A stretch of DNA of 62,752 nucleotides from an uncultured Desulfomonile sp. (GCA_964401595.1 CAYNZA010000003.1:1-62752), one strand, 5' to 3'. Numbered from the stretch's first letter, positions 1-62,752 are shown. The notes: a model not told the origin generated them from the letters alone. Program-made: numbers and translations.

Positions 1-524
1 CGTGCGGCGCTCGGCCCTTTATACCACCGGTTCCGGGTGTTGACGGGAAAAACGTGGTCATTGCTGAAGAGGTGCTTGCGGGACGGGCGGAGGTTAAAGG
101 CGAGTGCGTGATAATTGGGTCCGGAATGACGGGCCTGGAGACGGCCGAGGTCATGATGCTGGCCGGGCATAAAACCAGCCTCGTTGACATGCTCCCGGAG
201 ATAGGAGCCGGGGCCAACATAATAGTTATACTCGACATCAAGGAGCGCATGGCCTGCTACGATCCGGTTTGTTTACCATCACACCGTTTGCTGAAAGTCA
301 CTGAGGCTGGCGTGGAACTCGAATGCCTTCAAACCCATGGAACGGTGTTTATAAATGCCGACACTGTCATCCTTGCGATGGGTGTACGACCGAACTCAAA
401 TGTTGTAAATCAATTCAGAGCGGCTTTCCCGGAAGCCAGGGTCATAGGTGACGCCGCCAGAGGTGGCAGGATTGTGGACGCGACCCAGGACGCCTACGGG
501 CAGGCGTTTGTATTTGAGCCTTAA
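1..524 (+). CDS. FAD/NAD(P)-binding oxidoreductase, C-terminal part. It resembles the pyridine-nucleotide-disulfide domain of 2-enoate reductase / 2,4-dienoyl-CoA reductase. The 5' end lies outside the window.
   Basis: The frame is open from base 3 (CGARPFIPPVPGVDGKNVVIAEEVL...), upstream of the listed ORF start. It has a second dinucleotide-binding motif VIIGSGMTGLE and the ending IGDAA...ATQDAYGQA typical of this family. Confidence 0.7.
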   Translation, partial: CGARPFIPPVPGVDGKNVVIAEEVLAGRAEVKGECVIIGSGMTGLETAEVMMLAGHKTSLVDMLPEIGAGANIIVILDIKERMACYDPVCLPSHRLLKVTEAGVELECLQTHGTVFINADTVILAMGVRPNSNVVNQFRAAFPEARVIGDAARGGRIVDATQDAYGQAFVFEP

Positions 525-622
525 CAATTGTCTCAAACCGTAATGAGAGGGACAATGCGCCTCCATTTTTACATGGGTCAGAAACCTTGACTGACCCCAT
601 CTGAAGAGTCGAAAGACACAGG

Positions 623-1450
623 ATGGAGTTGACTCAAATGAATGAAACAGAAGCATATTACCGGGATAAGGTTGCAGTTATAACAGGCGGCGCCTCGGGC
701 ATCGGATTGGCGCTGTCGGAAACCATACTCTCCTACGGAGCGAAAGGGGTGGTCCTTTCAGATGTGAAGGAGGCGAATCTGGTTCGGGAGAATGCAAGGC
801 TAAACACTGCCTACCCTGACAAGGTCCTCGGAATCCGTTGCGATGTCACAAACGAAAAAGAGGTCAGAAGAATGATCGAGCAAGCGGCCGAGTTTGGCAA
901 TGGGCGCTTGGACTTCCTGTTCAACAACGCAGGCTCCGGTTTCAGTGGAGGTTTTGAGGAGCAGACGAACAGTGACTGGGAGAAAGCCTTCGCACTGAAC
1001 TTCTTTGCGTCTGTCTACAGTATCCGCGCGGCTCTGCCGGTCATGCGAGCCCAGGGTAGTGGACACATAGTGAACATAATTTCCGGCATCGCTCTACATC
1101 CTATGGCCTACCAATCGATGTATTCCGCTACCAAGGCAGCTCTAAACTCGATGACCCTGGCCCTTCGCTATGAATACTGGGATGAGAACATTCGCCTTAC
1201 ATCAGCTACGCCGGGTACGGTAGCCACTGCGATATGGGGTGATGCTGAAGCCCCTCCGGGTTCCCAGTCGCCGGAACAGTCCGCTCGGACGGTCCTCGCT
1301 GGCGTGGCTAAAAACGAGAGGCTGGTTTTGGGTGACGAGGTCGATGCTACAGGCGCCAGGACTTGTTTCAATCCCGAAGTGGCTAGTTTCGAAGAAGAGT
1401 ACCTTCTACTCGTGGCCAGGAAGCGCCGTGCCGGGGAATGGGCGGTTTGA
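623..1450 (+). CDS. Short-chain dehydrogenase/reductase (SDR) family oxidoreductase
   Basis: It carries the cofactor motif VAVITGGASGIG, NNAG, and the catalytic YSATKAAL (YxxxK). Confidence 0.85.
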   Translation: MELTQMNETEAYYRDKVAVITGGASGIGLALSETILSYGAKGVVLSDVKEANLVRENARLNTAYPDKVLGIRCDVTNEKEVRRMIEQAAEFGNGRLDFLFNNAGSGFSGGFEEQTNSDWEKAFALNFFASVYSIRAALPVMRAQGSGHIVNIISGIALHPMAYQSMYSATKAALNSMTLALRYEYWDENIRLTSATPGTVATAIWGDAEAPPGSQSPEQSARTVLAGVAKNERLVLGDEVDATGARTCFNPEVASFEEEYLLLVARKRRAGEWAV

Positions 1451-1485
1451 CAGGCGTTTAACCTGATTAAGGAGGATATTTACCC

Positions 1486-2355
1486 ATGAAGAATGGTAGT
1501 TATTACATCCCGCGCGAAAACATCTACTCTTTCATGAATCCGAGCGCGATGAACAATGAAGAGGGTCTCTACATAACCTGGGAAACTGACCCAACCGCTG
1601 CTCGACGTGTGCTGCCGCCGCCGCTGGATCTTCTCGACCCGGCTCACCCTATCGCTATGGTGTATGTCGTGAACATTCGCGAACCCACTTTCGCTCCCTG
1701 GTATATGGAAGGCGGCATTAGTCTTCTTTGTCGATATGGTGAGACGGTGGGAGCATATTTCCTGAATCTCCAGCTAAGTGGCCCGGGAGCGCACATGGGG
1801 CTTTGCAGCGGACGCGAAACGGCCGGTCTGCCCAAGAAAATGTGCGAGCGCATCGTAGTGGAACGCAACGGAGACTGCGCAAACGCTGTCATTGAGCGTA
1901 AGGGCAGACGCATTTTTTCTGTTGAGGCTGAAATGGGCGGCTACAACGACCCTCTTATGGAAATTATGCGCAAGGATTATGGACCCGGATACAGGGAACG
2001 AGGTTCCTGCTTTCTTTTCCGTTATGGCTACGAAATTGCGCCTGAAGGCTACTGTGTCTTTCCGGGAATGCGCCTTGTCAACTACGACAGTGTGACCGAC
2101 TTTCAGACCTGGGAGCCGGCATGCATTAAATCGCTTGAGATGGAGCCATCGCTCGATGACCCATGGGCTGAACTCGCAGTTGTGAAGCCATTAGGCGCTG
2201 GCTACAGCATCAATTCCAACTGGATCGCCGGCGTGTCACCTCTGGCGTATTTCGAGGGAGAAGAGTCTGACAGTATGATTTCTTACCTGTTTTCTGGCCG
2301 CTGGGATCAATCGACTCTCGGAGTAGGCCGTTACCAGCGGTACGGACAGTTTTAA
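1486..2355 (+). CDS. Acetoacetate decarboxylase (ADC) family protein
   Basis: The pattern TDPTAARRVLPPPL ... GRETAGLPKK parallels clostridial Adc (VVPEPLE ... GRELSAYPKK with the catalytic Lys). A strong RBS AAGGAGGA lies about 9 nt upstream. Confidence 0.65.
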   Translation: MKNGSYYIPRENIYSFMNPSAMNNEEGLYITWETDPTAARRVLPPPLDLLDPAHPIAMVYVVNIREPTFAPWYMEGGISLLCRYGETVGAYFLNLQLSGPGAHMGLCSGRETAGLPKKMCERIVVERNGDCANAVIERKGRRIFSVEAEMGGYNDPLMEIMRKDYGPGYRERGSCFLFRYGYEIAPEGYCVFPGMRLVNYDSVTDFQTWEPACIKSLEMEPSLDDPWAELAVVKPLGAGYSINSNWIAGVSPLAYFEGEESDSMISYLFSGRWDQSTLGVGRYQRYGQF

Positions 2356-2374
2356 TGTTTCAGGAGGGCTGCTC

Positions 2375-3292
2375 ATGAAAGTCGAAGATATCCGAAAGAT
2401 CCTGGTGGTAGGCACAGGCACGATGGGGCAAAAAATTGCATTACAGTGCTCCAGTCACGGTTACGAGGTTGTGGCCTATGATCCGGTGGCCAAGTCCCTG
2501 GAGAATGCACGGACGAAAATACCCGCTTTAGCTGAGGGACTTGTAGCAAAACAGGAAATGACACAGGAAGTTGCGGATGCCGCCCTGTCCCGGATCACTT
2601 ACACTTCCAGTCCTGAAGACGGGGCTGATGCGGACCTGCTTAGCGAATCAGTGTTTGAAGATGTGGACCTCAAGAAGAAGGTTTTTAGCCAACTAAACCA
2701 GATATGCCAGCCGAAAACCATTTTCACTACGAACTCATCCACGCTGCTGCCATCCATGTACGCTGAAGCCACCGGTCGGCCCGCCCAGTTTGCGGCTTTT
2801 CATTTCCTTGGCGTGGTGGACCACAAGCTGGTGGACATTATGCCGCACCCGGGGACCTCAACAGAAACAGTCGAACTCCTTGTGGATTTCGCCAAAACCA
2901 TCAATCAGGTCCCGCTGGTCCTCAAAAAAGAGTTTCCAGGATACGTGTCAAACGCCATTATCGGGGCCATGTGTGACAAGGCGGTTCAAATAGCGCTCGT
3001 GGAAAAGATCGCGTCGATAGAGGACGTTGACCGGGCCGTGATGATCCACCTTGATTCGGCCATTGGACCTTTCGGGTTATGGGATTTTGTGGGGCTGGAC
3101 ACCGTCTGGCACGTAGCGCAGAGCAAAGCCACGATGTCGGATGACCCTGGAGGACAGTGGTTTGCCGACATGTTAAAACGGGAGTACATCGACAAGGGTT
3201 GGCTGGGAGTAAAATCCGGGCGCGGCTTTTACACCTACCCGGACCCGGTTTTCAAGCGACCGGAATTTGTAGGCAAAGATCCAGAAGAATAA
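2375..3292 (+). CDS. 3-hydroxyacyl-CoA (3-hydroxybutyryl-CoA) dehydrogenase
   Basis: It has the N-terminal Rossmann motif ILVVGTGTMGQKIA, internal E..F(E)D...KK and a C-terminal dimerisation domain. The RBS is CAGGAGGG. Confidence 0.8.
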   Translation: MKVEDIRKILVVGTGTMGQKIALQCSSHGYEVVAYDPVAKSLENARTKIPALAEGLVAKQEMTQEVADAALSRITYTSSPEDGADADLLSESVFEDVDLKKKVFSQLNQICQPKTIFTTNSSTLLPSMYAEATGRPAQFAAFHFLGVVDHKLVDIMPHPGTSTETVELLVDFAKTINQVPLVLKKEFPGYVSNAIIGAMCDKAVQIALVEKIASIEDVDRAVMIHLDSAIGPFGLWDFVGLDTVWHVAQSKATMSDDPGGQWFADMLKREYIDKGWLGVKSGRGFYTYPDPVFKRPEFVGKDPEE

Positions 3293-3439
3293 GGCCGGAT
3301 TCTAGGGTATTTAGGCCGGGGGGAAGAAAATTTTTTCGCTTCCGGCCAATCATTAATTTTTTTGAAGAAAAATGACCGTCACCTAAATTGGCCCCATGGT
3401 AACTGTTGTGGAGACGCATGAAATTCTTCAACCCCAATT

Positions 3440-3455
3440 TGGTAGGTCAATTGCA
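3440..3455 (+). promoter_or_regulatory. Candidate sigma-54 (-24/-12) promoter for the outer-membrane protein gene
   Basis: TGGTAG-GTCAA-TTGCA has GG and GC at the canonical spacing of TGGCAC-N5-TTGCA. It sits 35 nt upstream of the ATG at 3490. This is a by-eye match only. Confidence 0.3.
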
Positions 3456-3489
3456 CGGATATTTCTGATACCGCTCCGGGAGTGAAAAT

Positions 3490-5286
3490 ATGGCTCAGAT
3501 CAGTCGAGTATGCTTAATTGTGTCACTGTTTCTCCTGCCAGTTTCTCAGGCCTGCGCCTGGGAATTCTCCATGTCCGGGAATTTCACATGGGAGTATTAC
3601 CAGTTCTCCCAACTGGGCGATCAGGGCTTCTTCGGGCCTTTTAACCAAGATAACAGCACTGTGACAACTGTGAGGCTTGCCGCTCGCAACGGTTGGCTTG
3701 GGCACGAGATTGCCCGTCGCAACGATGTGTCTTTCTGGGGTGATGAACTATCTTCAGGCTCGGATGTGGCCGCCAATTATATTTATACTGTGTTGTTCCC
3801 GAAGTTGAAATTGAACGAGGCGCTGTCTCTTCGAGGATCTTACAGAATTGGAGCCTGGAATCCGACTTCTGCAGGGGACATTGCTTATGGCCATCTCAAC
3901 ACTTCCAGGTACCTCAACAGTCAGGCTCCAGGCATGGGAAATTCATTTTCTCCAGGCTATTGGCAAACCTGGTATGCGGAGGCCAATTTTCCATGGGGCA
4001 TAGTCACAGTTGGAAAGCAGCCGAATACAATTGGTCTGGGCCTGATCATAGACTCTCTGGAGAACACTACCGAAGCGGTAGTTTTAGGCGTTCCATTCGG
4101 TCCGTTCATTGTCGGGGCCCAATACTATTTCTGGGGTCCGGGTCGAAATGCAAGCACACGACAGGCCTCAAATTATCCTCTGAGGACGGACAGGAGTGGA
4201 TCGGCCCAACCTCATTTCTCTTTCCTGCTTATGTACAGTTCAGGCAACATCAGTTCCGAGACCTATGTCGAATACAACAATGGACACAAAGGCCCGGAGT
4301 CCGAGCTTTATACCGGACAGGCGCTCTCCTCCGCAACCGAGCCCTACGGAGCATTAAATCCGATTTTTGCGGTGGACAGTTCCCAGTTTTTCGGATTCGC
4401 CAATTTTAAATATTTCAATGGACGCTTGTTCTTTAACACTGAAGTCGGGTTTTATCAGGAGTTTTTTCGGCAAAACGGTCTTTCTCTCAATCAAGTGAAC
4501 GTTCCTCTCCAATATGTGCTGCCTCAAACCCGCTACTGGGAATTGTGGGCGGGCATGATCGAATGTGGAGTTCTGGCGGGCCCTGCAAAAATCAGCTTTC
4601 TGTGGGCCTACTATCCGGGTCCGGACAGACGTGGCGGCAAACTCATAGATAGACAACCTACTATCGTTCCCATATTCTCCCCAAATGGCGGGGTGAACCT
4701 GTATTTGCCGTACAGCCTTTTGCTGGGTTATGATTACGGATCGGGGAACGGATCCATAACCCGGTCTTCCAGTCACGGCTTCATCACAGATGCGAGCACC
4801 TATGGTGTGCGGCTGGATTATGCTGTTGCCGCCAACGTCAATCTGTATGCCACATTTCTGTATGCCAACAGAATTTCCCAGGGATATGGATGGGGATGGA
4901 TAAGGCCCGACCCTTCTGAGAATTCAATAACTTCTCCTGCGCTGCAATATGGTAATGGAAACAGAGGCAACCGTGATCCGAGCGGGAACCTGATAGACCT
5001 CTCGTTCGCAAACGCTGACGGAAATCTTACGAATGCGCCAAACATCCTGGAGAGGGACTTGGGTTATGAATTCGGCGGCGGGATAGACTGGAAACTGATA
5101 GAAGGATACATATTAACAGCGCGAGTAGCCTATTGGAAGCCGGGCGACTGGTTCAAGTACGCATGTGTGGACAGGAGACAACCCGGTTGGAATAATCCAA
5201 ACTCTGGTAACCAGTGGGGAGTTAACTGGAATCGGGCAATTGACCCGATCTTTGGAGTGCGTGGAGCAATCCAGGTGGATTTTTGA
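3490..5286 (+). CDS. Outer-membrane beta-barrel / porin-like protein of unrecognised family
   Basis: The signal peptide is MAQISRVCLIVSLFLLPVSQACA. The composition is rich in Gly, Asn, Tyr and Trp with alternating patterns. The C-terminal ...GAIQVDF ends in Phe, a BAM beta-signal. Confidence 0.6.
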   Translation: MAQISRVCLIVSLFLLPVSQACAWEFSMSGNFTWEYYQFSQLGDQGFFGPFNQDNSTVTTVRLAARNGWLGHEIARRNDVSFWGDELSSGSDVAANYIYTVLFPKLKLNEALSLRGSYRIGAWNPTSAGDIAYGHLNTSRYLNSQAPGMGNSFSPGYWQTWYAEANFPWGIVTVGKQPNTIGLGLIIDSLENTTEAVVLGVPFGPFIVGAQYYFWGPGRNASTRQASNYPLRTDRSGSAQPHFSFLLMYSSGNISSETYVEYNNGHKGPESELYTGQALSSATEPYGALNPIFAVDSSQFFGFANFKYFNGRLFFNTEVGFYQEFFRQNGLSLNQVNVPLQYVLPQTRYWELWAGMIECGVLAGPAKISFLWAYYPGPDRRGGKLIDRQPTIVPIFSPNGGVNLYLPYSLLLGYDYGSGNGSITRSSSHGFITDASTYGVRLDYAVAANVNLYATFLYANRISQGYGWGWIRPDPSENSITSPALQYGNGNRGNRDPSGNLIDLSFANADGNLTNAPNILERDLGYEFGGGIDWKLIEGYILTARVAYWKPGDWFKYACVDRRQPGWNNPNSGNQWGVNWNRAIDPIFGVRGAIQVDF

Positions 5287-5703
5287 AAGCCCGTCTCCAG
5301 TCAGGACCGTGGTGAGGCCAAGTGTGAGCATCCTGGTAACTCCAGGATTGGAAATGGACTGGAGACGAACATTCCAGACTCATCTTGTCAAGTTTTCGAT
5401 GCCTCGACTATTTTCCATAATAAAAATTTAGTGGACCCAAAACACCAAAAAATCCCATCTATCTATACTTGACTGTTTCATGTCACCAATGTTATTTTTG
5501 ATTGTAGATGTGACACGTGTCAATCCTCGTTTTTAAGGACTTTTCTTCCCGACTCTTTCAATGACAGGTGTCCGGACTCTTGTCACGATGCTTGTAATGT
5601 AGCGGGTCAGCCACGGGCAGAGATCATCGTGGCTTCATGATTCCAAAATACTGAAATAACACAGGACGTGTTCAAATCAATCAAGTTGATTCTGGAGGAC
5701 GTG

Positions 5704-6420
5704 ATGTTGAGAATGTTGTCGATCTGGACAGCGGTAGTTTTGTTATGCCCTGGCCTGTGCTGTGCTGCCGGCGGTTCGGCGGGAATTTCCGCCAGTGAGG
5801 CCAAGTCCCTGTTAAAGGAGGGCAACGCCCGATATATTTCCTCTAATGTGAAACACCCAAATCAGGGCATGGATAGACGCAAACTCACTGCGACCGAGGG
5901 TCAAAAGCCTTTTGCCACCATACTCTCGTGCTCTGATTCCAGAGTTCCGTTGGAGATACTTTTTGACAGGGGTGTAGGTGACATCTTTGCCGTCAGGGTT
6001 GCTGGAAATGTGGCAAATGTTGACCAGACGGGGTCCATGGAATATGCCGTGGGGCATCTTGGCACACCACTACTGGTCGTTTTGGGTCACACCAAATGTG
6101 GCGCAGTGGCGGCTGTAGCGCAATCGGCAGACCTTCGCGGGAATATTGTCCCCTTGGCAAAGAATATCAGCGCCGCCGTGGCAACTGCCAGAAAGAACAA
6201 TCCGTCAGCTAAAGGCGATGGCATCATGAAAGACGCAATTGAGGCCAATGTATGGCAGGCCATCGAAGACATTCTGCGCACCAGTCCTGCGATTGTCGAT
6301 AGTATAAAATCGGGCAAACTCAAGGTAGAAGGCGCTATTTACGATGTGGAAACCGGGTTGGTAGTCTGGATGGGCGTGCATCCTGACCAGGGCAAGTTGC
6401 TTGACAACAAGGCCCATTAA
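5704..6420 (+). CDS. Beta-class carbonic anhydrase with an N-terminal signal peptide
   Basis: The zinc-ligand motifs CSDSRV and HTKCGAV are present. GGAGG lies 5 nt upstream of ATG 5704, giving MLRMLSIWTAVVLLCPGLCCAAG. The listed ORF starts 36 nt earlier at GTG. Confidence 0.85.
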   Translation: MLRMLSIWTAVVLLCPGLCCAAGGSAGISASEAKSLLKEGNARYISSNVKHPNQGMDRRKLTATEGQKPFATILSCSDSRVPLEILFDRGVGDIFAVRVAGNVANVDQTGSMEYAVGHLGTPLLVVLGHTKCGAVAAVAQSADLRGNIVPLAKNISAAVATARKNNPSAKGDGIMKDAIEANVWQAIEDILRTSPAIVDSIKSGKLKVEGAIYDVETGLVVWMGVHPDQGKLLDNKAH

Positions 6421-6767
6421 CAGACGCACTGGCCATGCGCCTGAAGATGCTACAAGTTATCGTTCAGTATTCTGAAGCCTCATGAGTGTTTTAAGAGGAA
6501 TGTTTCCTTTACCTTAAGACCATGCCGGCGTTTTCATGATCACAGAAGCCGGCATGTGACGGCACAATCAAAGTTCTACCCTGGTCAAGGGCCATATTTA
6601 CAACCTGTTTTCTATCTGACGTCATCAACAGAACCTGAGACTGATATTTTGTCGTCAGACCAAGCATGTTTGCCATTTTTATGGATCGTTATTAATCCCT
6701 AAGCGCTTTAAGCCGTCAAACAGGATCTTCTTTCGTTTTAACAGAACAAAAAAACCCGGAGTAGATC

Positions 6768-8324
6768 ATGGTTACCTCTAGCTCATTCAACAGCCAGATC
6801 CCCGTTGTAAAGCGCTATTTGGCCATCATGTCAGTGGTCTGGACATGTACGGTGTGCGCCTCTTTTGTATGGAGCTGGTTCGAAGTAGACGCCAAAACTG
6901 TAGAGGCGGCTCGGATTCAGGCTCGAAGCTCATTTGAGAAGGATGTCATATATCGCAGATGGAATGCGGGAATGGGTGGGGTATACGTTCCGGTCACTGA
7001 CAAAACAAGCCCTAATCCCTATCTCAAAGCGCCTCAAAGGGACATCCTGACAACGTTGGGACAAAATCTGACACTTATCAACCCGGCCTTCATGACCCGT
7101 CTTGTCCATGAAATTCAAGAAGGGCAATCGGGGACCAAGGGACACATCACTAGCCTGGACCCGATCAGGTCGGAAAACAAGGCGGACGAATGGGAGACCA
7201 GGGCGCTGAAGTCTTTTGAGAATGGACAGCAGGAAGCCTCATCTGTGGAGAATATAAGGGGAGTGTCATACATGAGGTTGATGCGCCCGCTTGTCACTGA
7301 GGAAGGTTGCCTGAAATGCCATGCGGAACAGGGATACAAAGTCGGTGACATCAGGGGAGGAATCAGTGTGGCTGTTCCGATGGCACCACTTATGCACGCT
7401 GCCGGAGGCGAGTTTTACGCTCTGTCCATAGGACACGGAGTGTTATGGTTGCTGGGTTTGGCCGGATTGTTTGTCGGGGGCAAGAGACTACAGAGAGGGA
7501 TAGAGGGGCAGGAAACTGCGGAGAAGGCATTGATCACGAGTCATAGTGAATTGGTAGAAGCCAATTCCATGATTATGGACAGCATTTATTATGCCCAGAA
7601 CATACAGTCCGCCATATTGCCTTCCGATGATAAGGTGAGGGAACTTCTGGGTGATCATTTCATTATCTGGCAGCCACGCGATATCATAGGCGGCGATTTG
7701 TACTGGCTTGACGGAAGGGATGACGAGATAGTTCTGGCTGTTATGGATTGTACCGGCCACGGGGTGCCTGGGGCGATCATGACCATGATAGCGGGCGTCT
7801 CCCTAAACAGGGCAGTCCATGAGATCGGTTACACGGACCCAGGCGCGTTGTTGGGACGCATGAATATTCTGGTGAGAAACACCTTGAAGCTGCGGGAGGA
7901 AGGTAAGCTTTTCGACGATGGTTTGGACATGGGAATCTGTCTGCTGAACCGACAATCCCGCAAAGCAATTTTTGCCGGAGCGCGAATATCATTGTTCATG
8001 CTATTGGAGCAAAAGATCACGCGGGTCAAGGGTGACACGGAAAGCCTCGGTTACAAATCTTCAAATCCGGATCATGTCTTTCAGAATCATTATTTTGACC
8101 TTCCTGCCGGCGCATCTCTGTATATGACCACCGACGGACTGATAGAACAGATAGGCGGAGATAAACACATCCCATTTGGAAGATCCGGATTCACAAGATT
8201 TATTCTCGAGAATGGCGAAAAACCGTTGTCGGAACAGCGAGACCGTTTGCTCGACACGTTTGCTCATTACAGGGGCTCCGAAGATCAACGTGACGATGTC
8301 ACTGTTTTGGGGGTAAAGATCTAG
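6768..8324 (+). CDS. Membrane sensor PP2C/SpoIIE serine phosphatase (SiaA/RsbU-like) with a periplasmic DUF3365 (Tll0287-like) c-type haem domain
   Basis: The order is an N-terminal TM segment, a DUF3365-like region ending in a single CLKCH haem-c motif, a second TM segment (VLWLLGLAGLFVGG), a coiled coil, and then PP2C motifs GGDLYW, MDCTGHGVPGA, TTDGL and DDVTVLG. Confidence 0.8.
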   Translation: MVTSSSFNSQIPVVKRYLAIMSVVWTCTVCASFVWSWFEVDAKTVEAARIQARSSFEKDVIYRRWNAGMGGVYVPVTDKTSPNPYLKAPQRDILTTLGQNLTLINPAFMTRLVHEIQEGQSGTKGHITSLDPIRSENKADEWETRALKSFENGQQEASSVENIRGVSYMRLMRPLVTEEGCLKCHAEQGYKVGDIRGGISVAVPMAPLMHAAGGEFYALSIGHGVLWLLGLAGLFVGGKRLQRGIEGQETAEKALITSHSELVEANSMIMDSIYYAQNIQSAILPSDDKVRELLGDHFIIWQPRDIIGGDLYWLDGRDDEIVLAVMDCTGHGVPGAIMTMIAGVSLNRAVHEIGYTDPGALLGRMNILVRNTLKLREEGKLFDDGLDMGICLLNRQSRKAIFAGARISLFMLLEQKITRVKGDTESLGYKSSNPDHVFQNHYFDLPAGASLYMTTDGLIEQIGGDKHIPFGRSGFTRFILENGEKPLSEQRDRLLDTFAHYRGSEDQRDDVTVLGVKI

Positions 8325-8342
8325 CAAAGGAGGCGAACCGGA

Positions 8343-8894
8343 ATGATACCCTTTAATGTTCATCAGTTCTATATCGATCTGAACCAAAGAGGCATAATTT
8401 TTTCTTTTAGTGGTCCCATATCTCAGGAAGTGATTGAGGGAATCGGAGGAACGCTCAAACAAAAAATGGAAATCGAGGATGCGGACCTCAACACCTCACA
8501 AAAAGTTTTTTCCATTTTTATTGAACAGATGCAAAATGTCGTTAATTATTCGGCCGATAGGGTGATTCTGGAAGAACGTTCAGAGGGTGAAATTCGGAAA
8601 GGTGTTTTGATAGTAGGCAAGGAAAATAGCCACTACTACGTTTTGTGCGGTAACAAAATAAAGAACGATTCTCAGGAATCAATACGTGAGCAACTGGATC
8701 TGTTGGCAAGATTAGATAAAGATGAACTAAAGAAACTGTACCGGGAACGCAGAAAAAAAACGTCGGAAAGCAACGCAAAGGGTTCCGGACTTGGGTTCAT
8801 AGAAATGGCAAGGAAATCGACCAGGCCAATAGAATTTGATATTTCCCCAGTGGATTCAGATTTTGTCTTCTTGACGATAAAAGCTGTGATATGA
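8343..8894 (+). CDS. SiaB-family (RsbW-like, GHKL-fold) protein kinase
   Basis: It is 183 aa, starts 18 nt after the phosphatase gene and has RBS AAAGGAGG. The C-terminal GSGLGFIEMARKSTRPIEF motif and the length match SiaB-type partner-switch kinases. Confidence 0.65.
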   Translation: MIPFNVHQFYIDLNQRGIIFSFSGPISQEVIEGIGGTLKQKMEIEDADLNTSQKVFSIFIEQMQNVVNYSADRVILEERSEGEIRKGVLIVGKENSHYYVLCGNKIKNDSQESIREQLDLLARLDKDELKKLYRERRKKTSESNAKGSGLGFIEMARKSTRPIEFDISPVDSDFVFLTIKAVI

Positions 8895-8904
8895 GGTAAG
8901 GAGA

Positions 8905-9291
8905 ATGGAAATTATTACAATTGAAGCGACAAAATCGAGTCCTTTTGTTCTTATTGATCCCGTCTCCAATCAAATAAAGATCAAGGGGGAATCATATCCG
9001 GAAAACGCCGCAAAATTTTTTGGGCCAATATTGTCATCGGTCAACGAATACCTAGGTTTTAGTGAAGCTCAAAGAATTATGGTGGACATTCACTTGTCAT
9101 ATTTTAACAGCAGTAGTTCAAAGGCTCTGCTCAACCTCTTCGAAATTCTCGACCAGGCCGCTTCAGATAGCAGACAAATAGAGATCAACTGGCGCTACCA
9201 TCCAGAAAACGAAACAATTTTTGAGGCGGGTGAAGAGTTTGAAGACGAAACAACAGCGCTCAAATTCAATTTTGTTCAAACTACCGGATAG
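8905..9291 (+). CDS. DUF1987 / SiaC-family regulatory phosphoprotein
   Basis: It is 128 aa. IEATKSSPFV...IKIKGESYPENAAKFFGPI...YFNSSSSKALLNLF matches the conserved SiaC pattern (ESYPEN, YFNTSS). It starts 10 nt after the kinase gene and has RBS AAGGAG. Confidence 0.75.
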   Translation: MEIITIEATKSSPFVLIDPVSNQIKIKGESYPENAAKFFGPILSSVNEYLGFSEAQRIMVDIHLSYFNSSSSKALLNLFEILDQAASDSRQIEINWRYHPENETIFEAGEEFEDETTALKFNFVQTTG

Positions 9292-9395
9292 CCCTTTGAT
9301 TTCCGTTGACTCATGGCATAGATTCCTAGTGTAATCGGGCATGAATCCCGAAATTGAAATGTTTTCATGTTTCGGAGCCGTGTCTGGATCGTATC

Positions 9396-10838
9396 ATGAA
9401 GTTCATGCCTTCAGGTGTGTGTGGCGATATGGATGAAAAAGATCTTTTTGAGAGAGAGCGACAAGTTGTTGAAACGGCCGATGCAATTCTTGCATCTGCG
9501 GCAGATAATAAAACAGCGTGGTATGATCACTACGAAAAACTTCTGAATGAATTTAGAAGGGTAGTAAAACAGTCCAAAAGGCTGATAAAGCTTGGAGATA
9601 TTTTTCAGCTAAGACTTAAAACGGTGAAGGAGAGGCTTTCGGAGGAGATTGAAAATCATCGAAAGACTCAAATAGAGAAAGAAGCTTTCCAGGCCAGGGT
9701 TTTTCAATCACAAAAGATGGAAGCCCTGGCGACTCTGGTTGGTGGCGTAGCCCATGATTTCAACAACATACTTCAGGTAATGTTGGGTTACACTGAACTG
9801 ATGTCCATGGACAAAAAAAATGATGACCCCGATCTCGAAAAACTGAAAACAGTCATTGAAGCCGGGAAAGGCGGCGCCGAGCTGGTAAAAAAACTGCTTG
9901 CCTTTGTGCAGCAAGGTAAAGGTTTTCCGGTCACATTGGATCTCAATAATCAACTTAGGGACATGATTTCAAAAATGTCTCCAACACTTCCGCAAACCGT
10001 TGATGTGGAACTCAGTTTTTTTGAAGGGCCAGCGCCAATTTATGCTGACCTCGGTGAGATTGACCAGATTCTCATGAATCTTGTCCAGAACGCTTTGGAA
10101 GCCATGCCACTTGGAGGCCGTCTCGGAATCCGGACATCAATGCACCGGTTCAATGACGAGAATTACGGGTCTCATCAGGAAATCAAACCAGGTAAATATG
10201 TTATGCTTTCAGTAACTGACACCGGTTCGGGCATGGACAAAGAGACATTAGCCAGAATGTTTGACCCATTCTTTACAACAAAGCAAAGAGGCACAACCAG
10301 AGGGACCGGATTAGGTCTCTCAGTCGTTACAGGAATTGTCCAACAGAATGCGTGGTTCATCACTTGTGACAGCCAAATTGGAAAAGGCGCCGAATTCAAA
10401 ATTTTCATCCCGTTGAGGGAAGGGGTTCCAGAGATGGCTCCCGAAACCGTTTCAGCAAGTGATGCTCGAATTCTTGCGGCGATTCTTGTGGTGGAAGACA
10501 ATCTGTTGGTGGCCGAATTGGAACGAAAAATCCTTCAAAACGCAGGTTATCAGGTTTTTCTGGCTTCGACCGGGTCTGAAGCGGTGGAGATCTTTAAAGA
10601 AAGGCGGGATGAAATATCTCTGGTAATGCTGGATCTCATAATGCCAAACATGTCGGGCGTGGACTGTTTGAAAGAAATCATGAAAATTGATCCTGATGCC
10701 ACAGTCATCGTTTTGAGCGGTTACTCACCGGAAAGCGACTTTGTGCGTCAAATATGCCCTCACATAAAGGGCTTTTTACGCAAACCCTGGCAGGCTTCTG
10801 AACTCCTTAACTCTGTTCGGGTGGCCCTGCACAGTTGA
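9396..10838 (+). CDS. Cytoplasmic histidine kinase with no sensor domain (N-terminal coiled coil, HisKA, HATPase_c) fused to a C-terminal receiver
   Basis: The H-box is LVGGVAHDFNNILQVMLGY, with N/G boxes (LVQNALEA, DTGSGM, GTGLGLS). The receiver LVVEDN...VMLDLIMPNMSG...LSGY...RKPW is canonical. The start is uncertain (TTG 9354, ATG 9396/9405/9429). Confidence 0.85.
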   Translation: MKFMPSGVCGDMDEKDLFERERQVVETADAILASAADNKTAWYDHYEKLLNEFRRVVKQSKRLIKLGDIFQLRLKTVKERLSEEIENHRKTQIEKEAFQARVFQSQKMEALATLVGGVAHDFNNILQVMLGYTELMSMDKKNDDPDLEKLKTVIEAGKGGAELVKKLLAFVQQGKGFPVTLDLNNQLRDMISKMSPTLPQTVDVELSFFEGPAPIYADLGEIDQILMNLVQNALEAMPLGGRLGIRTSMHRFNDENYGSHQEIKPGKYVMLSVTDTGSGMDKETLARMFDPFFTTKQRGTTRGTGLGLSVVTGIVQQNAWFITCDSQIGKGAEFKIFIPLREGVPEMAPETVSASDARILAAILVVEDNLLVAELERKILQNAGYQVFLASTGSEAVEIFKERRDEISLVMLDLIMPNMSGVDCLKEIMKIDPDATVIVLSGYSPESDFVRQICPHIKGFLRKPWQASELLNSVRVALHS

Positions 10839-10860
10839 TTAGAGCTACGGCAGGTTGAAC

Positions 10861-13224
10861 ATGGCCTTAATACTTGTAATTGATGAAAACCAGGCGCGAC
10901 TTGCCAGCACATGTGAAACCCTCGTGAACGCCGGTTCCCAAACATTAGGAGCAGTCACAGGCGCCGAGGGTCTTCGTTTGTTGGCCGAACATCAGCCGGA
11001 ATTAGTTTTGCTGGAAGAGCGCCTTCCCGATCTTTCCGGAGATGAGTTATTTCGCAGGATCAGGGACGATCCTTCTTTCAATGAAACCTACGTCATTTTG
11101 ATGTCCGGCATTGATGTCGAATCAGAGGCTCAGGATACCGCCTTTGAACGTGGAGCGGTTGTGTATATTCCCGGACCGGTTTCCAAACGTGACTTACTGG
11201 CCAGGATTGAACCCTTGAGCCATCTGATGAAGCGGAATGGAGACTCAATTAGTTATTTCGGGGAGCCGACAGTGACGCCGGACGCGTATTTTCAGGATGT
11301 CACTAAACTGGACTTGGAGCAGGAATCTCTTCGGCAACATTTGGTTGCTCTTCACAGACTGGTTGAGGACCGCTCCAACGCATTAATTCAGAATCAGAAA
11401 TTACTTTCCAAAATCATCAATCATCTTCCTGTAGCCATAACCTATTTAGATTCCAGCAGCCGTTTTGTGTTTTGCAACAAGACTTTCCAGTCGTGGTGGC
11501 TCAAATCATCAGAACAGATTGTGGGGTATGAGGCTAGGGAAATTCTAGGTGAAAGTAATGCCGTAGCGCTTTCCCAGATCAGAGACGGTCTTCAGGGAAA
11601 GATCCAGGAAGTTGAGTTGACGTACAAATTTCCTGACGGCCATACTCGGACGATATGGTCAAAGATAGTGCCGGATATGGGCATGGACGGAACCGTCTGC
11701 GGTGTAATCAGGCTCACTATTGACATTAGCGACAGGAAAAAGGCCGAGCAGGATTTGCATGACAGGGAAGAACTTTTCAGAAAGCTTTTCTACATTGCGC
11801 CGGATTCAATGGCAATAAGCAGATTGGAAGACGGAAAATATGTTGAGGTAAACCAGAAATTCACTCAACTGACCGGATTCTCCAAAGATGAAGTGCTGGG
11901 TCGGACTTCTCATGATGTTGGCCTGTGGACTAGCCCTAAAGAATTCAAGTTTTTGTATGACCAACTAAACAAGACCGGACACCTGGAAAATTTTGAAACT
12001 GAATTCATGCTTAAAGATGGCCAGGTCAGGGTTGGGCTTCTGTCGGCCACATTGCTGGAACTTGATAAAATACCCCATGTGCTTGGAGTAGTTCGGGATA
12101 TTGATGAAATAAAAAAGGCGCATGAGGAAAACTCACGCTTGGCGACCGCCGTCGATCAGGCAGCCGAAAGAGTAGTCATCACGGATTCTGGTGGGAAAAT
12201 AGTTTACGTAAATCCTGCCTTCGAGAAGATAACCGGTTATACCCGCGATGAAGTAAAAGGAAAATATCCGGCTGTAATAAGTAGCGGTCAACACGGTAAA
12301 TCCTTCTACGAAGAACTTTGGAAAACAATATCCAGTGGAAATGTCTGGAAAGGTCGCATCATTAATAAACACAAAGATGGCCATTTATTTCATGAACAAT
12401 CGACAATAACCCCTGTAAAAGATTCAACCGGCAGAATTAAAAACTATGTTCAAATGGCTACCGACATCACCGAGGAAGAGAACCTCAGGGGTCAGCTTGC
12501 CCAGTCTCACAAGATGGAAGCCATAGGAACTTTGGCCAGTGGTATTGCTCATGATTTCAACAATATAATTCAAGCGATCATGGGTTACACAGAACTGGTC
12601 ATGGATGATTTGCCTGTTGGAAGCCCGGCTCATTGTAATTTAGTGAAGGTCATGAACGCCGCCAGGCACTCAGGGGACATGGTAAGGCAAATACTGACGT
12701 TCAGTCGCCGTTCGGAGGCCGAGGCTAAAGCCATTGACATCGTTCCAATAGTAAAGGAAGGGCTCAAATTTCTGAAATCTGCAATCCCGTCTACCATTGA
12801 GATCGAAGAAAACATACAACCTGATCTGGGCATGATCCTTGGAGATCCTACCCAGATCCAACAGGTATTGATGAATTTGTGTGTCAACGCCTCTCAAGCC
12901 ATAAAGGGTGACAAAGGAACCATTTTGATCGAATTAGAGGAAGTCAACCTCGACAATAATTTTGCCGGCTACAACCCGCCTCTTGCTGCGGGAAAACACA
13001 TCAGATTGGCGGTTTCGGACACAGGTAGCGGAATTCCTTCAAATATCATGAGCAAGATTTTTGATCCCTATTTTACTACCAAGGTCGCAGGTGAAGGCAC
13101 AGGTCTGGGGCTATCTGTAGTTCACGGTATAGTCAGCAGTAGCAACGGCGCCATAACCGTGAACAGTGATCCCGGAAAAGGAACAACCTTTTCCGTTTAT
13201 TTCCCCTTGGTTGAACAGGAATAG
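10861..13224 (+). CDS. Degenerate receiver - 3x PAS/PAC - HisKA - HATPase_c sensor histidine kinase
   Basis: The N-terminal REC-like fold is followed by PAS modules (for example AERVVITDSGGKIVYVNPAFEKITGY). The H-box is LASGIAHDFNNIIQAIMGY, with DTGSGI and GTGLGLS. The ATG is at 10861; the listed ORF starts at TTG 10855. Confidence 0.85.
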   Translation: MALILVIDENQARLASTCETLVNAGSQTLGAVTGAEGLRLLAEHQPELVLLEERLPDLSGDELFRRIRDDPSFNETYVILMSGIDVESEAQDTAFERGAVVYIPGPVSKRDLLARIEPLSHLMKRNGDSISYFGEPTVTPDAYFQDVTKLDLEQESLRQHLVALHRLVEDRSNALIQNQKLLSKIINHLPVAITYLDSSSRFVFCNKTFQSWWLKSSEQIVGYEAREILGESNAVALSQIRDGLQGKIQEVELTYKFPDGHTRTIWSKIVPDMGMDGTVCGVIRLTIDISDRKKAEQDLHDREELFRKLFYIAPDSMAISRLEDGKYVEVNQKFTQLTGFSKDEVLGRTSHDVGLWTSPKEFKFLYDQLNKTGHLENFETEFMLKDGQVRVGLLSATLLELDKIPHVLGVVRDIDEIKKAHEENSRLATAVDQAAERVVITDSGGKIVYVNPAFEKITGYTRDEVKGKYPAVISSGQHGKSFYEELWKTISSGNVWKGRIINKHKDGHLFHEQSTITPVKDSTGRIKNYVQMATDITEEENLRGQLAQSHKMEAIGTLASGIAHDFNNIIQAIMGYTELVMDDLPVGSPAHCNLVKVMNAARHSGDMVRQILTFSRRSEAEAKAIDIVPIVKEGLKFLKSAIPSTIEIEENIQPDLGMILGDPTQIQQVLMNLCVNASQAIKGDKGTILIELEEVNLDNNFAGYNPPLAAGKHIRLAVSDTGSGIPSNIMSKIFDPYFTTKVAGEGTGLGLSVVHGIVSSSNGAITVNSDPGKGTTFSVYFPLVEQE

Positions 13225-13227
13225 GAC

Positions 13228-14028
13228 ATGAATAACCTCATTAATTACAAGGAAGTGTGGGCGGCGTTGGGTAATTTTACCTGGCGTATTGTGGCAGCTA
13301 CAATTGTGGTAGTCGTTGGAATCTGGCTGGTTAAGAGAATAACAGGGATTATAGACCGGTTACTTGTAAAGAGGAATGTAGAGCCGACTATAGTCCATTT
13401 TGTGAACAGTTCCTCTCAAGTCATACTCTATGGTCTTGTCTTCATAGAGGCGGTTCACAAGGTGGGAGTCGAGAGCAGTTCGCTGATAGCCCTCGTAGGA
13501 GCGGCTGGTTTTGCTGTTGGTTTTGCGATGAAAGCGCATCTGTCGAATGTTGCCGCTGGATTACTGATAATTCTTTTTAGACCATTCAGTGTAGGAAATT
13601 ACATTCAAGTAGGCAAGACTGAGGGTACTGTTGACAAGGTTGAATTGCTCCACTCTCAGATAAGGACCCCAGACAATACAATCGTGATAGTGCCCAACTC
13701 CCAACTCACATCTTCGCAAATAGTCAATTATTCCCTCAGAGACACCCGGCGACTGGTGATTAACATGAGAGTCCTTTACGATGTCGATTTCGACCACGTC
13801 AGGAGAACCATACAGACCATAGTCGATGAGGATCCCAGAATACTCAAGGATCGTAAAGCAATCATAGCAATTCAGTCGCTTGGGGAAAACAGTCTAAAAG
13901 TTGTCCTCAGGTGTTGGGTGAAATCGTCAGATCACTGGAGAGTGCAATTCGACACCACGGAAAAGATAAAACAGCGATTTGACGAAGAAGGAATCGGCTT
14001 CCCTGCTCAGCAAGCAGTTTCCAGATGA
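13228..14028 (+). CDS. MscS-family small-conductance mechanosensitive channel
   Basis: Three N-terminal TM helices are followed by the pore/beta-domain signature AAGLLIILFRPFSVGNYIQVGKTEGTVDKVELLHSQIRTPDNTIVIVPNSQL. It starts 3 nt after the kinase stop. Confidence 0.85.
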   Translation: MNNLINYKEVWAALGNFTWRIVAATIVVVVGIWLVKRITGIIDRLLVKRNVEPTIVHFVNSSSQVILYGLVFIEAVHKVGVESSSLIALVGAAGFAVGFAMKAHLSNVAAGLLIILFRPFSVGNYIQVGKTEGTVDKVELLHSQIRTPDNTIVIVPNSQLTSSQIVNYSLRDTRRLVINMRVLYDVDFDHVRRTIQTIVDEDPRILKDRKAIIAIQSLGENSLKVVLRCWVKSSDHWRVQFDTTEKIKQRFDEEGIGFPAQQAVSR

Positions 14029-14042
14029 AACCATTCCATGCC

Positions 14043-14375
14043 CTAATTTCCCATGGGAGTCTTCAATGTCTCTATAATCTGGTCGATGGAGAAGCTCGCC
14101 GCTCTCTGTCGGGGTGGAAATTCCTTGAACGTTTTGAGAAAATTTGCCACATATCCCTGTGCGGGAATTAAAAGGAAAGCGTGATCCAGGTACCCCATGA
14201 GTCCGTTCGTGTAAGCGCTAATATTGCTTTGCCCAATGTCATCCCCCCAAATCACGACTATGTTTGGTTTTTAGGTAGCCGATGCTTTTGATTCAATAAC
14301 GACTCCGCTTAACAAGAAGATTGCAAGTATCGCCGTGACTGACACGATTCTGAATGATGCGGCCTTCATTGGCAT
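14043..14375 (-). pseudogene. Arylsulfatase relic with a signal peptide, an in-frame TAA and a large internal deletion
   Basis: The minus-strand reading is [64 protein letters not shown] (sulfatase N-terminus). It joins directly to ...[33 protein letters not shown] (sulfatase C-terminus). The total is 111 codons, against about 500 or more for an intact enzyme. Confidence 0.7.
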
Positions 14376-14743
14376 ACTCCTGACATTTAGAATCCGGCTA
14401 AAAAGCTAGTCGTAATGTGACACCTCTGAACGACTCGGGATCAAGACCAAAACCATGACGCTCAACAGGCCATGAGACTTTAAGAATCTGATTTTTTAAG
14501 ATTATATTGGCTACGTGCCTTAGAAATATCATACATATTTAAAATGCTCCAGTAAAATTCTCCGGGATCGCCTTATGGAGGGTATTCCCCCATTCGTCGA
14601 TAAAGGTCACAAATGACCCTGAAACTTGCTATTGATCGACCTCAAACTCAGTAATTTGCACAGAAAAAAATTAGAGCAGTGTTTGCAACTATGATATCCT
14701 GAAGATGAGCAATACATGTCATGCCACGCATTAAGGTTGTGTG

Positions 14744-17074
14744 ATGACCAGATCTATTAAATACTTCGCCGGCGGGCTTCTCTGTCTTTTTCTTCTTTGT
14801 GAATGTATGAAAATTGATGCTCGCGCCAGACATGATAATGATCCTGGTGTGAGTCACACACCTCAGAACTATACAGGCTCTCAAAGTTGCCGAAAGTGTC
14901 ACGAAAAATTCTACCAGTTGTGGGCGCCTTCGCACCACGGGTTGGCCATGCAGCCTTTCACGGTGGATTTTGCACGAGATAACCTCACTCCACACGATAG
15001 CGAAATTGTCATAGGAGAATACAAATACCGACTGGAGATTATTGAAGGGGAGGGATGGGTTGTGGAGCGAGGTGCCCAAGACATGAAAAACTATCGGATC
15101 GATCACGTCATGGGTGGAAAGAATGTTTATTACTTCCTTGCCTCAATGGATCGCGGCAGGCTTCAGACTTTGCCGCTGGGGTACGATGTCAACCGAAAAG
15201 AATGGTTCGACGTGGTCGCCAGCGGTGTCCGACATTTGTCGGGCCAAACACACCAAACGATAAACTGGAAGGACTGGCAATACACTTTCAACACATCCTG
15301 CTATGGTTGCCACGTCAGCCAGGTTTCCACGAATTACGATTCCAGGACAGACACATACAACACCGTGTGGAAGGAGCCCGGAATCAATTGTGAGGCTTGT
15401 CACGGACCCGCCCAGGAGCACATCAGGGTTTGTGAATCGGCGCCAAAAGGGACTATTCCAAAAGATCTCAAGATTATACGTGGTGGTCGGGATTTCTCAG
15501 TGGAACAAAACAACGGGACATGTGCGTCATGTCATGCAAAATCTGTTGTAATTACAGAAACATTCCAGCCAGGGTTCAAATTCTTTGACCATTTCGGGCT
15601 GGTGACTCTGGAAAGCCCGGACTACTATCCGGATGGGCGGGACCTGGGTGAAAACTACTCTTACACGTCCTGGCTCATGAGCCCATGCGTCAAATCAGGA
15701 AAACTTGATTGCCTCCATTGTCACACATCCAGCGGGCGATACAAATTCAAAACGTCTGACAATCCTAATCTGGCATGCATGGCATGTCACAAGGAAAAGG
15801 TTGATAATCCCACTGAACACACAATGCACAAGCCGGACAGCCCGGGTAACAAATGTGTGGCATGCCACATGCCAATGACTGAATTTGCGAGGATGCGGAG
15901 AAGTGATCATTCGATGAGACCTCCGGCCCCGGCGGCCACAATCGAGTTCAATTCACCCAACGCATGTAATATCTGCCATGAAGACAAGGACCCAAAGTGG
16001 GCCGATGAGTGGGTTCGAAAGTGGCGCAAACGCGACTATCAGGCTGCGGAAATAAGCCGTGGCAAATTGATTGAATCCGGCAGGAAGAGAGACTGGTCCA
16101 GGTTAGATGAGATGATTGATTATGTTACTGGCCCAAATCGGGACGAGATCGTAGCTACATCACTGATAAGACTGATGACGCCGTCGGCAGATCCCGGATT
16201 TTCCCGAACCCTGTTGACCCTGGTAAAAGACTCTTCGCCTCTTGTTCGTTCTGCAGCAGTTACTGCCCTTCAAAATTATCCGTCAAGAGGGGCTATGTTG
16301 GCTATTGTTGAAGCCGCTGGGGATGAATACCGTCTGGTTCGTGTCAGCGCAGCAGCTGCTATGTCGGGTTATTCAAGCACACCGCTATCGCCTGGCGACA
16401 AAAAGAAAGTAGAGATGGCAAACAAGGAATACCTTGATTCGATTTTGTCTCGACCTGATCAGTGGGACTCTCACTACAACCTCGGCAACTATTATCTCGA
16501 CCGTGGAGTCTATACAGAGGCTATTTCCTCCTATGAAAAGGCTCATAAACTTGAACCTCGAGCAATACTGGTGATGGTGAATGAGGCCATGGCCTACGCA
16601 GGCATGGGCGATAGGCCCAAGGCAGCCGCATCCCTGGAAAAGGCCTTGAAAGTGGCTCCAGATAACGCCGTTGCAAATTTTAACCTTGCCTTGCTACAAG
16701 CCGAAGACGGTAATCTGGCAGGCGCAGAAAAACATCTTAGGACGGCTCTTGATTCAGACCCGCAGATGGGGCAGGCCGCCTTTAACCTTTGTGTAATACT
16801 CTCGAGAGACAGACTCGATGAGGCGGTTCAATTCTGCCAAAAAGCCGTTAAGGCTGCCCCGAACATTCCCAAGTATGCATTTACGCTGGCTTACTATCTG
16901 CAACAGAAGGGACAGTTTACACAAGCAGCGGATATTCTGGAAAAACTGATTGATCGCTTTCCAAATTATTCAGATGCATACACTCTGGCCGGTGAGATAT
17001 ACAAAAAACAGGGCAAGAAGGCTGACGCAATCAGAATCTACAAAAAAGCCATTGAGAAGGTCGGAAAACGTTAG
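14744..17074 (+). CDS. Exported octahaem c-type cytochrome fused to HEAT-like and TPR repeats
   Basis: A signal-like N-terminus is followed by eight CxxCH motifs (CRKCH, CYGCH, CEACH, CASCH, CLHCH, CMACH, CVACH, CNICH). HEAT-like segments follow (SPLVRSAAVTALQNY, YRLVRVSAAAAM), then C-terminal TPRs (YNLGNYYLDRGVYTEAISSYEKAHKLEP and others). Confidence 0.85.
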   Translation: MTRSIKYFAGGLLCLFLLCECMKIDARARHDNDPGVSHTPQNYTGSQSCRKCHEKFYQLWAPSHHGLAMQPFTVDFARDNLTPHDSEIVIGEYKYRLEIIEGEGWVVERGAQDMKNYRIDHVMGGKNVYYFLASMDRGRLQTLPLGYDVNRKEWFDVVASGVRHLSGQTHQTINWKDWQYTFNTSCYGCHVSQVSTNYDSRTDTYNTVWKEPGINCEACHGPAQEHIRVCESAPKGTIPKDLKIIRGGRDFSVEQNNGTCASCHAKSVVITETFQPGFKFFDHFGLVTLESPDYYPDGRDLGENYSYTSWLMSPCVKSGKLDCLHCHTSSGRYKFKTSDNPNLACMACHKEKVDNPTEHTMHKPDSPGNKCVACHMPMTEFARMRRSDHSMRPPAPAATIEFNSPNACNICHEDKDPKWADEWVRKWRKRDYQAAEISRGKLIESGRKRDWSRLDEMIDYVTGPNRDEIVATSLIRLMTPSADPGFSRTLLTLVKDSSPLVRSAAVTALQNYPSRGAMLAIVEAAGDEYRLVRVSAAAAMSGYSSTPLSPGDKKKVEMANKEYLDSILSRPDQWDSHYNLGNYYLDRGVYTEAISSYEKAHKLEPRAILVMVNEAMAYAGMGDRPKAAASLEKALKVAPDNAVANFNLALLQAEDGNLAGAEKHLRTALDSDPQMGQAAFNLCVILSRDRLDEAVQFCQKAVKAAPNIPKYAFTLAYYLQQKGQFTQAADILEKLIDRFPNYSDAYTLAGEIYKKQGKKADAIRIYKKAIEKVGKR

Positions 17075-17181
17075 GCCATCAGCCGGCTGGTGTCATGACT
17101 TGTGCGATATTTGTTCATTACAGTTCACCGACATTGTCAACTTTGTCATAAAAACGCAGCGTCTCAGGTGAGGTTTAAAAA

Positions 17182-18210
17182 ATGGGCCGTGTCAAAAATA
17201 AATATGGGACTGTATCTATCTTGATAATTTTCGTTTCGCTGGTCTTAAGTTTTTCGGTGTCGGCGCAGCCCGATCCGCTTCCTTCGTGGAATGACGGCCC
17301 GGCCAAACGAGCGATTATTTATTTTGTTGAAGAAACTACCAATGAGGCAGGATCAGGTTTTGTAACCCCCAATAATCGTGTGGCCACATTCGACCAGGAT
17401 GGCACACTGTGGGTTGAACACCCGGTTTACACCCAGGTCATCTACTGTCTCGATCGAGTTCGAGAGATTCTAAAAACCAGGCCGGAACTTGCGAACACCG
17501 AACCATTCAGGACGGTCTTCTCTGGCAAGAGCGATGCCATAGCCCGTCTCAGCATGGAAGATCTGGAAAAAATTTTCAATACTGCTATGTCCGGAATGAA
17601 CGTTGAGGAGTTCGCGGAGCAGGTCAAAAAATGGATGAACGACTCAATGCATATCCGTTGGAATAGACCCTACACGCAACTGGTTTACCAACCTATGATC
17701 GAAGTCATTCAATACCTTAAGTCCAAGGGTTACAGGACATATATTGTCACAGGGAGCGCACAGGACTTCGTGAGGGAGTATTCCGAGCAGGTCTATGGAA
17801 TTCCCCCCGAACAGGTGGTTGGAACAGTTCAGGCCACAAAATACGGTTATGACAAGGTCGGCAAACCGACACTCATCAAAGAGCCGAAGGTCCTGTTGCA
17901 AGATGACTATGCCGGAAAGCCGGAGGGCATTCATCTGGCAATAGGTCAAAGGCCCCGAGCTTCTTTCGGTAACTCCACGGGCGACCGTCAGATGTTGGAA
18001 TACACAAAGGCTGGCGCGGGGCAAAGCCTCTGCATGCTGGTTCTTCACGATGACGCAGCTCGGGAATATTCCTACGGACCTGCGCAAGGTCTGCCGGGAA
18101 CAAAAATCGGCGCCTTTACCCAGGAACTTTATGATGAAGCCGTAAAAAGTGGGTGGGTAGTCATCAGCATGAAAAACGACTGGAAGCGAGTTTTCCCGTT
18201 CGAGCCATAA
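17182..18210 (+). CDS. Exported HAD-superfamily (subfamily IB-like) hydrolase/phosphatase
   Basis: The signal peptide is ILIIFVSLVLSFSVSAQ. HAD motif I is ATFDQDGTLW, with later TGS and GNSTGDRQM motifs. Confidence 0.65.
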   Translation: MGRVKNKYGTVSILIIFVSLVLSFSVSAQPDPLPSWNDGPAKRAIIYFVEETTNEAGSGFVTPNNRVATFDQDGTLWVEHPVYTQVIYCLDRVREILKTRPELANTEPFRTVFSGKSDAIARLSMEDLEKIFNTAMSGMNVEEFAEQVKKWMNDSMHIRWNRPYTQLVYQPMIEVIQYLKSKGYRTYIVTGSAQDFVREYSEQVYGIPPEQVVGTVQATKYGYDKVGKPTLIKEPKVLLQDDYAGKPEGIHLAIGQRPRASFGNSTGDRQMLEYTKAGAGQSLCMLVLHDDAAREYSYGPAQGLPGTKIGAFTQELYDEAVKSGWVVISMKNDWKRVFPFEP

Positions 18211-18261
18211 TGTGAAAACACTGTTGGATAATCATCGTACAGATTTTTTCAGGAGGTCATC

Positions 18262-19875
18262 ATGGATCGGCTAAAACTCCGATTGTTCAGTGCAATGATA
18301 TTAACTATTTTTATCGTGACAGGCGGATTTTTCATAGACCTTACATACGGCGAACAGAAGCAGGAGCCCAAGAAGCCCAACATCGTAGTAATCATGACTG
18401 ACGATGTGGGTTGGGGGGATCTCGGGGTCTATGGAGGTGGGGCCACTCGAGGTGCGCCGACACCTCAGCTTGACAGGCTTGCCAGTGAGGGAATGCATTT
18501 CACCAATTTCTATGGCCAGGCAAGTTGTACAGCCGGCAGGGCCGCTTTTCTGTTAGGTCGATATCCCATCCGTTCCGGATTGAGCGAAGTGCTGACGATA
18601 GGTAGTCCGGGAGGCATTTGCCAGGATGACATCACATTGGCCGATTATCTGGGGCAGGCCGGTTACCGGTCTGTACAGATTGGAAAATGGCACCTTGGAG
18701 ATCGTAAGGAATTTTATCCTACCAATGTAGGGTTTGACGAGATGTATCACATGCTTCCTTACTATGCCAACGCTTATACATGGACCGATCCTGATTTTTA
18801 TCCCGATTTTCCCAGAAATGATCCAGGTTACATGAAATGGTTCAAAGACCTTTATAATGACGGGGAATGGGAAGGTGTCAAAGGTCAGCCCGCCAAAAAA
18901 ACCAGGGTTTTCAAAACGGAAGACCTTAAGGTGGTTGACAACCGTATGGCTCAAACTGCTTCAGAATGGATAAAAAATCATGCCAGGGATGACAGGCCAT
19001 TTTTCATGTATTTGTGTTTCATGAAGCTTCATAATCCGACGCTGCCGTCGGATAAGTGGAAAGGAAAAGCTCCTGGTGGACATCCTTATCTCGATTCACT
19101 AATGGAGTTGGATGACAACACCGGGAAGGTGGTTCAGGCCATACGTGATTCGGGAATAGAAGAAAACACTATAGTCGTATGGTTTCCTGACAACGGGGCG
19201 TGGGTTGATGTCTGGCCCGACGCCGGTTACACTCCGTTCAGAGGCGCCAAGGGAACAAATTTTGAGGCAGGTTTCAGGATACCTGCCATAGTCTGGTGGC
19301 CGAATCACGTTCCGCCAGGCGTGCGCAACGATGACATTTTCTCAAACATGGATGTTTTCCCCACCGTGGCAAAACTTGCCGGGCTTCCAGTCCCTCCAAG
19401 GCTCTGGAAGGACAAGTCGGGAAAACCCATGATATTTGATGGAGTGGATCAGTCGGTGGCGTGGTTTGGAAAAGGGCCGTCCAACCGGAACAATTTCGTT
19501 TATTTCGAAGATCAGAATTACGGTGGGTTTCGGTTAAACCAGTTCAAAACCCTGTATACCCAGAGGGACACCTGGTTAGGTTTCAAAAAGGACCTCAACA
19601 TACCGGCGCTCTACAATCTGCAATGGGATCCTCAGGAACAGCACAACCTTTTCTTCTCTGCAAGCTCTGGAGAGCGGATGTGGCAAGTCATTTACATGAA
19701 CGACACGGTGATGACTCCATTCCTTAAGGAGATCACCGAAGTTCCTAACAGGGTTCCAGCAGGGATAGGTGGCTACATCACCAAGCACTCTACTGAGTTA
19801 CTCATGAAATCGACATTGCTGGAAGAAGCGATGAAGAAAATGGTGACAGAGAGCAAAGACAAAGCACAAAAATAA
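18262..19875 (+). CDS. Arylsulfatase (formylglycine-dependent sulfatase family)
   Basis: An N-terminal hydrophobic segment is followed by PNIVVIMTDDVGWGDLG and the active-site segment SCTAGRAAFLLGRYP (C-x-A-x-R variant), then GKWHLG. The RBS is CAGGAGG. Confidence 0.85.
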   Translation: MDRLKLRLFSAMILTIFIVTGGFFIDLTYGEQKQEPKKPNIVVIMTDDVGWGDLGVYGGGATRGAPTPQLDRLASEGMHFTNFYGQASCTAGRAAFLLGRYPIRSGLSEVLTIGSPGGICQDDITLADYLGQAGYRSVQIGKWHLGDRKEFYPTNVGFDEMYHMLPYYANAYTWTDPDFYPDFPRNDPGYMKWFKDLYNDGEWEGVKGQPAKKTRVFKTEDLKVVDNRMAQTASEWIKNHARDDRPFFMYLCFMKLHNPTLPSDKWKGKAPGGHPYLDSLMELDDNTGKVVQAIRDSGIEENTIVVWFPDNGAWVDVWPDAGYTPFRGAKGTNFEAGFRIPAIVWWPNHVPPGVRNDDIFSNMDVFPTVAKLAGLPVPPRLWKDKSGKPMIFDGVDQSVAWFGKGPSNRNNFVYFEDQNYGGFRLNQFKTLYTQRDTWLGFKKDLNIPALYNLQWDPQEQHNLFFSASSGERMWQVIYMNDTVMTPFLKEITEVPNRVPAGIGGYITKHSTELLMKSTLLEEAMKKMVTESKDKAQK

Positions 19876-20004
19876 ACACATGTTCGAAGGTTTCTATAAA
19901 AAATTTGATTGAATGTAGCGTTTCTCAATAGTTTTGCAGGAATGAAATTTCAATTGAAAATGGTTAATCCAGGTGGGGCAATTACAGGAAGTCATGAATT
20001 CAGT

Positions 20005-20931
20005 CTATTCTCTGGTGGCAATTATGACACCCATCATTATGAGGGCGCCGCTTAACAGGTCGACAGGATGTACCGGCTCGCCCAGGATGACAGCGCCTTC
20101 AATGGCGCTGAAGATGGGGAGCGAATAATATACAAATGCCGAGTGCACCGGACCTATAAGCATGATTGCCTTGTTCCAGCACAGGAAGGCGACGAGCGAC
20201 GGGCCAATGCCCAAATATATGATGGCTGCAATTGCGGCTGAAGAGAGGCTGATTTTGTCCCCGGCCTGAAGTTCCCATAGCAACCATGGGAGCAGAAACA
20301 GCAGACCAAGTAACAGTGTCGAACACAGGAATGCCACTGCGCCCAGATCCTTCGGCTTGAAGCGGACAAGAATGCTGTATGCTCCGAAAATGGATGCAGC
20401 CAGAATCATCCAGGCGTCACCGTCTGAAACACCATGCTCCAGAACTTGGGATAAGTCGCCTTTGGTGACCAGGAGGGCAACCCCGACCGTGGCGGCGATC
20501 AACCCAATAATTTTGGGAAGGCTTAGAGGAGTCCCCAAGAACAAGTATGCGAAGAAAACAATGAAAATAGGTGATGAAGCCGCAATCAGAGATAGAGTGA
20601 CTGCCTTGGATGTATGGGCGGCGATGTAAATCAGTGTGTTGAAAACAGTGACCAGCAGAAACGCAGTCAGGGACAGATAGCCCAGATTTTTTCTTATGAC
20701 CTTATAGTCACGGAAAAAAGGCCTGATACCAAACGGTAACAGGAGGATGGCTGCTGTAGACCAGCGCAGAAATGCCAGCGTCACTGGAGGCACGGAGTCG
20801 GAAAGACCTCGGGCCACAATGAAGTTGAATGACCAAATGGCCGTGGCTGCTAATGCGAGCCCATACCCCAAAAGTGGATGCTCCTCACCTGATGATTTTG
20901 GATAAATGTTAATAACCTTTTTCACCGACAA
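20005..20931 (-). CDS. DMT-superfamily (EamA-like) transporter
   Basis: It is 308 aa with about 10 predicted TM helices, arranged as two EamA-like halves. Confidence 0.75.
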   Translation of the reverse strand: MSVKKVINIYPKSSGEEHPLLGYGLALAATAIWSFNFIVARGLSDSVPPVTLAFLRWSTAAILLLPFGIRPFFRDYKVIRKNLGYLSLTAFLLVTVFNTLIYIAAHTSKAVTLSLIAASSPIFIVFFAYLFLGTPLSLPKIIGLIAATVGVALLVTKGDLSQVLEHGVSDGDAWMILAASIFGAYSILVRFKPKDLGAVAFLCSTLLLGLLFLLPWLLWELQAGDKISLSSAAIAAIIYLGIGPSLVAFLCWNKAIMLIGPVHSAFVYYSLPIFSAIEGAVILGEPVHPVDLLSGALIMMGVIIATRE

Positions 20932-20986
20932 GTATTCTTATCACGCAAGCCTGGAGATGCTTAATTTGATTTCAATTACATAATGT

Positions 20987-21691
20987 TTAGCGCTGTTTGC
21001 CAAGGTATGCCTCCACTATGGCAGGATCATTCCTCAATTGAGACGCCGGACCTTCTTTCACAATTTTTCCGCCCTCCATTACGTAAGCAAAATCGGCAAC
21101 CTGAAGCGCTTTTCTGGCGTTTTGTTCAATTACAAGTATAGTAGTTTGCTCCCTGAGTGAGGAAATAATTCTGAAGACCTCGTTGACCACCAGAGGAGCC
21201 AATCCTAAAGAAGGCTCATCCAGCATCAACAGTTTGGGACGAGCCATCAGGGCCCGTCCGAAGGCAAGCATTTGCTGCTCACCTCCTGAAAGTGAATCCG
21301 CCAACTGTTTACGCCTTTTAAATAGTTGATGGAAACGTTCATAAATTCTTTTGAGATCAATGTCAATTTCAGCGTCCCTGCGGGAGTAAGCTCCGAGCAG
21401 GAGGTTTTCTTCAACAGTCAAACTGCCCAGAACCTGTCTACCTTCAGGAACCTGGATCAACCCGAGGGAGGCGACTATGTCAGGACGACGGCCTGTAATT
21501 TCCCTGTTTTCGAACAATACTGATCCCTTGTTCGGACCGAGGAGACCACTTATGGTATTCACAGTGGTGGATTTACCGGCGCCATTGGCCCCCACCATGG
21601 CCACGACGGATCCTGAAGGAACCTCAAAGCTCACTCCCTTCAGAGCCGCTATTGCGCCATAAGAAACGTGTAAGTCTTTTACTGCAAGCAT
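20987..21691 (-). CDS. livF: Branched-chain amino-acid-type ABC transporter ATP-binding protein (LivF type)
   Basis: It has Walker A GANGAGKST, the signature LSGGEQQML and Walker B LLMLDEPSLGLAP. The length is 234 aa. Confidence 0.85.
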   Translation of the reverse strand: MLAVKDLHVSYGAIAALKGVSFEVPSGSVVAMVGANGAGKSTTVNTISGLLGPNKGSVLFENREITGRRPDIVASLGLIQVPEGRQVLGSLTVEENLLLGAYSRRDAEIDIDLKRIYERFHQLFKRRKQLADSLSGGEQQMLAFGRALMARPKLLMLDEPSLGLAPLVVNEVFRIISSLREQTTILVIEQNARKALQVADFAYVMEGGKIVKEGPASQLRNDPAIVEAYLGKQR

Positions 21692-21766
21692 TGATCAGAA
21701 AATCCTGAAATAGCTGTCAAGAATGTCTTCCGTAAGTTGACACCGTAAACTGTCGCATCCCGATGG

Positions 21767-22543
21767 TCATTCTTCGCCCAGATAAGCTTCGATTACTCGA
21801 GGGTCGCTCCTGACTGAAATTGGAGACCCTTCGGCAATCTTTACACCGAAGTTGAGCACAACTACCTGATCACTTATGCGCATGATGACATCCATGTCAT
21901 GCTCAATAATCAACATAGTCAAATGAGTCTGTTTCAACATTACCAGAAAATCGAACAGTTCATCCGTCTCTTTCCTGTTCATGCCCGCCGCAGGCTCATC
22001 CAGCAACAGCAGACGAGGCTTGAGAGCCAAAGCCCTGGCAATTTCGAGACGCCGCTGGTCTCCGTATGAAAGTGCGCCGGCCTGGATTCCGGCAAGCTTC
22101 CCCATGCCGAGATCCCTGAGCAAGCCCAGACATGTTTCCCGAGATTCCCTCTCCTCGGCCTTACTGCGAGGTAACCTGAAAAGAGTGTCAAAAAAATTGC
22201 CTCTGCAGTTAAGATGCCGTCCTACCATGACGTTTTCAACTACCGATAGCTCCGGGAATATCCGAATGTTCTGAAATGTCCGTGAAACACCGTGTCCCGC
22301 TACTTTGTGAGGAGGAAGGCCGGTCATGATTTTTCCGTTTAGCCTTATCTCACCCAAGGACAATGGCAAAAGTCCACTTATGGCATTTAAAAGGGTCGTC
22401 TTTCCTGCCCCGTTAGGTCCTATCAGACCGCAGGTGACACCTGAATCTATATTAAACGAAACCTCCTCGAAGGCCATTACGCCTCCGAATTTTTTTGTTA
22501 CTCCATCTATCTCGAGCAATGGTTTGGGTTGATTCAGGGACAT
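21767..22543 (-). CDS. livG: Branched-chain amino-acid-type ABC transporter ATP-binding protein (LivG type)
   Basis: It has Walker A GPNGAGKTT, the signature LSYGDQRRLEIARAL and Walker B LLLLDEPAAGM. The length is 258 aa. Confidence 0.85.
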   Translation of the reverse strand: MSLNQPKPLLEIDGVTKKFGGVMAFEEVSFNIDSGVTCGLIGPNGAGKTTLLNAISGLLPLSLGEIRLNGKIMTGLPPHKVAGHGVSRTFQNIRIFPELSVVENVMVGRHLNCRGNFFDTLFRLPRSKAEERESRETCLGLLRDLGMGKLAGIQAGALSYGDQRRLEIARALALKPRLLLLDEPAAGMNRKETDELFDFLVMLKQTHLTMLIIEHDMDVIMRISDQVVVLNFGVKIAEGSPISVRSDPRVIEAYLGEE

Positions 22544-22627
22544 TTAATTGCGCTCAGTCGTCTCCAGTGATTATAAGGGCACAAATTGGTTGACCGTCTT
22601 TCCTGAGATGCCGAAATAGCCTTAGAA

Positions 22628-23557
22628 TCATGGACTGGAACCTGAAAATTTTTGTTGAAAGAATTTTGCGGAAGCCCTCCACATCTGAGGATCAACGAGT
22701 CCTCTGGGCAGATATATCGTCGAAATCATGATGATGAGACCATTGGCTATGTCCCGTTGATCCTTTAGAAAACTCAGAACCTCCGGCAAAGATGTCAGCA
22801 CGGTGGCGCCCACAATGGCCCCCATCCAATGGGTCATGCCCCCCAGGACGGCAAAAGCAAGGATATCGACAGCTTTCCCAAAAACGTAATTCCTGGGATC
22901 GATCACTCTCATGACAGGTGTGCTCAAGGCTCCTGCGCCGGCGGCAATCGCTGCGCTTAGCAGGAACGCCAGAAGTTTGTAACGAACTACATCTATTCCG
23001 AGAGTATGAGCTGCTGTTTCATCCTGGCGGATAGAAGCCAGAACCCTGCCATAACGTGAGTTTTGAATGGTGAATGCAAGGTAGGTGACGCCAGCCAGGT
23101 ATATCAGCAAGGGCCATGTAGTGTCCGGTATGCCCAAGATTATATTGGGTGCGACGTAGCTGAGCGTAATACCCTCAGCTCCATTAAAAACAACTATTTC
23201 CTTATCTTCACTGAACAGTCTGACAACTTTATCTCCATTAAGCGCAATGATCCGAACAATTTCCCCAAAACCGAGTGTGGCGATTGCCAGATAAACATCA
23301 CGGAGACGCAAAACCAGCATTCCCAGAGGCAAGGCTACCATTACTGCGAGGAACATTGCAGGAGCGATGGTAAAACCTAACGGAATGTCTGCCCTGGTGA
23401 TCAACAAAGCGGCAGTATAAGCGCCTATGGCCATAAATCCGGCGTTTGCAAGGGAAAGCATTCCTGTAAAAAGTGTCAGGTAAATGCTTATCCCCAACGA
23501 CATATTGATGAGTATGAAGTTGATCACGGAAATGTTATGGGATATGAATTCGGGCAT
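22628..23557 (-). CDS. livM: Liv-type ABC transporter permease (LivM type)
   Basis: It is a polytopic membrane protein whose position and length fit LivM. Confidence 0.8.
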   Translation of the reverse strand: MPEFISHNISVINFILINMSLGISIYLTLFTGMLSLANAGFMAIGAYTAALLITRADIPLGFTIAPAMFLAVMVALPLGMLVLRLRDVYLAIATLGFGEIVRIIALNGDKVVRLFSEDKEIVVFNGAEGITLSYVAPNIILGIPDTTWPLLIYLAGVTYLAFTIQNSRYGRVLASIRQDETAAHTLGIDVVRYKLLAFLLSAAIAAGAGALSTPVMRVIDPRNYVFGKAVDILAFAVLGGMTHWMGAIVGATVLTSLPEVLSFLKDQRDIANGLIIMISTIYLPRGLVDPQMWRASAKFFQQKFSGSSP

Positions 23558-23579
23558 AATGTGGATTTACTCGTCTCTA

Positions 23580-24635
23580 CTATGCTCTGGCAACCTTGCT
23601 TCGCCCAAACAGTCCACTGGGGCGGACAAGAAGAACTATGATCAGCAAACCAAAAACGAAAGCGTCCCTAAAACTACTGTCAATATACGCGACACTTAGC
23701 ACCCGTATCATTCCAACCAGAAAGGCGGCCAGAGCCGCTCCACCAATACTGCCCATGCCGCCGACTATTATTACCGTCAGGCCTGCCAACTCCACTTCGT
23801 GACCCATAGTCGGCTCCAGCCTGTTGAAAGCCAGTCCCAGTAGCACACCGGCGGCTCCGGCCAATGCTCCTGAGATGAAGAAAGTCTGGGCAATTACAAA
23901 ATCAACATTTATCCCCAACAACCTGGATGTTCGTTCACTCCAGGCTATTCCACGAATGGCGCGCCCCATCTGGGTTCGCTTGATGAGGATGTGAAGAATT
24001 GCCAGCAATATTAATGATAAAACCAGAACAAGGGCCTGAATAGGCGATATTACAGCATTGCCGGCCAACTGGTATGGTTTCATCGGAAACAGATTCAGAG
24101 GAAAACGTGAGACCTGCGCCCCAAATTGGCCCATGGCCAGGCTCACAAGGATGAAGGTTGCCCCAATTGAAGAAATCATCGGCGCCAAATGTGGAACTTC
24201 CCTCTGGCGCAAAGGTCGGACGCTCCGAAAATCCTGGATTAATCCTGCCAGTAACACCACTGCGCCCGATAGAATGACGGCTCTTCTGGTTGACAAGCTC
24301 CAGTCCCCGATCATGCCCGTCAGAAATATCAGGAATCCAGCCCAAATCACCAGCGAGCCGACAGTCAAAGAACGCAGGGGCTTAAACGCCAGGCGATCAA
24401 GCAGAACGCCTAACAGGCCGGCGCCTGTCATGGCTGCAGGAATGGAGTACCACAAGGACCAGTCAAGTTTTGTGACACAGACAAAAGCTATGAAGGCGCC
24501 CCACATGAAAGTTGCGCCATGCGCCAGGTTTATTATGTTCAGGACACCAAAAACCAGGGTATAACCCATGGCAAAGAGCGCAAGGGCCGCTCCCTGCCAG
24601 ACGCCGTTTATGAGTTGCTGTGGAAGCTGAGTCAT
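23580..24635 (-). CDS. livH: Liv-type ABC transporter permease (LivH type, about 50 aa longer than usual)
   Basis: It has the N-terminal motif INLAHGATFMWGA and is polytopic. It is 351 aa. Confidence 0.8.
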   Translation of the reverse strand: MTQLPQQLINGVWQGAALALFAMGYTLVFGVLNIINLAHGATFMWGAFIAFVCVTKLDWSLWYSIPAAMTGAGLLGVLLDRLAFKPLRSLTVGSLVIWAGFLIFLTGMIGDWSLSTRRAVILSGAVVLLAGLIQDFRSVRPLRQREVPHLAPMISSIGATFILVSLAMGQFGAQVSRFPLNLFPMKPYQLAGNAVISPIQALVLVLSLILLAILHILIKRTQMGRAIRGIAWSERTSRLLGINVDFVIAQTFFISGALAGAAGVLLGLAFNRLEPTMGHEVELAGLTVIIVGGMGSIGGAALAAFLVGMIRVLSVAYIDSSFRDAFVFGLLIIVLLVRPSGLFGRSKVARA

Positions 24636-24688
24636 CTATAAACCCTGACAGCCGGGGGACCCAAGGGATTCTTCATGGTAAATCTTTT

Positions 24689-25843
24689 CTATTTGAACAG
24701 CTCAAACTTACCGTTCTTTATTGTCTGAACTACCGGGGAATGAACCGGGTCACGCTTTTCGTCAAATGAAAAATTGCCGAGCACTGTATCCAGATCTTTG
24801 GTCTTTGCCAATGAGTCTCTTACTGCCTGAGAGTTCGATGAGCCGGCGGTCTTGATTGCGTTTGCTATGATGTAGACCCCGGTATAGGCCTGCGCAGCGA
24901 ACTGGTCCGGGTTGGAACCGTATTTCCGGTTGTAGGCTTCAACAAAATTCTTGTTGCCCGGGGTGTCGTTCCCGACGAACCAGGCCGCTCCGGATATGGC
25001 GCCCTCAGCAGCCGGTCCCGCCAGTTGTGCAAGTTTAGGGGAGTTGAACCCGTTGCCACCAATGATGTGAACGGAATCGGGTATGCCAAGCTGACGGGCC
25101 TGGGTCAAGATGCCGGCTGCCTCTTCAGCGAGGGCTGATACTATTATCTGGTCAGGTTTAAGCCCTTTTATCTTGGTAAGCTGGGCCGAAAAATCCGTAT
25201 CTTTCTTTTTGAACGTTTCAATTGTAAGGATTTTGATTCCATTTTCATCAAGGACCTTTTTGAATACGTCGTAACCGCCCTTAGTGAAGACATCGTCGTC
25301 CCCATACATTACAGCCACCTTGTCATATCCCAGCTTGTTTCTGGTAATCTTGACAGTGTTGGGCTGGACCACGCTTTCCGGAAGACTGTCCCTGAAAATG
25401 AAATCCCCTATCTCAACTATTCCACTTGCCGTGTTGGAAACGCCCATGACGATCACCTTGGCGTTCTGGGCAATCGGATTGGAGGCTTTGGCCGAATTGG
25501 ACAGAGTTGGCCCGAGGATGGCAATCACTTTCTCCTTGTTGATAAGTTTTTCAAAAGCGGTAATGGCGCCTTCCTTGGTAGATCGATCATCCTCTGTGAT
25601 CAATTTCAACTTGACTCCGCCCAGCATTCCCGACTTGTTGATCTCTTCAACAGCAAGTTCCGACGCATTCTTTTGGGAAGGTCCGTAAACGGCGGCGTCA
25701 CCGGTCAGGGACCAAACCCCCGCAATTGGTATCTCTCCCGAAAGACCTTTTGCTGCGGGATCAGCAGCCAATGACGACGAATCAGCGGCCAACACGGCCA
25801 ATAAAGACAACGCTATGCACATAAAATAAAGCCTACTTCTCAT
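24689..25843 (-). CDS. Liv-type periplasmic substrate-binding protein (LivK/LivJ family)
   Basis: The signal peptide is MRSRLYFMCIALSLLAVLAADSSSLA. The type-I periplasmic binding fold pattern is present (IAGVWSLTGDAAVYG ... AILGPTLS). It is the first gene of the operon. Confidence 0.85.
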   Translation of the reverse strand: MRSRLYFMCIALSLLAVLAADSSSLAADPAAKGLSGEIPIAGVWSLTGDAAVYGPSQKNASELAVEEINKSGMLGGVKLKLITEDDRSTKEGAITAFEKLINKEKVIAILGPTLSNSAKASNPIAQNAKVIVMGVSNTASGIVEIGDFIFRDSLPESVVQPNTVKITRNKLGYDKVAVMYGDDDVFTKGGYDVFKKVLDENGIKILTIETFKKKDTDFSAQLTKIKGLKPDQIIVSALAEEAAGILTQARQLGIPDSVHIIGGNGFNSPKLAQLAGPAAEGAISGAAWFVGNDTPGNKNFVEAYNRKYGSNPDQFAAQAYTGVYIIANAIKTAGSSNSQAVRDSLAKTKDLDTVLGNFSFDEKRDPVHSPVVQTIKNGKFELFK

Positions 25844-25891
25844 GTGGCGCCCTCTCCTCGAAATCTATACGTTTGTTTGACCAGCAGATCA

Positions 25892-25911
25892 TTTCGGGAA
25901 ATATCCCGAAA
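25892..25911. promoter_or_regulatory. Perfect 8-bp inverted repeat TTTCGGGA-AATA-TCCCGAAA in the livK-type operon leader/promoter region
   Basis: I read it directly. It lies 49-68 nt upstream of the minus-strand ATG at 25843. A related pair TCGGGAAA (26119-26126) / TTTCCCGA (26144-26151) is in the same intergenic region. Confidence 0.4.
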
Positions 25912-26304
25912 CATCCTTAAACGCCGAAAATTTGTGTGCTCGAATTCCTTTTCTGGGAATGTACATTTTGACCTGCCCACGTTACTGTATGAGGTTGGTC
26001 TAATTCCGGTCTGCACCTAGTGTGTGGATCACAGCCCTAAAAAAGTATTGCAATGGAAACAGAAATATTCTGGTTTCCAAATTCATAATGAGTAAACGGC
26101 GATAAGACAGAGGTTTATTCGGGAAATCACTGCTGTAAAACATTTTCCCGAGAGTGATGCGTTTTAGTCCGTCAAGGTTTATTGGAAATATCTATGTTAC
26201 AATAAATACTAATTTTTGTTTGGTCAATATTTTTAATTCTTCAGACCATCATAAGCCTGTTCGAAGTTAGCATGCAGTCCTTTTCACCTACATGGAGGTC
26301 AAAG

Positions 26305-29300
26305 ATGATCACCAGATTCCTTCATTGCCTGTCGTCATTGGTCATTGTTATGCTCATGTCCGGATTTCTGATGGCTGATGAACCCAGAGATGGACTCCAA
26401 CTATTGGCCTCGGCATTTGAAATCGACCTAAAGGCACAGTCCAGGCAGGATTTTGAAAACGCTCTTACGAAATACGACCTGGCTCTAAAAAGTTTTGAAA
26501 AGACCAATGATCTCAATGGCCAACTCAGGGCTTTGGATGGAATGGCCTGGATTCTTGAGCTGTTTGGAGAGAGTGGCAAAGCCGGGACATTGTATTTGAA
26601 GAAACTCAGCATTTCAAATGAACTCGGTGATGAGGTCTCCGCTGTCCAGTCATTGTATGCCCTGGGCCGCGTGAACACCTCTTTGAGCAATTATGCAGAG
26701 GCTCTCAGGTTCCTTAATAAAGCCCTGGAACTTGTTTCCAAAACTCAGGACATTAGGGCAAAGGGCGTAATATACAGCGGTTTGGCTGAAATACACAGAC
26801 AGTCTGGTCAATTTCCGGCTGCCCTTGAAATGTTGAACAAATCTCTTGAGATTTCCCGTAACCAGAAAGACGTTCCTGGGCAGGTGATAGACCTTCTGAA
26901 TCTCGGCAGGCTGTACATGGACATTGGATATCCGGATGATGCAGCCAGGTTCCTGATGCTTCATATGGAAGCTCTCAACACTGTGGCGAGAGATTTCCGG
27001 ATTGACATGACCAATATTGGCGTCACTCAAGTGTACATTCAGTTGGCAAATTACTGCAGGGGGCTGGATCCAAAATCCGGAATCAGGGAGATACGTCGTC
27101 CATTCTCGGATGTGTTCATTGAAGATGTCAGTCTTGAAACATTCTCGGTTAAGGGGCCTCAGGGAGACATGATACTTTACAGACGTCTCGGAGAAACGGA
27201 CCAGGCCCTTGATACATATCGGTGGACGTTTGAGTTCCAGAAAAAGCTCGGTGACATGGCCGGTCAATCCATGACCCTGAACAATGTCGGTCTCATACAC
27301 AGAATCAGAGGGGAATTCTCCAAGGCGCTCGAATGTTTTGAACAAAGTCTTGATATTAGCGCCAGGATGGAATGTCCATACGCCCAGGCGGTTACCCTGA
27401 ATAACATGGCCAGGATCTACGTCGCCTGGGGTTACAATCAAAAAGCTCGGGAACTATTTGAGCGATCGCTGGGTATCAGAGAGAAAATTGGATCTAGCGC
27501 CGGTCAGGGGCAGATATACTCTCAACTCGGCGATCTGATGCGCAACTGGGGCTTATACAACGACGCACTGGAATATTACGCAAAATGTTACGCCATCCAT
27601 GAAGCCTCGGGGCAAACTCTCGCAATGGGGGACACTCTTATACGCCGTGGCTTGGCTTTGAAAGGTCTGGACCGCAATCAGCAAGCGTTCACGGAATTGG
27701 AAAAAGGTCTTTCACTTGTAAAAATCGCCAAGGGTTATGAGAACTGGCCGTGTGACATAATTGGCAATTTTTATCTGGATATGGGCGATTTAGCTCATGC
27801 TCAGGAATACATCTCAAGAGGAGGATTTTATTCTTCCCTGGCAAGAATGGCCCTGGCAAATTCGGATTTGAGTGGGGCCCGAATGAATTACCAGTTACTA
27901 CTGGAAAATGGTGAAAAAGACGGCAATGTCAACAACCTGTTTGTGGCTTTGACCGGTTTGGGGGTAGTCAGCGAAAAAAGCGGCGACCTGACCGGAGCCA
28001 TGGAGTTCTACACAAAAGCGCTAAAGCTCACTGAAGAATTAAGGGACGGCCTGCTTCCCTCCGAGAGAAGAAATTTCTACGACCTCCGAACAGGCGGTTT
28101 TTACAGATCTGAGCCTGCAAAGGGTCTTGTGAGAGTCTTTACACTGCTGAATCAACCACTGGAAAGCATAAATGCAGCAGAAACCGTTCGTGCCAGGTCA
28201 TTTTCTGATCATCTTTCAGTCAGGCGCCTTGAAAATTTTGAAGGAGTTCCGGAAGAGGTGTTGTCACAAGAAGATGAGTTAACTTCCAGACTGGCCAGTC
28301 TCAAAAAAAGGCTTCTCGGTATCGACAAAACAGCGGAACAAAAAGCCTGGGAGAAAGTCAGTCTGGAAATCCACAGGGCGCAGGCAGCAATGGACAGTTT
28401 TGTTGAGGTCTTGCGGGGCAAGTACCGTCCATATGCCCAAATAAAGTATCCTCGTCCGGTAACGTTACCAGAATCAGGACTACGGCCGGATGAAACAACC
28501 ATAGTGTTCGATGTGGCTGGAGACATGGTTGTGGTGAAGCTGATCAAAGGCAGGGAACTTGCCGGCTTTTACCACATGCAATGGAGAGAATCCGAGCTTG
28601 TAAGCGACATAAATGGTTTCAGAGAGTCTTTTGACACCGTAAAGCTCCGGAATTTCGATGTTGATCTGGCAAAGAAACTTTACCATAGATTGCTGGAACC
28701 GGCACTGTCCAAGGTTCCGAAGGGAACCAGACTGACCATAATTCCCGATGGCATTCTTTCCGTACTACCGTTCGAAGCTCTCGTGACACAGGGGACTGCA
28801 GAATGGCGCAAGGGCATCGGAGGCTACTTCCCGCATGGAATCAAATACCTGGCTGATGACTATCCGATAAGCTATCAGCAGTCACTGACGTCTCTGAGCA
28901 TTGCCAGGCAAAAAGATCCCATTTCACACAAGACGGGAAACAGGCTGCTCGTCATAGCAGACCCGGTCTTTCAGCTATCGGATCAACGGGCACAAAAGAT
29001 TGAAGATCAGCGCCTCGCCAGAGTGGAAAACGATGGTCAGGGGAGACTAATGGCAGCCATAGAAGACTTCGAGGGCGGATACATGAAGTTTGATCGACTG
29101 CCACAGACGGGAGTGCTTGCTCAAAACTTGAGTCGTTTGTATCCGGGTCTGACGGACTCGTTCACCGGATTTGAGGCCAGTAAAAAAGGCTTTCTCGAGG
29201 AGTCGGCCCGGAAAATGTTCCAATATGATAAAATAATTTTTGCAACCCACGGCCTGTTCAACGATCGAATCCCTGGAATATCTGAACCCTTTCTCGCACT

Positions 29301-29664
29301 ATCTATGCTGCCTCAGGGGGCTAACGGCTTCCTGACGATGACCGACGTCATGAAATTGAAGGCAGATCTCTCGATAGTGGCTCTAACCGCATGTCAAACA
29401 GGGTTGGGAAAGAATCAGACAGGTGAGGGTGTTATGAGCATGGGGAGAGCCTTCCAGTACATAGGAGCACGATCGGTGCTGATGAGTCTATGGTCGGTAG
29501 CGGAAAAATCTTCGGTGACTCTTATAGAAATATTCTTTAAGAATCTGAAAGAAGGAAAAGACAAGTTGACATGTCTTGACATCGCCCGCAAAGAGGTCAG
29601 AAGCCAAGGCTTTGAACACCCTTTTTTCTGGGCTCCTTTCGTTTTGCTGGGTGAAGCCAGGTAG
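26305..29664 (+). CDS. Exported TPR-repeat protein with a C-terminal CHAT (caspase-like) protease domain
   Basis: GGAGG lies 6 nt upstream of ATG 26305. The hydrophobic N-terminus is MITRFLHCLSSLVIVMLMSGFLMA. More than 10 TPR-like repeats follow. The CHAT His/Cys dyad contexts are IIFATHGLFN and VALTACQTGLG, and the C-terminal ending is HPFFWAPFVLLGEA. Confidence 0.85.
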   Translation: MITRFLHCLSSLVIVMLMSGFLMADEPRDGLQLLASAFEIDLKAQSRQDFENALTKYDLALKSFEKTNDLNGQLRALDGMAWILELFGESGKAGTLYLKKLSISNELGDEVSAVQSLYALGRVNTSLSNYAEALRFLNKALELVSKTQDIRAKGVIYSGLAEIHRQSGQFPAALEMLNKSLEISRNQKDVPGQVIDLLNLGRLYMDIGYPDDAARFLMLHMEALNTVARDFRIDMTNIGVTQVYIQLANYCRGLDPKSGIREIRRPFSDVFIEDVSLETFSVKGPQGDMILYRRLGETDQALDTYRWTFEFQKKLGDMAGQSMTLNNVGLIHRIRGEFSKALECFEQSLDISARMECPYAQAVTLNNMARIYVAWGYNQKARELFERSLGIREKIGSSAGQGQIYSQLGDLMRNWGLYNDALEYYAKCYAIHEASGQTLAMGDTLIRRGLALKGLDRNQQAFTELEKGLSLVKIAKGYENWPCDIIGNFYLDMGDLAHAQEYISRGGFYSSLARMALANSDLSGARMNYQLLLENGEKDGNVNNLFVALTGLGVVSEKSGDLTGAMEFYTKALKLTEELRDGLLPSERRNFYDLRTGGFYRSEPAKGLVRVFTLLNQPLESINAAETVRARSFSDHLSVRRLENFEGVPEEVLSQEDELTSRLASLKKRLLGIDKTAEQKAWEKVSLEIHRAQAAMDSFVEVLRGKYRPYAQIKYPRPVTLPESGLRPDETTIVFDVAGDMVVVKLIKGRELAGFYHMQWRESELVSDINGFRESFDTVKLRNFDVDLAKKLYHRLLEPALSKVPKGTRLTIIPDGILSVLPFEALVTQGTAEWRKGIGGYFPHGIKYLADDYPISYQQSLTSLSIARQKDPISHKTGNRLLVIADPVFQLSDQRAQKIEDQRLARVENDGQGRLMAAIEDFEGGYMKFDRLPQTGVLAQNLSRLYPGLTDSFTGFEASKKGFLEESARKMFQYDKIIFATHGLFNDRIPGISEPFLALSMLPQGANGFLTMTDVMKLKADLSIVALTACQTGLGKNQTGEGVMSMGRAFQYIGARSVLMSLWSVAEKSSVTLIEIFFKNLKEGKDKLTCLDIARKEVRSQGFEHPFFWAPFVLLGEAR

Positions 29665-29925
29665 ATAAAATGTCAGGCCGGTATGTTACAGCGCGTCAAA
29701 CACGTTTGGGTGAAAAACATGCGGTCAGGACCTGACTTTCTGGAATCCAGGTAATGAAGCAGGTCCGCTACGGAAACGGCAAAGGCCTGCATTAGAAGGG
29801 TTCCCAGGCCAAAAACCGAGAACAGGGCCAACGCCGCCACTACAAGGGCCACAAGGGAAATTACCAAACATTCCGATGGGGGAAGTCCTTGCTGTGTGGA
29901 ATTAGTCACAAGCCTTGAAGTTCAA

Positions 29926-30420
29926 TCAATTCTTGTGGCCGGGCCACTCCATTATCGGAACTGCGCTAATGCTGTTTTTGGGACTCCCTTCCAGGACCCG
30001 GTCGCTGTACGACACATAAATGAGAACATTTCGTTTCGGGTCAAAAAAACGAACCACGTGAAGCTTCTTGAACAACAGGCTGCGATGTTCGCCAAAAACA
30101 GCTTCACCGTCTTTCAGTTCACCTGTAATTTTGATCGGTCCAACCTGTCGGCAGGCGATGCTGGCGTCACTGGTGTCCTCGGCAAGTCCAAGTTCTCCCT
30201 TGACACCTCCCGTTTGAGCACGGGCTATATAGCATACGACGCCCTGAACCTTCGGGTCTTCAAAGCTATCCACTACTATCTTGTCATTTGGACCGAGCCA
30301 GCGAAAATTAGTGCTGACCGTCCCGGTCGTACCCCTGTCAGGACGACTCAATATCCACCATCCAAACGCAATGACCAAAACAAGAATGACCGCCCCGACA
30401 ATAGTAATAATCTTTTTCAT
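29926..30420 (-). CDS. creA: CreA family protein
   Basis: There is near-colinear similarity to E. coli CreA: [55 protein letters not shown] ... [22 protein letters not shown]. Confidence 0.9.
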
Positions 30421-30622
30421 GATGATTCAACCTCTTGAAGTGTCTGATCGACAATCATTTCTATTATATTACTGTCTGGTCGATAACATCAAGTTGGCTT
30501 TACATGAAATGGCCCGGGAGTTTAGAATTTTGACCCGGACTCCGGATTGTCATAAAACGGTAAGGCTGGCTACAGAAATTCCAGACATTTTTTCTAGGAC
30601 TAACTTCGATTTTTCTGTCATT

Positions 30623-33600
30623 ATGGAAAAAAATAACCATCACACCTCCATTCGGCTTAAGGCCTCCACAATGACTGACTCGAATGACAAAATCAGGCCA
30701 CGAATCCTCACTCCGATAATCATCTCTTTTCTGTTGCTGCTTTTGGCCTTTGCATTGGGTATGTACTTGTTTCAAACCAGGGTGAATGACATCCAGGCAA
30801 AACAACGAATGGAATCTTTGGGACTTTTATTCACACAATCGGTCTCCAACGACATCCTGCTATTGTCAAGCATGATTGACTTCCTGCAACAAGACAGGGT
30901 CTTGACCGGTTATTGGGAAACAAGAGACAGGGAGGGGCTTCTCAGGCACGTCAGACCAATCTTCGAAAATTTAAAGTCCAGATACCGTGTAACCCACTTC
31001 TATTTTATAGATCCGCAAGGTGTCTGTGAATTGAGGGTTCACAAACCTGAGAGTTTTGGTGACCTAATTGACCGTGTCACTTTAAAACAGGCAAAGGAAT
31101 CTGGACAGACCGCAGCCGGAATAGAATTGGGGCCGTATGGAACCTTCGCCCTGAGGGTAGTCAGACCTTGGGTTGTCGATGGAGAATTGATTGGCTATCT
31201 GGAACTGGGTGAGGAGATTGATCATCTGACCGGGCATGTGGCTCGTGCTCTTGACGTAGACATCATAATTGCAATTTCCAAAAAATTTGTACAGCGGGAT
31301 GGATGGGAAAAGGGCCTCTTGATTTCAGGGCGCAATGCCCGCTGGGATGACATCAGCGATCATGTCATCGTGGACAACGTCGGTTCAAAAGGCCTCGATG
31401 TATTTGTAAACCAGTTGCTTGCCTCGAGCGAGACGTCAGGAACACATGCACGGTCTGTGGATCTCAATGGCGCTTATTATCGTGTTGTGGCGCTACCGTT
31501 GCTTGATGCGGCAAACAGGCATGTGGGCCGAATTCTGGCTTTCAAGGATGTGACGGAAGTAGAGAACGCTCTGACGGTCCTTACTGCCTCGGTGATAGGC
31601 CTGGGACTTGCTTTGGGAGTTTGTTTAACGGTGTTCTTCTATTTTTTTATAGGAAGAATTCAGCATAGTCTCATCACCCGGAGGCAGGCCCTGGAACTGG
31701 AAATGGAAGAGCGGGCCAGGTATCAGAAGTCCCTCCAGAACAATTTGTCGTTTCTCTCCACATTGATCGATACGATTCCGAGTCCGATTTTTTATGTGGA
31801 TAGAGAAGGTGTTTATATGGGATGCAATCGAGCCTTCTCCGAGGAGGTGATCGGACAGTCCAAAAATGGAATAATAGGACGTAGAATCAATGAAATATTG
31901 GATAAAATATCCAAAGAGCAGTCCATCATCTATCACGACAAAGATTTAGAGCTTATTGCACAGGGGGGCTCCATTCAGTATGAGGCAGAAATAAAATTGT
32001 CGGACGGCCGGTTGCGGTATTTCATTTTCAACAAGGCCGCCTATAGGGATGCTCAGGGAAGTGTGGCCGGCGTTGTGGGTGTCATGCTGGACATGACGGA
32101 ACGGAAACTGGCCGAGCGAGCTATCAACAGGGCCCGTGAAGAAACGGAAGAAAGTAACCGGAAACTGCAGGAAAGTTTTGAACTGGCCACCAAGTTGGCA
32201 GTTGAAGCGCAAGTGGCAAACATGGCCAAGAGCGAGTTCCTGGCCAACATGAGTCATGAAATTCGCACGCCTATGAACGGTGTCATAGGAATGACGGAAC
32301 TTGCGCTGACGACCGACCTTGATACGGAGCAAAGAGAATATCTGGAATCAGTCAGGACATCCGCCGATTCCCTGTTGACCATTATAAATGACATCCTTGA
32401 TTTTTCCAAGATGGAAGCAGGAAAACTGGAACTCAGCGAGACTGATTTTGGACTCAGGGATTTCATGGCAGAGACCATGACTACCATGGCCTACCAGGCT
32501 CACAGGAAGGGACTGGAATTTGCCTATTATATTCCTCCGGAGGCGCCGGATAATGTGCGTGGGGATAAGGGGCGACTAAGACAGATTCTGATTAACCTTC
32601 TGGGCAATTCAATCAAATTTACTTCCCATGGAGAAATAATAGTGAACGTACGCCTCGAATCGAGCACAGAGGACGTGATCAGTTTACGTTTCAGCGTGCA
32701 TGATTCAGGGATCGGAATTCCTTCAGAAAAGCTTAACAATATATTCAAGCCCTTCGAACAGGTGGACGCATCTACAACCAGGGAATATGGTGGCACGGGC
32801 TTGGGCCTTGCCATTGTTTACAAACTTGTAGAGATGATGCAAGGACGGATTTGGGTAGAAAGTGAAGTCGGTGTCGGCAGTGACTTTAACTTCATTGTCA
32901 AGCTTGGAGCCGGATCCGGCAACCTGGCCGAATGTGAACCGTCGGCGGATGATTTTTCTATTACAGGTATGAGAGTCCTTGTCGTTGACGACAATGAGAC
33001 GAACAGGCGTATACTGGAATTAATCCTCCAGCATTGGTCGATGGAGCCAGTATGTGTAAGTAGCGGTTTCAAGGGGCTGGAGGAACTGGACAGGGCCTAT
33101 GTCTCCGGAAAGCACTTTTCTGTCTTACTGGTTGACTACATGATGCCGCAAATGGACGGACTGGAATTTGTAGCTGAGGTCAAGAAAGATCAACGGTTCG
33201 CTGATTTGGCCAAAATTCTCTTGACCTCGGCCGGTGATAGAATCCCCATGGCTAAGTGGGCCGATCTCGGCATCCACAACTGTTTGACAAAACCGGTGAG
33301 ATCATTGGATTTACGCAAGGCGATGCTTGCTTCTTTGGGCCAATCCTGTGGTTCGGGTATTGTAGAAGCGACGACAACGCCCCAAACAATTATGTCAAGT
33401 TCTGTACGACTGAGCATTCTCCTGGCCGAGGATAACATAGTCAACCAGAAACTGGCGGCTACAATCCTGAAAAAGATGGGGCACTCCGTGACTGTCGCTT
33501 CCGATGGAAAGGAAGCATTGTCTTTTTGGGAACTAGGAAATTTTGACGTGATTCTGATGGATGTTCAGATGCCCAACATGGATGGATTTGAAGCCACCAG

Positions 33601-33778
33601 AATCATTCGTGACAGGGAAAAGTCAACTAATTCCCACATTCCGATTCTGGCCATGACGGCATACGCAATGAAAGGCGACCGTGAAAAATGTCTGGACGCC
33701 GGCATGGATGGATATTTGGCCAAACCTATCAATGTCAGGGAGTTTCAGGAGACATTGGATGTAATAGCCCAAAAATAG
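30623..33778 (+). CDS. Hybrid sensor histidine kinase: TM, periplasmic Cache-like domain, TM, PAS, HisKA, HATPase_c and two receivers
   Basis: The H-box is SEFLANMSHEIRTPMNGVIG, with GTGLGLAIV. The receivers are VLVVDDNETN...LLVDYMMPQMDG and ILLAEDNIVN...ILMDVQMPNMDG...AKPI. ATG 30623 was chosen because the upstream part of the 1165-aa ORF overlaps creA on the other strand. ATG 30671 is also possible. Confidence 0.85.
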   Translation: MEKNNHHTSIRLKASTMTDSNDKIRPRILTPIIISFLLLLLAFALGMYLFQTRVNDIQAKQRMESLGLLFTQSVSNDILLLSSMIDFLQQDRVLTGYWETRDREGLLRHVRPIFENLKSRYRVTHFYFIDPQGVCELRVHKPESFGDLIDRVTLKQAKESGQTAAGIELGPYGTFALRVVRPWVVDGELIGYLELGEEIDHLTGHVARALDVDIIIAISKKFVQRDGWEKGLLISGRNARWDDISDHVIVDNVGSKGLDVFVNQLLASSETSGTHARSVDLNGAYYRVVALPLLDAANRHVGRILAFKDVTEVENALTVLTASVIGLGLALGVCLTVFFYFFIGRIQHSLITRRQALELEMEERARYQKSLQNNLSFLSTLIDTIPSPIFYVDREGVYMGCNRAFSEEVIGQSKNGIIGRRINEILDKISKEQSIIYHDKDLELIAQGGSIQYEAEIKLSDGRLRYFIFNKAAYRDAQGSVAGVVGVMLDMTERKLAERAINRAREETEESNRKLQESFELATKLAVEAQVANMAKSEFLANMSHEIRTPMNGVIGMTELALTTDLDTEQREYLESVRTSADSLLTIINDILDFSKMEAGKLELSETDFGLRDFMAETMTTMAYQAHRKGLEFAYYIPPEAPDNVRGDKGRLRQILINLLGNSIKFTSHGEIIVNVRLESSTEDVISLRFSVHDSGIGIPSEKLNNIFKPFEQVDASTTREYGGTGLGLAIVYKLVEMMQGRIWVESEVGVGSDFNFIVKLGAGSGNLAECEPSADDFSITGMRVLVVDDNETNRRILELILQHWSMEPVCVSSGFKGLEELDRAYVSGKHFSVLLVDYMMPQMDGLEFVAEVKKDQRFADLAKILLTSAGDRIPMAKWADLGIHNCLTKPVRSLDLRKAMLASLGQSCGSGIVEATTTPQTIMSSSVRLSILLAEDNIVNQKLAATILKKMGHSVTVASDGKEALSFWELGNFDVILMDVQMPNMDGFEATRIIRDREKSTNSHIPILAMTAYAMKGDREKCLDAGMDGYLAKPINVREFQETLDVIAQK

Positions 33779-33815
33779 GTGAACATGTCAGGCTCAACGC
33801 ACTACATCTACAAAT

Positions 33816-36800
33816 TCAACACTCGTCGAGAGCCTTTCTGACGGTTTCCAGAAGTTGTTTACTCTCAAACGGTTTATGGACGAATCCTTTAGCTCCTGCC
33901 TCGATGATTTGTTTGGTAGGTCCATCGACATAGAAGCCACTGGCGATAATCGCCTTGACGTCAGGGTCGATCTTCAGCAGTTCCTGGAGACACTCTTTGC
34001 CTCCCATAAGTGGCATGTTGAGGTCCAGAACAAGCAGGGAGATTTCATTCCTGGATTTTGCGTAGACCTCAAGCGCTTCGTGACCATTAGCGGCAGTTAG
34101 TACGATGTAGCCGCTCCGGGTGAGCACTCTCTCTCCGAAATCCCTGATCTGTTTATCATCATCGACTAGCAGCAATGTTTCGGAGCCTGCAGGGGGCATG
34201 TCGCAGGTATCATCAACGTCAGTCGCCGGTTCAGGCGAAATAATTGGAAGGTATATGCTGAATGTGGTCCCCAGACCCGGTTCGCTGTAACACGTGATGT
34301 GGCCGCCGTGTCCCTTGACTATTCCATAAACCATCGCCAATCCGAGTCCGGTTCCTTCACCTGACTGTTTAGTAGTGTAGAATGGTTCGAACATGTGTTC
34401 GATGACGGCCTTCTCCATCCCATGGCCGGTATCGGAGATTTTAAGGACCACATATTCGCCCGGCTTGACATCAAGCTCAGTCTGGCAATATTCTTCGTCA
34501 AGAATGGCTTTTCCAGTTGAGATGGTAAGTTTCCCCCCGTTGGGCATAGCGTCCCTGGCATTGACTGCCAGGTTGAGAAGGGCCTGCTCTATCTGGCCCG
34601 GATCTGCATGGACTGATCCAAGGTTCTCGCTGAGTTCCATCTCAATGTCTATCATACGAGGGATGGTTCGACGGAGTAGTTTCTGGGCTTCATTCAATTG
34701 TTGGTTGAGATTAATGGGGCGAGGGTTTGTCTCCATCTTTCTGCTGAATGTGAGAATCTGTCGAACCAGTTCAGCTCCTCTTTTTGCCGCATGGTTTATG
34801 GCGTGAAGTTCCTGGAAATCCTTTTTGCCCGCCTCTTTTTCCATAAGGAGGATTTCGCTATATCCGAGGATAACCTGCAACAGGTTGTTGAAATCGTGGG
34901 CTATTCCTCCGGCCAGAGTGCCGATGGACTCCATTTTTTGTGCCTGGACGAGTTGCTTTTGCAATAGAATTTCGCCCGTCACATCCCTGGTAACCCCAAC
35001 ATAATTTACTATTTTTCCATTTGTGCCAAAGACGGGAGAGATCGTGGCTTCCTCTATGAATGACCTGCCGTCTTTTTTCTTGCCATCTATACGGCCTTTC
35101 CAGACCTTTCCTCCAGTGATTGTCCTGATCCTGGAGTCAAGTCCTCCCTGTCCTGATTTCTGGGCTTCCCATAACTGAGCAGTGGCGCCTACGGCCTCTG
35201 TCCCGGAATAGCCGGTTATCACTTCAAACGCCGGATTTACGTACTGGACCCGCCCCTTTGCGTCTGTAATGACGACAGCTTCTGCGGCCTGTTCAACAGC
35301 GGTAGACAGCCTGAGTCTGGCTTCTTCCTCTCTCCTGCGGTCATGCACATCAGTGATCAGGACCAATACTGCCGGTCTGCCGTCCCAATCAATCAGGCCG
35401 ACCGCAATTTCATGCCAACGTGCTTTTCCATTTTGTCTCAGCAACCTAATAGAATAACGTGTGGGTATTTCCTGACCCAAAAGACGTTGTCGGTGTCTCT
35501 CTGCTACGATATGCCTGTCCCGTGGGTCAACGAATTCAGCAAAAATGTTGCCGATCAGATATTCTCTTTCATATCCCACCATTTCTGCAGCCCGGGAGTT
35601 AGCAAAACGTATGAGATCATCCTGGGCCACCATGATTCCGTCACTTGCATTTTCAACAACAAGCCTGTATTTGGCCTCTGATTGTCTTAACGCGTCTTCA
35701 GACCTCTTACGTTCAGTGAGATCCTCCACTATCGCCATACCTCCGGAAACGAGGCCATCCGTTCCACGAAGGCCCCGGAAGTAGACCTTTACGGGAGTGA
35801 CCTTTTCGGCAGTGACAGAAGCGTAATCTCCTTCATATACCCCCAATCCTGTAGACAAAGCATTCTTGACGGATTCTATAACCTCAGCATTTTTGATGCC
35901 TGTTAATGTGTTTAGCCCGACGAGTTGTTCTTTTGATGAGCCTATGATCGACACAAACACTTCATTACATGCGGTGATGACACCATTCTCATCAAAATGA
36001 TAAATGCCCAGAGGGGCGTGCTCAAAAATTGTTCGATACTTCTGTTCCGATCGTAGCAGTTTGGTTTCCCATTCCTTCTGTTCCGTTACGTCTCGACCCA
36101 CGCCAAAGATAGAGTTGTCATGAGGGACAGAAATCGAATTCCACGATATCCACTTGTATGAGCCATCCTTGCAAAGGTACCGGTTCTCAAAATCACAAAC
36201 AGCTTTGCCTTCTCTAAGTAAAGACCTTACTTTGTTGGTGGATTCCAGGTCTTCCGGATGGACCAGGTCTGTCCACTGTTTGTCGAGCAATTCCTCCATA
36301 GACCATCCGAGCGTCTTGGCCCAAGCTGGGTTTACCTGTTTGAAATATCCCTCAAAGCTGACTATACACAACATATCGATCAAGAGTTCGAACAGTTTGT
36401 GGCGTTCCTGTTCAAGGGCCCGAATCTTTGAAATATCCCTGATGTTCAGGTTGGTTCTTTCTTCTCCTTTGGCGTTCAGGAACACCGAACTTGCTATCTC
36501 TGCCAGGAATATGGATCCATCTTTTCGCCTGAAGCAGAGTTCGCCTATAGCCTTTCCTGTTCGCCTTCTCTCCTCCAAGTGTTTCGGGAGTCTGGGGTCC
36601 GTGGTATCGACTAGTCCATCCCTGCCGGATTCTACGATTTCCTCCTCAGTGTAACCGAGCATTTTGCATGCCCTAGGATTGGCCCTGAAAATTCTACCGT
36701 CCGGCGCCGTAAGAAGAATGGCTTCGAGGCTGTTTTCGAAGAGCGAACGGAATATCTCTTCACTTTCCTTGAGTCGAAGTTGGTCCTGCGTGTGTTGTAT

Positions 36801-37187
36801 TTCAAGGCTTTTGTTCTTTAGAGCCGCCTCAATTGTCAGGGGAAGACGCTTAACGTGTGAGGGGCTTTTTATAACGTAATCCGAAGCGCCTTTTTTCATA
36901 GCCTCGACGGCAATTTCCTCTGAACCTGTTCCAGTGAACAGCACTACAGGAACATCCGGAGTCTTTGCCCGAACAGCCTCTATCACCTGCAATCCCTCAT
37001 ATCCCAATATGTTGAAATCACTAAGGACAACGTCATAACCGCCTGCATTAAGCCTTTTTTCAAATTCTTCCCTGGAATCCGCTTCGGTCAGAACAAAGCG
37101 AGTGTTTTCTCTCTCCAATATGTCCTTGACCAACTGTCGATCGAGTGGCGAGTCATCAACGTACAGTACATGAATCGGATTAGTCAT
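33816..37187 (-). CDS. Receiver - multiple (about 6) PAS/PAC - HisKA - HATPase_c - receiver hybrid histidine kinase
   Basis: The N-terminal REC is VLYVDDSPLD...VVLSDFNILGYEG...IKSP. The H-box is LAGGIAHDFNNLLQVILGY, with DTGHGM and GTGLGLAMV. The C-terminal REC is LLLVDDD...LVLDLNMPLMGG...HKPF. GGAGA lies 5 nt upstream of ATG 37187. Confidence 0.85.
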   Translation of the reverse strand: MTNPIHVLYVDDSPLDRQLVKDILERENTRFVLTEADSREEFEKRLNAGGYDVVLSDFNILGYEGLQVIEAVRAKTPDVPVVLFTGTGSEEIAVEAMKKGASDYVIKSPSHVKRLPLTIEAALKNKSLEIQHTQDQLRLKESEEIFRSLFENSLEAILLTAPDGRIFRANPRACKMLGYTEEEIVESGRDGLVDTTDPRLPKHLEERRRTGKAIGELCFRRKDGSIFLAEIASSVFLNAKGEERTNLNIRDISKIRALEQERHKLFELLIDMLCIVSFEGYFKQVNPAWAKTLGWSMEELLDKQWTDLVHPEDLESTNKVRSLLREGKAVCDFENRYLCKDGSYKWISWNSISVPHDNSIFGVGRDVTEQKEWETKLLRSEQKYRTIFEHAPLGIYHFDENGVITACNEVFVSIIGSSKEQLVGLNTLTGIKNAEVIESVKNALSTGLGVYEGDYASVTAEKVTPVKVYFRGLRGTDGLVSGGMAIVEDLTERKRSEDALRQSEAKYRLVVENASDGIMVAQDDLIRFANSRAAEMVGYEREYLIGNIFAEFVDPRDRHIVAERHRQRLLGQEIPTRYSIRLLRQNGKARWHEIAVGLIDWDGRPAVLVLITDVHDRRREEEARLRLSTAVEQAAEAVVITDAKGRVQYVNPAFEVITGYSGTEAVGATAQLWEAQKSGQGGLDSRIRTITGGKVWKGRIDGKKKDGRSFIEEATISPVFGTNGKIVNYVGVTRDVTGEILLQKQLVQAQKMESIGTLAGGIAHDFNNLLQVILGYSEILLMEKEAGKKDFQELHAINHAAKRGAELVRQILTFSRKMETNPRPINLNQQLNEAQKLLRRTIPRMIDIEMELSENLGSVHADPGQIEQALLNLAVNARDAMPNGGKLTISTGKAILDEEYCQTELDVKPGEYVVLKISDTGHGMEKAVIEHMFEPFYTTKQSGEGTGLGLAMVYGIVKGHGGHITCYSEPGLGTTFSIYLPIISPEPATDVDDTCDMPPAGSETLLLVDDDKQIRDFGERVLTRSGYIVLTAANGHEALEVYAKSRNEISLLVLDLNMPLMGGKECLQELLKIDPDVKAIIASGFYVDGPTKQIIEAGAKGFVHKPFESKQLLETVRKALDEC

Positions 37188-37226
37188 GTGATTCTCCACT
37201 GGTGACCTCAACTATTGGGGATGTCA

Positions 37227-37703
37227 TCAATTGCCCTGATTTGTCTCGGCGTCTTCATCTACACTCTTAGGAGGACCAATGTTTAGTGTAAGCCAGTATT
37301 CCCCGACTTTATCGATCACTTTGAGGAATCCCTCGAAAGAAACCGGTTTTCTGAGATAACTGTTGGCTCCGGATTCATAACTTAGCGCTCGATCAGTCTC
37401 TTCCTCTGATGAAGTCAGGATGATTACCGGCAATCTTTTAAGACCCGGCGTCATTTTAATCCGGCTTAGGACCTCGTGTCCGTCAATTCCCGGCAGGTTC
37501 AAGTCAAGCAGAATCAAATCAGGCATGGGGTAAGCCTTACGGTCGGCGTACTGACCATTACCGAAAATGTAGTCAAGGGCTTCCCGTCCGTTTCGAGCCA
37601 CCTGAATGGTGTTTAGCAGGCGACTCTCTCGAAACGCGTCTAATGTCAACTCTATGTCGAAGCGGTTGTCCTCAACCAATAGTATGTGGGCTGGTTTTGG
37701 CAT
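37227..37703 (-). CDS. Single-domain (CheY/Rcp1-like) response regulator
   Basis: ILLVEDNRFD...LILLDLNLPGIDG...ILTSS...LRKPV shows that all receiver signature residues are present. There is no output domain. Confidence 0.85.
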   Translation of the reverse strand: MPKPAHILLVEDNRFDIELTLDAFRESRLLNTIQVARNGREALDYIFGNGQYADRKAYPMPDLILLDLNLPGIDGHEVLSRIKMTPGLKRLPVIILTSSEEETDRALSYESGANSYLRKPVSFEGFLKVIDKVGEYWLTLNIGPPKSVDEDAETNQGN

Positions 37704-37720
37704 TTTCTTGCTCCATCAGA

Positions 37721-40700
37721 TCAGAGGGCGCTTGCGTGAGCCAGTTTGAGAAAAAAACGGCTCCCATGTCCCTCGTTGGATTCAACCCATACATGACCAT
37801 CCATCAAGTTACTTGATTTCTTGACTATCGCCAGACCTATGCCTGTTCCCGGATAATCTTCCTGGCTATGGAGGCGCTGAAACATGTTAAAAATTTTCTG
37901 ATGATACGCTGGAGGGATTCCTATACCGTTGTCGCTCACTTCGATAACCACATGTCCATTCGTAACTTTCGAACTTATTTGAATCCTTGGGAGTTTATCA
38001 GCGGAACGGTATGTCAGGGCGTTCTCCAGCAGGTTGGTAAAAATCTGTTCCAGAAGCGTCAGGTCGCCATGAACCTGAGGCATTTCTTCCGGAATAACAA
38101 GCTCAGCGCCCGATTCGATTATACGGTCGAAGAGTGTTTTTACGACCCGATCAATGGCCTGCAGTGGATTTATGGCATGGAGCCTTATGACTCGACGGCC
38201 GAGTCGTGAATAGCGAAGCAGGTCATCAATGAGTCTATCCATCTGCTCACTGGCTTCCACTATATTGGCAAAATATCGTTGGCCTTCTTCATTGAGGTAA
38301 TCCCGGTGTCTGCGCGCAATTATTTCAGCAAACCCGCTGATTGCCCTTAAAGGGGCCCTCAAATCGTGGGACACTGAATAGGAAAAAGATTCCAGGTCAG
38401 AGTTTGCCTGTTCAAGTTCGGCAGTGCGATCCCTCACCCTCTGTTCAAGAGACTCATTAAGTTTGATGATCAACTCTTCCGCTTCCTTGCGTTCCGTGTT
38501 GTCCTGGATAACCCCCAGTATGTAAAGTTCGCCTCCAATATCAATAAATTCACCGGCCACACTACACCTTCGTCTTTGACCGGTTTTGGACCTGAAATCA
38601 GCTTCATAATCGATGACTCTGCCTTTATCTCTTAATTCGGCGACATACCGTTCACGATCGCAAGGATTCGCCCAGAGATCCAGTTCGATCGATGTATGTC
38701 CGATGCATTCTTCCCGGCTATAACCACTGAGAACCGTAAAGGTGCGATTGATATCGACCAGCGTCCCATCCAGCGCTGATGTAATGGTCATTGCGTCCGG
38801 TGAGTTTTCGAAAGCTTTCGAAAATTTTTCTTCACTTTCTCTGAGAGCCGTTTCAGACTTTTTTTGGGCAGTGATGTCATAAGCGGTTCCCTGGATTCCA
38901 GAGATTGCTCCCTGTTCATCAGTCACAATCTTGGCGTTGAAGACTAGATCGACCTCTTTGCCCCACTTATTGATACAAGTAGTTTCGAATCCTTTAACCA
39001 TCCTGTCTTTCATGAGTTTGTCAAACATTGACATGAACCGGCTGCAAGCCTCCGGATTCTGAAATTCAGAGAAGCTCCTTCCCAGCATTTCATCCAGAGG
39101 TATAACCGAGAACTCCTTGCCAGGCCCGATTCAGATACAGATAGCGACCTTCGGTATCGCATTTCCAGATGAGATCTTGGGAGGTTTCCACAAGGTCCTG
39201 GTAAAGCGCCTCGGATTTTATTAAATCTCGCTCGGCGATCCGCTTTTCCTGGAGGGTTCGAGCCGACACGATGCCAAACGCAAGGTTGTTGGCCACCTTC
39301 ATTAGTAAAGCAACTTCATCCTGGTCAAAGGCGTCCTCATGCCCTGAGTAAATGTTAAGCGCCCCAACAGTTGTTCCATCCACGGTCAGAGGTAGGGCAA
39401 TAGAGGACTCATATCCATGTTGTGAGGCGCTTTCACACCAGGGGAAATACTCAGGACATGTCCTGATATGTCTCATTATTGATGCTTTTCCTGTTCTGAT
39501 TGCCGTGCCGGTGGGGCCACGCCCGAGTTCACAATCTTACCAGGAGATGTTCAGGTTCTGCAGATATTCCGTGTGGGATCCGGCATGGGCTACCGGGATA
39601 ACCGATCTGGCCTCATCGTTTGCTGCCATGCCAATCCACGCCATGGCATGCCCTCCCTCAGTCACTACCAGGTTGCAGACCTCATGGAGCAAGTACGCTT
39701 CGCTAGACGCTTTAGCAACCACTTCATTGCATGTGCTGAGAAGCAACAGACCACGATTGGATTTCTCCAGTCTGAGCTGGGCCTGCCTGTGGGCCGATAT
39801 CTCTGAAAGAAGTTGAGTGTTCAGCCGCGTTGTTTCTTCTTGTGAGCGTTTGCGCTCTGTGATGTCTTCAAAAACGCCCAGTAAGGCATAAGGTTCACCG
39901 GAATCATTCGTCAACGGAATTTTGGTCGTGCTCACCCAGATTCGTCTTCCATCAGCCTGTTGAACTTGCTCTGTGATGTCATTTTTTGCATGGTTCTTCG
40001 AGATCACTTCGTGGTCATCAGCGCGGTAGGCGTCTGCTTCCTCTCGTGGCCAGGGAAGGTCGTAATCGGTTTTGCCCACTATCTCGTCAGGGTCTTTGAA
40101 TCCGGCTGCCCTCGCGAAATTACGGTTACATCCCAAATACAGGCCTTCGCGATCTTTCCAGAAGATCGACTGTGGAACCGAATCGAGAATCGCAGCGGTC
40201 CGTGCGCTACTCTCCCGCAAAGCCTGCTCCGCTTGTTTATGTTCGTTGATGTCCAAAGTTATACCGGCCATTTGTAGCGGTTTCCCGTAACCATCGCGCT
40301 GGACGACTCTCCCTCTGTCCATGATCCACTTCCAGTCACCGGATCTAGTCCTCAGGCGGTGTTCACACCTGAAGAAATCGACTCCGCCCTGAAGATGTGC
40401 GTTCCATGTTTTTAGGGCAGTTGGGAGATCATCGGGGTGGACTTGAGATTCCCAAAACTTGAAGGTAGGCTGAATCTCCGACAGAGAATATCCGATTATA
40501 TTGGCCCAACGTTCGTTGAAAATGACATCTCCCGTCTGGACATTACAATTCCATAAACCTATCTCCGCTCCTTGCACGGCAAGCTCCAGTTGCTGGGACA
40601 TTTCCCGTTCCAGCGCTTCCAGTTTACTGTGAGTGAGCTTTCGGTGAGCTATGAACAAGCCGGAGAGGAAAAAAAACACCAAAAGGAAATCAAGAATCAG

Positions 40701-41252
40701 CAAATTGATTCGTCTGGCTCGCACCAGTCGTTCCAATGTCTGTTCACGCTGGATCAGGAGATTTTCTTCTTCGTCTTTTATCAAACCGGACAACGAGCGG
40801 ATCTGATCCATTAAACGTTTTCCATCATCAGAGTGGACCAGCTCGAATGCGGTGTCCGCACCTGTAGTTGCCCTGACAGATATGGTCCGAGAGAGTTCCG
40901 CAAATTTTAGTTCAACCAGTTTTTCGACGGAATCCTGCTGAACAGGGTTATCAGCAACCAATTCTCTAAGTTGTTTGAGCTGTGGGTCAATTTCACCGGT
41001 TGCAAAACTGTAAGGCTGAAGATAACTGCGTTTTCCGGTTATGAGGTAGCCTCGCTGGCCTGTTTCAGCGCTCTGGATTAACGAAATAATCTCTTGAAGT
41101 TTTTCGATAACCTGATACGTGTGAATGACCCAATTGCGCGATTGAACAGATCTTTTCTCGTTGTAATATGACAAGACGGTGACAATGACTATCAGCGCCA
41201 AGGCCAGTCCCAGCCCTGTTCCGATTTTTGTTTTTTCACTCAGGTTTGTCAT
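37721..41252 (-). pseudogene. CHASE3 - TM - PAS - PAS - GAF - PAS - PAS - HisKA - HATPase_c sensor kinase, interrupted by an in-frame TAA and a 1-nt frameshift
   Basis: Three consecutive ORFs (39537-41252, 39090-39476, 37721-39088) together encode one colinear kinase. TAA at 39537-39539 sits inside the GAF domain (NISW-TAA-DCELGRGPTGTAIRTGKASIMRH, same frame). At about 39089-39096 the minus strand reads ACC TCT GGA TGA A ATG. Removing one G restores ...GYTSDEMLGRSFSEF, a typical PAS N-cap. Confidence 0.75.
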
Positions 41253-41556
41253 GCCTTTTTCGGAAAATCTGTTTTGTAGTAAATAATCAGATGTTAAAGA
41301 CGATTACAAAAACTTTCTAAAAAACGGAATATTCCCTTACCCTACCACATACGTTGTTTCGCTAAAAGTCATTTTAGCTCGATCAGTATTGCTTCCGGCT
41401 TGCCCCACTCTCAATTTTTGCCGAGATCTCATGGGACTTCTTCCAGATGCGCTTCGGGAAACAATCGCAAAGACAACCATTTGAATCCCATCTCCTGGAA
41501 ATGCTATACAATAACTCTCTGCGCTGTTTAGGCCGATTCATTTGGGAGGTAGCTTG

Positions 41557-42471
41557 ATGAGATGTGAAAAACCTGGCAAGATATGCGAGTCCCTGTGGTT
41601 TTTGGGACATCCGGAATCGTGTGTTTACTTGGTAGAAGGGCAAGATGAATCAATAATCATAAGTGGTGGAATGAGTTACATTGCGCCTGCGATAGTGCGG
41701 CAGATGAATGAATTCAGGCTCGATGAAAGCAAAATACGGAGCGCACTGATTTTACATGCTCATTTTGATCACATTGGAATCATACCTTTTTTACGTGAGC
41801 GTTACCCCGGACTCAGAGTATATGTTTCCAAGCGGGGATCAGAGATTCTGTCTGAGCCGCGCAACGTAAACACCATCAACAAATTCAGTCGTGGTGTAGC
41901 CTCACACATGGGAATGGAAGAGGAATATTCCAGCGGCCATCGTGATTGGCATGCAGGATCAGAGTTGAATTTGGTGTCGGGTGAAAGCGTGATAGACCTT
42001 GGTGACATGGAAGTGATGATACTCCGGACCCCAGGCCATTCTTCATGTTCCATTTCAGCCTATGTTCCAAAACTTAAAGCTGTTTTTCCTTCTGACGGAG
42101 GAGGAATACCCTACAAGGATTCAATAGCGCCTGCGCCAAATTCAAATTTTGAGCAATACATGAAGAGCCTGAAAGTACTGGAGTCTCTGGATGTAAAATA
42201 CATCTGCGCAGATCATTTCGGATACGTTTATGGCGAAGAAGCCTCCGCTTATTTCGGCCTTTCAATAGAGAAAGCAAATTCCGAATACGCCATACTCGAG
42301 AGGGTTTTAACCGATACAGGAGATGTAAATCTGGCCGCAAAAAAGGTCTCGGAATCTTTTATAGCTGAAAATCCTGATTACATACTTACCCAGGAAATCT
42401 ATGAAGGTGTGTGTCGTCAGATAATGAAACAGATTGCAAGGTCTCGGGAAGTCCGAGCCGCTAAGGCATAA
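41557..42471 (+). CDS. MBL-fold metallo-hydrolase
   Basis: The zinc motif is ILHAHFDHIG, with a later TPGHS. GGGAGG lies 7 nt upstream of ATG 41557. Confidence 0.75.
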   Translation: MRCEKPGKICESLWFLGHPESCVYLVEGQDESIIISGGMSYIAPAIVRQMNEFRLDESKIRSALILHAHFDHIGIIPFLRERYPGLRVYVSKRGSEILSEPRNVNTINKFSRGVASHMGMEEEYSSGHRDWHAGSELNLVSGESVIDLGDMEVMILRTPGHSSCSISAYVPKLKAVFPSDGGGIPYKDSIAPAPNSNFEQYMKSLKVLESLDVKYICADHFGYVYGEEASAYFGLSIEKANSEYAILERVLTDTGDVNLAAKKVSESFIAENPDYILTQEIYEGVCRQIMKQIARSREVRAAKA

Positions 42472-42572
42472 CTTTTTGGGCCGGACTAAATGGTGGAGCT
42501 TCGGTTATCCTGAAACTGACCATGAAGACCGAAATCTGTCGATTGATCCGGTTAGGCTATCCCTTTGCGTTG

Positions 42573-43577
42573 TTATGTAGAAGCAAGATCCCGGAAGGCC
42601 TTGATGGTCCCCAGGCCCTGAGCTTCAAATATGGCCCTGATGATTGCCCTGGAAACACAATCAGCGGCTGCAGATCCTATTTCATTTAGCGCTTCAGCAA
42701 GAGGAACGGGGAAAAAGCCCTTTGTTTGATTGAGATCCCGTTCTCCGGTAGCGATGCAAAAAATCGTGTCGCCATCGAACATGGTGTGAGCGGGCCTTAT
42801 AGCGCGGGCAAGCCCATCCTGCGACATCTGGGCTATTTTCTTGCACTGCGCCTTGGTCAAAGCCGCATTGACCGCCACAACCCCTATAGTGGTGTTAGAG
42901 GTTGGAGCTGAGCCGGCTATAGTCGGAGTATGGACGGATTTTTTGCCAATGGCTCCAAACTCGTCGTTGATTTCAAGGCCAATTTCCCAAGGGGCGCCCG
43001 TAGCAGGATTGATTACGGAACCGAGCGAATTCACCGCTATCAATGCGCCCACTGTGAGTCCAGACTCCAAGACTTCACTAGCCGAGCCGATCCCTCCTTT
43101 TATGCCTCCCGAGATGGCCCCCGTTCCTGCTCCTGCGCATCCAAGCGGGATAGGGCCTTCTGAAGCTGATTGGCAGGCTTTGGTTCCCCACTCGGGACCT
43201 ATCGGCGGGATGTATGATTGACCGCGGCCCAGGTCAAACAAACTCGCTCCCGGAACAATTGGAGCGACCTGTCCCTCGGCGAGCCTAAAACCATGTCCTT
43301 GTTGAGCCAGCCATCGAACGACTCCGTCAGCGGCGCTCAGCCCATAGACAGATCCCCCGCTGAGGACGATAGCCTGGACCTTCTCTACCAGGTTGATCGG
43401 GTCGAGCAAGTCAGTTTCCCTGGTTCCAGGAGCCGAGCCACGAACGTCAACACCGCATACTGCGCCCGACGTGCAAAGAACGACTGAAATTCCGCTTGCC
43501 GCTGATATTGATGTGAAGTGTCCGACCAAGACACCGTCGATGTCTGTCAGGCTGTTGTGTTTACCGGTTTTTTTCAT
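42573..43577 (-). CDS. P1/S58-family aminopeptidase (DmpA/BapA-like Ntn hydrolase)
   Basis: NSLTDIDGVLVGHFT, GTRETDLL and NTTIGVVAVNAALTKAQ are typical of the DmpA family. The start is uncertain (ATG 43577 or ATG 43628). Confidence 0.75.
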   Translation of the reverse strand: MKKTGKHNSLTDIDGVLVGHFTSISAASGISVVLCTSGAVCGVDVRGSAPGTRETDLLDPINLVEKVQAIVLSGGSVYGLSAADGVVRWLAQQGHGFRLAEGQVAPIVPGASLFDLGRGQSYIPPIGPEWGTKACQSASEGPIPLGCAGAGTGAISGGIKGGIGSASEVLESGLTVGALIAVNSLGSVINPATGAPWEIGLEINDEFGAIGKKSVHTPTIAGSAPTSNTTIGVVAVNAALTKAQCKKIAQMSQDGLARAIRPAHTMFDGDTIFCIATGERDLNQTKGFFPVPLAEALNEIGSAAADCVSRAIIRAIFEAQGLGTIKAFRDLAST

Positions 43578-44320
43578 TGGATTGATCCAGAGAGACGCAA
43601 GTCTCCAGAATGTGACATATATGGTCATCGCTGTCCACAGCCAGATTTCTTGCTGAAAATAGCCTGATTTTTACGTCTGAACTGTTCAAGGCGTCCAGAG
43701 ACGACAATGGATTGACAAAACCTTTTTTCATTTATCACAGATCTTTATTTTCTTACAACATCATGGTCGGCCTGATTGTTGACATAATATGTCGCAATTG
43801 ATAAGTTCCTTGATGATTACCATGCCATATCGTGTGTTCCGGCCGGATTGCAAATGACGATGCGACTCTCCATAGCATTCTTAATCCCCATCGTAGGTGT
43901 TTGCATTGATTTCCCTCTGGAGGAATTGGAAAATCTTCTAACATTGTTTATCGATGAAGGGTTTGGTTTACCCCATGATTATGTATGGGAAATCCCGCCT
44001 GTTCCGTTTTCATCATTTCATCTCCATGATATTTCTCTTTACCACCTGGTGTTTTCTCAACCTGGAAGAGAGTTATTTGGTGAAAAAAACATTCTCGGTT
44101 CCATTAAATCCGGGTTTTTGAAAAACTGTTGCTCAATCGGGTCGGTGAGAGTAGGCTACCGAACCGTATGCTCCTCTATCGTCCCCCGCGATCTATCTTC
44201 CCGAAACAAGTTTTGATTCAGTTCCAGTCTGTCCCGATCCTCATTATATCCATACGATTTTTCGAGAACCACTGAAAATCCATGAGAAATCATTATTTCT
44301 CGTTTAAAAGAGGTCCAACC

Positions 44321-44554
44321 ATGTTTGGCGTACAAGAACTGATAATAATTTTGTTGATAGTGGTGCTACTGTTTGGAGGAAAAAGGATTCCCGAGATCAT
44401 GAGCGGCCTGGGTAAAGGTATCAAGAGTTTCAAACAGGCGGTGGACGGACAGGATATTCCTGATGATGATCATCCTGCAACAGTTTCAGGCTCGGGCAAA
44501 TCAGAAGCCTCCAAATCCGCGCAATCTACAGGCGATCCGAATAAAGCGGTGTAG
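44321..44554 (+). CDS. tatA: Twin-arginine translocase subunit TatA/TatE
   Basis: MFGVQELIIILLIVVLLFGGKRIPEIMSGLGKGIKSFKQAV is a canonical TatA N-terminus. The RBS AAAAGAGG lies about 8 nt upstream of ATG 44321. Confidence 0.9.
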   Translation: MFGVQELIIILLIVVLLFGGKRIPEIMSGLGKGIKSFKQAVDGQDIPDDDHPATVSGSGKSEASKSAQSTGDPNKAV

Positions 44555-44649
44555 ATGCCGGATTGTCAATCCGGAAAAACTTGAGCCGTTGACTATCGCT
44601 ATCAAATCTGAATGTTCGTTTCAGCTAACCGAATTCATGGAGAAAGAAG

Positions 44650-44826
44650 ATGATTTTCCAATCCAGTCCATCTCATAGCCTCACTTTGCGTCTTCGTTTT
44701 GAGAGGCGTCCTGGCGCTCTAGCCAGAGTGGCCTCCACTATCGGGGAAAATGAGGCTCTCATAGGTTCAATTCCGATCGTCAGGATTGAACAGGAATTTG
44801 TCACGAGAGATTTTATTCGGCGATGA
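44650..44826 (+). CDS. 58-aa ACT-domain-like mini-protein, below the ORF-track cutoff. It may be a 5' remnant of an ACT-domain malic enzyme gene.
   Basis: The translation is MIFQSSPSHSLTLRLRFERRPGALARVASTIGENEALIGSIPIVRIEQEFVTRDFIRR, an ACT-like beta-alpha-beta start (RPGALARVAS.IG). GGAG lies 7 nt upstream of the ATG. The stop is 27 nt from the 3' end of the convergent gene. Confidence 0.4.
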   Translation: MIFQSSPSHSLTLRLRFERRPGALARVASTIGENEALIGSIPIVRIEQEFVTRDFIRR

Positions 44827-44852
44827 CAGGAGTCATAATCTGTTTGAACCTT

Positions 44853-46700
44853 TCAGGAACCACCGGCGCCAAATAATTCCTTCATCCGGATTAGCAGTGA
44901 AAAGTCTCCCTTTGCCATGTATTTTCCCTGCATCAACATTTTCTGCCCATCGGCTTTGCCCGTCATGATTTCCACCCACAGATCGAAGGGTGATTCAATG
45001 GTCAGGTCCGGATTGTCGCTGAAGCCTTCTCCAGTCCGGATTTCACCGTTCGAGATCTTAAACCAGCAGGCGCCGGGCGCTTCCCCGCTAAATGTGAACT
45101 GGATGGTTGCCCTCGTTTCTCCAGCGGATTTTGGATCAAACGCCCAGGTCATTATTGTGGTAAAACTCTCAATCGAATCGGGACTTGGAACCAGTCTTTT
45201 TTGCTGGAATTCCTTTGGGTTCACTCCCTCGGATATGCACGATTTCCAGAAGATGTTCGCCATCTTGGCCATTGAATGTGAATCCATGAGAGGCATGGTG
45301 ATTCGTTGGAGGGTCTCATCAGAAATCTTCATGGAATTGACAAGTTCTTTTCCTGCAGTGATTGTGGCTTCAAGAACGGCATCCAGTTGTCTGGACAGTT
45401 TTGGTAAAGCCATCATTTCGGCTCCTGGCCTGTATATCTCAGCCACAAGTCCCTTGCCGAAAAGAAAATGCGCATAAGAAGAAAGTTGTTTGAAGACCGA
45501 ATGCTCCGGAAAACCGGCCACGCTTAGCATTACGGCTCCTGGAGGCACTTTTCTCATAGGATGAGTTGTTTTTCCCCCTCGTTCCACAAAGAAGGGTTCC
45601 AGATTGGGAAGAGTGCGTTCGATGAAATTTTTCATGTCTGCGTTGACTGTGAAGTGGTAAAGGGGTGTGGCATACACACACAAGTCAGAAGCCAGCCATT
45701 CGGGTAACAGTTCGTTGGTCATGTCGTCTTTATGAACGCATATCCCCGGTGTCTTGGTCCAGCAGGTGAAGCAACCGATGCAATGCCTGACCTGCTTATC
45801 TCGCAAATGAACCATTCTTACTTCTGCCCCGGCTTCTCGCATTCCCTTTATTAATGAGTCCAGCATCAGGAAAGTCCGGCTTGTTTTTTCTCCTCTGGGA
45901 CTTGAGTTTATTGCCATCACTTTCATTGATGTTTTCCTTTCTGTTTTAGGCAGGCCATTTAAACAAAGCTCTTCTTGCTGAGAATATGACGTGGTTTGGT
46001 CGGAACAGGAGTTTGTCCCCGTTGAAACTGACGAAGTCCGGGGCAAGGTTATTACCCTGTGGGCATCGTTCCGGTTTTCAACTATGGTTGAAGGGCCAGG
46101 TTTGTTTCCTGGATTGGAATAAACAAAACGCCTCATGTAGTATTCCGGAAAACGGCGATTAAAGATTAACGACGTTGCGGTGATGATTGTTACCGGAATT
46201 AAAGCACGAGTAATGATTGACGGAAAAAGACTGATGAGCGCACAGATGAAAAAAATTCCGGCCCAAACGTATGTCATTAGGCGATTGATCATCACGAAGG
46301 GAAGCGAATTCCAGACAACTTCGGGCGCAGATTTTTTTGCGTAATGATACGTGAATGGGTCCATGCCGATTAATGGAGGAAAGAATGCAGCTACAAAGAG
46401 ACAGGTATAAACTCCGGTCACCGCAAATTGGCTCAGGATAGACCCGGTAGCTTCGGGCCATAGCTCAAGGCAAAGAAAAACCGCAAGAAAATAACCGCCG
46501 ACCGCCCAATCGAAATACGTTGGCTTATCCCAGCAGGATGCCAGTACCAGGATAAAAACGCAGTAAGCCAGAATGGCTGATACACCGATCAACAATGTGT
46601 GAGGATCCCTCCCCAAGGACGCCCATATTTTGAAAGAAACCAGGGCAGGGAAAGGAGCTAAATAAAGAAATATTTGCCGGCCTTTGGTCAGAGCGGCCAC
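44853..46700 (-). CDS. Fusion protein: polytopic membrane domain, flavodoxin-like NAD(P)H-dependent FMN reductase / iron-sulfur-flavoprotein-like domain, and SCP2 sterol-carrier domain
   Basis: GTG 46700 is preceded by GGAGGA at 6 nt. Residues 1 to about 195 form 5-6 TM helices. The flavoprotein core starts at MKVMAINSSPRGEKT with HCIGCFTCW. The C-terminal part is SCP2-like (TIQFTFSGEAPGACWFKISNGE...GKADGQKMLMQGKYMAKGD). Confidence 0.7.
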   Translation of the reverse strand: MAALTKGRQIFLYLAPFPALVSFKIWASLGRDPHTLLIGVSAILAYCVFILVLASCWDKPTYFDWAVGGYFLAVFLCLELWPEATGSILSQFAVTGVYTCLFVAAFFPPLIGMDPFTYHYAKKSAPEVVWNSLPFVMINRLMTYVWAGIFFICALISLFPSIITRALIPVTIITATSLIFNRRFPEYYMRRFVYSNPGNKPGPSTIVENRNDAHRVITLPRTSSVSTGTNSCSDQTTSYSQQEELCLNGLPKTERKTSMKVMAINSSPRGEKTSRTFLMLDSLIKGMREAGAEVRMVHLRDKQVRHCIGCFTCWTKTPGICVHKDDMTNELLPEWLASDLCVYATPLYHFTVNADMKNFIERTLPNLEPFFVERGGKTTHPMRKVPPGAVMLSVAGFPEHSVFKQLSSYAHFLFGKGLVAEIYRPGAEMMALPKLSRQLDAVLEATITAGKELVNSMKISDETLQRITMPLMDSHSMAKMANIFWKSCISEGVNPKEFQQKRLVPSPDSIESFTTIMTWAFDPKSAGETRATIQFTFSGEAPGACWFKISNGEIRTGEGFSDNPDLTIESPFDLWVEIMTGKADGQKMLMQGKYMAKGDFSLLIRMKELFGAGGS

Positions 46701-46803
46701 TATAATTCCTCCGCCTTAAATGGATCATGGAGATTAAATCAGTATCCTCGATTAAGATTGATGAATTCGGTTCGCCAGAATCCGCATGATCAGCATGGTG
46801 GCG

Positions 46804-47388
46804 TCATTTTATAGCCTTGCCGATCGAAAATGCTTTGCCAAGATGTTGACCTATGCCGTAGTAGCCACGTCCGTAATCAGGAGCCCAAAGAAACGGTTTT
46901 ATCTTTTCGATGTCCGGGCCTTTATCGCCGAGAACTTCTTCATCAGCTTTGATGTCCAGAATCTCTCCAATAAATAAAGTGTGGAGACCCACTTTGTGAG
47001 AGTGAACAAGCTTGCATTCCAAAACTATTGGGAATTCCTGCACATAAGGAGCGTTCACCAATTCGCTTTTCACAGGTGTCAATCCAGTGACAGCAAATTT
47101 GTCCACATCTTTACCAGATGCTATGCCAATGAAATCAGCCTCTTTGACGTGTTTCTCATCTGGGACACTAATAGTGAAAGCCTTCTGCTCCAAAAGCGAA
47201 GCATAGGTATGTGTGGCCTCACGAACTGAAATAGACACACAGGGCGGAGCGCTACAGCAAATTCCTCCCCAGGCGACTGTCATCACATTCGGTCTGCCGG
47301 TCTTGTCATAAGTCCCTACTATCAAAACCGGTGTGGGGTAGAGGATTGTTTTTGCGCCTATGGATTTCTTCATGACACTACTCCTCAT
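46804..47388 (-). CDS. Flavin reductase family protein (FMN-binding split barrel)
   Basis: [39 protein letters not shown] is typical of the flavin_reduct domain. Confidence 0.8.
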
Positions 47389-47850
47389 AAGTCGATATAG
47401 TTCTCGGGGCCGCTAAACGAACTCCCGGTCATTACGATCAGACAGTTTACCCGAGAGCTGTGTTGAAATCTATCGTTATTCTCTCATGTGGCGTCCAACC
47501 ACCGGGTCTGCGCAAAACAGCGCAGATCTCTTAAAGTATGCCGGAAATGTATTCTGTAAGATAAACCCGCAGCCAGTCCATTAAATTACTGAGATTTTCC
47601 CAAGGGCTCACGCTGATTCACGACTCAGAACATTTTGGTTGACGCACTGCCGGGTTGTGGAATATTGTCAAAAATTGTATTTTGTCTGTCTAAGTGTTTG
47701 TAAGATCGGCAATAGACCTGAATAGAGTGATGGGGTTATCGGAACGCCCCCGCTTCCAGATGCAGGACGCCGGTCCACGAACGTCCATGTCTGCCACGAA
47801 CCTCTAAACGGCGCTTGAGCCGGTTAATTCATAATTAAGGAGATAGCCCT

Positions 47851-49131
47851 ATGCTTCAACGCTTATCGAACTCGTCATGTAGGCTTGTGCTGGTTGCCTT
47901 GTTTTTCGTGTTCTTTTGTTTCGGCGCGGGTGTCAGCTCAAGTTTTGCTCAGGAAAAAGTAATAAAGATAGGAACCCTGTTTCCTCTGACCGGTCCGGTC
48001 GCAACAGCTGGGCAGAGGTGTCAGGCGGCTGTCCAGACAGCGGCCGATATCATCAACAACAAACTCCCTGATATAAAAGTTCCTCTTGCCGACCAGGAAG
48101 GCATTCTCGGTGGCCACAAGATAGTCCTGGTTCACGCCGACAGTCAGGGTAAACCGGATGTCGGTAAATCCGAAGCTGAACGCCTTTTCAATCAGGAAGG
48201 TGTGTGGGCGATCATCGGATCATACAATAGCGCTGTGACAAAGCCGGCTAGTTTGGTGGCTGAGCGCATGAACCGCATTTTTATGTGTGGCGCTTCGAGT
48301 TCTGCCGCTTTAACCCAGCGGGACATGAACTTTTTCTTCAGGCTGGCGCCGACTGATGAAACCGAATCTGTCGAATTTGTAGAACTTCTGAAGTGGCTAA
48401 ACCAGAAGAAAGACGCCAAAATTCAGACTCTGGGCCTCATTTATGAAAATAGTGAATTTGGCAAACATGCCGCAGGTGAGGCCAAGAAAGCGGCCGCCGC
48501 TGCCGGACTCAAGGTTGTAGCTGATGTCCCGTTCAGTCCGGGGGCGACAAATCTGAACAGCGAAGTCCAAACCCTAAAGAATAGCAATCCGGATGCCGTT
48601 TTTGGAGCGGTTCTGGGGGCAGACTATTCTCTCTGGATTCGAACCATGAAGCAGATGGCATGGGTTCCCAAAATTGCCATCAGCTACTGCTCAGGATACC
48701 AGGATCCCGTTATTGCAAAACAACTCGGTCCGGACGCAGATTTTTTCATGGGCTCAACAGCCTATTCTCCACAGTTTGCAGTGCTGATGCCCGCAGTTGG
48801 TGATGTGGAAAAGATTTTCAAGACCAAAACCGGCGGAGTTCCTTTTGACGGTGACAGCATTCAGGAAGCGGTTGCAATGCTGGTGTTAGCTCAGGCAATA
48901 GAAAAAACGGGTTCTCTGGACGCAGAAAAAGTGGCAGAAACCTTACACAAAAACACATGGGATTCTCCTCTTTCCCTTGGAGGCAAAGTGGCTTTCGTCA
49001 AGGGAGGACAGAATGCCAAAGCTCACAGCGTGGTGACACAACTTCAGGGTGGAGAATACAAACGAATATTCCCCGAAGATATGGCTGACACTCAAATAGT
49101 GTTCCCAATGAAGCCCTGGAACCAGAGATAA
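47851..49131 (+). CDS. Liv-type (type-I) periplasmic substrate-binding protein of unknown ligand
   Basis: It has a signal peptide (LVLVALFFVFFCFGAGVSSSFA), IKIGTLFPLTGPVATAG and AIIGSYNSAV. The RBS is AAGGAG. Confidence 0.8.
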   Translation: MLQRLSNSSCRLVLVALFFVFFCFGAGVSSSFAQEKVIKIGTLFPLTGPVATAGQRCQAAVQTAADIINNKLPDIKVPLADQEGILGGHKIVLVHADSQGKPDVGKSEAERLFNQEGVWAIIGSYNSAVTKPASLVAERMNRIFMCGASSSAALTQRDMNFFFRLAPTDETESVEFVELLKWLNQKKDAKIQTLGLIYENSEFGKHAAGEAKKAAAAAGLKVVADVPFSPGATNLNSEVQTLKNSNPDAVFGAVLGADYSLWIRTMKQMAWVPKIAISYCSGYQDPVIAKQLGPDADFFMGSTAYSPQFAVLMPAVGDVEKIFKTKTGGVPFDGDSIQEAVAMLVLAQAIEKTGSLDAEKVAETLHKNTWDSPLSLGGKVAFVKGGQNAKAHSVVTQLQGGEYKRIFPEDMADTQIVFPMKPWNQR

Positions 49132-49246
49132 TTCAATCATCTGCCGTTTCCGTGCTTTTCAGTGAACTGATCATTATTGGGCGAGGCGGCCACAACAAAG
49201 GCGCCTTGCTCCAAGCATTCCGGGCTCTTGGAAGGTCTTGCGTTAA

Positions 49247-50107
49247 ATGGAAACATTCATTCAGGTGCTTATTGACGGCATACTCAGCGGGTTGGTTTAC
49301 GCCTTGGTAGCGGCGGGGCTTTGCCTGATCTGGGGAGTGATGGATGTCATAAATTTCGCCCATGGCGAATACCTGATGGTTGCAATGTATGTGAGTTATT
49401 GGCTGGGATTTCTTGCCAACGTGGACCCACTTCTGTCAATAGTCGCCTCTGGAACTTTCATCTTCATACTGGGCGTTCTCACCTACAAGCTGATCATAAG
49501 GTTCACTATCGGAAAACCGGGATTGGTAGCTTTACTTGCGACATTCGGTCTTGCTGTTTTTCTGAAGAACCTGAGCATGAATCAGTTTACCCCCAATTTT
49601 CGAATTCTTTCAGATACCTGGCTTAGTGGCAAGACCATCCATTTAGGTAATCTGATAATAGCCGTCCCGCAGTTGACTGCCGGGATTCTAGCGCTGATAG
49701 TGGTGGCCCTGCTCTATTTCGTGGTGAATAACACCAAATTTGGATGGGCAGTCCAGGCCACCGCAATGGACCGTGACGCCGCTGAACTGGTGGGGATAGA
49801 CACAGAGCGCATCTATGTCCTTGTTTTCGGGATTGGAGGAGCGTGTGTCGGCATTGCAGGTGGTATCATGCCTGCTTATCTGGCTGTGCATCCGGAAGTC
49901 GGTTCCATGTTTGGGCTAATTGCCTTCATCTGTGTCGCCATGGGTGGCTTTGGAAGCATTCCAGGCGCCTTTCTTTCGGGGATTCTGGTGGGTATGGTTG
50001 AAGCGCTTGCCGGTTTCTACATTGCTCCTGTTTTTAAGTATGTGGCTGTGTTTGGTCTCTATCTGGGCGTAATATTGCTTAGGCCCAGAGGCATCTTTGG
50101 CTGGTAA
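49247..50107 (+). CDS. livH: Liv-type ABC permease (LivH type)
   Basis: It has the INFAHGEYLMVAMY motif, is polytopic and is 286 aa. Confidence 0.8.
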   Translation: METFIQVLIDGILSGLVYALVAAGLCLIWGVMDVINFAHGEYLMVAMYVSYWLGFLANVDPLLSIVASGTFIFILGVLTYKLIIRFTIGKPGLVALLATFGLAVFLKNLSMNQFTPNFRILSDTWLSGKTIHLGNLIIAVPQLTAGILALIVVALLYFVVNNTKFGWAVQATAMDRDAAELVGIDTERIYVLVFGIGGACVGIAGGIMPAYLAVHPEVGSMFGLIAFICVAMGGFGSIPGAFLSGILVGMVEALAGFYIAPVFKYVAVFGLYLGVILLRPRGIFGW

Positions 50108-51113
50108 TTACGTGCAGTTTAAAAACTTCAAAACACAAGATCTCGTGTGGCTCGGCCTGGTGGCTTTTTTGGTCCTGCTACCGTCTGTTCCGGGAATAGC
50201 CGGTGACTCATTCCGGCTGCACATTATCATTCTGATCCTGCTTTATGCCTCTATGTCTCAGGCCTGGAACATCATAGGCGGCTACTGCGGACAGGTTTCT
50301 TTCGGCCATTCGGTTTTTTTCGGAATAGGGGCATACGGCGCCGGGATGGCGGTTGTCACTTACGGCATTACCCCGTGGCCCGGGATAATGCTTGGGATGA
50401 TCCTCGCCGCTGTTGTTGCGGTTATCATCAGCTACCCGTGTTTCAAACTCAGCGGACACTATTTTGCCATTGCGACTTTCGCCATTGTGGAGATTTTCAA
50501 CCGTGTCTTTCTGGTCTGGGAGTGGGTAGGGGGCGCTTTGGGGCTGGATTATCCGACCACAGGTCAAGGCCTCGTCAACCTCATGTGGTACCATTCCAAA
50601 ATCGGTTATTACTATGCTGCTCTTGTTATTTTCGTGATCATTTTTGGTCTGGTCCGTTGGCTTGAAAGCCATCGCTTCGGATATTACATGAGGGCGGTTC
50701 GTGAGGGTCAGGAGACTGCTGAGTCTCTCGGGGTAAACAGCACGTCGGTAAAATTGACGGCCATGGCGGTCTCCGCGGCCATGGCGGCCTTATGCGGGGC
50801 ATTTTTTGCCCAGTACAATCTTCGGGTCGATCCACCAATGGTCATGTCCCTGGACATGTCCATGAAATTCGTTTTGATAACTATACTCGGGGGCGCAGGC
50901 ACACTGGTTGGTCCGCTTCTCGGAGCGTCGGTCCTGATTCCTTTGCAAGAATACAGCCGTGCTTTCTGGGGTGGTTTGGGAGGCGGAATTGACCTGATAA
51001 TTTTTGGTTTGCTCATAATACTAATGGTGGTGAAACAACCAGACGGACTCATCGGAATAATCAGGGACTTAAGGAAACTGGTTTCAAGAAAACGCAGCAG
51101 AGGGGAGAAGTAA
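50097..51113 (+). CDS. livM: Liv-type ABC permease (LivM type)
   Basis: It is a polytopic membrane protein in the operon position of LivM. The start is uncertain (TTG 50097 overlapping livH, or GTG 50112). Confidence 0.75.
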   Translation: MAGNYVQFKNFKTQDLVWLGLVAFLVLLPSVPGIAGDSFRLHIIILILLYASMSQAWNIIGGYCGQVSFGHSVFFGIGAYGAGMAVVTYGITPWPGIMLGMILAAVVAVIISYPCFKLSGHYFAIATFAIVEIFNRVFLVWEWVGGALGLDYPTTGQGLVNLMWYHSKIGYYYAALVIFVIIFGLVRWLESHRFGYYMRAVREGQETAESLGVNSTSVKLTAMAVSAAMAALCGAFFAQYNLRVDPPMVMSLDMSMKFVLITILGGAGTLVGPLLGASVLIPLQEYSRAFWGGLGGGIDLIIFGLLIILMVVKQPDGLIGIIRDLRKLVSRKRSRGEK

Positions 51114-51117
51114 AAAA

Positions 51118-51876
51118 ATGAATCTCCTTGATGTGCGCGAAGTGACGATGAAATTTGGTGAACTGGTGGCAAACCGTCGGGTCAGCTTTGCTGTGGAGAC
51201 TGGATCAATAGTAGGGTTGATAGGTCCTAACGGCGCCGGTAAAACAACACTTTTCAATTGTATTTCCGGCCTGTGCAAACCGACCGGAGGCAGCATTGTT
51301 TTCAACGGGGAGAACATTACGGGATTCAAACCGTACAAAATAGCCGCTAGAGGAGCTGTCAGGACGTTTCAGGTCGTGCGTCCTCTCAAGGAAATGACCG
51401 TTTTTGACAATGTCTTGGTGGGGGCCTTTCTTAAGTGCAGAGACAACAGGCATGCTTTCAAAAAGGCGGAAGAGTGTGTCAAGTTGTGCGGCCTGGAATT
51501 GGTCCAGGGGAAGTTGGCCGGTGAGTTGTCCATCGGGGGCAAGAAAAGACTTGAAATGGCCAGGGCTTTAGCGACCGGACCTCGTTTTCTAATGCTGGAT
51601 GAAGTCATGGCTGGTTTGACCTCGACAGAGGTCAGGGAATCAGTCCAGGTTCTGCAGAAACTGCGGCAGTCAGGGCTGACGCTTATGGTCGTGGAACATG
51701 TCCTGGACGCTATCATGCCAATAGCTGACAAAATAGTGGTGCTGGATGGAGGCGTCAAGATAGCTGAAGGTAAGCCGGAGGAGATCATCAGCGATGATAA
51801 TGTGATAGAGGCTTACCTGGGGGCAAAATACAGCCAGCGTTACAAACAGAAGAAGGAAGAGGTGTCTGTTGAGTGA
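51118..51876 (+). CDS. livG: Liv-type ABC ATP-binding protein (LivG type)
   Basis: It has Walker A GPNGAGKTT, the signature LSIGGKKRLEMARAL and Walker B FLMLDEVMAGL. Confidence 0.85.
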   Translation: MNLLDVREVTMKFGELVANRRVSFAVETGSIVGLIGPNGAGKTTLFNCISGLCKPTGGSIVFNGENITGFKPYKIAARGAVRTFQVVRPLKEMTVFDNVLVGAFLKCRDNRHAFKKAEECVKLCGLELVQGKLAGELSIGGKKRLEMARALATGPRFLMLDEVMAGLTSTEVRESVQVLQKLRQSGLTLMVVEHVLDAIMPIADKIVVLDGGVKIAEGKPEEIISDDNVIEAYLGAKYSQRYKQKKEEVSVE

Positions 51877-52585
51877 TCCTATTCTGACCGTCTCTGATTT
51901 GTACGCTGGCTATGATGGATTGCCGGTTGTTTATGGCGTTTCCCTGGAAATTTTGCCTGGTGAACTGGTCGCAATCGTAGGCGCAAACGGGGCAGGCAAG
52001 ACTACAACCATGCGTGCCGTAAGTGGTCTCATTCATCCCCTGCAGGGCAGGATCACTTTCATGGGACAGGACATATCGAAAAGGGCCGCCCACCAGATAT
52101 TGAAGCTTGGAGTCAGTTATGTTCCAGAGGGTAGACGAATATTCGGAAAACTTTCCGTCAGGAAAAACCTGTATCTCGGGGCCTACACGGAAACTTCTCA
52201 AGCGGAGGTGAAGCGTCGTCTGGATGAGCTATTTCATATCTTCCCGGTGCTGGGTTCTCGTGCAAATCAGATTGCCGAAACATTAAGCGGGGGCGAACAG
52301 CAAATGCTGGCAATCGCTCGCGGTCTCATATCCCGTCCCAAACTTCTGATGCTGGACGAAATGTCTCTGGGATTGATGCCTTCCATGGTCGAAAAAATGA
52401 TGGAGACCATCACTTCGATAAACAAATCCGGCGTCACCGTTCTTTTGGTGGAACAAATGGTTCAAGAGGCCCTGGAGATTGCGCACCGCGGATATGTAAT
52501 CCAGAACGGAAAAATCATTCAGTCAGGTTCGTCAAGCGAACTTCTGGATTCGGAACAAGTCCGCAAGGCATACCTCGGAATGTGA
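51869..52585 (+). CDS. livF: Liv-type ABC ATP-binding protein (LivF type)
   Basis: It has Walker A GANGAGKTT, the signature LSGGEQQMLAIARGL and Walker B LLMLDEMSLGL. It overlaps livG by 8 nt. Confidence 0.85.
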   Translation: MSDPILTVSDLYAGYDGLPVVYGVSLEILPGELVAIVGANGAGKTTTMRAVSGLIHPLQGRITFMGQDISKRAAHQILKLGVSYVPEGRRIFGKLSVRKNLYLGAYTETSQAEVKRRLDELFHIFPVLGSRANQIAETLSGGEQQMLAIARGLISRPKLLMLDEMSLGLMPSMVEKMMETITSINKSGVTVLLVEQMVQEALEIAHRGYVIQNGKIIQSGSSSELLDSEQVRKAYLGM

Positions 52586-52671
52586 TTTCAGGAGGTTCCG
52601 ATCATTTTTCAAATATGGGCGCCATAGAAAAGCCGATCCCCAAATCGAGTCCGGAGATCGGCCGATCCTGG

Positions 52672-54339
52672 TTATTTTGATTTTTGTCTCAATTCTACCC
52701 TGCGAATCTTTCCACTGACTGTTTTGGGTAATTCCTTCTCAAATTCAATTTCTCTGGGGTACTTGTAAGGTGCAGTAAGATTTTTTACGAAGTCCTGAAG
52801 TTCTTTTGCCAGTTCATCAGAAGGCTCAAAATCAGGTTTTAAGACGACAAAGGCCTTCACTATCTCTCCTCGAACCGGGTCAGGTTTTGCTACTACTGCG
52901 GACTCAAGTACGGCAGGATGTTCTATGAGGGCGCTCTCGACCTCGAACGGTCCAATTCTGTAGCCAGAGCTTATGATGACGTCGTCGGCTCTTCCCACAA
53001 ACCACAAGTAACCCTCTTCATCCTTGTAAGCCCTGTCTCCGGTGATATACCAGTCACCCCGGTAGGTGGCCCCGGTAGCGCTTGGATTTCCCCAATATTC
53101 CTTGAACAGGCCTATAGGTCTTTCCGGTTTAATCAGGACAGCGATGTCTCCCTCTTTGCCAGACGGCAATGAGGCGCCGTTTTCGTCAATTACCTCAATT
53201 GAAAACCCAGGAGCTGGTTTTCCCATTGAGCCGGGTTTCACAGGAGCGTCATCTACAGGGAAATTGCCTACTATCAATACAGTCTCAGTCTGACCATATC
53301 CATCACGAATCTGAAGTCCGGTCTGTTTTTTCCAAATGTCAATGACTTCCGGGTTCAATGGTTCTCCCGCCCCCACACAACTCCTGAGAGACTCCAGGTC
53401 GTATTTGGTAAGATCTTCCACCACCAGTAGCCTGTAGGCGGTTGGTGGAGCGCAAAAACTGGTTACATTGTAGCTTGACAGTAGCTCAAGAGTCAGATTG
53501 GCGCTGTATTTGCCCTTGGTGTTGTGGACAAAAATTGTCGCCCCGGTGATCAGTGGGCCGAACATGCTACTCCAGGCGGCCTTGGCCCAACCTGTGTCGG
53601 ACAGGTTCCAATGGAGATCCCCAGGACGTAAATCCAGCCAAAACCGCCCGGTGACGGTGTGGCCAATCGGATAACTATGGGAATGCAGGGTCATTTTTGG
53701 ATTACCCGTTGTTCCGCTTGTAAAATAAAGCAGCATCGGGTCATCTTTATGGGTTGTGACTTTGTCTTTGGCATCGATCACTTTGGCGGCTTTCGAGACG
53801 ACAGATTCGTAGTTGAGCCATCCATCCCTGTTTCCATCTACCAGTATTAGAGAATCAATGCCGGAAACACCTTTTATTGCGCCGTCGAATTTGGAGGCGT
53901 TATCCGAATCGGTGATCACACATTTTATGTGACTTGCCTCCAGGCGGTGCCGTATGTCTTTCTCCGTTAATTGTGTGGCGCCAGGAACAGCCACTATACC
54001 GGCCTTTATCATGCCGATCATGCTTTCCCACCATTCAGGAACCCGGGACATAACTATCATGACATGGTCGTTCTTTCTCAACCCAAGAGAATTGAGAGCA
54101 TTTGCAACCTGATTGGAACGGTCCCTGAAATCAGCGTAGCTGAGACGCCTATCCGGGGAATCGTCGCCCGCCCAAAGCATCATTTGTAAAGCGGGGTCTT
54201 CGGCGAACCTGTCGATTACATCAAATCCAAAATTGTAATATTCTGGACTCTCAGTTTTGTAGGCGCTGAATGTTTCCCCATAACTGCGCATGTTGTGATC
54301 AACCTTTCCGTTTTTACCTGGCATGAGCTTCTTCTCCAA
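52672..54339 (-). CDS. AMP-forming acyl-CoA synthetase (medium-chain / ACSM-like)
   Basis: It has the AMP-binding motifs LLYFTSGTTGNPKM, DGYGQTE, GDRAYKDEEGYLWFVGRADDVIISSGYRIGPFEVE and SGKIRR. Confidence 0.85.
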   Translation of the reverse strand: MEKKLMPGKNGKVDHNMRSYGETFSAYKTESPEYYNFGFDVIDRFAEDPALQMMLWAGDDSPDRRLSYADFRDRSNQVANALNSLGLRKNDHVMIVMSRVPEWWESMIGMIKAGIVAVPGATQLTEKDIRHRLEASHIKCVITDSDNASKFDGAIKGVSGIDSLILVDGNRDGWLNYESVVSKAAKVIDAKDKVTTHKDDPMLLYFTSGTTGNPKMTLHSHSYPIGHTVTGRFWLDLRPGDLHWNLSDTGWAKAAWSSMFGPLITGATIFVHNTKGKYSANLTLELLSSYNVTSFCAPPTAYRLLVVEDLTKYDLESLRSCVGAGEPLNPEVIDIWKKQTGLQIRDGYGQTETVLIVGNFPVDDAPVKPGSMGKPAPGFSIEVIDENGASLPSGKEGDIAVLIKPERPIGLFKEYWGNPSATGATYRGDWYITGDRAYKDEEGYLWFVGRADDVIISSGYRIGPFEVESALIEHPAVLESAVVAKPDPVRGEIVKAFVVLKPDFEPSDELAKELQDFVKNLTAPYKYPREIEFEKELPKTVSGKIRRVELRQKSK

Positions 54340-54633
54340 AAAATGATCATGAGCAATAAGCTAACCATGCTGTTTAAAGGGCTTGAATTTAGCATTTGCC
54401 CTATGGCGCAATCACTCTGTTAGTTAATATGTTAATATTTTAGGATAAGGTCAAATGTTTTCTTCATATTGAAGATCATGTTTCATGAATGAGAAAAGGT
54501 TGTTTACTCTGGACACATCGAGGGCCCTTATGCAATCATCACGGTAATTCGTGGACTTCCTGTCGTCCATGTTGACACTCATCGCACGGGCTGAAACAAA
54601 CGATTTTTGAAAACGGTGAACAAGGAAATCTCT

Positions 54634-56301
54634 ATGGAAAAAATATGGCTCAATTCTTATGCTCCCGGAGTTCCAGCGTCAATAGACTTTGAGGACATCC
54701 CCTTGCAGGCTGCGCTTTCCCGAACGGCTTCACGAACGCCAGATGACTCTGCGCTTGTCTTTCAGGGAAAGACCATAAAATACGGGGAACTGGATATATT
54801 GGTTTCACAATTCGCTTCTGCATTAATAAACATGGGAGTGAGAACGGGCGACCGGGTTGCGCTTCTCCTACCCAATCTTCCTCAAACAGTGGTGGGAATC
54901 TATGGGGCATTCCGGATCGGGGCGGTGGCCGTGCCGAATAATCCGTTGTACACCGACCGGGAACTTGAGCTTCAGTTTCGAGATTCCGGTTGTAAATGGG
55001 TAATCTGTCTGGATACGCTAGTCCCAAGAGTCCTGAAACTTAGGGGATCGACCGATATTCAGCATGTCATCTCATGTCACATTAACGAGTATCTGCCTTT
55101 TCCATTAAAACAGCTTTTCCCATACCTGAAAAAGAATTTGTACCTTGAAACAAGGGGTATGGAGGGCGTTCATGAATTCTCTACTCTCTTGAAAAACAAC
55201 CCGCCGGTCTCAGAGGACTATCCGTCTAAAATGGATGACACGGCGGTGATGATTTACACGGGTGGCACCACAGGGGTTTCCAAAGGGGTGGAACTGACCC
55301 ACAGGAACCTCACTGCAAATTGCCAGCAGGCATGCGCATGGACCACAGGAGTAATGGATGACAAAGAGACGGTCTTGGGATGTTTGCCGTTCTTTCATTC
55401 ATATGGTCTGACAGCAGCGATGAACATGTCCATTTATTATGGCTGGACAAACGTGCTCATTCCCAAACCGGAAGCTCTCGCAATCCTGAAGGCGGTTGAA
55501 AAATACAGGGTTACATTTATACCGGGCGTTCCCACACTGTTCAATGCTATGATAAATCACCCTCAAACCGGCAAATTCAATCTGAAATCAGTCAAGGCCT
55601 GTCTGTCTGCAGCGGCCCCATTGCCTCTCGAGATAATAAAAGGATTTCAGGCTGTTACCGGAATCCAGATCTCAGAAGCCTACGGTCTCACGGAAACCTC
55701 ACCATGCACTCACGCCATACCTTTTGGTGGAAAGGTTAAGCCCGGATGCATAGGACTGCCAATCCCGAATACTGAAGCCAAACTCGTGGATATTGAAGAC
55801 CCTTCGAAAGAGGTTCTTGAATTTGGCAAACCTGGTGAACTTTGTGTCAAAGGCCCTCAGGTCATGAAAGGCTATCACAACAGACCCAAGGAGAGTCAGG
55901 CCGCATTCAGGGACGGGTGGTTTTTCACAGGAGACATTGCTACGGCAGACGAAGAAGGCTACTTCACGATTGTTGATCGTAAGAAAGATATGATCATATC
56001 CGGAGGGTTCAACATCTACCCCAGGGAAGTGGACGAGGTGCTGTTTGCCCACCCCAAAGTCCTGGAGGCATGCGTCATCGGAGTGCCGGACAATCATTTC
56101 GGAGAGAGGGTAAAAGCCTACGTTGTCCTCAAGCCAGGCCAGACTGCTACCGAGCAGGAAATGATAGATTATTGCAAGGAGCGTATGGCTAATTACAAGA
56201 CTCCAAAATTTGTTGAGTTTATAGATCAACTCCCGAAAAGTGAAATAGGCAAAATCCTTCGAAAGGGGCTTGTCGAGCTGGAGAAAAAAAAGGAGCGTTG
56301 A
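54634..56301 (+). CDS. fadD: Long-chain-fatty-acid--CoA ligase (FadD-like)
   Basis: It has the motifs [60 protein letters not shown] and IGKILRK. AAGGA lies 7 nt upstream of ATG 54634; the listed ORF starts at TTG 54607. Confidence 0.85.
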   Translation: [555 protein letters not shown]

Positions 56302-56367
56302 TTTGCGCTAGGGACTTGAGCCTAAAAAGGTTTTCCAACGGCTTTCAGAGTTCATCACCATCATGAT

Positions 56368-56394
56368 GCCTGGCGTTTGTGCCAGGCTTTTTTT
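56368..56394 (+). terminator. Rho-independent terminator downstream of the fadD-like gene
   Basis: The stem is GCCTGGC (56368-56374) pairing with GCCAGGC (56381-56387), the loop is GTTTGT, and seven T follow. Confidence 0.75.
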
Positions 56395-56738
56395 ATGCTC
56401 TGATCGAAGGCCGTCTGTTGTATTGACACGACAAAGTTCGACTATCACCTATCCCTAATCACTCAAAAAATTTGAATATTCCGAACACGGAATGAATAAC
56501 ATCCTCAACCACTTCGCTGACCTGTTTTCAGTTTGTTCAGGCGAGAGTCAAGAATTTGCGAGCCTGAATCAACTGACGTCGACAATCCTGATTCACGTCA
56601 AAATTTAAATTCGTTTCTTATGGTCTATCTCCGAATAATTGAACGATCCTTTAGCGACATCTAATCCTGTCGGAATTAGTCGATTTTTCGCGACCCTCTC
56701 ATTTTTTTCCTTGAAGAGGTCTTGATCGAGTTGTAATA

Positions 56739-56751
56739 TTAGCAATGCTAA
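56739..56751. promoter_or_regulatory. Perfect palindrome TTAGCA-A-TGCTAA inside a candidate sigma-70 promoter (possible operator)
   Basis: The palindrome was read directly. It is flanked by a -35-like TTGTAA (56731-56736) and a -10-like TATATA (56753-56758) with a 16-nt spacer. It lies about 310 nt upstream of the small ORF and gdhA. Confidence 0.3.
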
Positions 56752-57069
56752 CTATATAGTTTTAAGGTTAGCGTGTCTTATGCCAAACCATTTTCCGTGA
56801 GGAGTGCGCCGTTAGGGTTCCATGTTTCGGGTAAATGTCTAACAGGCCGTTTTAAAGAGATAATATGACGTGAATGCTTCTGGATTTTTTGCTGGAATAG
56901 TATTGGGTTTCAACAAAATCGGCGTCAGTAGAATACGCCATTTTTTATGCTCACCTATGTCAGTAAAACTAAAACGAGCCATTTCTGATAAGTAGTGCTA
57001 AGATAGGTCACATTTCGTGATGTCTGTTTGTCTAAAAAATTTCCCTGGAGCTTAAAGAGGAGGCCAAAA

Positions 57070-57339
57070 ATGGTTTTTTTACTCACTGGAGAAACCTGGG
57101 TTCCGTCTGGGAATAGTCAGTTTAGGGTCGAGAAGTGGGTTCCACAGGAGACAGTTTTGTCATGGTCCGACAATGGAAGTGATCCTAACGGAGATTGGAG
57201 ATGGCGGGTTCCTCCCTACTATCGTCTCTTCAAACTGGATGGGACCGAACTGATGGACACACATGACTGGAACCACGTGGTTGGATTTCTTCAGGTGGTG
57301 CTGGGGGAGCAGGCGGTTCCTCGAGACTTCGAATTGTAA
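57070..57339 (+). CDS. Small Trp-rich hypothetical protein (89 aa) immediately upstream of gdhA
   Basis: A strong RBS AGAGGAGG (57056-57063) lies 6 nt before ATG 57070. The translation is MVFLLTGETWVPSGNSQFRVEKWVPQETVLSWSDNGSDPNGDWRWRVPPYYRLFKLDGTELMDTHDWNHVVGFLQ.... I do not recognise any family. Confidence 0.5.
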   Translation: MVFLLTGETWVPSGNSQFRVEKWVPQETVLSWSDNGSDPNGDWRWRVPPYYRLFKLDGTELMDTHDWNHVVGFLQVVLGEQAVPRDFEL

Positions 57340-58791
<1,452 letters not shown>

Positions 58792-58823
58792 TTTTCATAA
58801 ATCAACGGCGTTCCTGAAACATG

Positions 58824-58862
58824 CGAGGGTAAAATTGATTGAGATTTTATCCTCGTTTTTTT
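58824..58862 (+). terminator. Rho-independent terminator downstream of gdhA
   Basis: A 12-bp stem, CGAGGGTAAAAT pairing with ATTTTATCCTCG (one G-U pair), has the loop TGATTGAG and is followed by seven T. Confidence 0.7.
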
Positions 58863-58947
58863 CATTTGTTTTATGGTCTACATTACGAACTTTTGCGTGC
58901 AAGCCAGAAAACAGATTCAATTTAAGGCACTAATTTTGTTGAGAGTC

Positions 58948-59880
58948 CTACTGAATTTTTTTCAGAAGTTCAGAGATGAGCAGTTCTCCGAAGCTTGTGT
59001 CCTCAAAGCCCGTCGTTCCTACCAAATAATGACCTTCCCTGAGTACCATCACGTTACCTTGATAGAGGTCAGCGCCGGAAAGTGAGTCGTACCCGAATGT
59101 TCTTGAGGTATGATCAGACAGTTTTCCATTCTTGATTAATTTGTCTCTGAAAAGTCTCATAGCTTCGGAGGCCTGTTCTGGATTGTCAAAAATGGCCAGG
59201 AAAAGGTTGCAGTCTGTCTGAGTTGATGTTTCCCCCGAAACAGCTTTTTGCCCGGCGTCGCCATAGTAAGACGCCTTGAAACCGCCTTTCATGAACTGGT
59301 TCCCCAATAATCCCTCAGGGTAATATTCTATGGAGCCCGGCTTGAGTCCATTTTTAGGGAAATAGCCGATTTCTTTGGGTGCATCTGAAATGCCTGATAT
59401 TAGTCTCTCTATACTTTTTGACACTTCTTTCAATATAGTGTCATCAGGCCGGCTCGATTGAAGCGCCACGAAATATCTGTCCTTGTAAAAAAGAGCGTAT
59501 CTATCCCTGAAGTAGGAATCGGACCCGATTCCTGCCGGACTTTCAGACTGGCGAAATCTCGAGAATATGCCAAAAGCCTGAAGAGGAGTGACCATATCAT
59601 AAATATCTATGTCAATTTTTTCATCCGGGGAATTTATTTTTTGCAGAATAGCGAAAACAGATTTATCAAAACCGTACTTAACAAAAAGATCCGCTTCCCC
59701 ATTGATATGCTCGAAGAGTGTTTCCCTGGTGAAGACTTCAGGAGCTTCATTAAATGCCCAGCCGGCAGGCGCTTGCCTGGGAAGCAAAGATTCAAGCGAT
59801 TCTGACCAAGGAAACGCCATCGTGGTGAGGCATGGAATGGCCAACGTTGTTAAGAAAATTAAAAAATAACGCTTCAGCAC
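58948..59880 (-). CDS. Exported hypothetical protein
   Basis: GGAGGA lies 6 nt upstream of GTG 59880, giving the signal peptide (M)LKRYFLIFLTTLAIPCLTTMA. I do not recognise any catalytic motif. The listed ORF starts at TTG 59913. Confidence 0.55.
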   Translation of the reverse strand: MLKRYFLIFLTTLAIPCLTTMAFPWSESLESLLPRQAPAGWAFNEAPEVFTRETLFEHINGEADLFVKYGFDKSVFAILQKINSPDEKIDIDIYDMVTPLQAFGIFSRFRQSESPAGIGSDSYFRDRYALFYKDRYFVALQSSRPDDTILKEVSKSIERLISGISDAPKEIGYFPKNGLKPGSIEYYPEGLLGNQFMKGGFKASYYGDAGQKAVSGETSTQTDCNLFLAIFDNPEQASEAMRLFRDKLIKNGKLSDHTSRTFGYDSLSGADLYQGNVMVLREGHYLVGTTGFEDTSFGELLISELLKKIQ

Positions 59881-59906
59881 AAAAATTCCTCCAAAGTGGA
59901 CTGACC

Positions 59907-61052
59907 TTAGCAAAACTTACTGTAAGCCGTTTTCAATTGCGCACGAATATCGAGTCCGTTCCTACAGGAGACTGCGCATGAAGAACAATCGGCGCATATC
60001 TGAATTTTAGCCAGATTATCGCCCGTCCGGAAGACGTCTGAGGCAAGCTCTTCATTTTTGTATCCCTCAGAATAGAGAACCGCTCTAAGTAACTCGCAAT
60101 GAGCCACCCCATTTGGGCAATTGCCTGAACAACCGCCGCACATTGTGCAGAATCTGCCCTGTATATGGGCCTGATACCGTTTTAAATCATCCAGGTCTTT
60201 TTGGGTGAGGAGTTTTCCCATGACAGCCGCAGCCTCATCTATTTGTTCAATTGTAGTCACTCCGGGAACAGCGGTTGCGATATTCTTGTCTGTGAGGACA
60301 AATTTCAACGCGGCCTGATGGGGGTTTAATCCACCCATTTCCTTCGATTTCAGACCACCGGCCTGTGTCTTCATGGCGATGATGCCTATGTTGGACCCGG
60401 CGGCAGATGCAATGGCCTCTTTCAATTCATTAGTGTGAGTAAAGTTGTAAGAGACAAGAGCCACATCGTGCACATTGGATTTTGCTGCCTCGCGCATCAG
60501 AGGAGCCATGTCCGTGTGAGTAGAAAATCCGGTAAAGCGGGCTTTGCCTTCTTTTTTCATCACTTCAAGGAATTTTATCAAATTGGGATTGGATACCTCT
60601 TCGGTTTTCTTGAGAGAATGAGCCAGCAAGACATCCACATAGTCTGTCTTTAATCTCCTGAGGCTGGTCTCAACCGATTGTCTGTTCTCCTTTTCAGTGC
60701 CGCCGACGCGAAATTTGGTCTGAATGAGGACTTTGTCACGTTTGCCCCTGAAAACGTCTCCAACCATTTCCTCATTCTTGCCCCCCATGTAGGCGTGGGC
60801 CGTGTCGAAGAAGTTTATGCCCAGATCGAACGCACGTCTGAGCACCGATGGATCACTGCAGTTCATGACTCCCATGCTCACACTGGTCACCTTCAACCCC
60901 GTTTTGCCCAGAGTCCGGAATTGCAATGAACCCGCCTTCTGACCATCCGCAAAAGAAAGATCGAGATTCCAGAAGGGTGTAGTGGCCAGCCCCACCATTG
61001 CACCGGATGCTCCCTTCAAAAATTTACGTCGCCCCATTTCTTTTGAATTCAT
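59907..61052 (-). CDS. Aldo/keto reductase with a Tat signal peptide and a C-terminal Cys-rich Fe-S (ferredoxin-like) domain
   Basis: The twin-arginine motif is GRRKFLKGASGAMVGLA. The AKR core includes INFFDTAHAYMGGKNE. The C-terminal cysteine clusters are CTMCGGCSGNC and CADCSSCAVSC. Confidence 0.8.
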   Translation of the reverse strand: MNSKEMGRRKFLKGASGAMVGLATTPFWNLDLSFADGQKAGSLQFRTLGKTGLKVTSVSMGVMNCSDPSVLRRAFDLGINFFDTAHAYMGGKNEEMVGDVFRGKRDKVLIQTKFRVGGTEKENRQSVETSLRRLKTDYVDVLLAHSLKKTEEVSNPNLIKFLEVMKKEGKARFTGFSTHTDMAPLMREAAKSNVHDVALVSYNFTHTNELKEAIASAAGSNIGIIAMKTQAGGLKSKEMGGLNPHQAALKFVLTDKNIATAVPGVTTIEQIDEAAAVMGKLLTQKDLDDLKRYQAHIQGRFCTMCGGCSGNCPNGVAHCELLRAVLYSEGYKNEELASDVFRTGDNLAKIQICADCSSCAVSCRNGLDIRAQLKTAYSKFC

Positions 61053-61523
61053 GGTGTCTCCTTGTCGTCATCAGAGAGTCTTTTGCGTCGTTGGAATGTT
61101 CATTGCCCTTAGTAGCAGTCATTTCAGCTTCAAGTGTTTTCAGAAATTTTCATCCGCCAATCAACAGGTTGTTCGGGAAATCTTCTACCGATGCCTGCCG
61201 ATCGAGAAATCAGACTTCCCAACATGTATTATCCGACACAATATATTCCAGCACAAGTCAATTCATGTTCTTCAGCAAGATCAGACTCGCAGCATTGTCA
61301 AGAAACTTCGTCAACACCAAAGCGGGTCTGGAATTATTATCATCCGACATGATTCAACCATGAATCCCGACTACGATGAGTGAGTTTGAATCATTGCGAT
61401 GAGTTTCTGATAAAAGGTGGTTTATTCAATGGCTTATGTTAGCTTGGAGTTTCAGAATATCAGCTTGACAGGGCCATGACCACGGAATAAACTGCAGCAT
61501 CCGCAACATCAGGGGGTATTATT

Positions 61524-62495
61524 ATGCGACGCATGCTTTTAATTTTGTCTCTGGCTCTTGTAACATTGATCTGCGTTTTCGGGCCAGATGCCTCTAATGC
61601 GCAGTCACAGCCTTTTCCCAGTCGTCAGTTGAGTTATTTGATTCCCTTTGACCCCGGAGGTCAATCCGATGTGGAAGCTCGCAGGCAGCAGCCTCATTTG
61701 TCACGCATACTGGGTCAACAGGTAATCATTGATTATAAAGTCGGAGGAGGTGGAGCGCTAGGGTGGAGAGAGTTGGTGAAGGGAAAACCTGACGGCTATC
61801 TTTTTGCAGGGTTCAACATCCCTCATGTCATTCTACAGCCTCTCCAGCAGGACGTCGGATACAAGACTGAACAACTGATTCCTGTGGCAATATTCCAGAA
61901 AACTCCGGTGGGCCTGGCCGTGCCGCTCAACAGCCCTTACAAAACTCTGAAAGAATTTATAGACGCTGCCAAGAAAGAGCCGGGTAAGCTGACGGTTGGC
62001 GGATCGTCCTTTTTCTCAGGCCCTCATTTTGCCGTGATGGTGCTGGACAAGCTGGCTGGAGTCACTTTGGGTTACGTTCCTTTTACCGGTTCGGCTCCCC
62101 AGATTACAGCATTGCTTGGGGGCCACACGGACGCCGGTATGACCTTTTCTAATGACTTGGTTCGTTTCAAGGATAAGTTGAGGATACTTGCACTTGCTAC
62201 GGTTGAACGCATGAGTGAGTTCCCTGATGTGCCTACGTTTCAGGAACTGGGCTATGATATTGTCGAAGCAGTTGACAGAGGCGTTATTGTCCCGCCCAAC
62301 ACTTCCAAAGAGGTCATAAAGAAACTTGAAGAAGCTTTTCTGGAGATAGCCTCCAACCCCGAAATCAAGGCTGAAATGATGAAACAGGGTTTCATTCCCA
62401 TGTCTATGGGCGCTGCTGATTCGAAGATTTATCTGGACAAGCTGACCGATCAGTACAGAACCTTGTTCAAGGAGATTGAGGCGGCCAAAAAATAA
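61524..62495 (+). CDS. tctC: Tripartite tricarboxylate transporter substrate-binding protein (TctC/Bug family)
   Basis: It has a signal peptide, FPSRQLSYLIPFDPGGQSDVEAR and the later VPFTGSAPQITALLGGH motif typical of the Bug/TctC family. Confidence 0.85.
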   Translation: MRRMLLILSLALVTLICVFGPDASNAQSQPFPSRQLSYLIPFDPGGQSDVEARRQQPHLSRILGQQVIIDYKVGGGGALGWRELVKGKPDGYLFAGFNIPHVILQPLQQDVGYKTEQLIPVAIFQKTPVGLAVPLNSPYKTLKEFIDAAKKEPGKLTVGGSSFFSGPHFAVMVLDKLAGVTLGYVPFTGSAPQITALLGGHTDAGMTFSNDLVRFKDKLRILALATVERMSEFPDVPTFQELGYDIVEAVDRGVIVPPNTSKEVIKKLEEAFLEIASNPEIKAEMMKQGFIPMSMGAADSKIYLDKLTDQYRTLFKEIEAAKK

Positions 62496-62550
62496 TCCCA
62501 TACCAATAACATGAGATGTTTAATCAGTCTTTGGAAAGGGTAGCGGAGCC

Positions 62551-62752
62551 ATGACCTCACAAAGAACAGCGGACATTATCAGTGGCATTTTTCTTGCCAT
62601 GGTCGGGATAGTCATTGTTTTTGCAGCTTTTCAGATTAAATCCGTGTTTGGAGAAAGGCTTCCCCCCAAGACGTTACCCTTAATACTTGGGTCTATCACT
62701 ATTGTTACGGGAATTTTGCTTAGCGTGCGAGCCTACTTTTTTAAAGGCCAGG
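62551..62752 (+). CDS. tctB: Tripartite tricarboxylate transporter TctB-family small membrane subunit; the 3' end lies outside the window
   Basis: From ATG 62551 the translation is MTSQRTADIISGIFLAMVGIVIVFAAFQIKSVFGERLPPKTLPLILGSITIVTGILLSV.... It sits directly after tctC and runs off the window edge. Confidence 0.65.
   Translation, partial: MTSQRTADIISGIFLAMVGIVIVFAAFQIKSVFGERLPPKTLPLILGSITIVTGILLSVRAYFFKGQ

Follow-up and report, generated by a model that had tools for sequence, protein, structure and literature searches.

The window analysed here is the whole 62,752-nt stretch of DNA from an uncultured Desulfomonile sp., in which six co-directional open reading frames, all on the + strand, occupy positions 6768 to 14028, where an earlier description made from the sequence alone (the sequence-only reading) had placed them. 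In order, their products are a sensor phosphatase with a haem-c Cache domain, a kinase of the SiaB family, a member of the SiaC family, a hybrid histidine kinase, a kinase with PAS domains and a channel of the MscS type. The intergenic gaps, which agree with those first reported, are 18, 10, 62/104/137 (for a start of the hybrid kinase at 9354/9396/9429), 16 and 3 nt. The following features were assigned:

6768–8324, + strand: gene 1, SiaA-like sensor phosphatase (Pfam, PDB match, hydropathy)
6816–6875, + strand: TM1 of gene 1 (hydropathy)
about 6876–7418, + strand: periplasmic haem-c Cache domain of gene 1, Tll0287/DUF3365 (Pfam)
7308–7322, + strand: CLKCH haem-c attachment motif of gene 1 (residues 181–185)
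7419–7478, + strand: TM2 of gene 1 (hydropathy)
about 7515–8321, + strand: PP2C/SpoIIE domain of gene 1 (Pfam, PDB 6K4E)
8343–8894, + strand: gene 2, SiaB-family Ser/Thr protein kinase, DUF6272 (NCBIfam NF038262, Pfam, PDB 6KKO_A)
8905–9291, + strand: gene 3, SiaC-family phosphoprotein, DUF1987 (Pfam SiaC, PDB 6KKO_C/7E6G)
9106–9120, + strand: NSSSS loop of gene 3, with the codon of the predicted phospho-acceptor Ser69 at 9109–9111 (alignment to SiaC)
9396–10838, + strand: gene 4, hybrid histidine kinase with stalk, HisKA, HATPase_c and receiver (Pfam)
9429–9671, + strand: SiaD-like N-terminal stalk of gene 4, predicted SiaC-docking module (profile HMM, hhalign)
9594–9608, + strand: GDIFQ motif in the stalk, aligned to S82-D83-R84-Y85-Q86 of P. 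aeruginosa SiaD
9753–9755, + strand: phospho-His codon of gene 4 (Pfam, residue alignment)
10482–10817, + strand: receiver of gene 4, with the Asp codon at 10632–10634 (Pfam, residue alignment)
10855–13224, + strand: gene 5, second kinase with degenerate REC, three PAS, HisKA and HATPase_c (Pfam)
13228–14028, + strand: gene 6, MscS-type channel (four Pfam MscS domains)

The start of gene 4 is probably at 9429 (MDEKDLF), with 9396 and 9354 as alternatives, judging from an alignment of the SiaC–kinase spacers in relatives. No conserved element was present in this spacer alignment except a short TTCATGGC stretch. Since the spacer measures 104–137 nt in the window's clade, separate transcription of the kinase is possible; the gap is −3 to +15 nt in other loci. 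A promoter and terminator scan returned fewer promoter-like sites than were found in shuffles, and the terminator-like sites were all intragenic, which gives no information on operon structure.

Families of genes 1 to 3

The periplasmic domain of gene 1 lies between two hydrophobic segments (residues 17–36 and 218–237) and matched the Pfam Tll0287-like profile (PF11845; 75.9 bits, E = 5.5e-21, cutoff 24.1), and a SpoIIE match (72.1 bits, 7.3e-20) covered the phosphatase part. The layout proposed from the sequence, namely a transmembrane helix, a Tll0287-like domain with one CLKCH, a second transmembrane helix and a PP2C/SpoIIE domain, was thus recovered by Pfam and hydropathy. The PP2C part aligned with the structure of P. 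aeruginosa SiaA (6K4E) at E = 1e-52 and keeps the GGD, DCxGHG, TDG and RDD motifs. The SiaA equivalog model of NCBIfam (NF038263) scored 238.4 bits, below its cutoff of 700; the match was confined to the PP2C part (profile positions 395–656), the sensor/HAMP region of SiaA being unmatched.

With a profile match and a CXXCH motif between two hydrophobic segments, gene 1 belongs with the sCache_heme proteins, and haem attachment is predicted. A preprint on this family reports CXXCH to be kept in 99 % of its members, and a signalling-linked member without an axial Cys to bind NO. The only Cys residues of the gene 1 periplasmic domain are those of CLKCH, so a Cys axial ligand is absent. By analogy, the haem-c Cache domain would sense a small ligand or redox change, most likely NO.

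Gene 2 was placed in the SiaB family, as the sequence-only reading had supposed, by Pfam DUF6272 (149 bits, 7.9e-44) and the NCBIfam model SiaB_fam_kinase NF038262 (198.7 bits, cutoff 85), and it aligned with the solved SiaB structure 6KKO_A over 169 residues (E = 2e-24). Its score against the SiaB equivalog NF038264 was 124.8 bits, below the cutoff of 225. The assignment of gene 3 to the SiaC family was likewise upheld: the Pfam SiaC profile (PF09345/DUF1987) was matched over 119 of its 120 positions (136 bits, 6.5e-40, cutoff 24.5), and solved SiaC (6KKO_C/7E6G) at E = 2.6e-18. Because gene 3 scored 97.7 bits against the SiaC equivalog NF038265, whose cutoff is 150, it is a member of the SiaC family and no ortholog-level equivalent. 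Profiles and solved structures together thus put genes 1–3 in the SiaA-PP2C, SiaB and SiaC families.

Ser69 of gene 3 aligns with the SiaC phosphorylation site Thr68, and N68 and S70 align with N67 and S69; the three positions, which form the N-[T/S]-S loop that touches the partner stalk, are invariant in 15 relatives. In 7E6G, T68 points between the two helices of the stalk. Ser69 is therefore the predicted phospho-acceptor. Published SiaC contact residues (PMC8457831) were mapped onto gene 3, and 12 of the 14 were identical or conservatively replaced, including Y31, Y65, N67, T68 (replaced by S), S69 and E110 in SiaC numbering.

The SiaD-like stalk of gene 4

Gene 4 is a hybrid kinase with HisKA (H-box AHDFNN), HATPase_c and a C-terminal receiver; it carries HisKA/HATPase_c/REC instead of the GGDEF domain of SiaD. 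The receiver was found by its Pfam match and is not mentioned in the sequence-only reading; its D, S and K align with D57, T87 and K109 of CheY. The window as a whole is free of GGDEF, as had been noted: no GG[DE]EF motif occurs in six frames, and a 56-domain GGDEF profile run against 497 window segments gave nothing better than E = 1.6. The description of gene 4 as a kinase with no input domain had to be given up, since HMM and hhalign comparisons revealed an N-terminal SiaD-like stalk in addition to the C-terminal receiver.

The stalk, for which Pfam has no covering model, is a module of about 80 residues with the consensus LFxxEExxIxxAExLL...YxxLLxxYxKLxxQxxRLVxx[GS]DxMQxxLNxLN. A local stalk HMM matched the N-termini of SiaD-type GGDEF proteins at 5e-18 to 1e-8, and hhalign paired kinase-only with GGDEF-only stalk profiles at 99.87 % (E = 1.3e-31, 73 columns). 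The joint profile matched P. aeruginosa SiaD (7E6G_A) at about residues 62–105, which hold the proximal SiaC-binding motif with S82, D83 and Q86; at E = 0.0079 (domain i-E 0.077) this match is only just significant, and a designed coiled coil ranked above it. D83 and Q86 of SiaD are kept in gene 4, with conservative changes at K77 (R), V78 (L), R80 (K), I81 (L), Y85 (F) and R90 (K). D and Q are invariant, and S82 is replaced by Gly in gene 4 and in the window's clade; S82A/Q86A impairs SiaD function. Among at least six kinases in the window the stalk occurs once, in the kinase adjoining SiaC (E = 1.8e-28). With this SiaD-type stalk, predicted to bind SiaC (HMM, 7E6G match, hhalign), the kinase that stands in the place of SiaD is probably what SiaC acts on, in line with the earlier suggestion.

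A single-sequence AF2 model of the stalk and DHp was all-helical at low confidence (mean pLDDT 54.7), and a continuous helix from stalk to DHp was not seen in this single-chain model. In an analysis of inter-protein covariation (mutual information with APC, 69 SiaC/stalk pairs), 6,256 pairs were ranked. Seven of the 25 highest involve the SiaC L107-equivalent column, the 107–85 pair predicted from the structure was not among these 25, and phylogeny confounds the measure.

The survey comprised 80 species-level SiaC loci of one SiaC subfamily, seeded with the patterns YFNSSSSK/EAGEEF. These loci held 68 stalk proteins: 41 with GGDEF, 22 HATPase_c kinases, three nucleotide cyclases, one HD_5 protein and one PP2C protein. 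About 40 % of the stalk partners in this subfamily are not cyclases, and most of these are histidine kinases. Wiring of SiaC to a kinase is not rare: about one in four of the loci surveyed shows it, and kinases make up roughly one quarter to one third of the stalk partners in this subfamily. Kinases with a stalk lay a median of 63 nt from SiaC (13/18 within 150 nt), versus 2,878 nt for kinases without one (1/17 within 150 nt). The association also held in the reverse direction, where 12/12 stalk-kinases found by stalk similarity alone were beside SiaC: all six metagenome loci picked by the stalk alone have SiaC adjoining, and all six distant stalk-kinases, retrieved by exhaustive phmmer of 1.84 billion proteins with the window's own stalk, have SiaC in the cluster, including that of Desulfomonile tiedjei DSM 6799, whose locus lies at around 4.16–4.18 Mb of CP003360. 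Kinase-linked SiaCs formed coherent clades in a neighbour-joining tree of SiaC sequences.

The explanation that a GGDEF gene was lost locally was dismissed, since all loci of the window's SiaC clade have a stalk-kinase and none has GGDEF in the cluster; the adjacency of SiaC and kinase is clade-coherent. The sequence-only reading had named an always adjacent GGDEF gene in relatives as a finding that would count against it. Instead, the kinase adjacency was kept in all relatives of the window's clade.

Genes 5 and 6 and possible alternative partners of SiaC

Gene 5 has the Pfam architecture REC-3xPAS-HisKA-HATPase_c. In its receiver, Glu (11014–11016) replaces the phospho-Asp and the conserved Lys is missing, so simple phosphotransfer from gene 4 to gene 5 is unlikely. 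Gene 6 is an MscS channel by four Pfam MscS domains above cutoffs (MS_channel TM, beta, C-terminal), with 208.5 bits against NCBIfam PRK10334 (cutoff 321). It is improbable, in our estimate, that all six genes form a functional module in which gene 5 and the channel, too, are under the control of SiaC, either by itself or by way of gene 4. Spacings of 16 and 3 nt point to a common transcript for genes 4–6, and most clade loci with enough flank have a second PAS-rich kinase alongside (L001–3, L008, L012, L016/L088, L087, L089, L091). However, this second kinase varies in position, strand and architecture, and its receiver in the window lacks both the phospho-Asp and the Lys. Within the 1.07 Mb of loci examined, the only further MscS-family genes are those of L004 and L016/L088, which lie within 3–5 kb, but only in the window does MscS directly adjoin the module: it is not adjacent in L001–L003, and L004 has neither a second kinase nor MscS next to the module. 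A profile search for the stalk in genes 5 and 6 found none, and the common neighbours of these loci (cytochrome-TPR, sulfatase) point to residual regional synteny. The conserved unit is genes 1–4; genes 5 and 6 are not positionally conserved and are probably co-transcribed with the locus here while lying outside that unit. Accordingly, of the wiring to histidine kinases and a channel that the sequence-only reading had drawn, the link to gene 4 stood (stalk, conserved adjacency) and the links to gene 5 and MscS did not (no stalk, position not conserved). Its interpretation as a whole survived in the SiaABC families, the absence of GGDEF and the kinase as likely target, and fell short in the 'input-less' kinase and the second kinase/MscS.

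Two other explanations concern gene 4 itself. The kinase might be a mere neighbour, the true SiaC target being a SiaD-type GGDEF protein encoded outside the 62.7-kb window, which is the visible part of the genome. Stalk-GGDEF proteins are the commonest partner type (41/68), and in locus L046 a stalk-GGDEF and a stalk-kinase stand together in one cluster. This explanation is nevertheless quite unlikely, given that gene 4 itself bears the stalk, that the adjacency is kept throughout a clade without any GGDEF in the cluster, and that all 12 reciprocal look-ups found SiaC beside stalk-kinases. Still less credence is given to the view that the stalk likeness reflects a generic coiled coil or signalling helix, with the kinase regulated otherwise, e.g. 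via its receiver. The module is indeed helical and low in complexity, its top PDB match is a designed coiled coil with SiaD only marginal, and single-sequence phmmer also drew Ala-rich repeat proteins. A generic helix is, however, at odds with the specific conservation of F10, E13, L41, D60 and Q63 (invariant or nearly so in 42 sequences), the hhalign result over 73 columns and the single, N-terminal position of true stalk matches. Moreover, kinases and cyclases that belong to the cluster can be told from bystanders by the stalk, and the conserved D..Q coincides with mutationally validated SiaD contacts.

Proposed switch and comparison with known systems

The reading preferred here is that genes 1–4 constitute a SiaABC-type partner switch with a histidine kinase output instead of a diguanylate cyclase, to which we assign a probability of roughly three in four. 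The haem-c Cache domain of gene 1 would sense a ligand or redox state (NO by analogy) and set the activity of the cytoplasmic PP2C, which together with the gene 2 kinase would set the phosphorylation state of Ser69 in gene 3. Unphosphorylated SiaC would dock on the GDIFQ-containing stalk of gene 4 and may stabilise or re-register helices toward the DHp (His109, about 50 residues downstream); phospho-Ser69 would block docking. The helix change would alter autophosphorylation of gene 4, with phosphoryl flow to its own receiver and a putative Hpt or regulator. An Hpt or cognate regulator was not found in the window, the Hpt profile of five sequences being a weak test. The effect of SiaC on the kinase is assumed to be activation, by analogy with SiaD.

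The locus is an uncharacterised version of the known SiaABC partner switch. As in SiaABCD of Pseudomonas aeruginosa (PA0172–PA0169; structures 6K4E, 6KKO, 6KKP, 7E6G), the genes for phosphatase, kinase, SiaC and target follow one another in that order, a single Ser/Thr residue in a DUF1987 protein is the predicted site of action of both a PP2C phosphatase and a SiaB-type kinase, and the target has an N-terminal helical stalk with a putative SiaC-binding motif [S/G]-D-x-x-Q. The two differ in the catalytic part of the target (HisKA-HATPase_c-REC here, not GGDEF), in the predicted acceptor (Ser here, Thr in P. aeruginosa) and in the number of stalk motifs (one here, two in P. aeruginosa SiaD). 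The sensor here consists of a haem-c Cache domain, and between TM2 and PP2C no HAMP was detected, unlike in locus L093 (Cache-HAMP-SpoIIE); none of genes 1–3 reaches the cutoff of the corresponding NCBIfam equivalog (SiaA, SiaB or SiaC). In Bacillus, the small soluble proteins KipI and Sda bind the kinase KinA in a helical region near the DHp and modulate autophosphorylation. A small protein is likewise proposed here to bind such a region; KipI and Sda, however, have no dedicated Ser/Thr kinase/phosphatase pair and no homology to DUF1987 or the stalk.

In STAS-type switches (HptB-HsbR-HsbA/HsbD of P. aeruginosa, BgrSTUWV/BgrR of Sinorhizobium, RsbU/V/W), a small protein resembling an antagonist is similarly switched by a phosphatase/kinase pair and then regulates, by binding, its partner enzyme or sigma factor. 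SiaC is structurally related to STAS domains (PMC8457831), but its family, DUF1987, is distinct in sequence, Pfam assigns the kinase to DUF6272/SiaB and not to the RsbW type, and the partner here is a histidine kinase, predicted to be contacted via a dedicated stalk. With sCache_heme receptors such as the Cache_heme-HAMP receptor of P. azotoformans (bioRxiv 10.64898/2026.02.01.703092, 10.64898/2026.05.25.727664), gene 1 shares a periplasmic Cache domain that is flanked by two TM helices and bears a CXXCH motif, in gene 1 with predicted haem c attachment, the absence of an axial Cys and coupling to cytoplasmic Ser/Thr phosphorylation; it differs from the P. azotoformans receptor in that Cache is fused directly to PP2C and not to a HAMP recruiting a PknB-like kinase. 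The legend to the most frequent sCache_heme architectures in the preprint on this family does not include SpoIIE in the domains that it defines.

No description of a SiaABC output to a histidine kinase was found in the literature searched, as the sequence-only reading had expected. To our knowledge, SiaABCD is known only as a c-di-GMP/biofilm switch in one pathogen. A broader proposal, which we lean towards by a small degree, is that the stalk is a portable SiaC-receiver domain gating many outputs, and that Desulfomonile relatives use it to pass a haem-c Cache NO/redox signal to a His-Asp phosphorelay. The putative stalk-gated outputs would be GGDEF, HisKA and HisKA_2/HWE kinases, HATPase-CheX, class III nucleotide cyclases, HD-GYP-type (HD_5) phosphodiesterases and PP2C. 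If so, the stalk would connect Ser/Thr partner switching to two-component signalling by a direct and dedicated route, and offer a concrete testable model for how the one is fed into the other; if the SiaC-docking stalk is transferable, SiaABC would be a general signalling adaptor. The stalk defines a domain family missing from Pfam and would give a role to many kinases that seem 'input-less', as well as to many DUF1987/DUF6272 genes. The haem-c Cache input would tie a newly described bacterial NO-sensor family to SiaABC in anaerobic sulfate-reducing/organohalide-respiring bacteria, and the cultured D. tiedjei DSM 6799, with a related SiaABC-stalk-kinase locus, offers a place for tests.

The SiaABC-kinase cluster and its conservation

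The six same-strand ORFs described in the sequence-only reading were present, with gaps of 18, 10, 62 or 104, 16 and 3 nt. In gene 1 (6768-8324), hydrophobic segments (aa 17-36 and 218-237) enclose a Tll0287-like domain, which scores 75.9 bits in Pfam and contains a single CLKCH (aa 181-185). Next comes a SpoIIE/PP2C part (Pfam) that keeps the metal-binding Asp motifs; its match to 6K4E, the solved SiaA phosphatase of P. aeruginosa, has E 1e-52. Profile searches placed genes 2 and 3 in the SiaB and SiaC families as proposed: gene 2 scored 198.7 bits against an NCBIfam SiaB-family cutoff of 85 and was matched by solved SiaB (6KKO_A, E 2e-24), and gene 3 scored 136 bits with the Pfam SiaC-family model and E 2.6e-18 against solved SiaC. 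All three fall under the NCBIfam P. aeruginosa 'equivalog' cutoffs; they are members of the Sia families, not orthologs of the P. aeruginosa proteins. The nearest relatives are two uncultured Desulfomonile MAGs (L006 and L007; 87 % SiaC identity).

Gene 4 encodes HisKA-HATPase_c and an intact C-terminal receiver (Pfam, residue check). The claim that GGDEF is absent held: none of the window's six frames has the motif, and a 56-domain GGDEF profile against 497 window segments gave a best E of only 1.6. No Hpt partner or regulator of gene 4 was found in the window, the Hpt search being a weak test with a 5-sequence profile. The SiaC-kinase spacer (9292-9428) measures 104-137 nt in the window's immediate clade; other lineages have -3 to +15 nt. 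Because this spacer is poorly conserved with non-triplet indels, except for a short TTCATGGC stretch directly 3' of the SiaC stop, gene 4 probably starts at the ATG at 9429.

The four-gene core of haem-Cache-PP2C, DUF6272, SiaC and hybrid kinase was retained in seven close to intermediate relatives (L001-L004, L006-L008). In L004 the kinase begins 5 nt past SiaC and is followed by a sulfatase, the second kinase and adjacent MscS being absent; in L001-L003 the downstream PAS kinase is a different one, and MscS is missing. Since the neighbours at genes 5-6 vary or are missing in L001-L004, genes 1-4 are the conserved unit. A SiaC alignment was searched against one genome per species, giving 80 loci limited to this SiaC subfamily by the patterns YFNSSSSK[AV] and E[CA]GEEF. 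Local domain mapping found GGDEF in the cluster in 36 of the 80 and a kinase immediately downstream in 10, the remainder being mixed. Kinase-linked SiaCs formed coherent clades in a neighbour-joining tree. Local loss of a GGDEF gene in the window was ruled out because its SiaC clade (window, L001-L008, L012, L016 and L037) is kinase-linked throughout.

The SiaD-type stalk and its output domains

Gene 4 had been taken for a kinase without input domain, which had to be revised, as its N-terminus is a SiaD-type stalk. About 80 N-terminal residues, covered by no Pfam model, are conserved among SiaC-adjacent kinases, including that of L057 despite its catalytic core of another HisKA type. An HMM of the kinase-only segments recovered the N-termini of SiaD-type GGDEF proteins in SiaABC clusters (E 5e-18 to 1e-8, 2,357 ORFs), and hhalign of kinase-only against GGDEF-only stalk profiles gave 99.87 % probability (E 1.3e-31, 73 columns). 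E13, L41, D60 and Q63 are invariant in the alignment of 42 stalks, whose profile matched P. aeruginosa SiaD in the PDB (7E6G_A, E 0.0079). The match falls on 'LSLSERYHKQLRRLEKVARISDRYQQMMRDLNLALKE', the stretch with S82, D83 and Q86, which contact SiaC T68, N67 and S69; the S82A/Q86A mutant lost function (PMC8457831). The gene 4 counterpart of S82-Q86 is GDIFQ (9594-9608), and K77 to R, V78 to L, R80 to K, I81 to L, Y85 to F and R90 to K are conservative replacements. In gene 3, 12 of 14 published SiaC-side contacts are identical or conservative. SiaC R103 and SiaD D91 are listed among residues with side-chain hydrogen bonds across the interface (PMC8457831); both positions are Thr in the window's proteins. 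Among at least six kinases encoded in the window, only gene 4 carries the stalk (E 1.8e-28).

Across the 80 loci, the median distance to SiaC is 63 nt for stalk-bearing kinases and 2,878 nt for stalk-less ones; all 40 stalk-GGDEFs are within 2.1 kb, and stalk-less GGDEFs have a median of 3,055 nt. Metagenome loci picked by stalk alone had PP2C-SiaB-SiaC directly upstream in 6/6 cases and the haem-Cache sensor in 4/6. An exhaustive phmmer search of 1.84 billion representative proteins with the 84-aa stalk as query gave ~32 true N-terminal matches, with fusions to HisKA (15), GGDEF (6), HisKA_2/HWE (4) and Hpt (2); SiaC was in the cluster for all six looked up, one of them in D. tiedjei DSM 6799, whose genome is complete (L092).

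Because the 68 stalk ORFs of species-level loci carry varied output domains, the stalk seems, from sequence comparison, to behave as a portable input domain.

Output domains of stalk ORFs (curated Pfam counts; individual examples confirmed)
GGDEF: 41
HATPase_c: 22 (HisKA 16, Hpt 4, CheX 3)
Guanylate_cyc: 3
HD_5: 1
SpoIIE: 1

Examples near SiaB/SiaC genes are:
L047 682-1683 (-), stalk with class III nucleotide cyclase
L084 8027-9001, stalk with HD_5 (HD-GYP-like)
L025 855-1847, stalk with PP2C phosphatase
L062 4385-6544, stalk with HATPase_c-CheX

Such a transferable SiaC-receiver stalk would be a general finding, reaching past one locus. Full-text literature searches yielded P. aeruginosa SiaABCD work only, in agreement with the view that this output of SiaABC-type switches is uncharacterised. 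The SiaABCD authors speculated that DUF1987 proteins 'modulate adjacent proteins'; they described no kinase partners and did not treat the stalk as a shared domain (PMC8457831).

Locus L093 (2943-9052) encodes Cache-HAMP-SpoIIE, DUF6272, SiaC, stalk-HisKA-HATPase-REC-Hpt and REC-GGDEF, with 2 nt from SiaC to the stalk-kinase and 4 nt from there to the REC-GGDEF regulator. It appears to be an intermediate, with a phosphorelay linking the SiaABC switch to c-di-GMP synthesis.

Proposed mechanism and sensor input

In the most likely reading, unphosphorylated SiaC would dock on the gene 4 stalk and alter the helices that run into the DHp, with His109 ~50 residues further downstream and no Pro between. 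Phosphorylation of Ser69 would block docking, just as phospho-T68 does in the case of SiaD. A 2:2 SiaC-stalk complex would be expected because the gene 4 module has one motif, whereas P. aeruginosa SiaD has two tandem SiaC-binding motifs 32 residues apart.

It has been reported that DUF3365/Tll0287, reclassified as 'sCache_heme', keeps CXXCH in 99 % of members, and that a signalling-linked member without axial Cys bound NO with a slow off-rate and formed no stable O2 complex (bioRxiv 10.64898/2026.02.01.703092, 10.64898/2026.05.25.727664). The only periplasmic Cys of gene 1 are those of CLKCH. By analogy, the best guess for its signal is NO, or else redox. Haem-Cache-PP2C occurred exclusively with kinase outputs (5/18 vs 0/40, Fisher p = 0.0019, species-level loci being phylogenetically non-independent).

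In several SiaABC-kinase clusters a V4R-domain gene lies immediately upstream of a sensor-less PP2C, and its product may be an alternative, separate small-molecule sensor:
L092 (CP003360 4161465-4175420)
75,709-nt JGI contig encoding protein P0016
contig of protein P0140

A ~780-aa multihaem cytochrome-HEAT-TPR protein (about eight CXXCH) adjoins the module in three arrangements. It might serve the haem-c sensor as redox partner, or its position may simply reflect regional synteny:
window 14741-17074; L001 12481-14811; L002 8183-10513, downstream of the module
L004 5008-7416, immediately upstream of the module

Genes 5 and 6 and neighbouring genes

Pfam identified gene 5 as REC-3xPAS-HisKA-HATPase_c and gene 6 as MscS. 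The gene 5 receiver (10855-11220) has Glu at the phospho-Asp site ('LVLLEE', codon 11014-11016) and lacks the conserved Lys (CheY K109); its residues indicate a degenerate pseudo-receiver, possibly phosphomimetic. The proposed wiring of the second kinase and the channel was not supported: the stalk search of the window found none in genes 5 and 6. A stalk-less PAS kinase does recur near the module in the window's clade, and MscS-family genes more loosely (≤3-5 kb, exclusively in this clade), in varying positions. No MscS-family gene turned up elsewhere among the loci centred on SiaC or the stalk (1.07 Mb). A weak functional link to the module may exist because both recur near it.

MscS-family genes (position and strand vary)
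window 13228-14028
L004 15563-17302 (-)
L016 3092-4162 (-), the same as L088 1641-2711 (-)

Upstream of the cluster, a 598-aa protein with a signal-like N-terminus and no Pfam match (3490-5286) is followed by a beta-class carbonic anhydrase (5668-6420), also syntenic in L001. A 1,130-aa TPR-CHAT (caspase-like protease) protein is encoded at 26272-29664. The window is very rich in signalling genes:
30281-33778 (+), 33816-37211 (-) and 37721-39088 (-), PAS/Cache hybrid kinases
37230-37715 (-), lone receiver
39537-41252 (-), CHASE3-PAS protein
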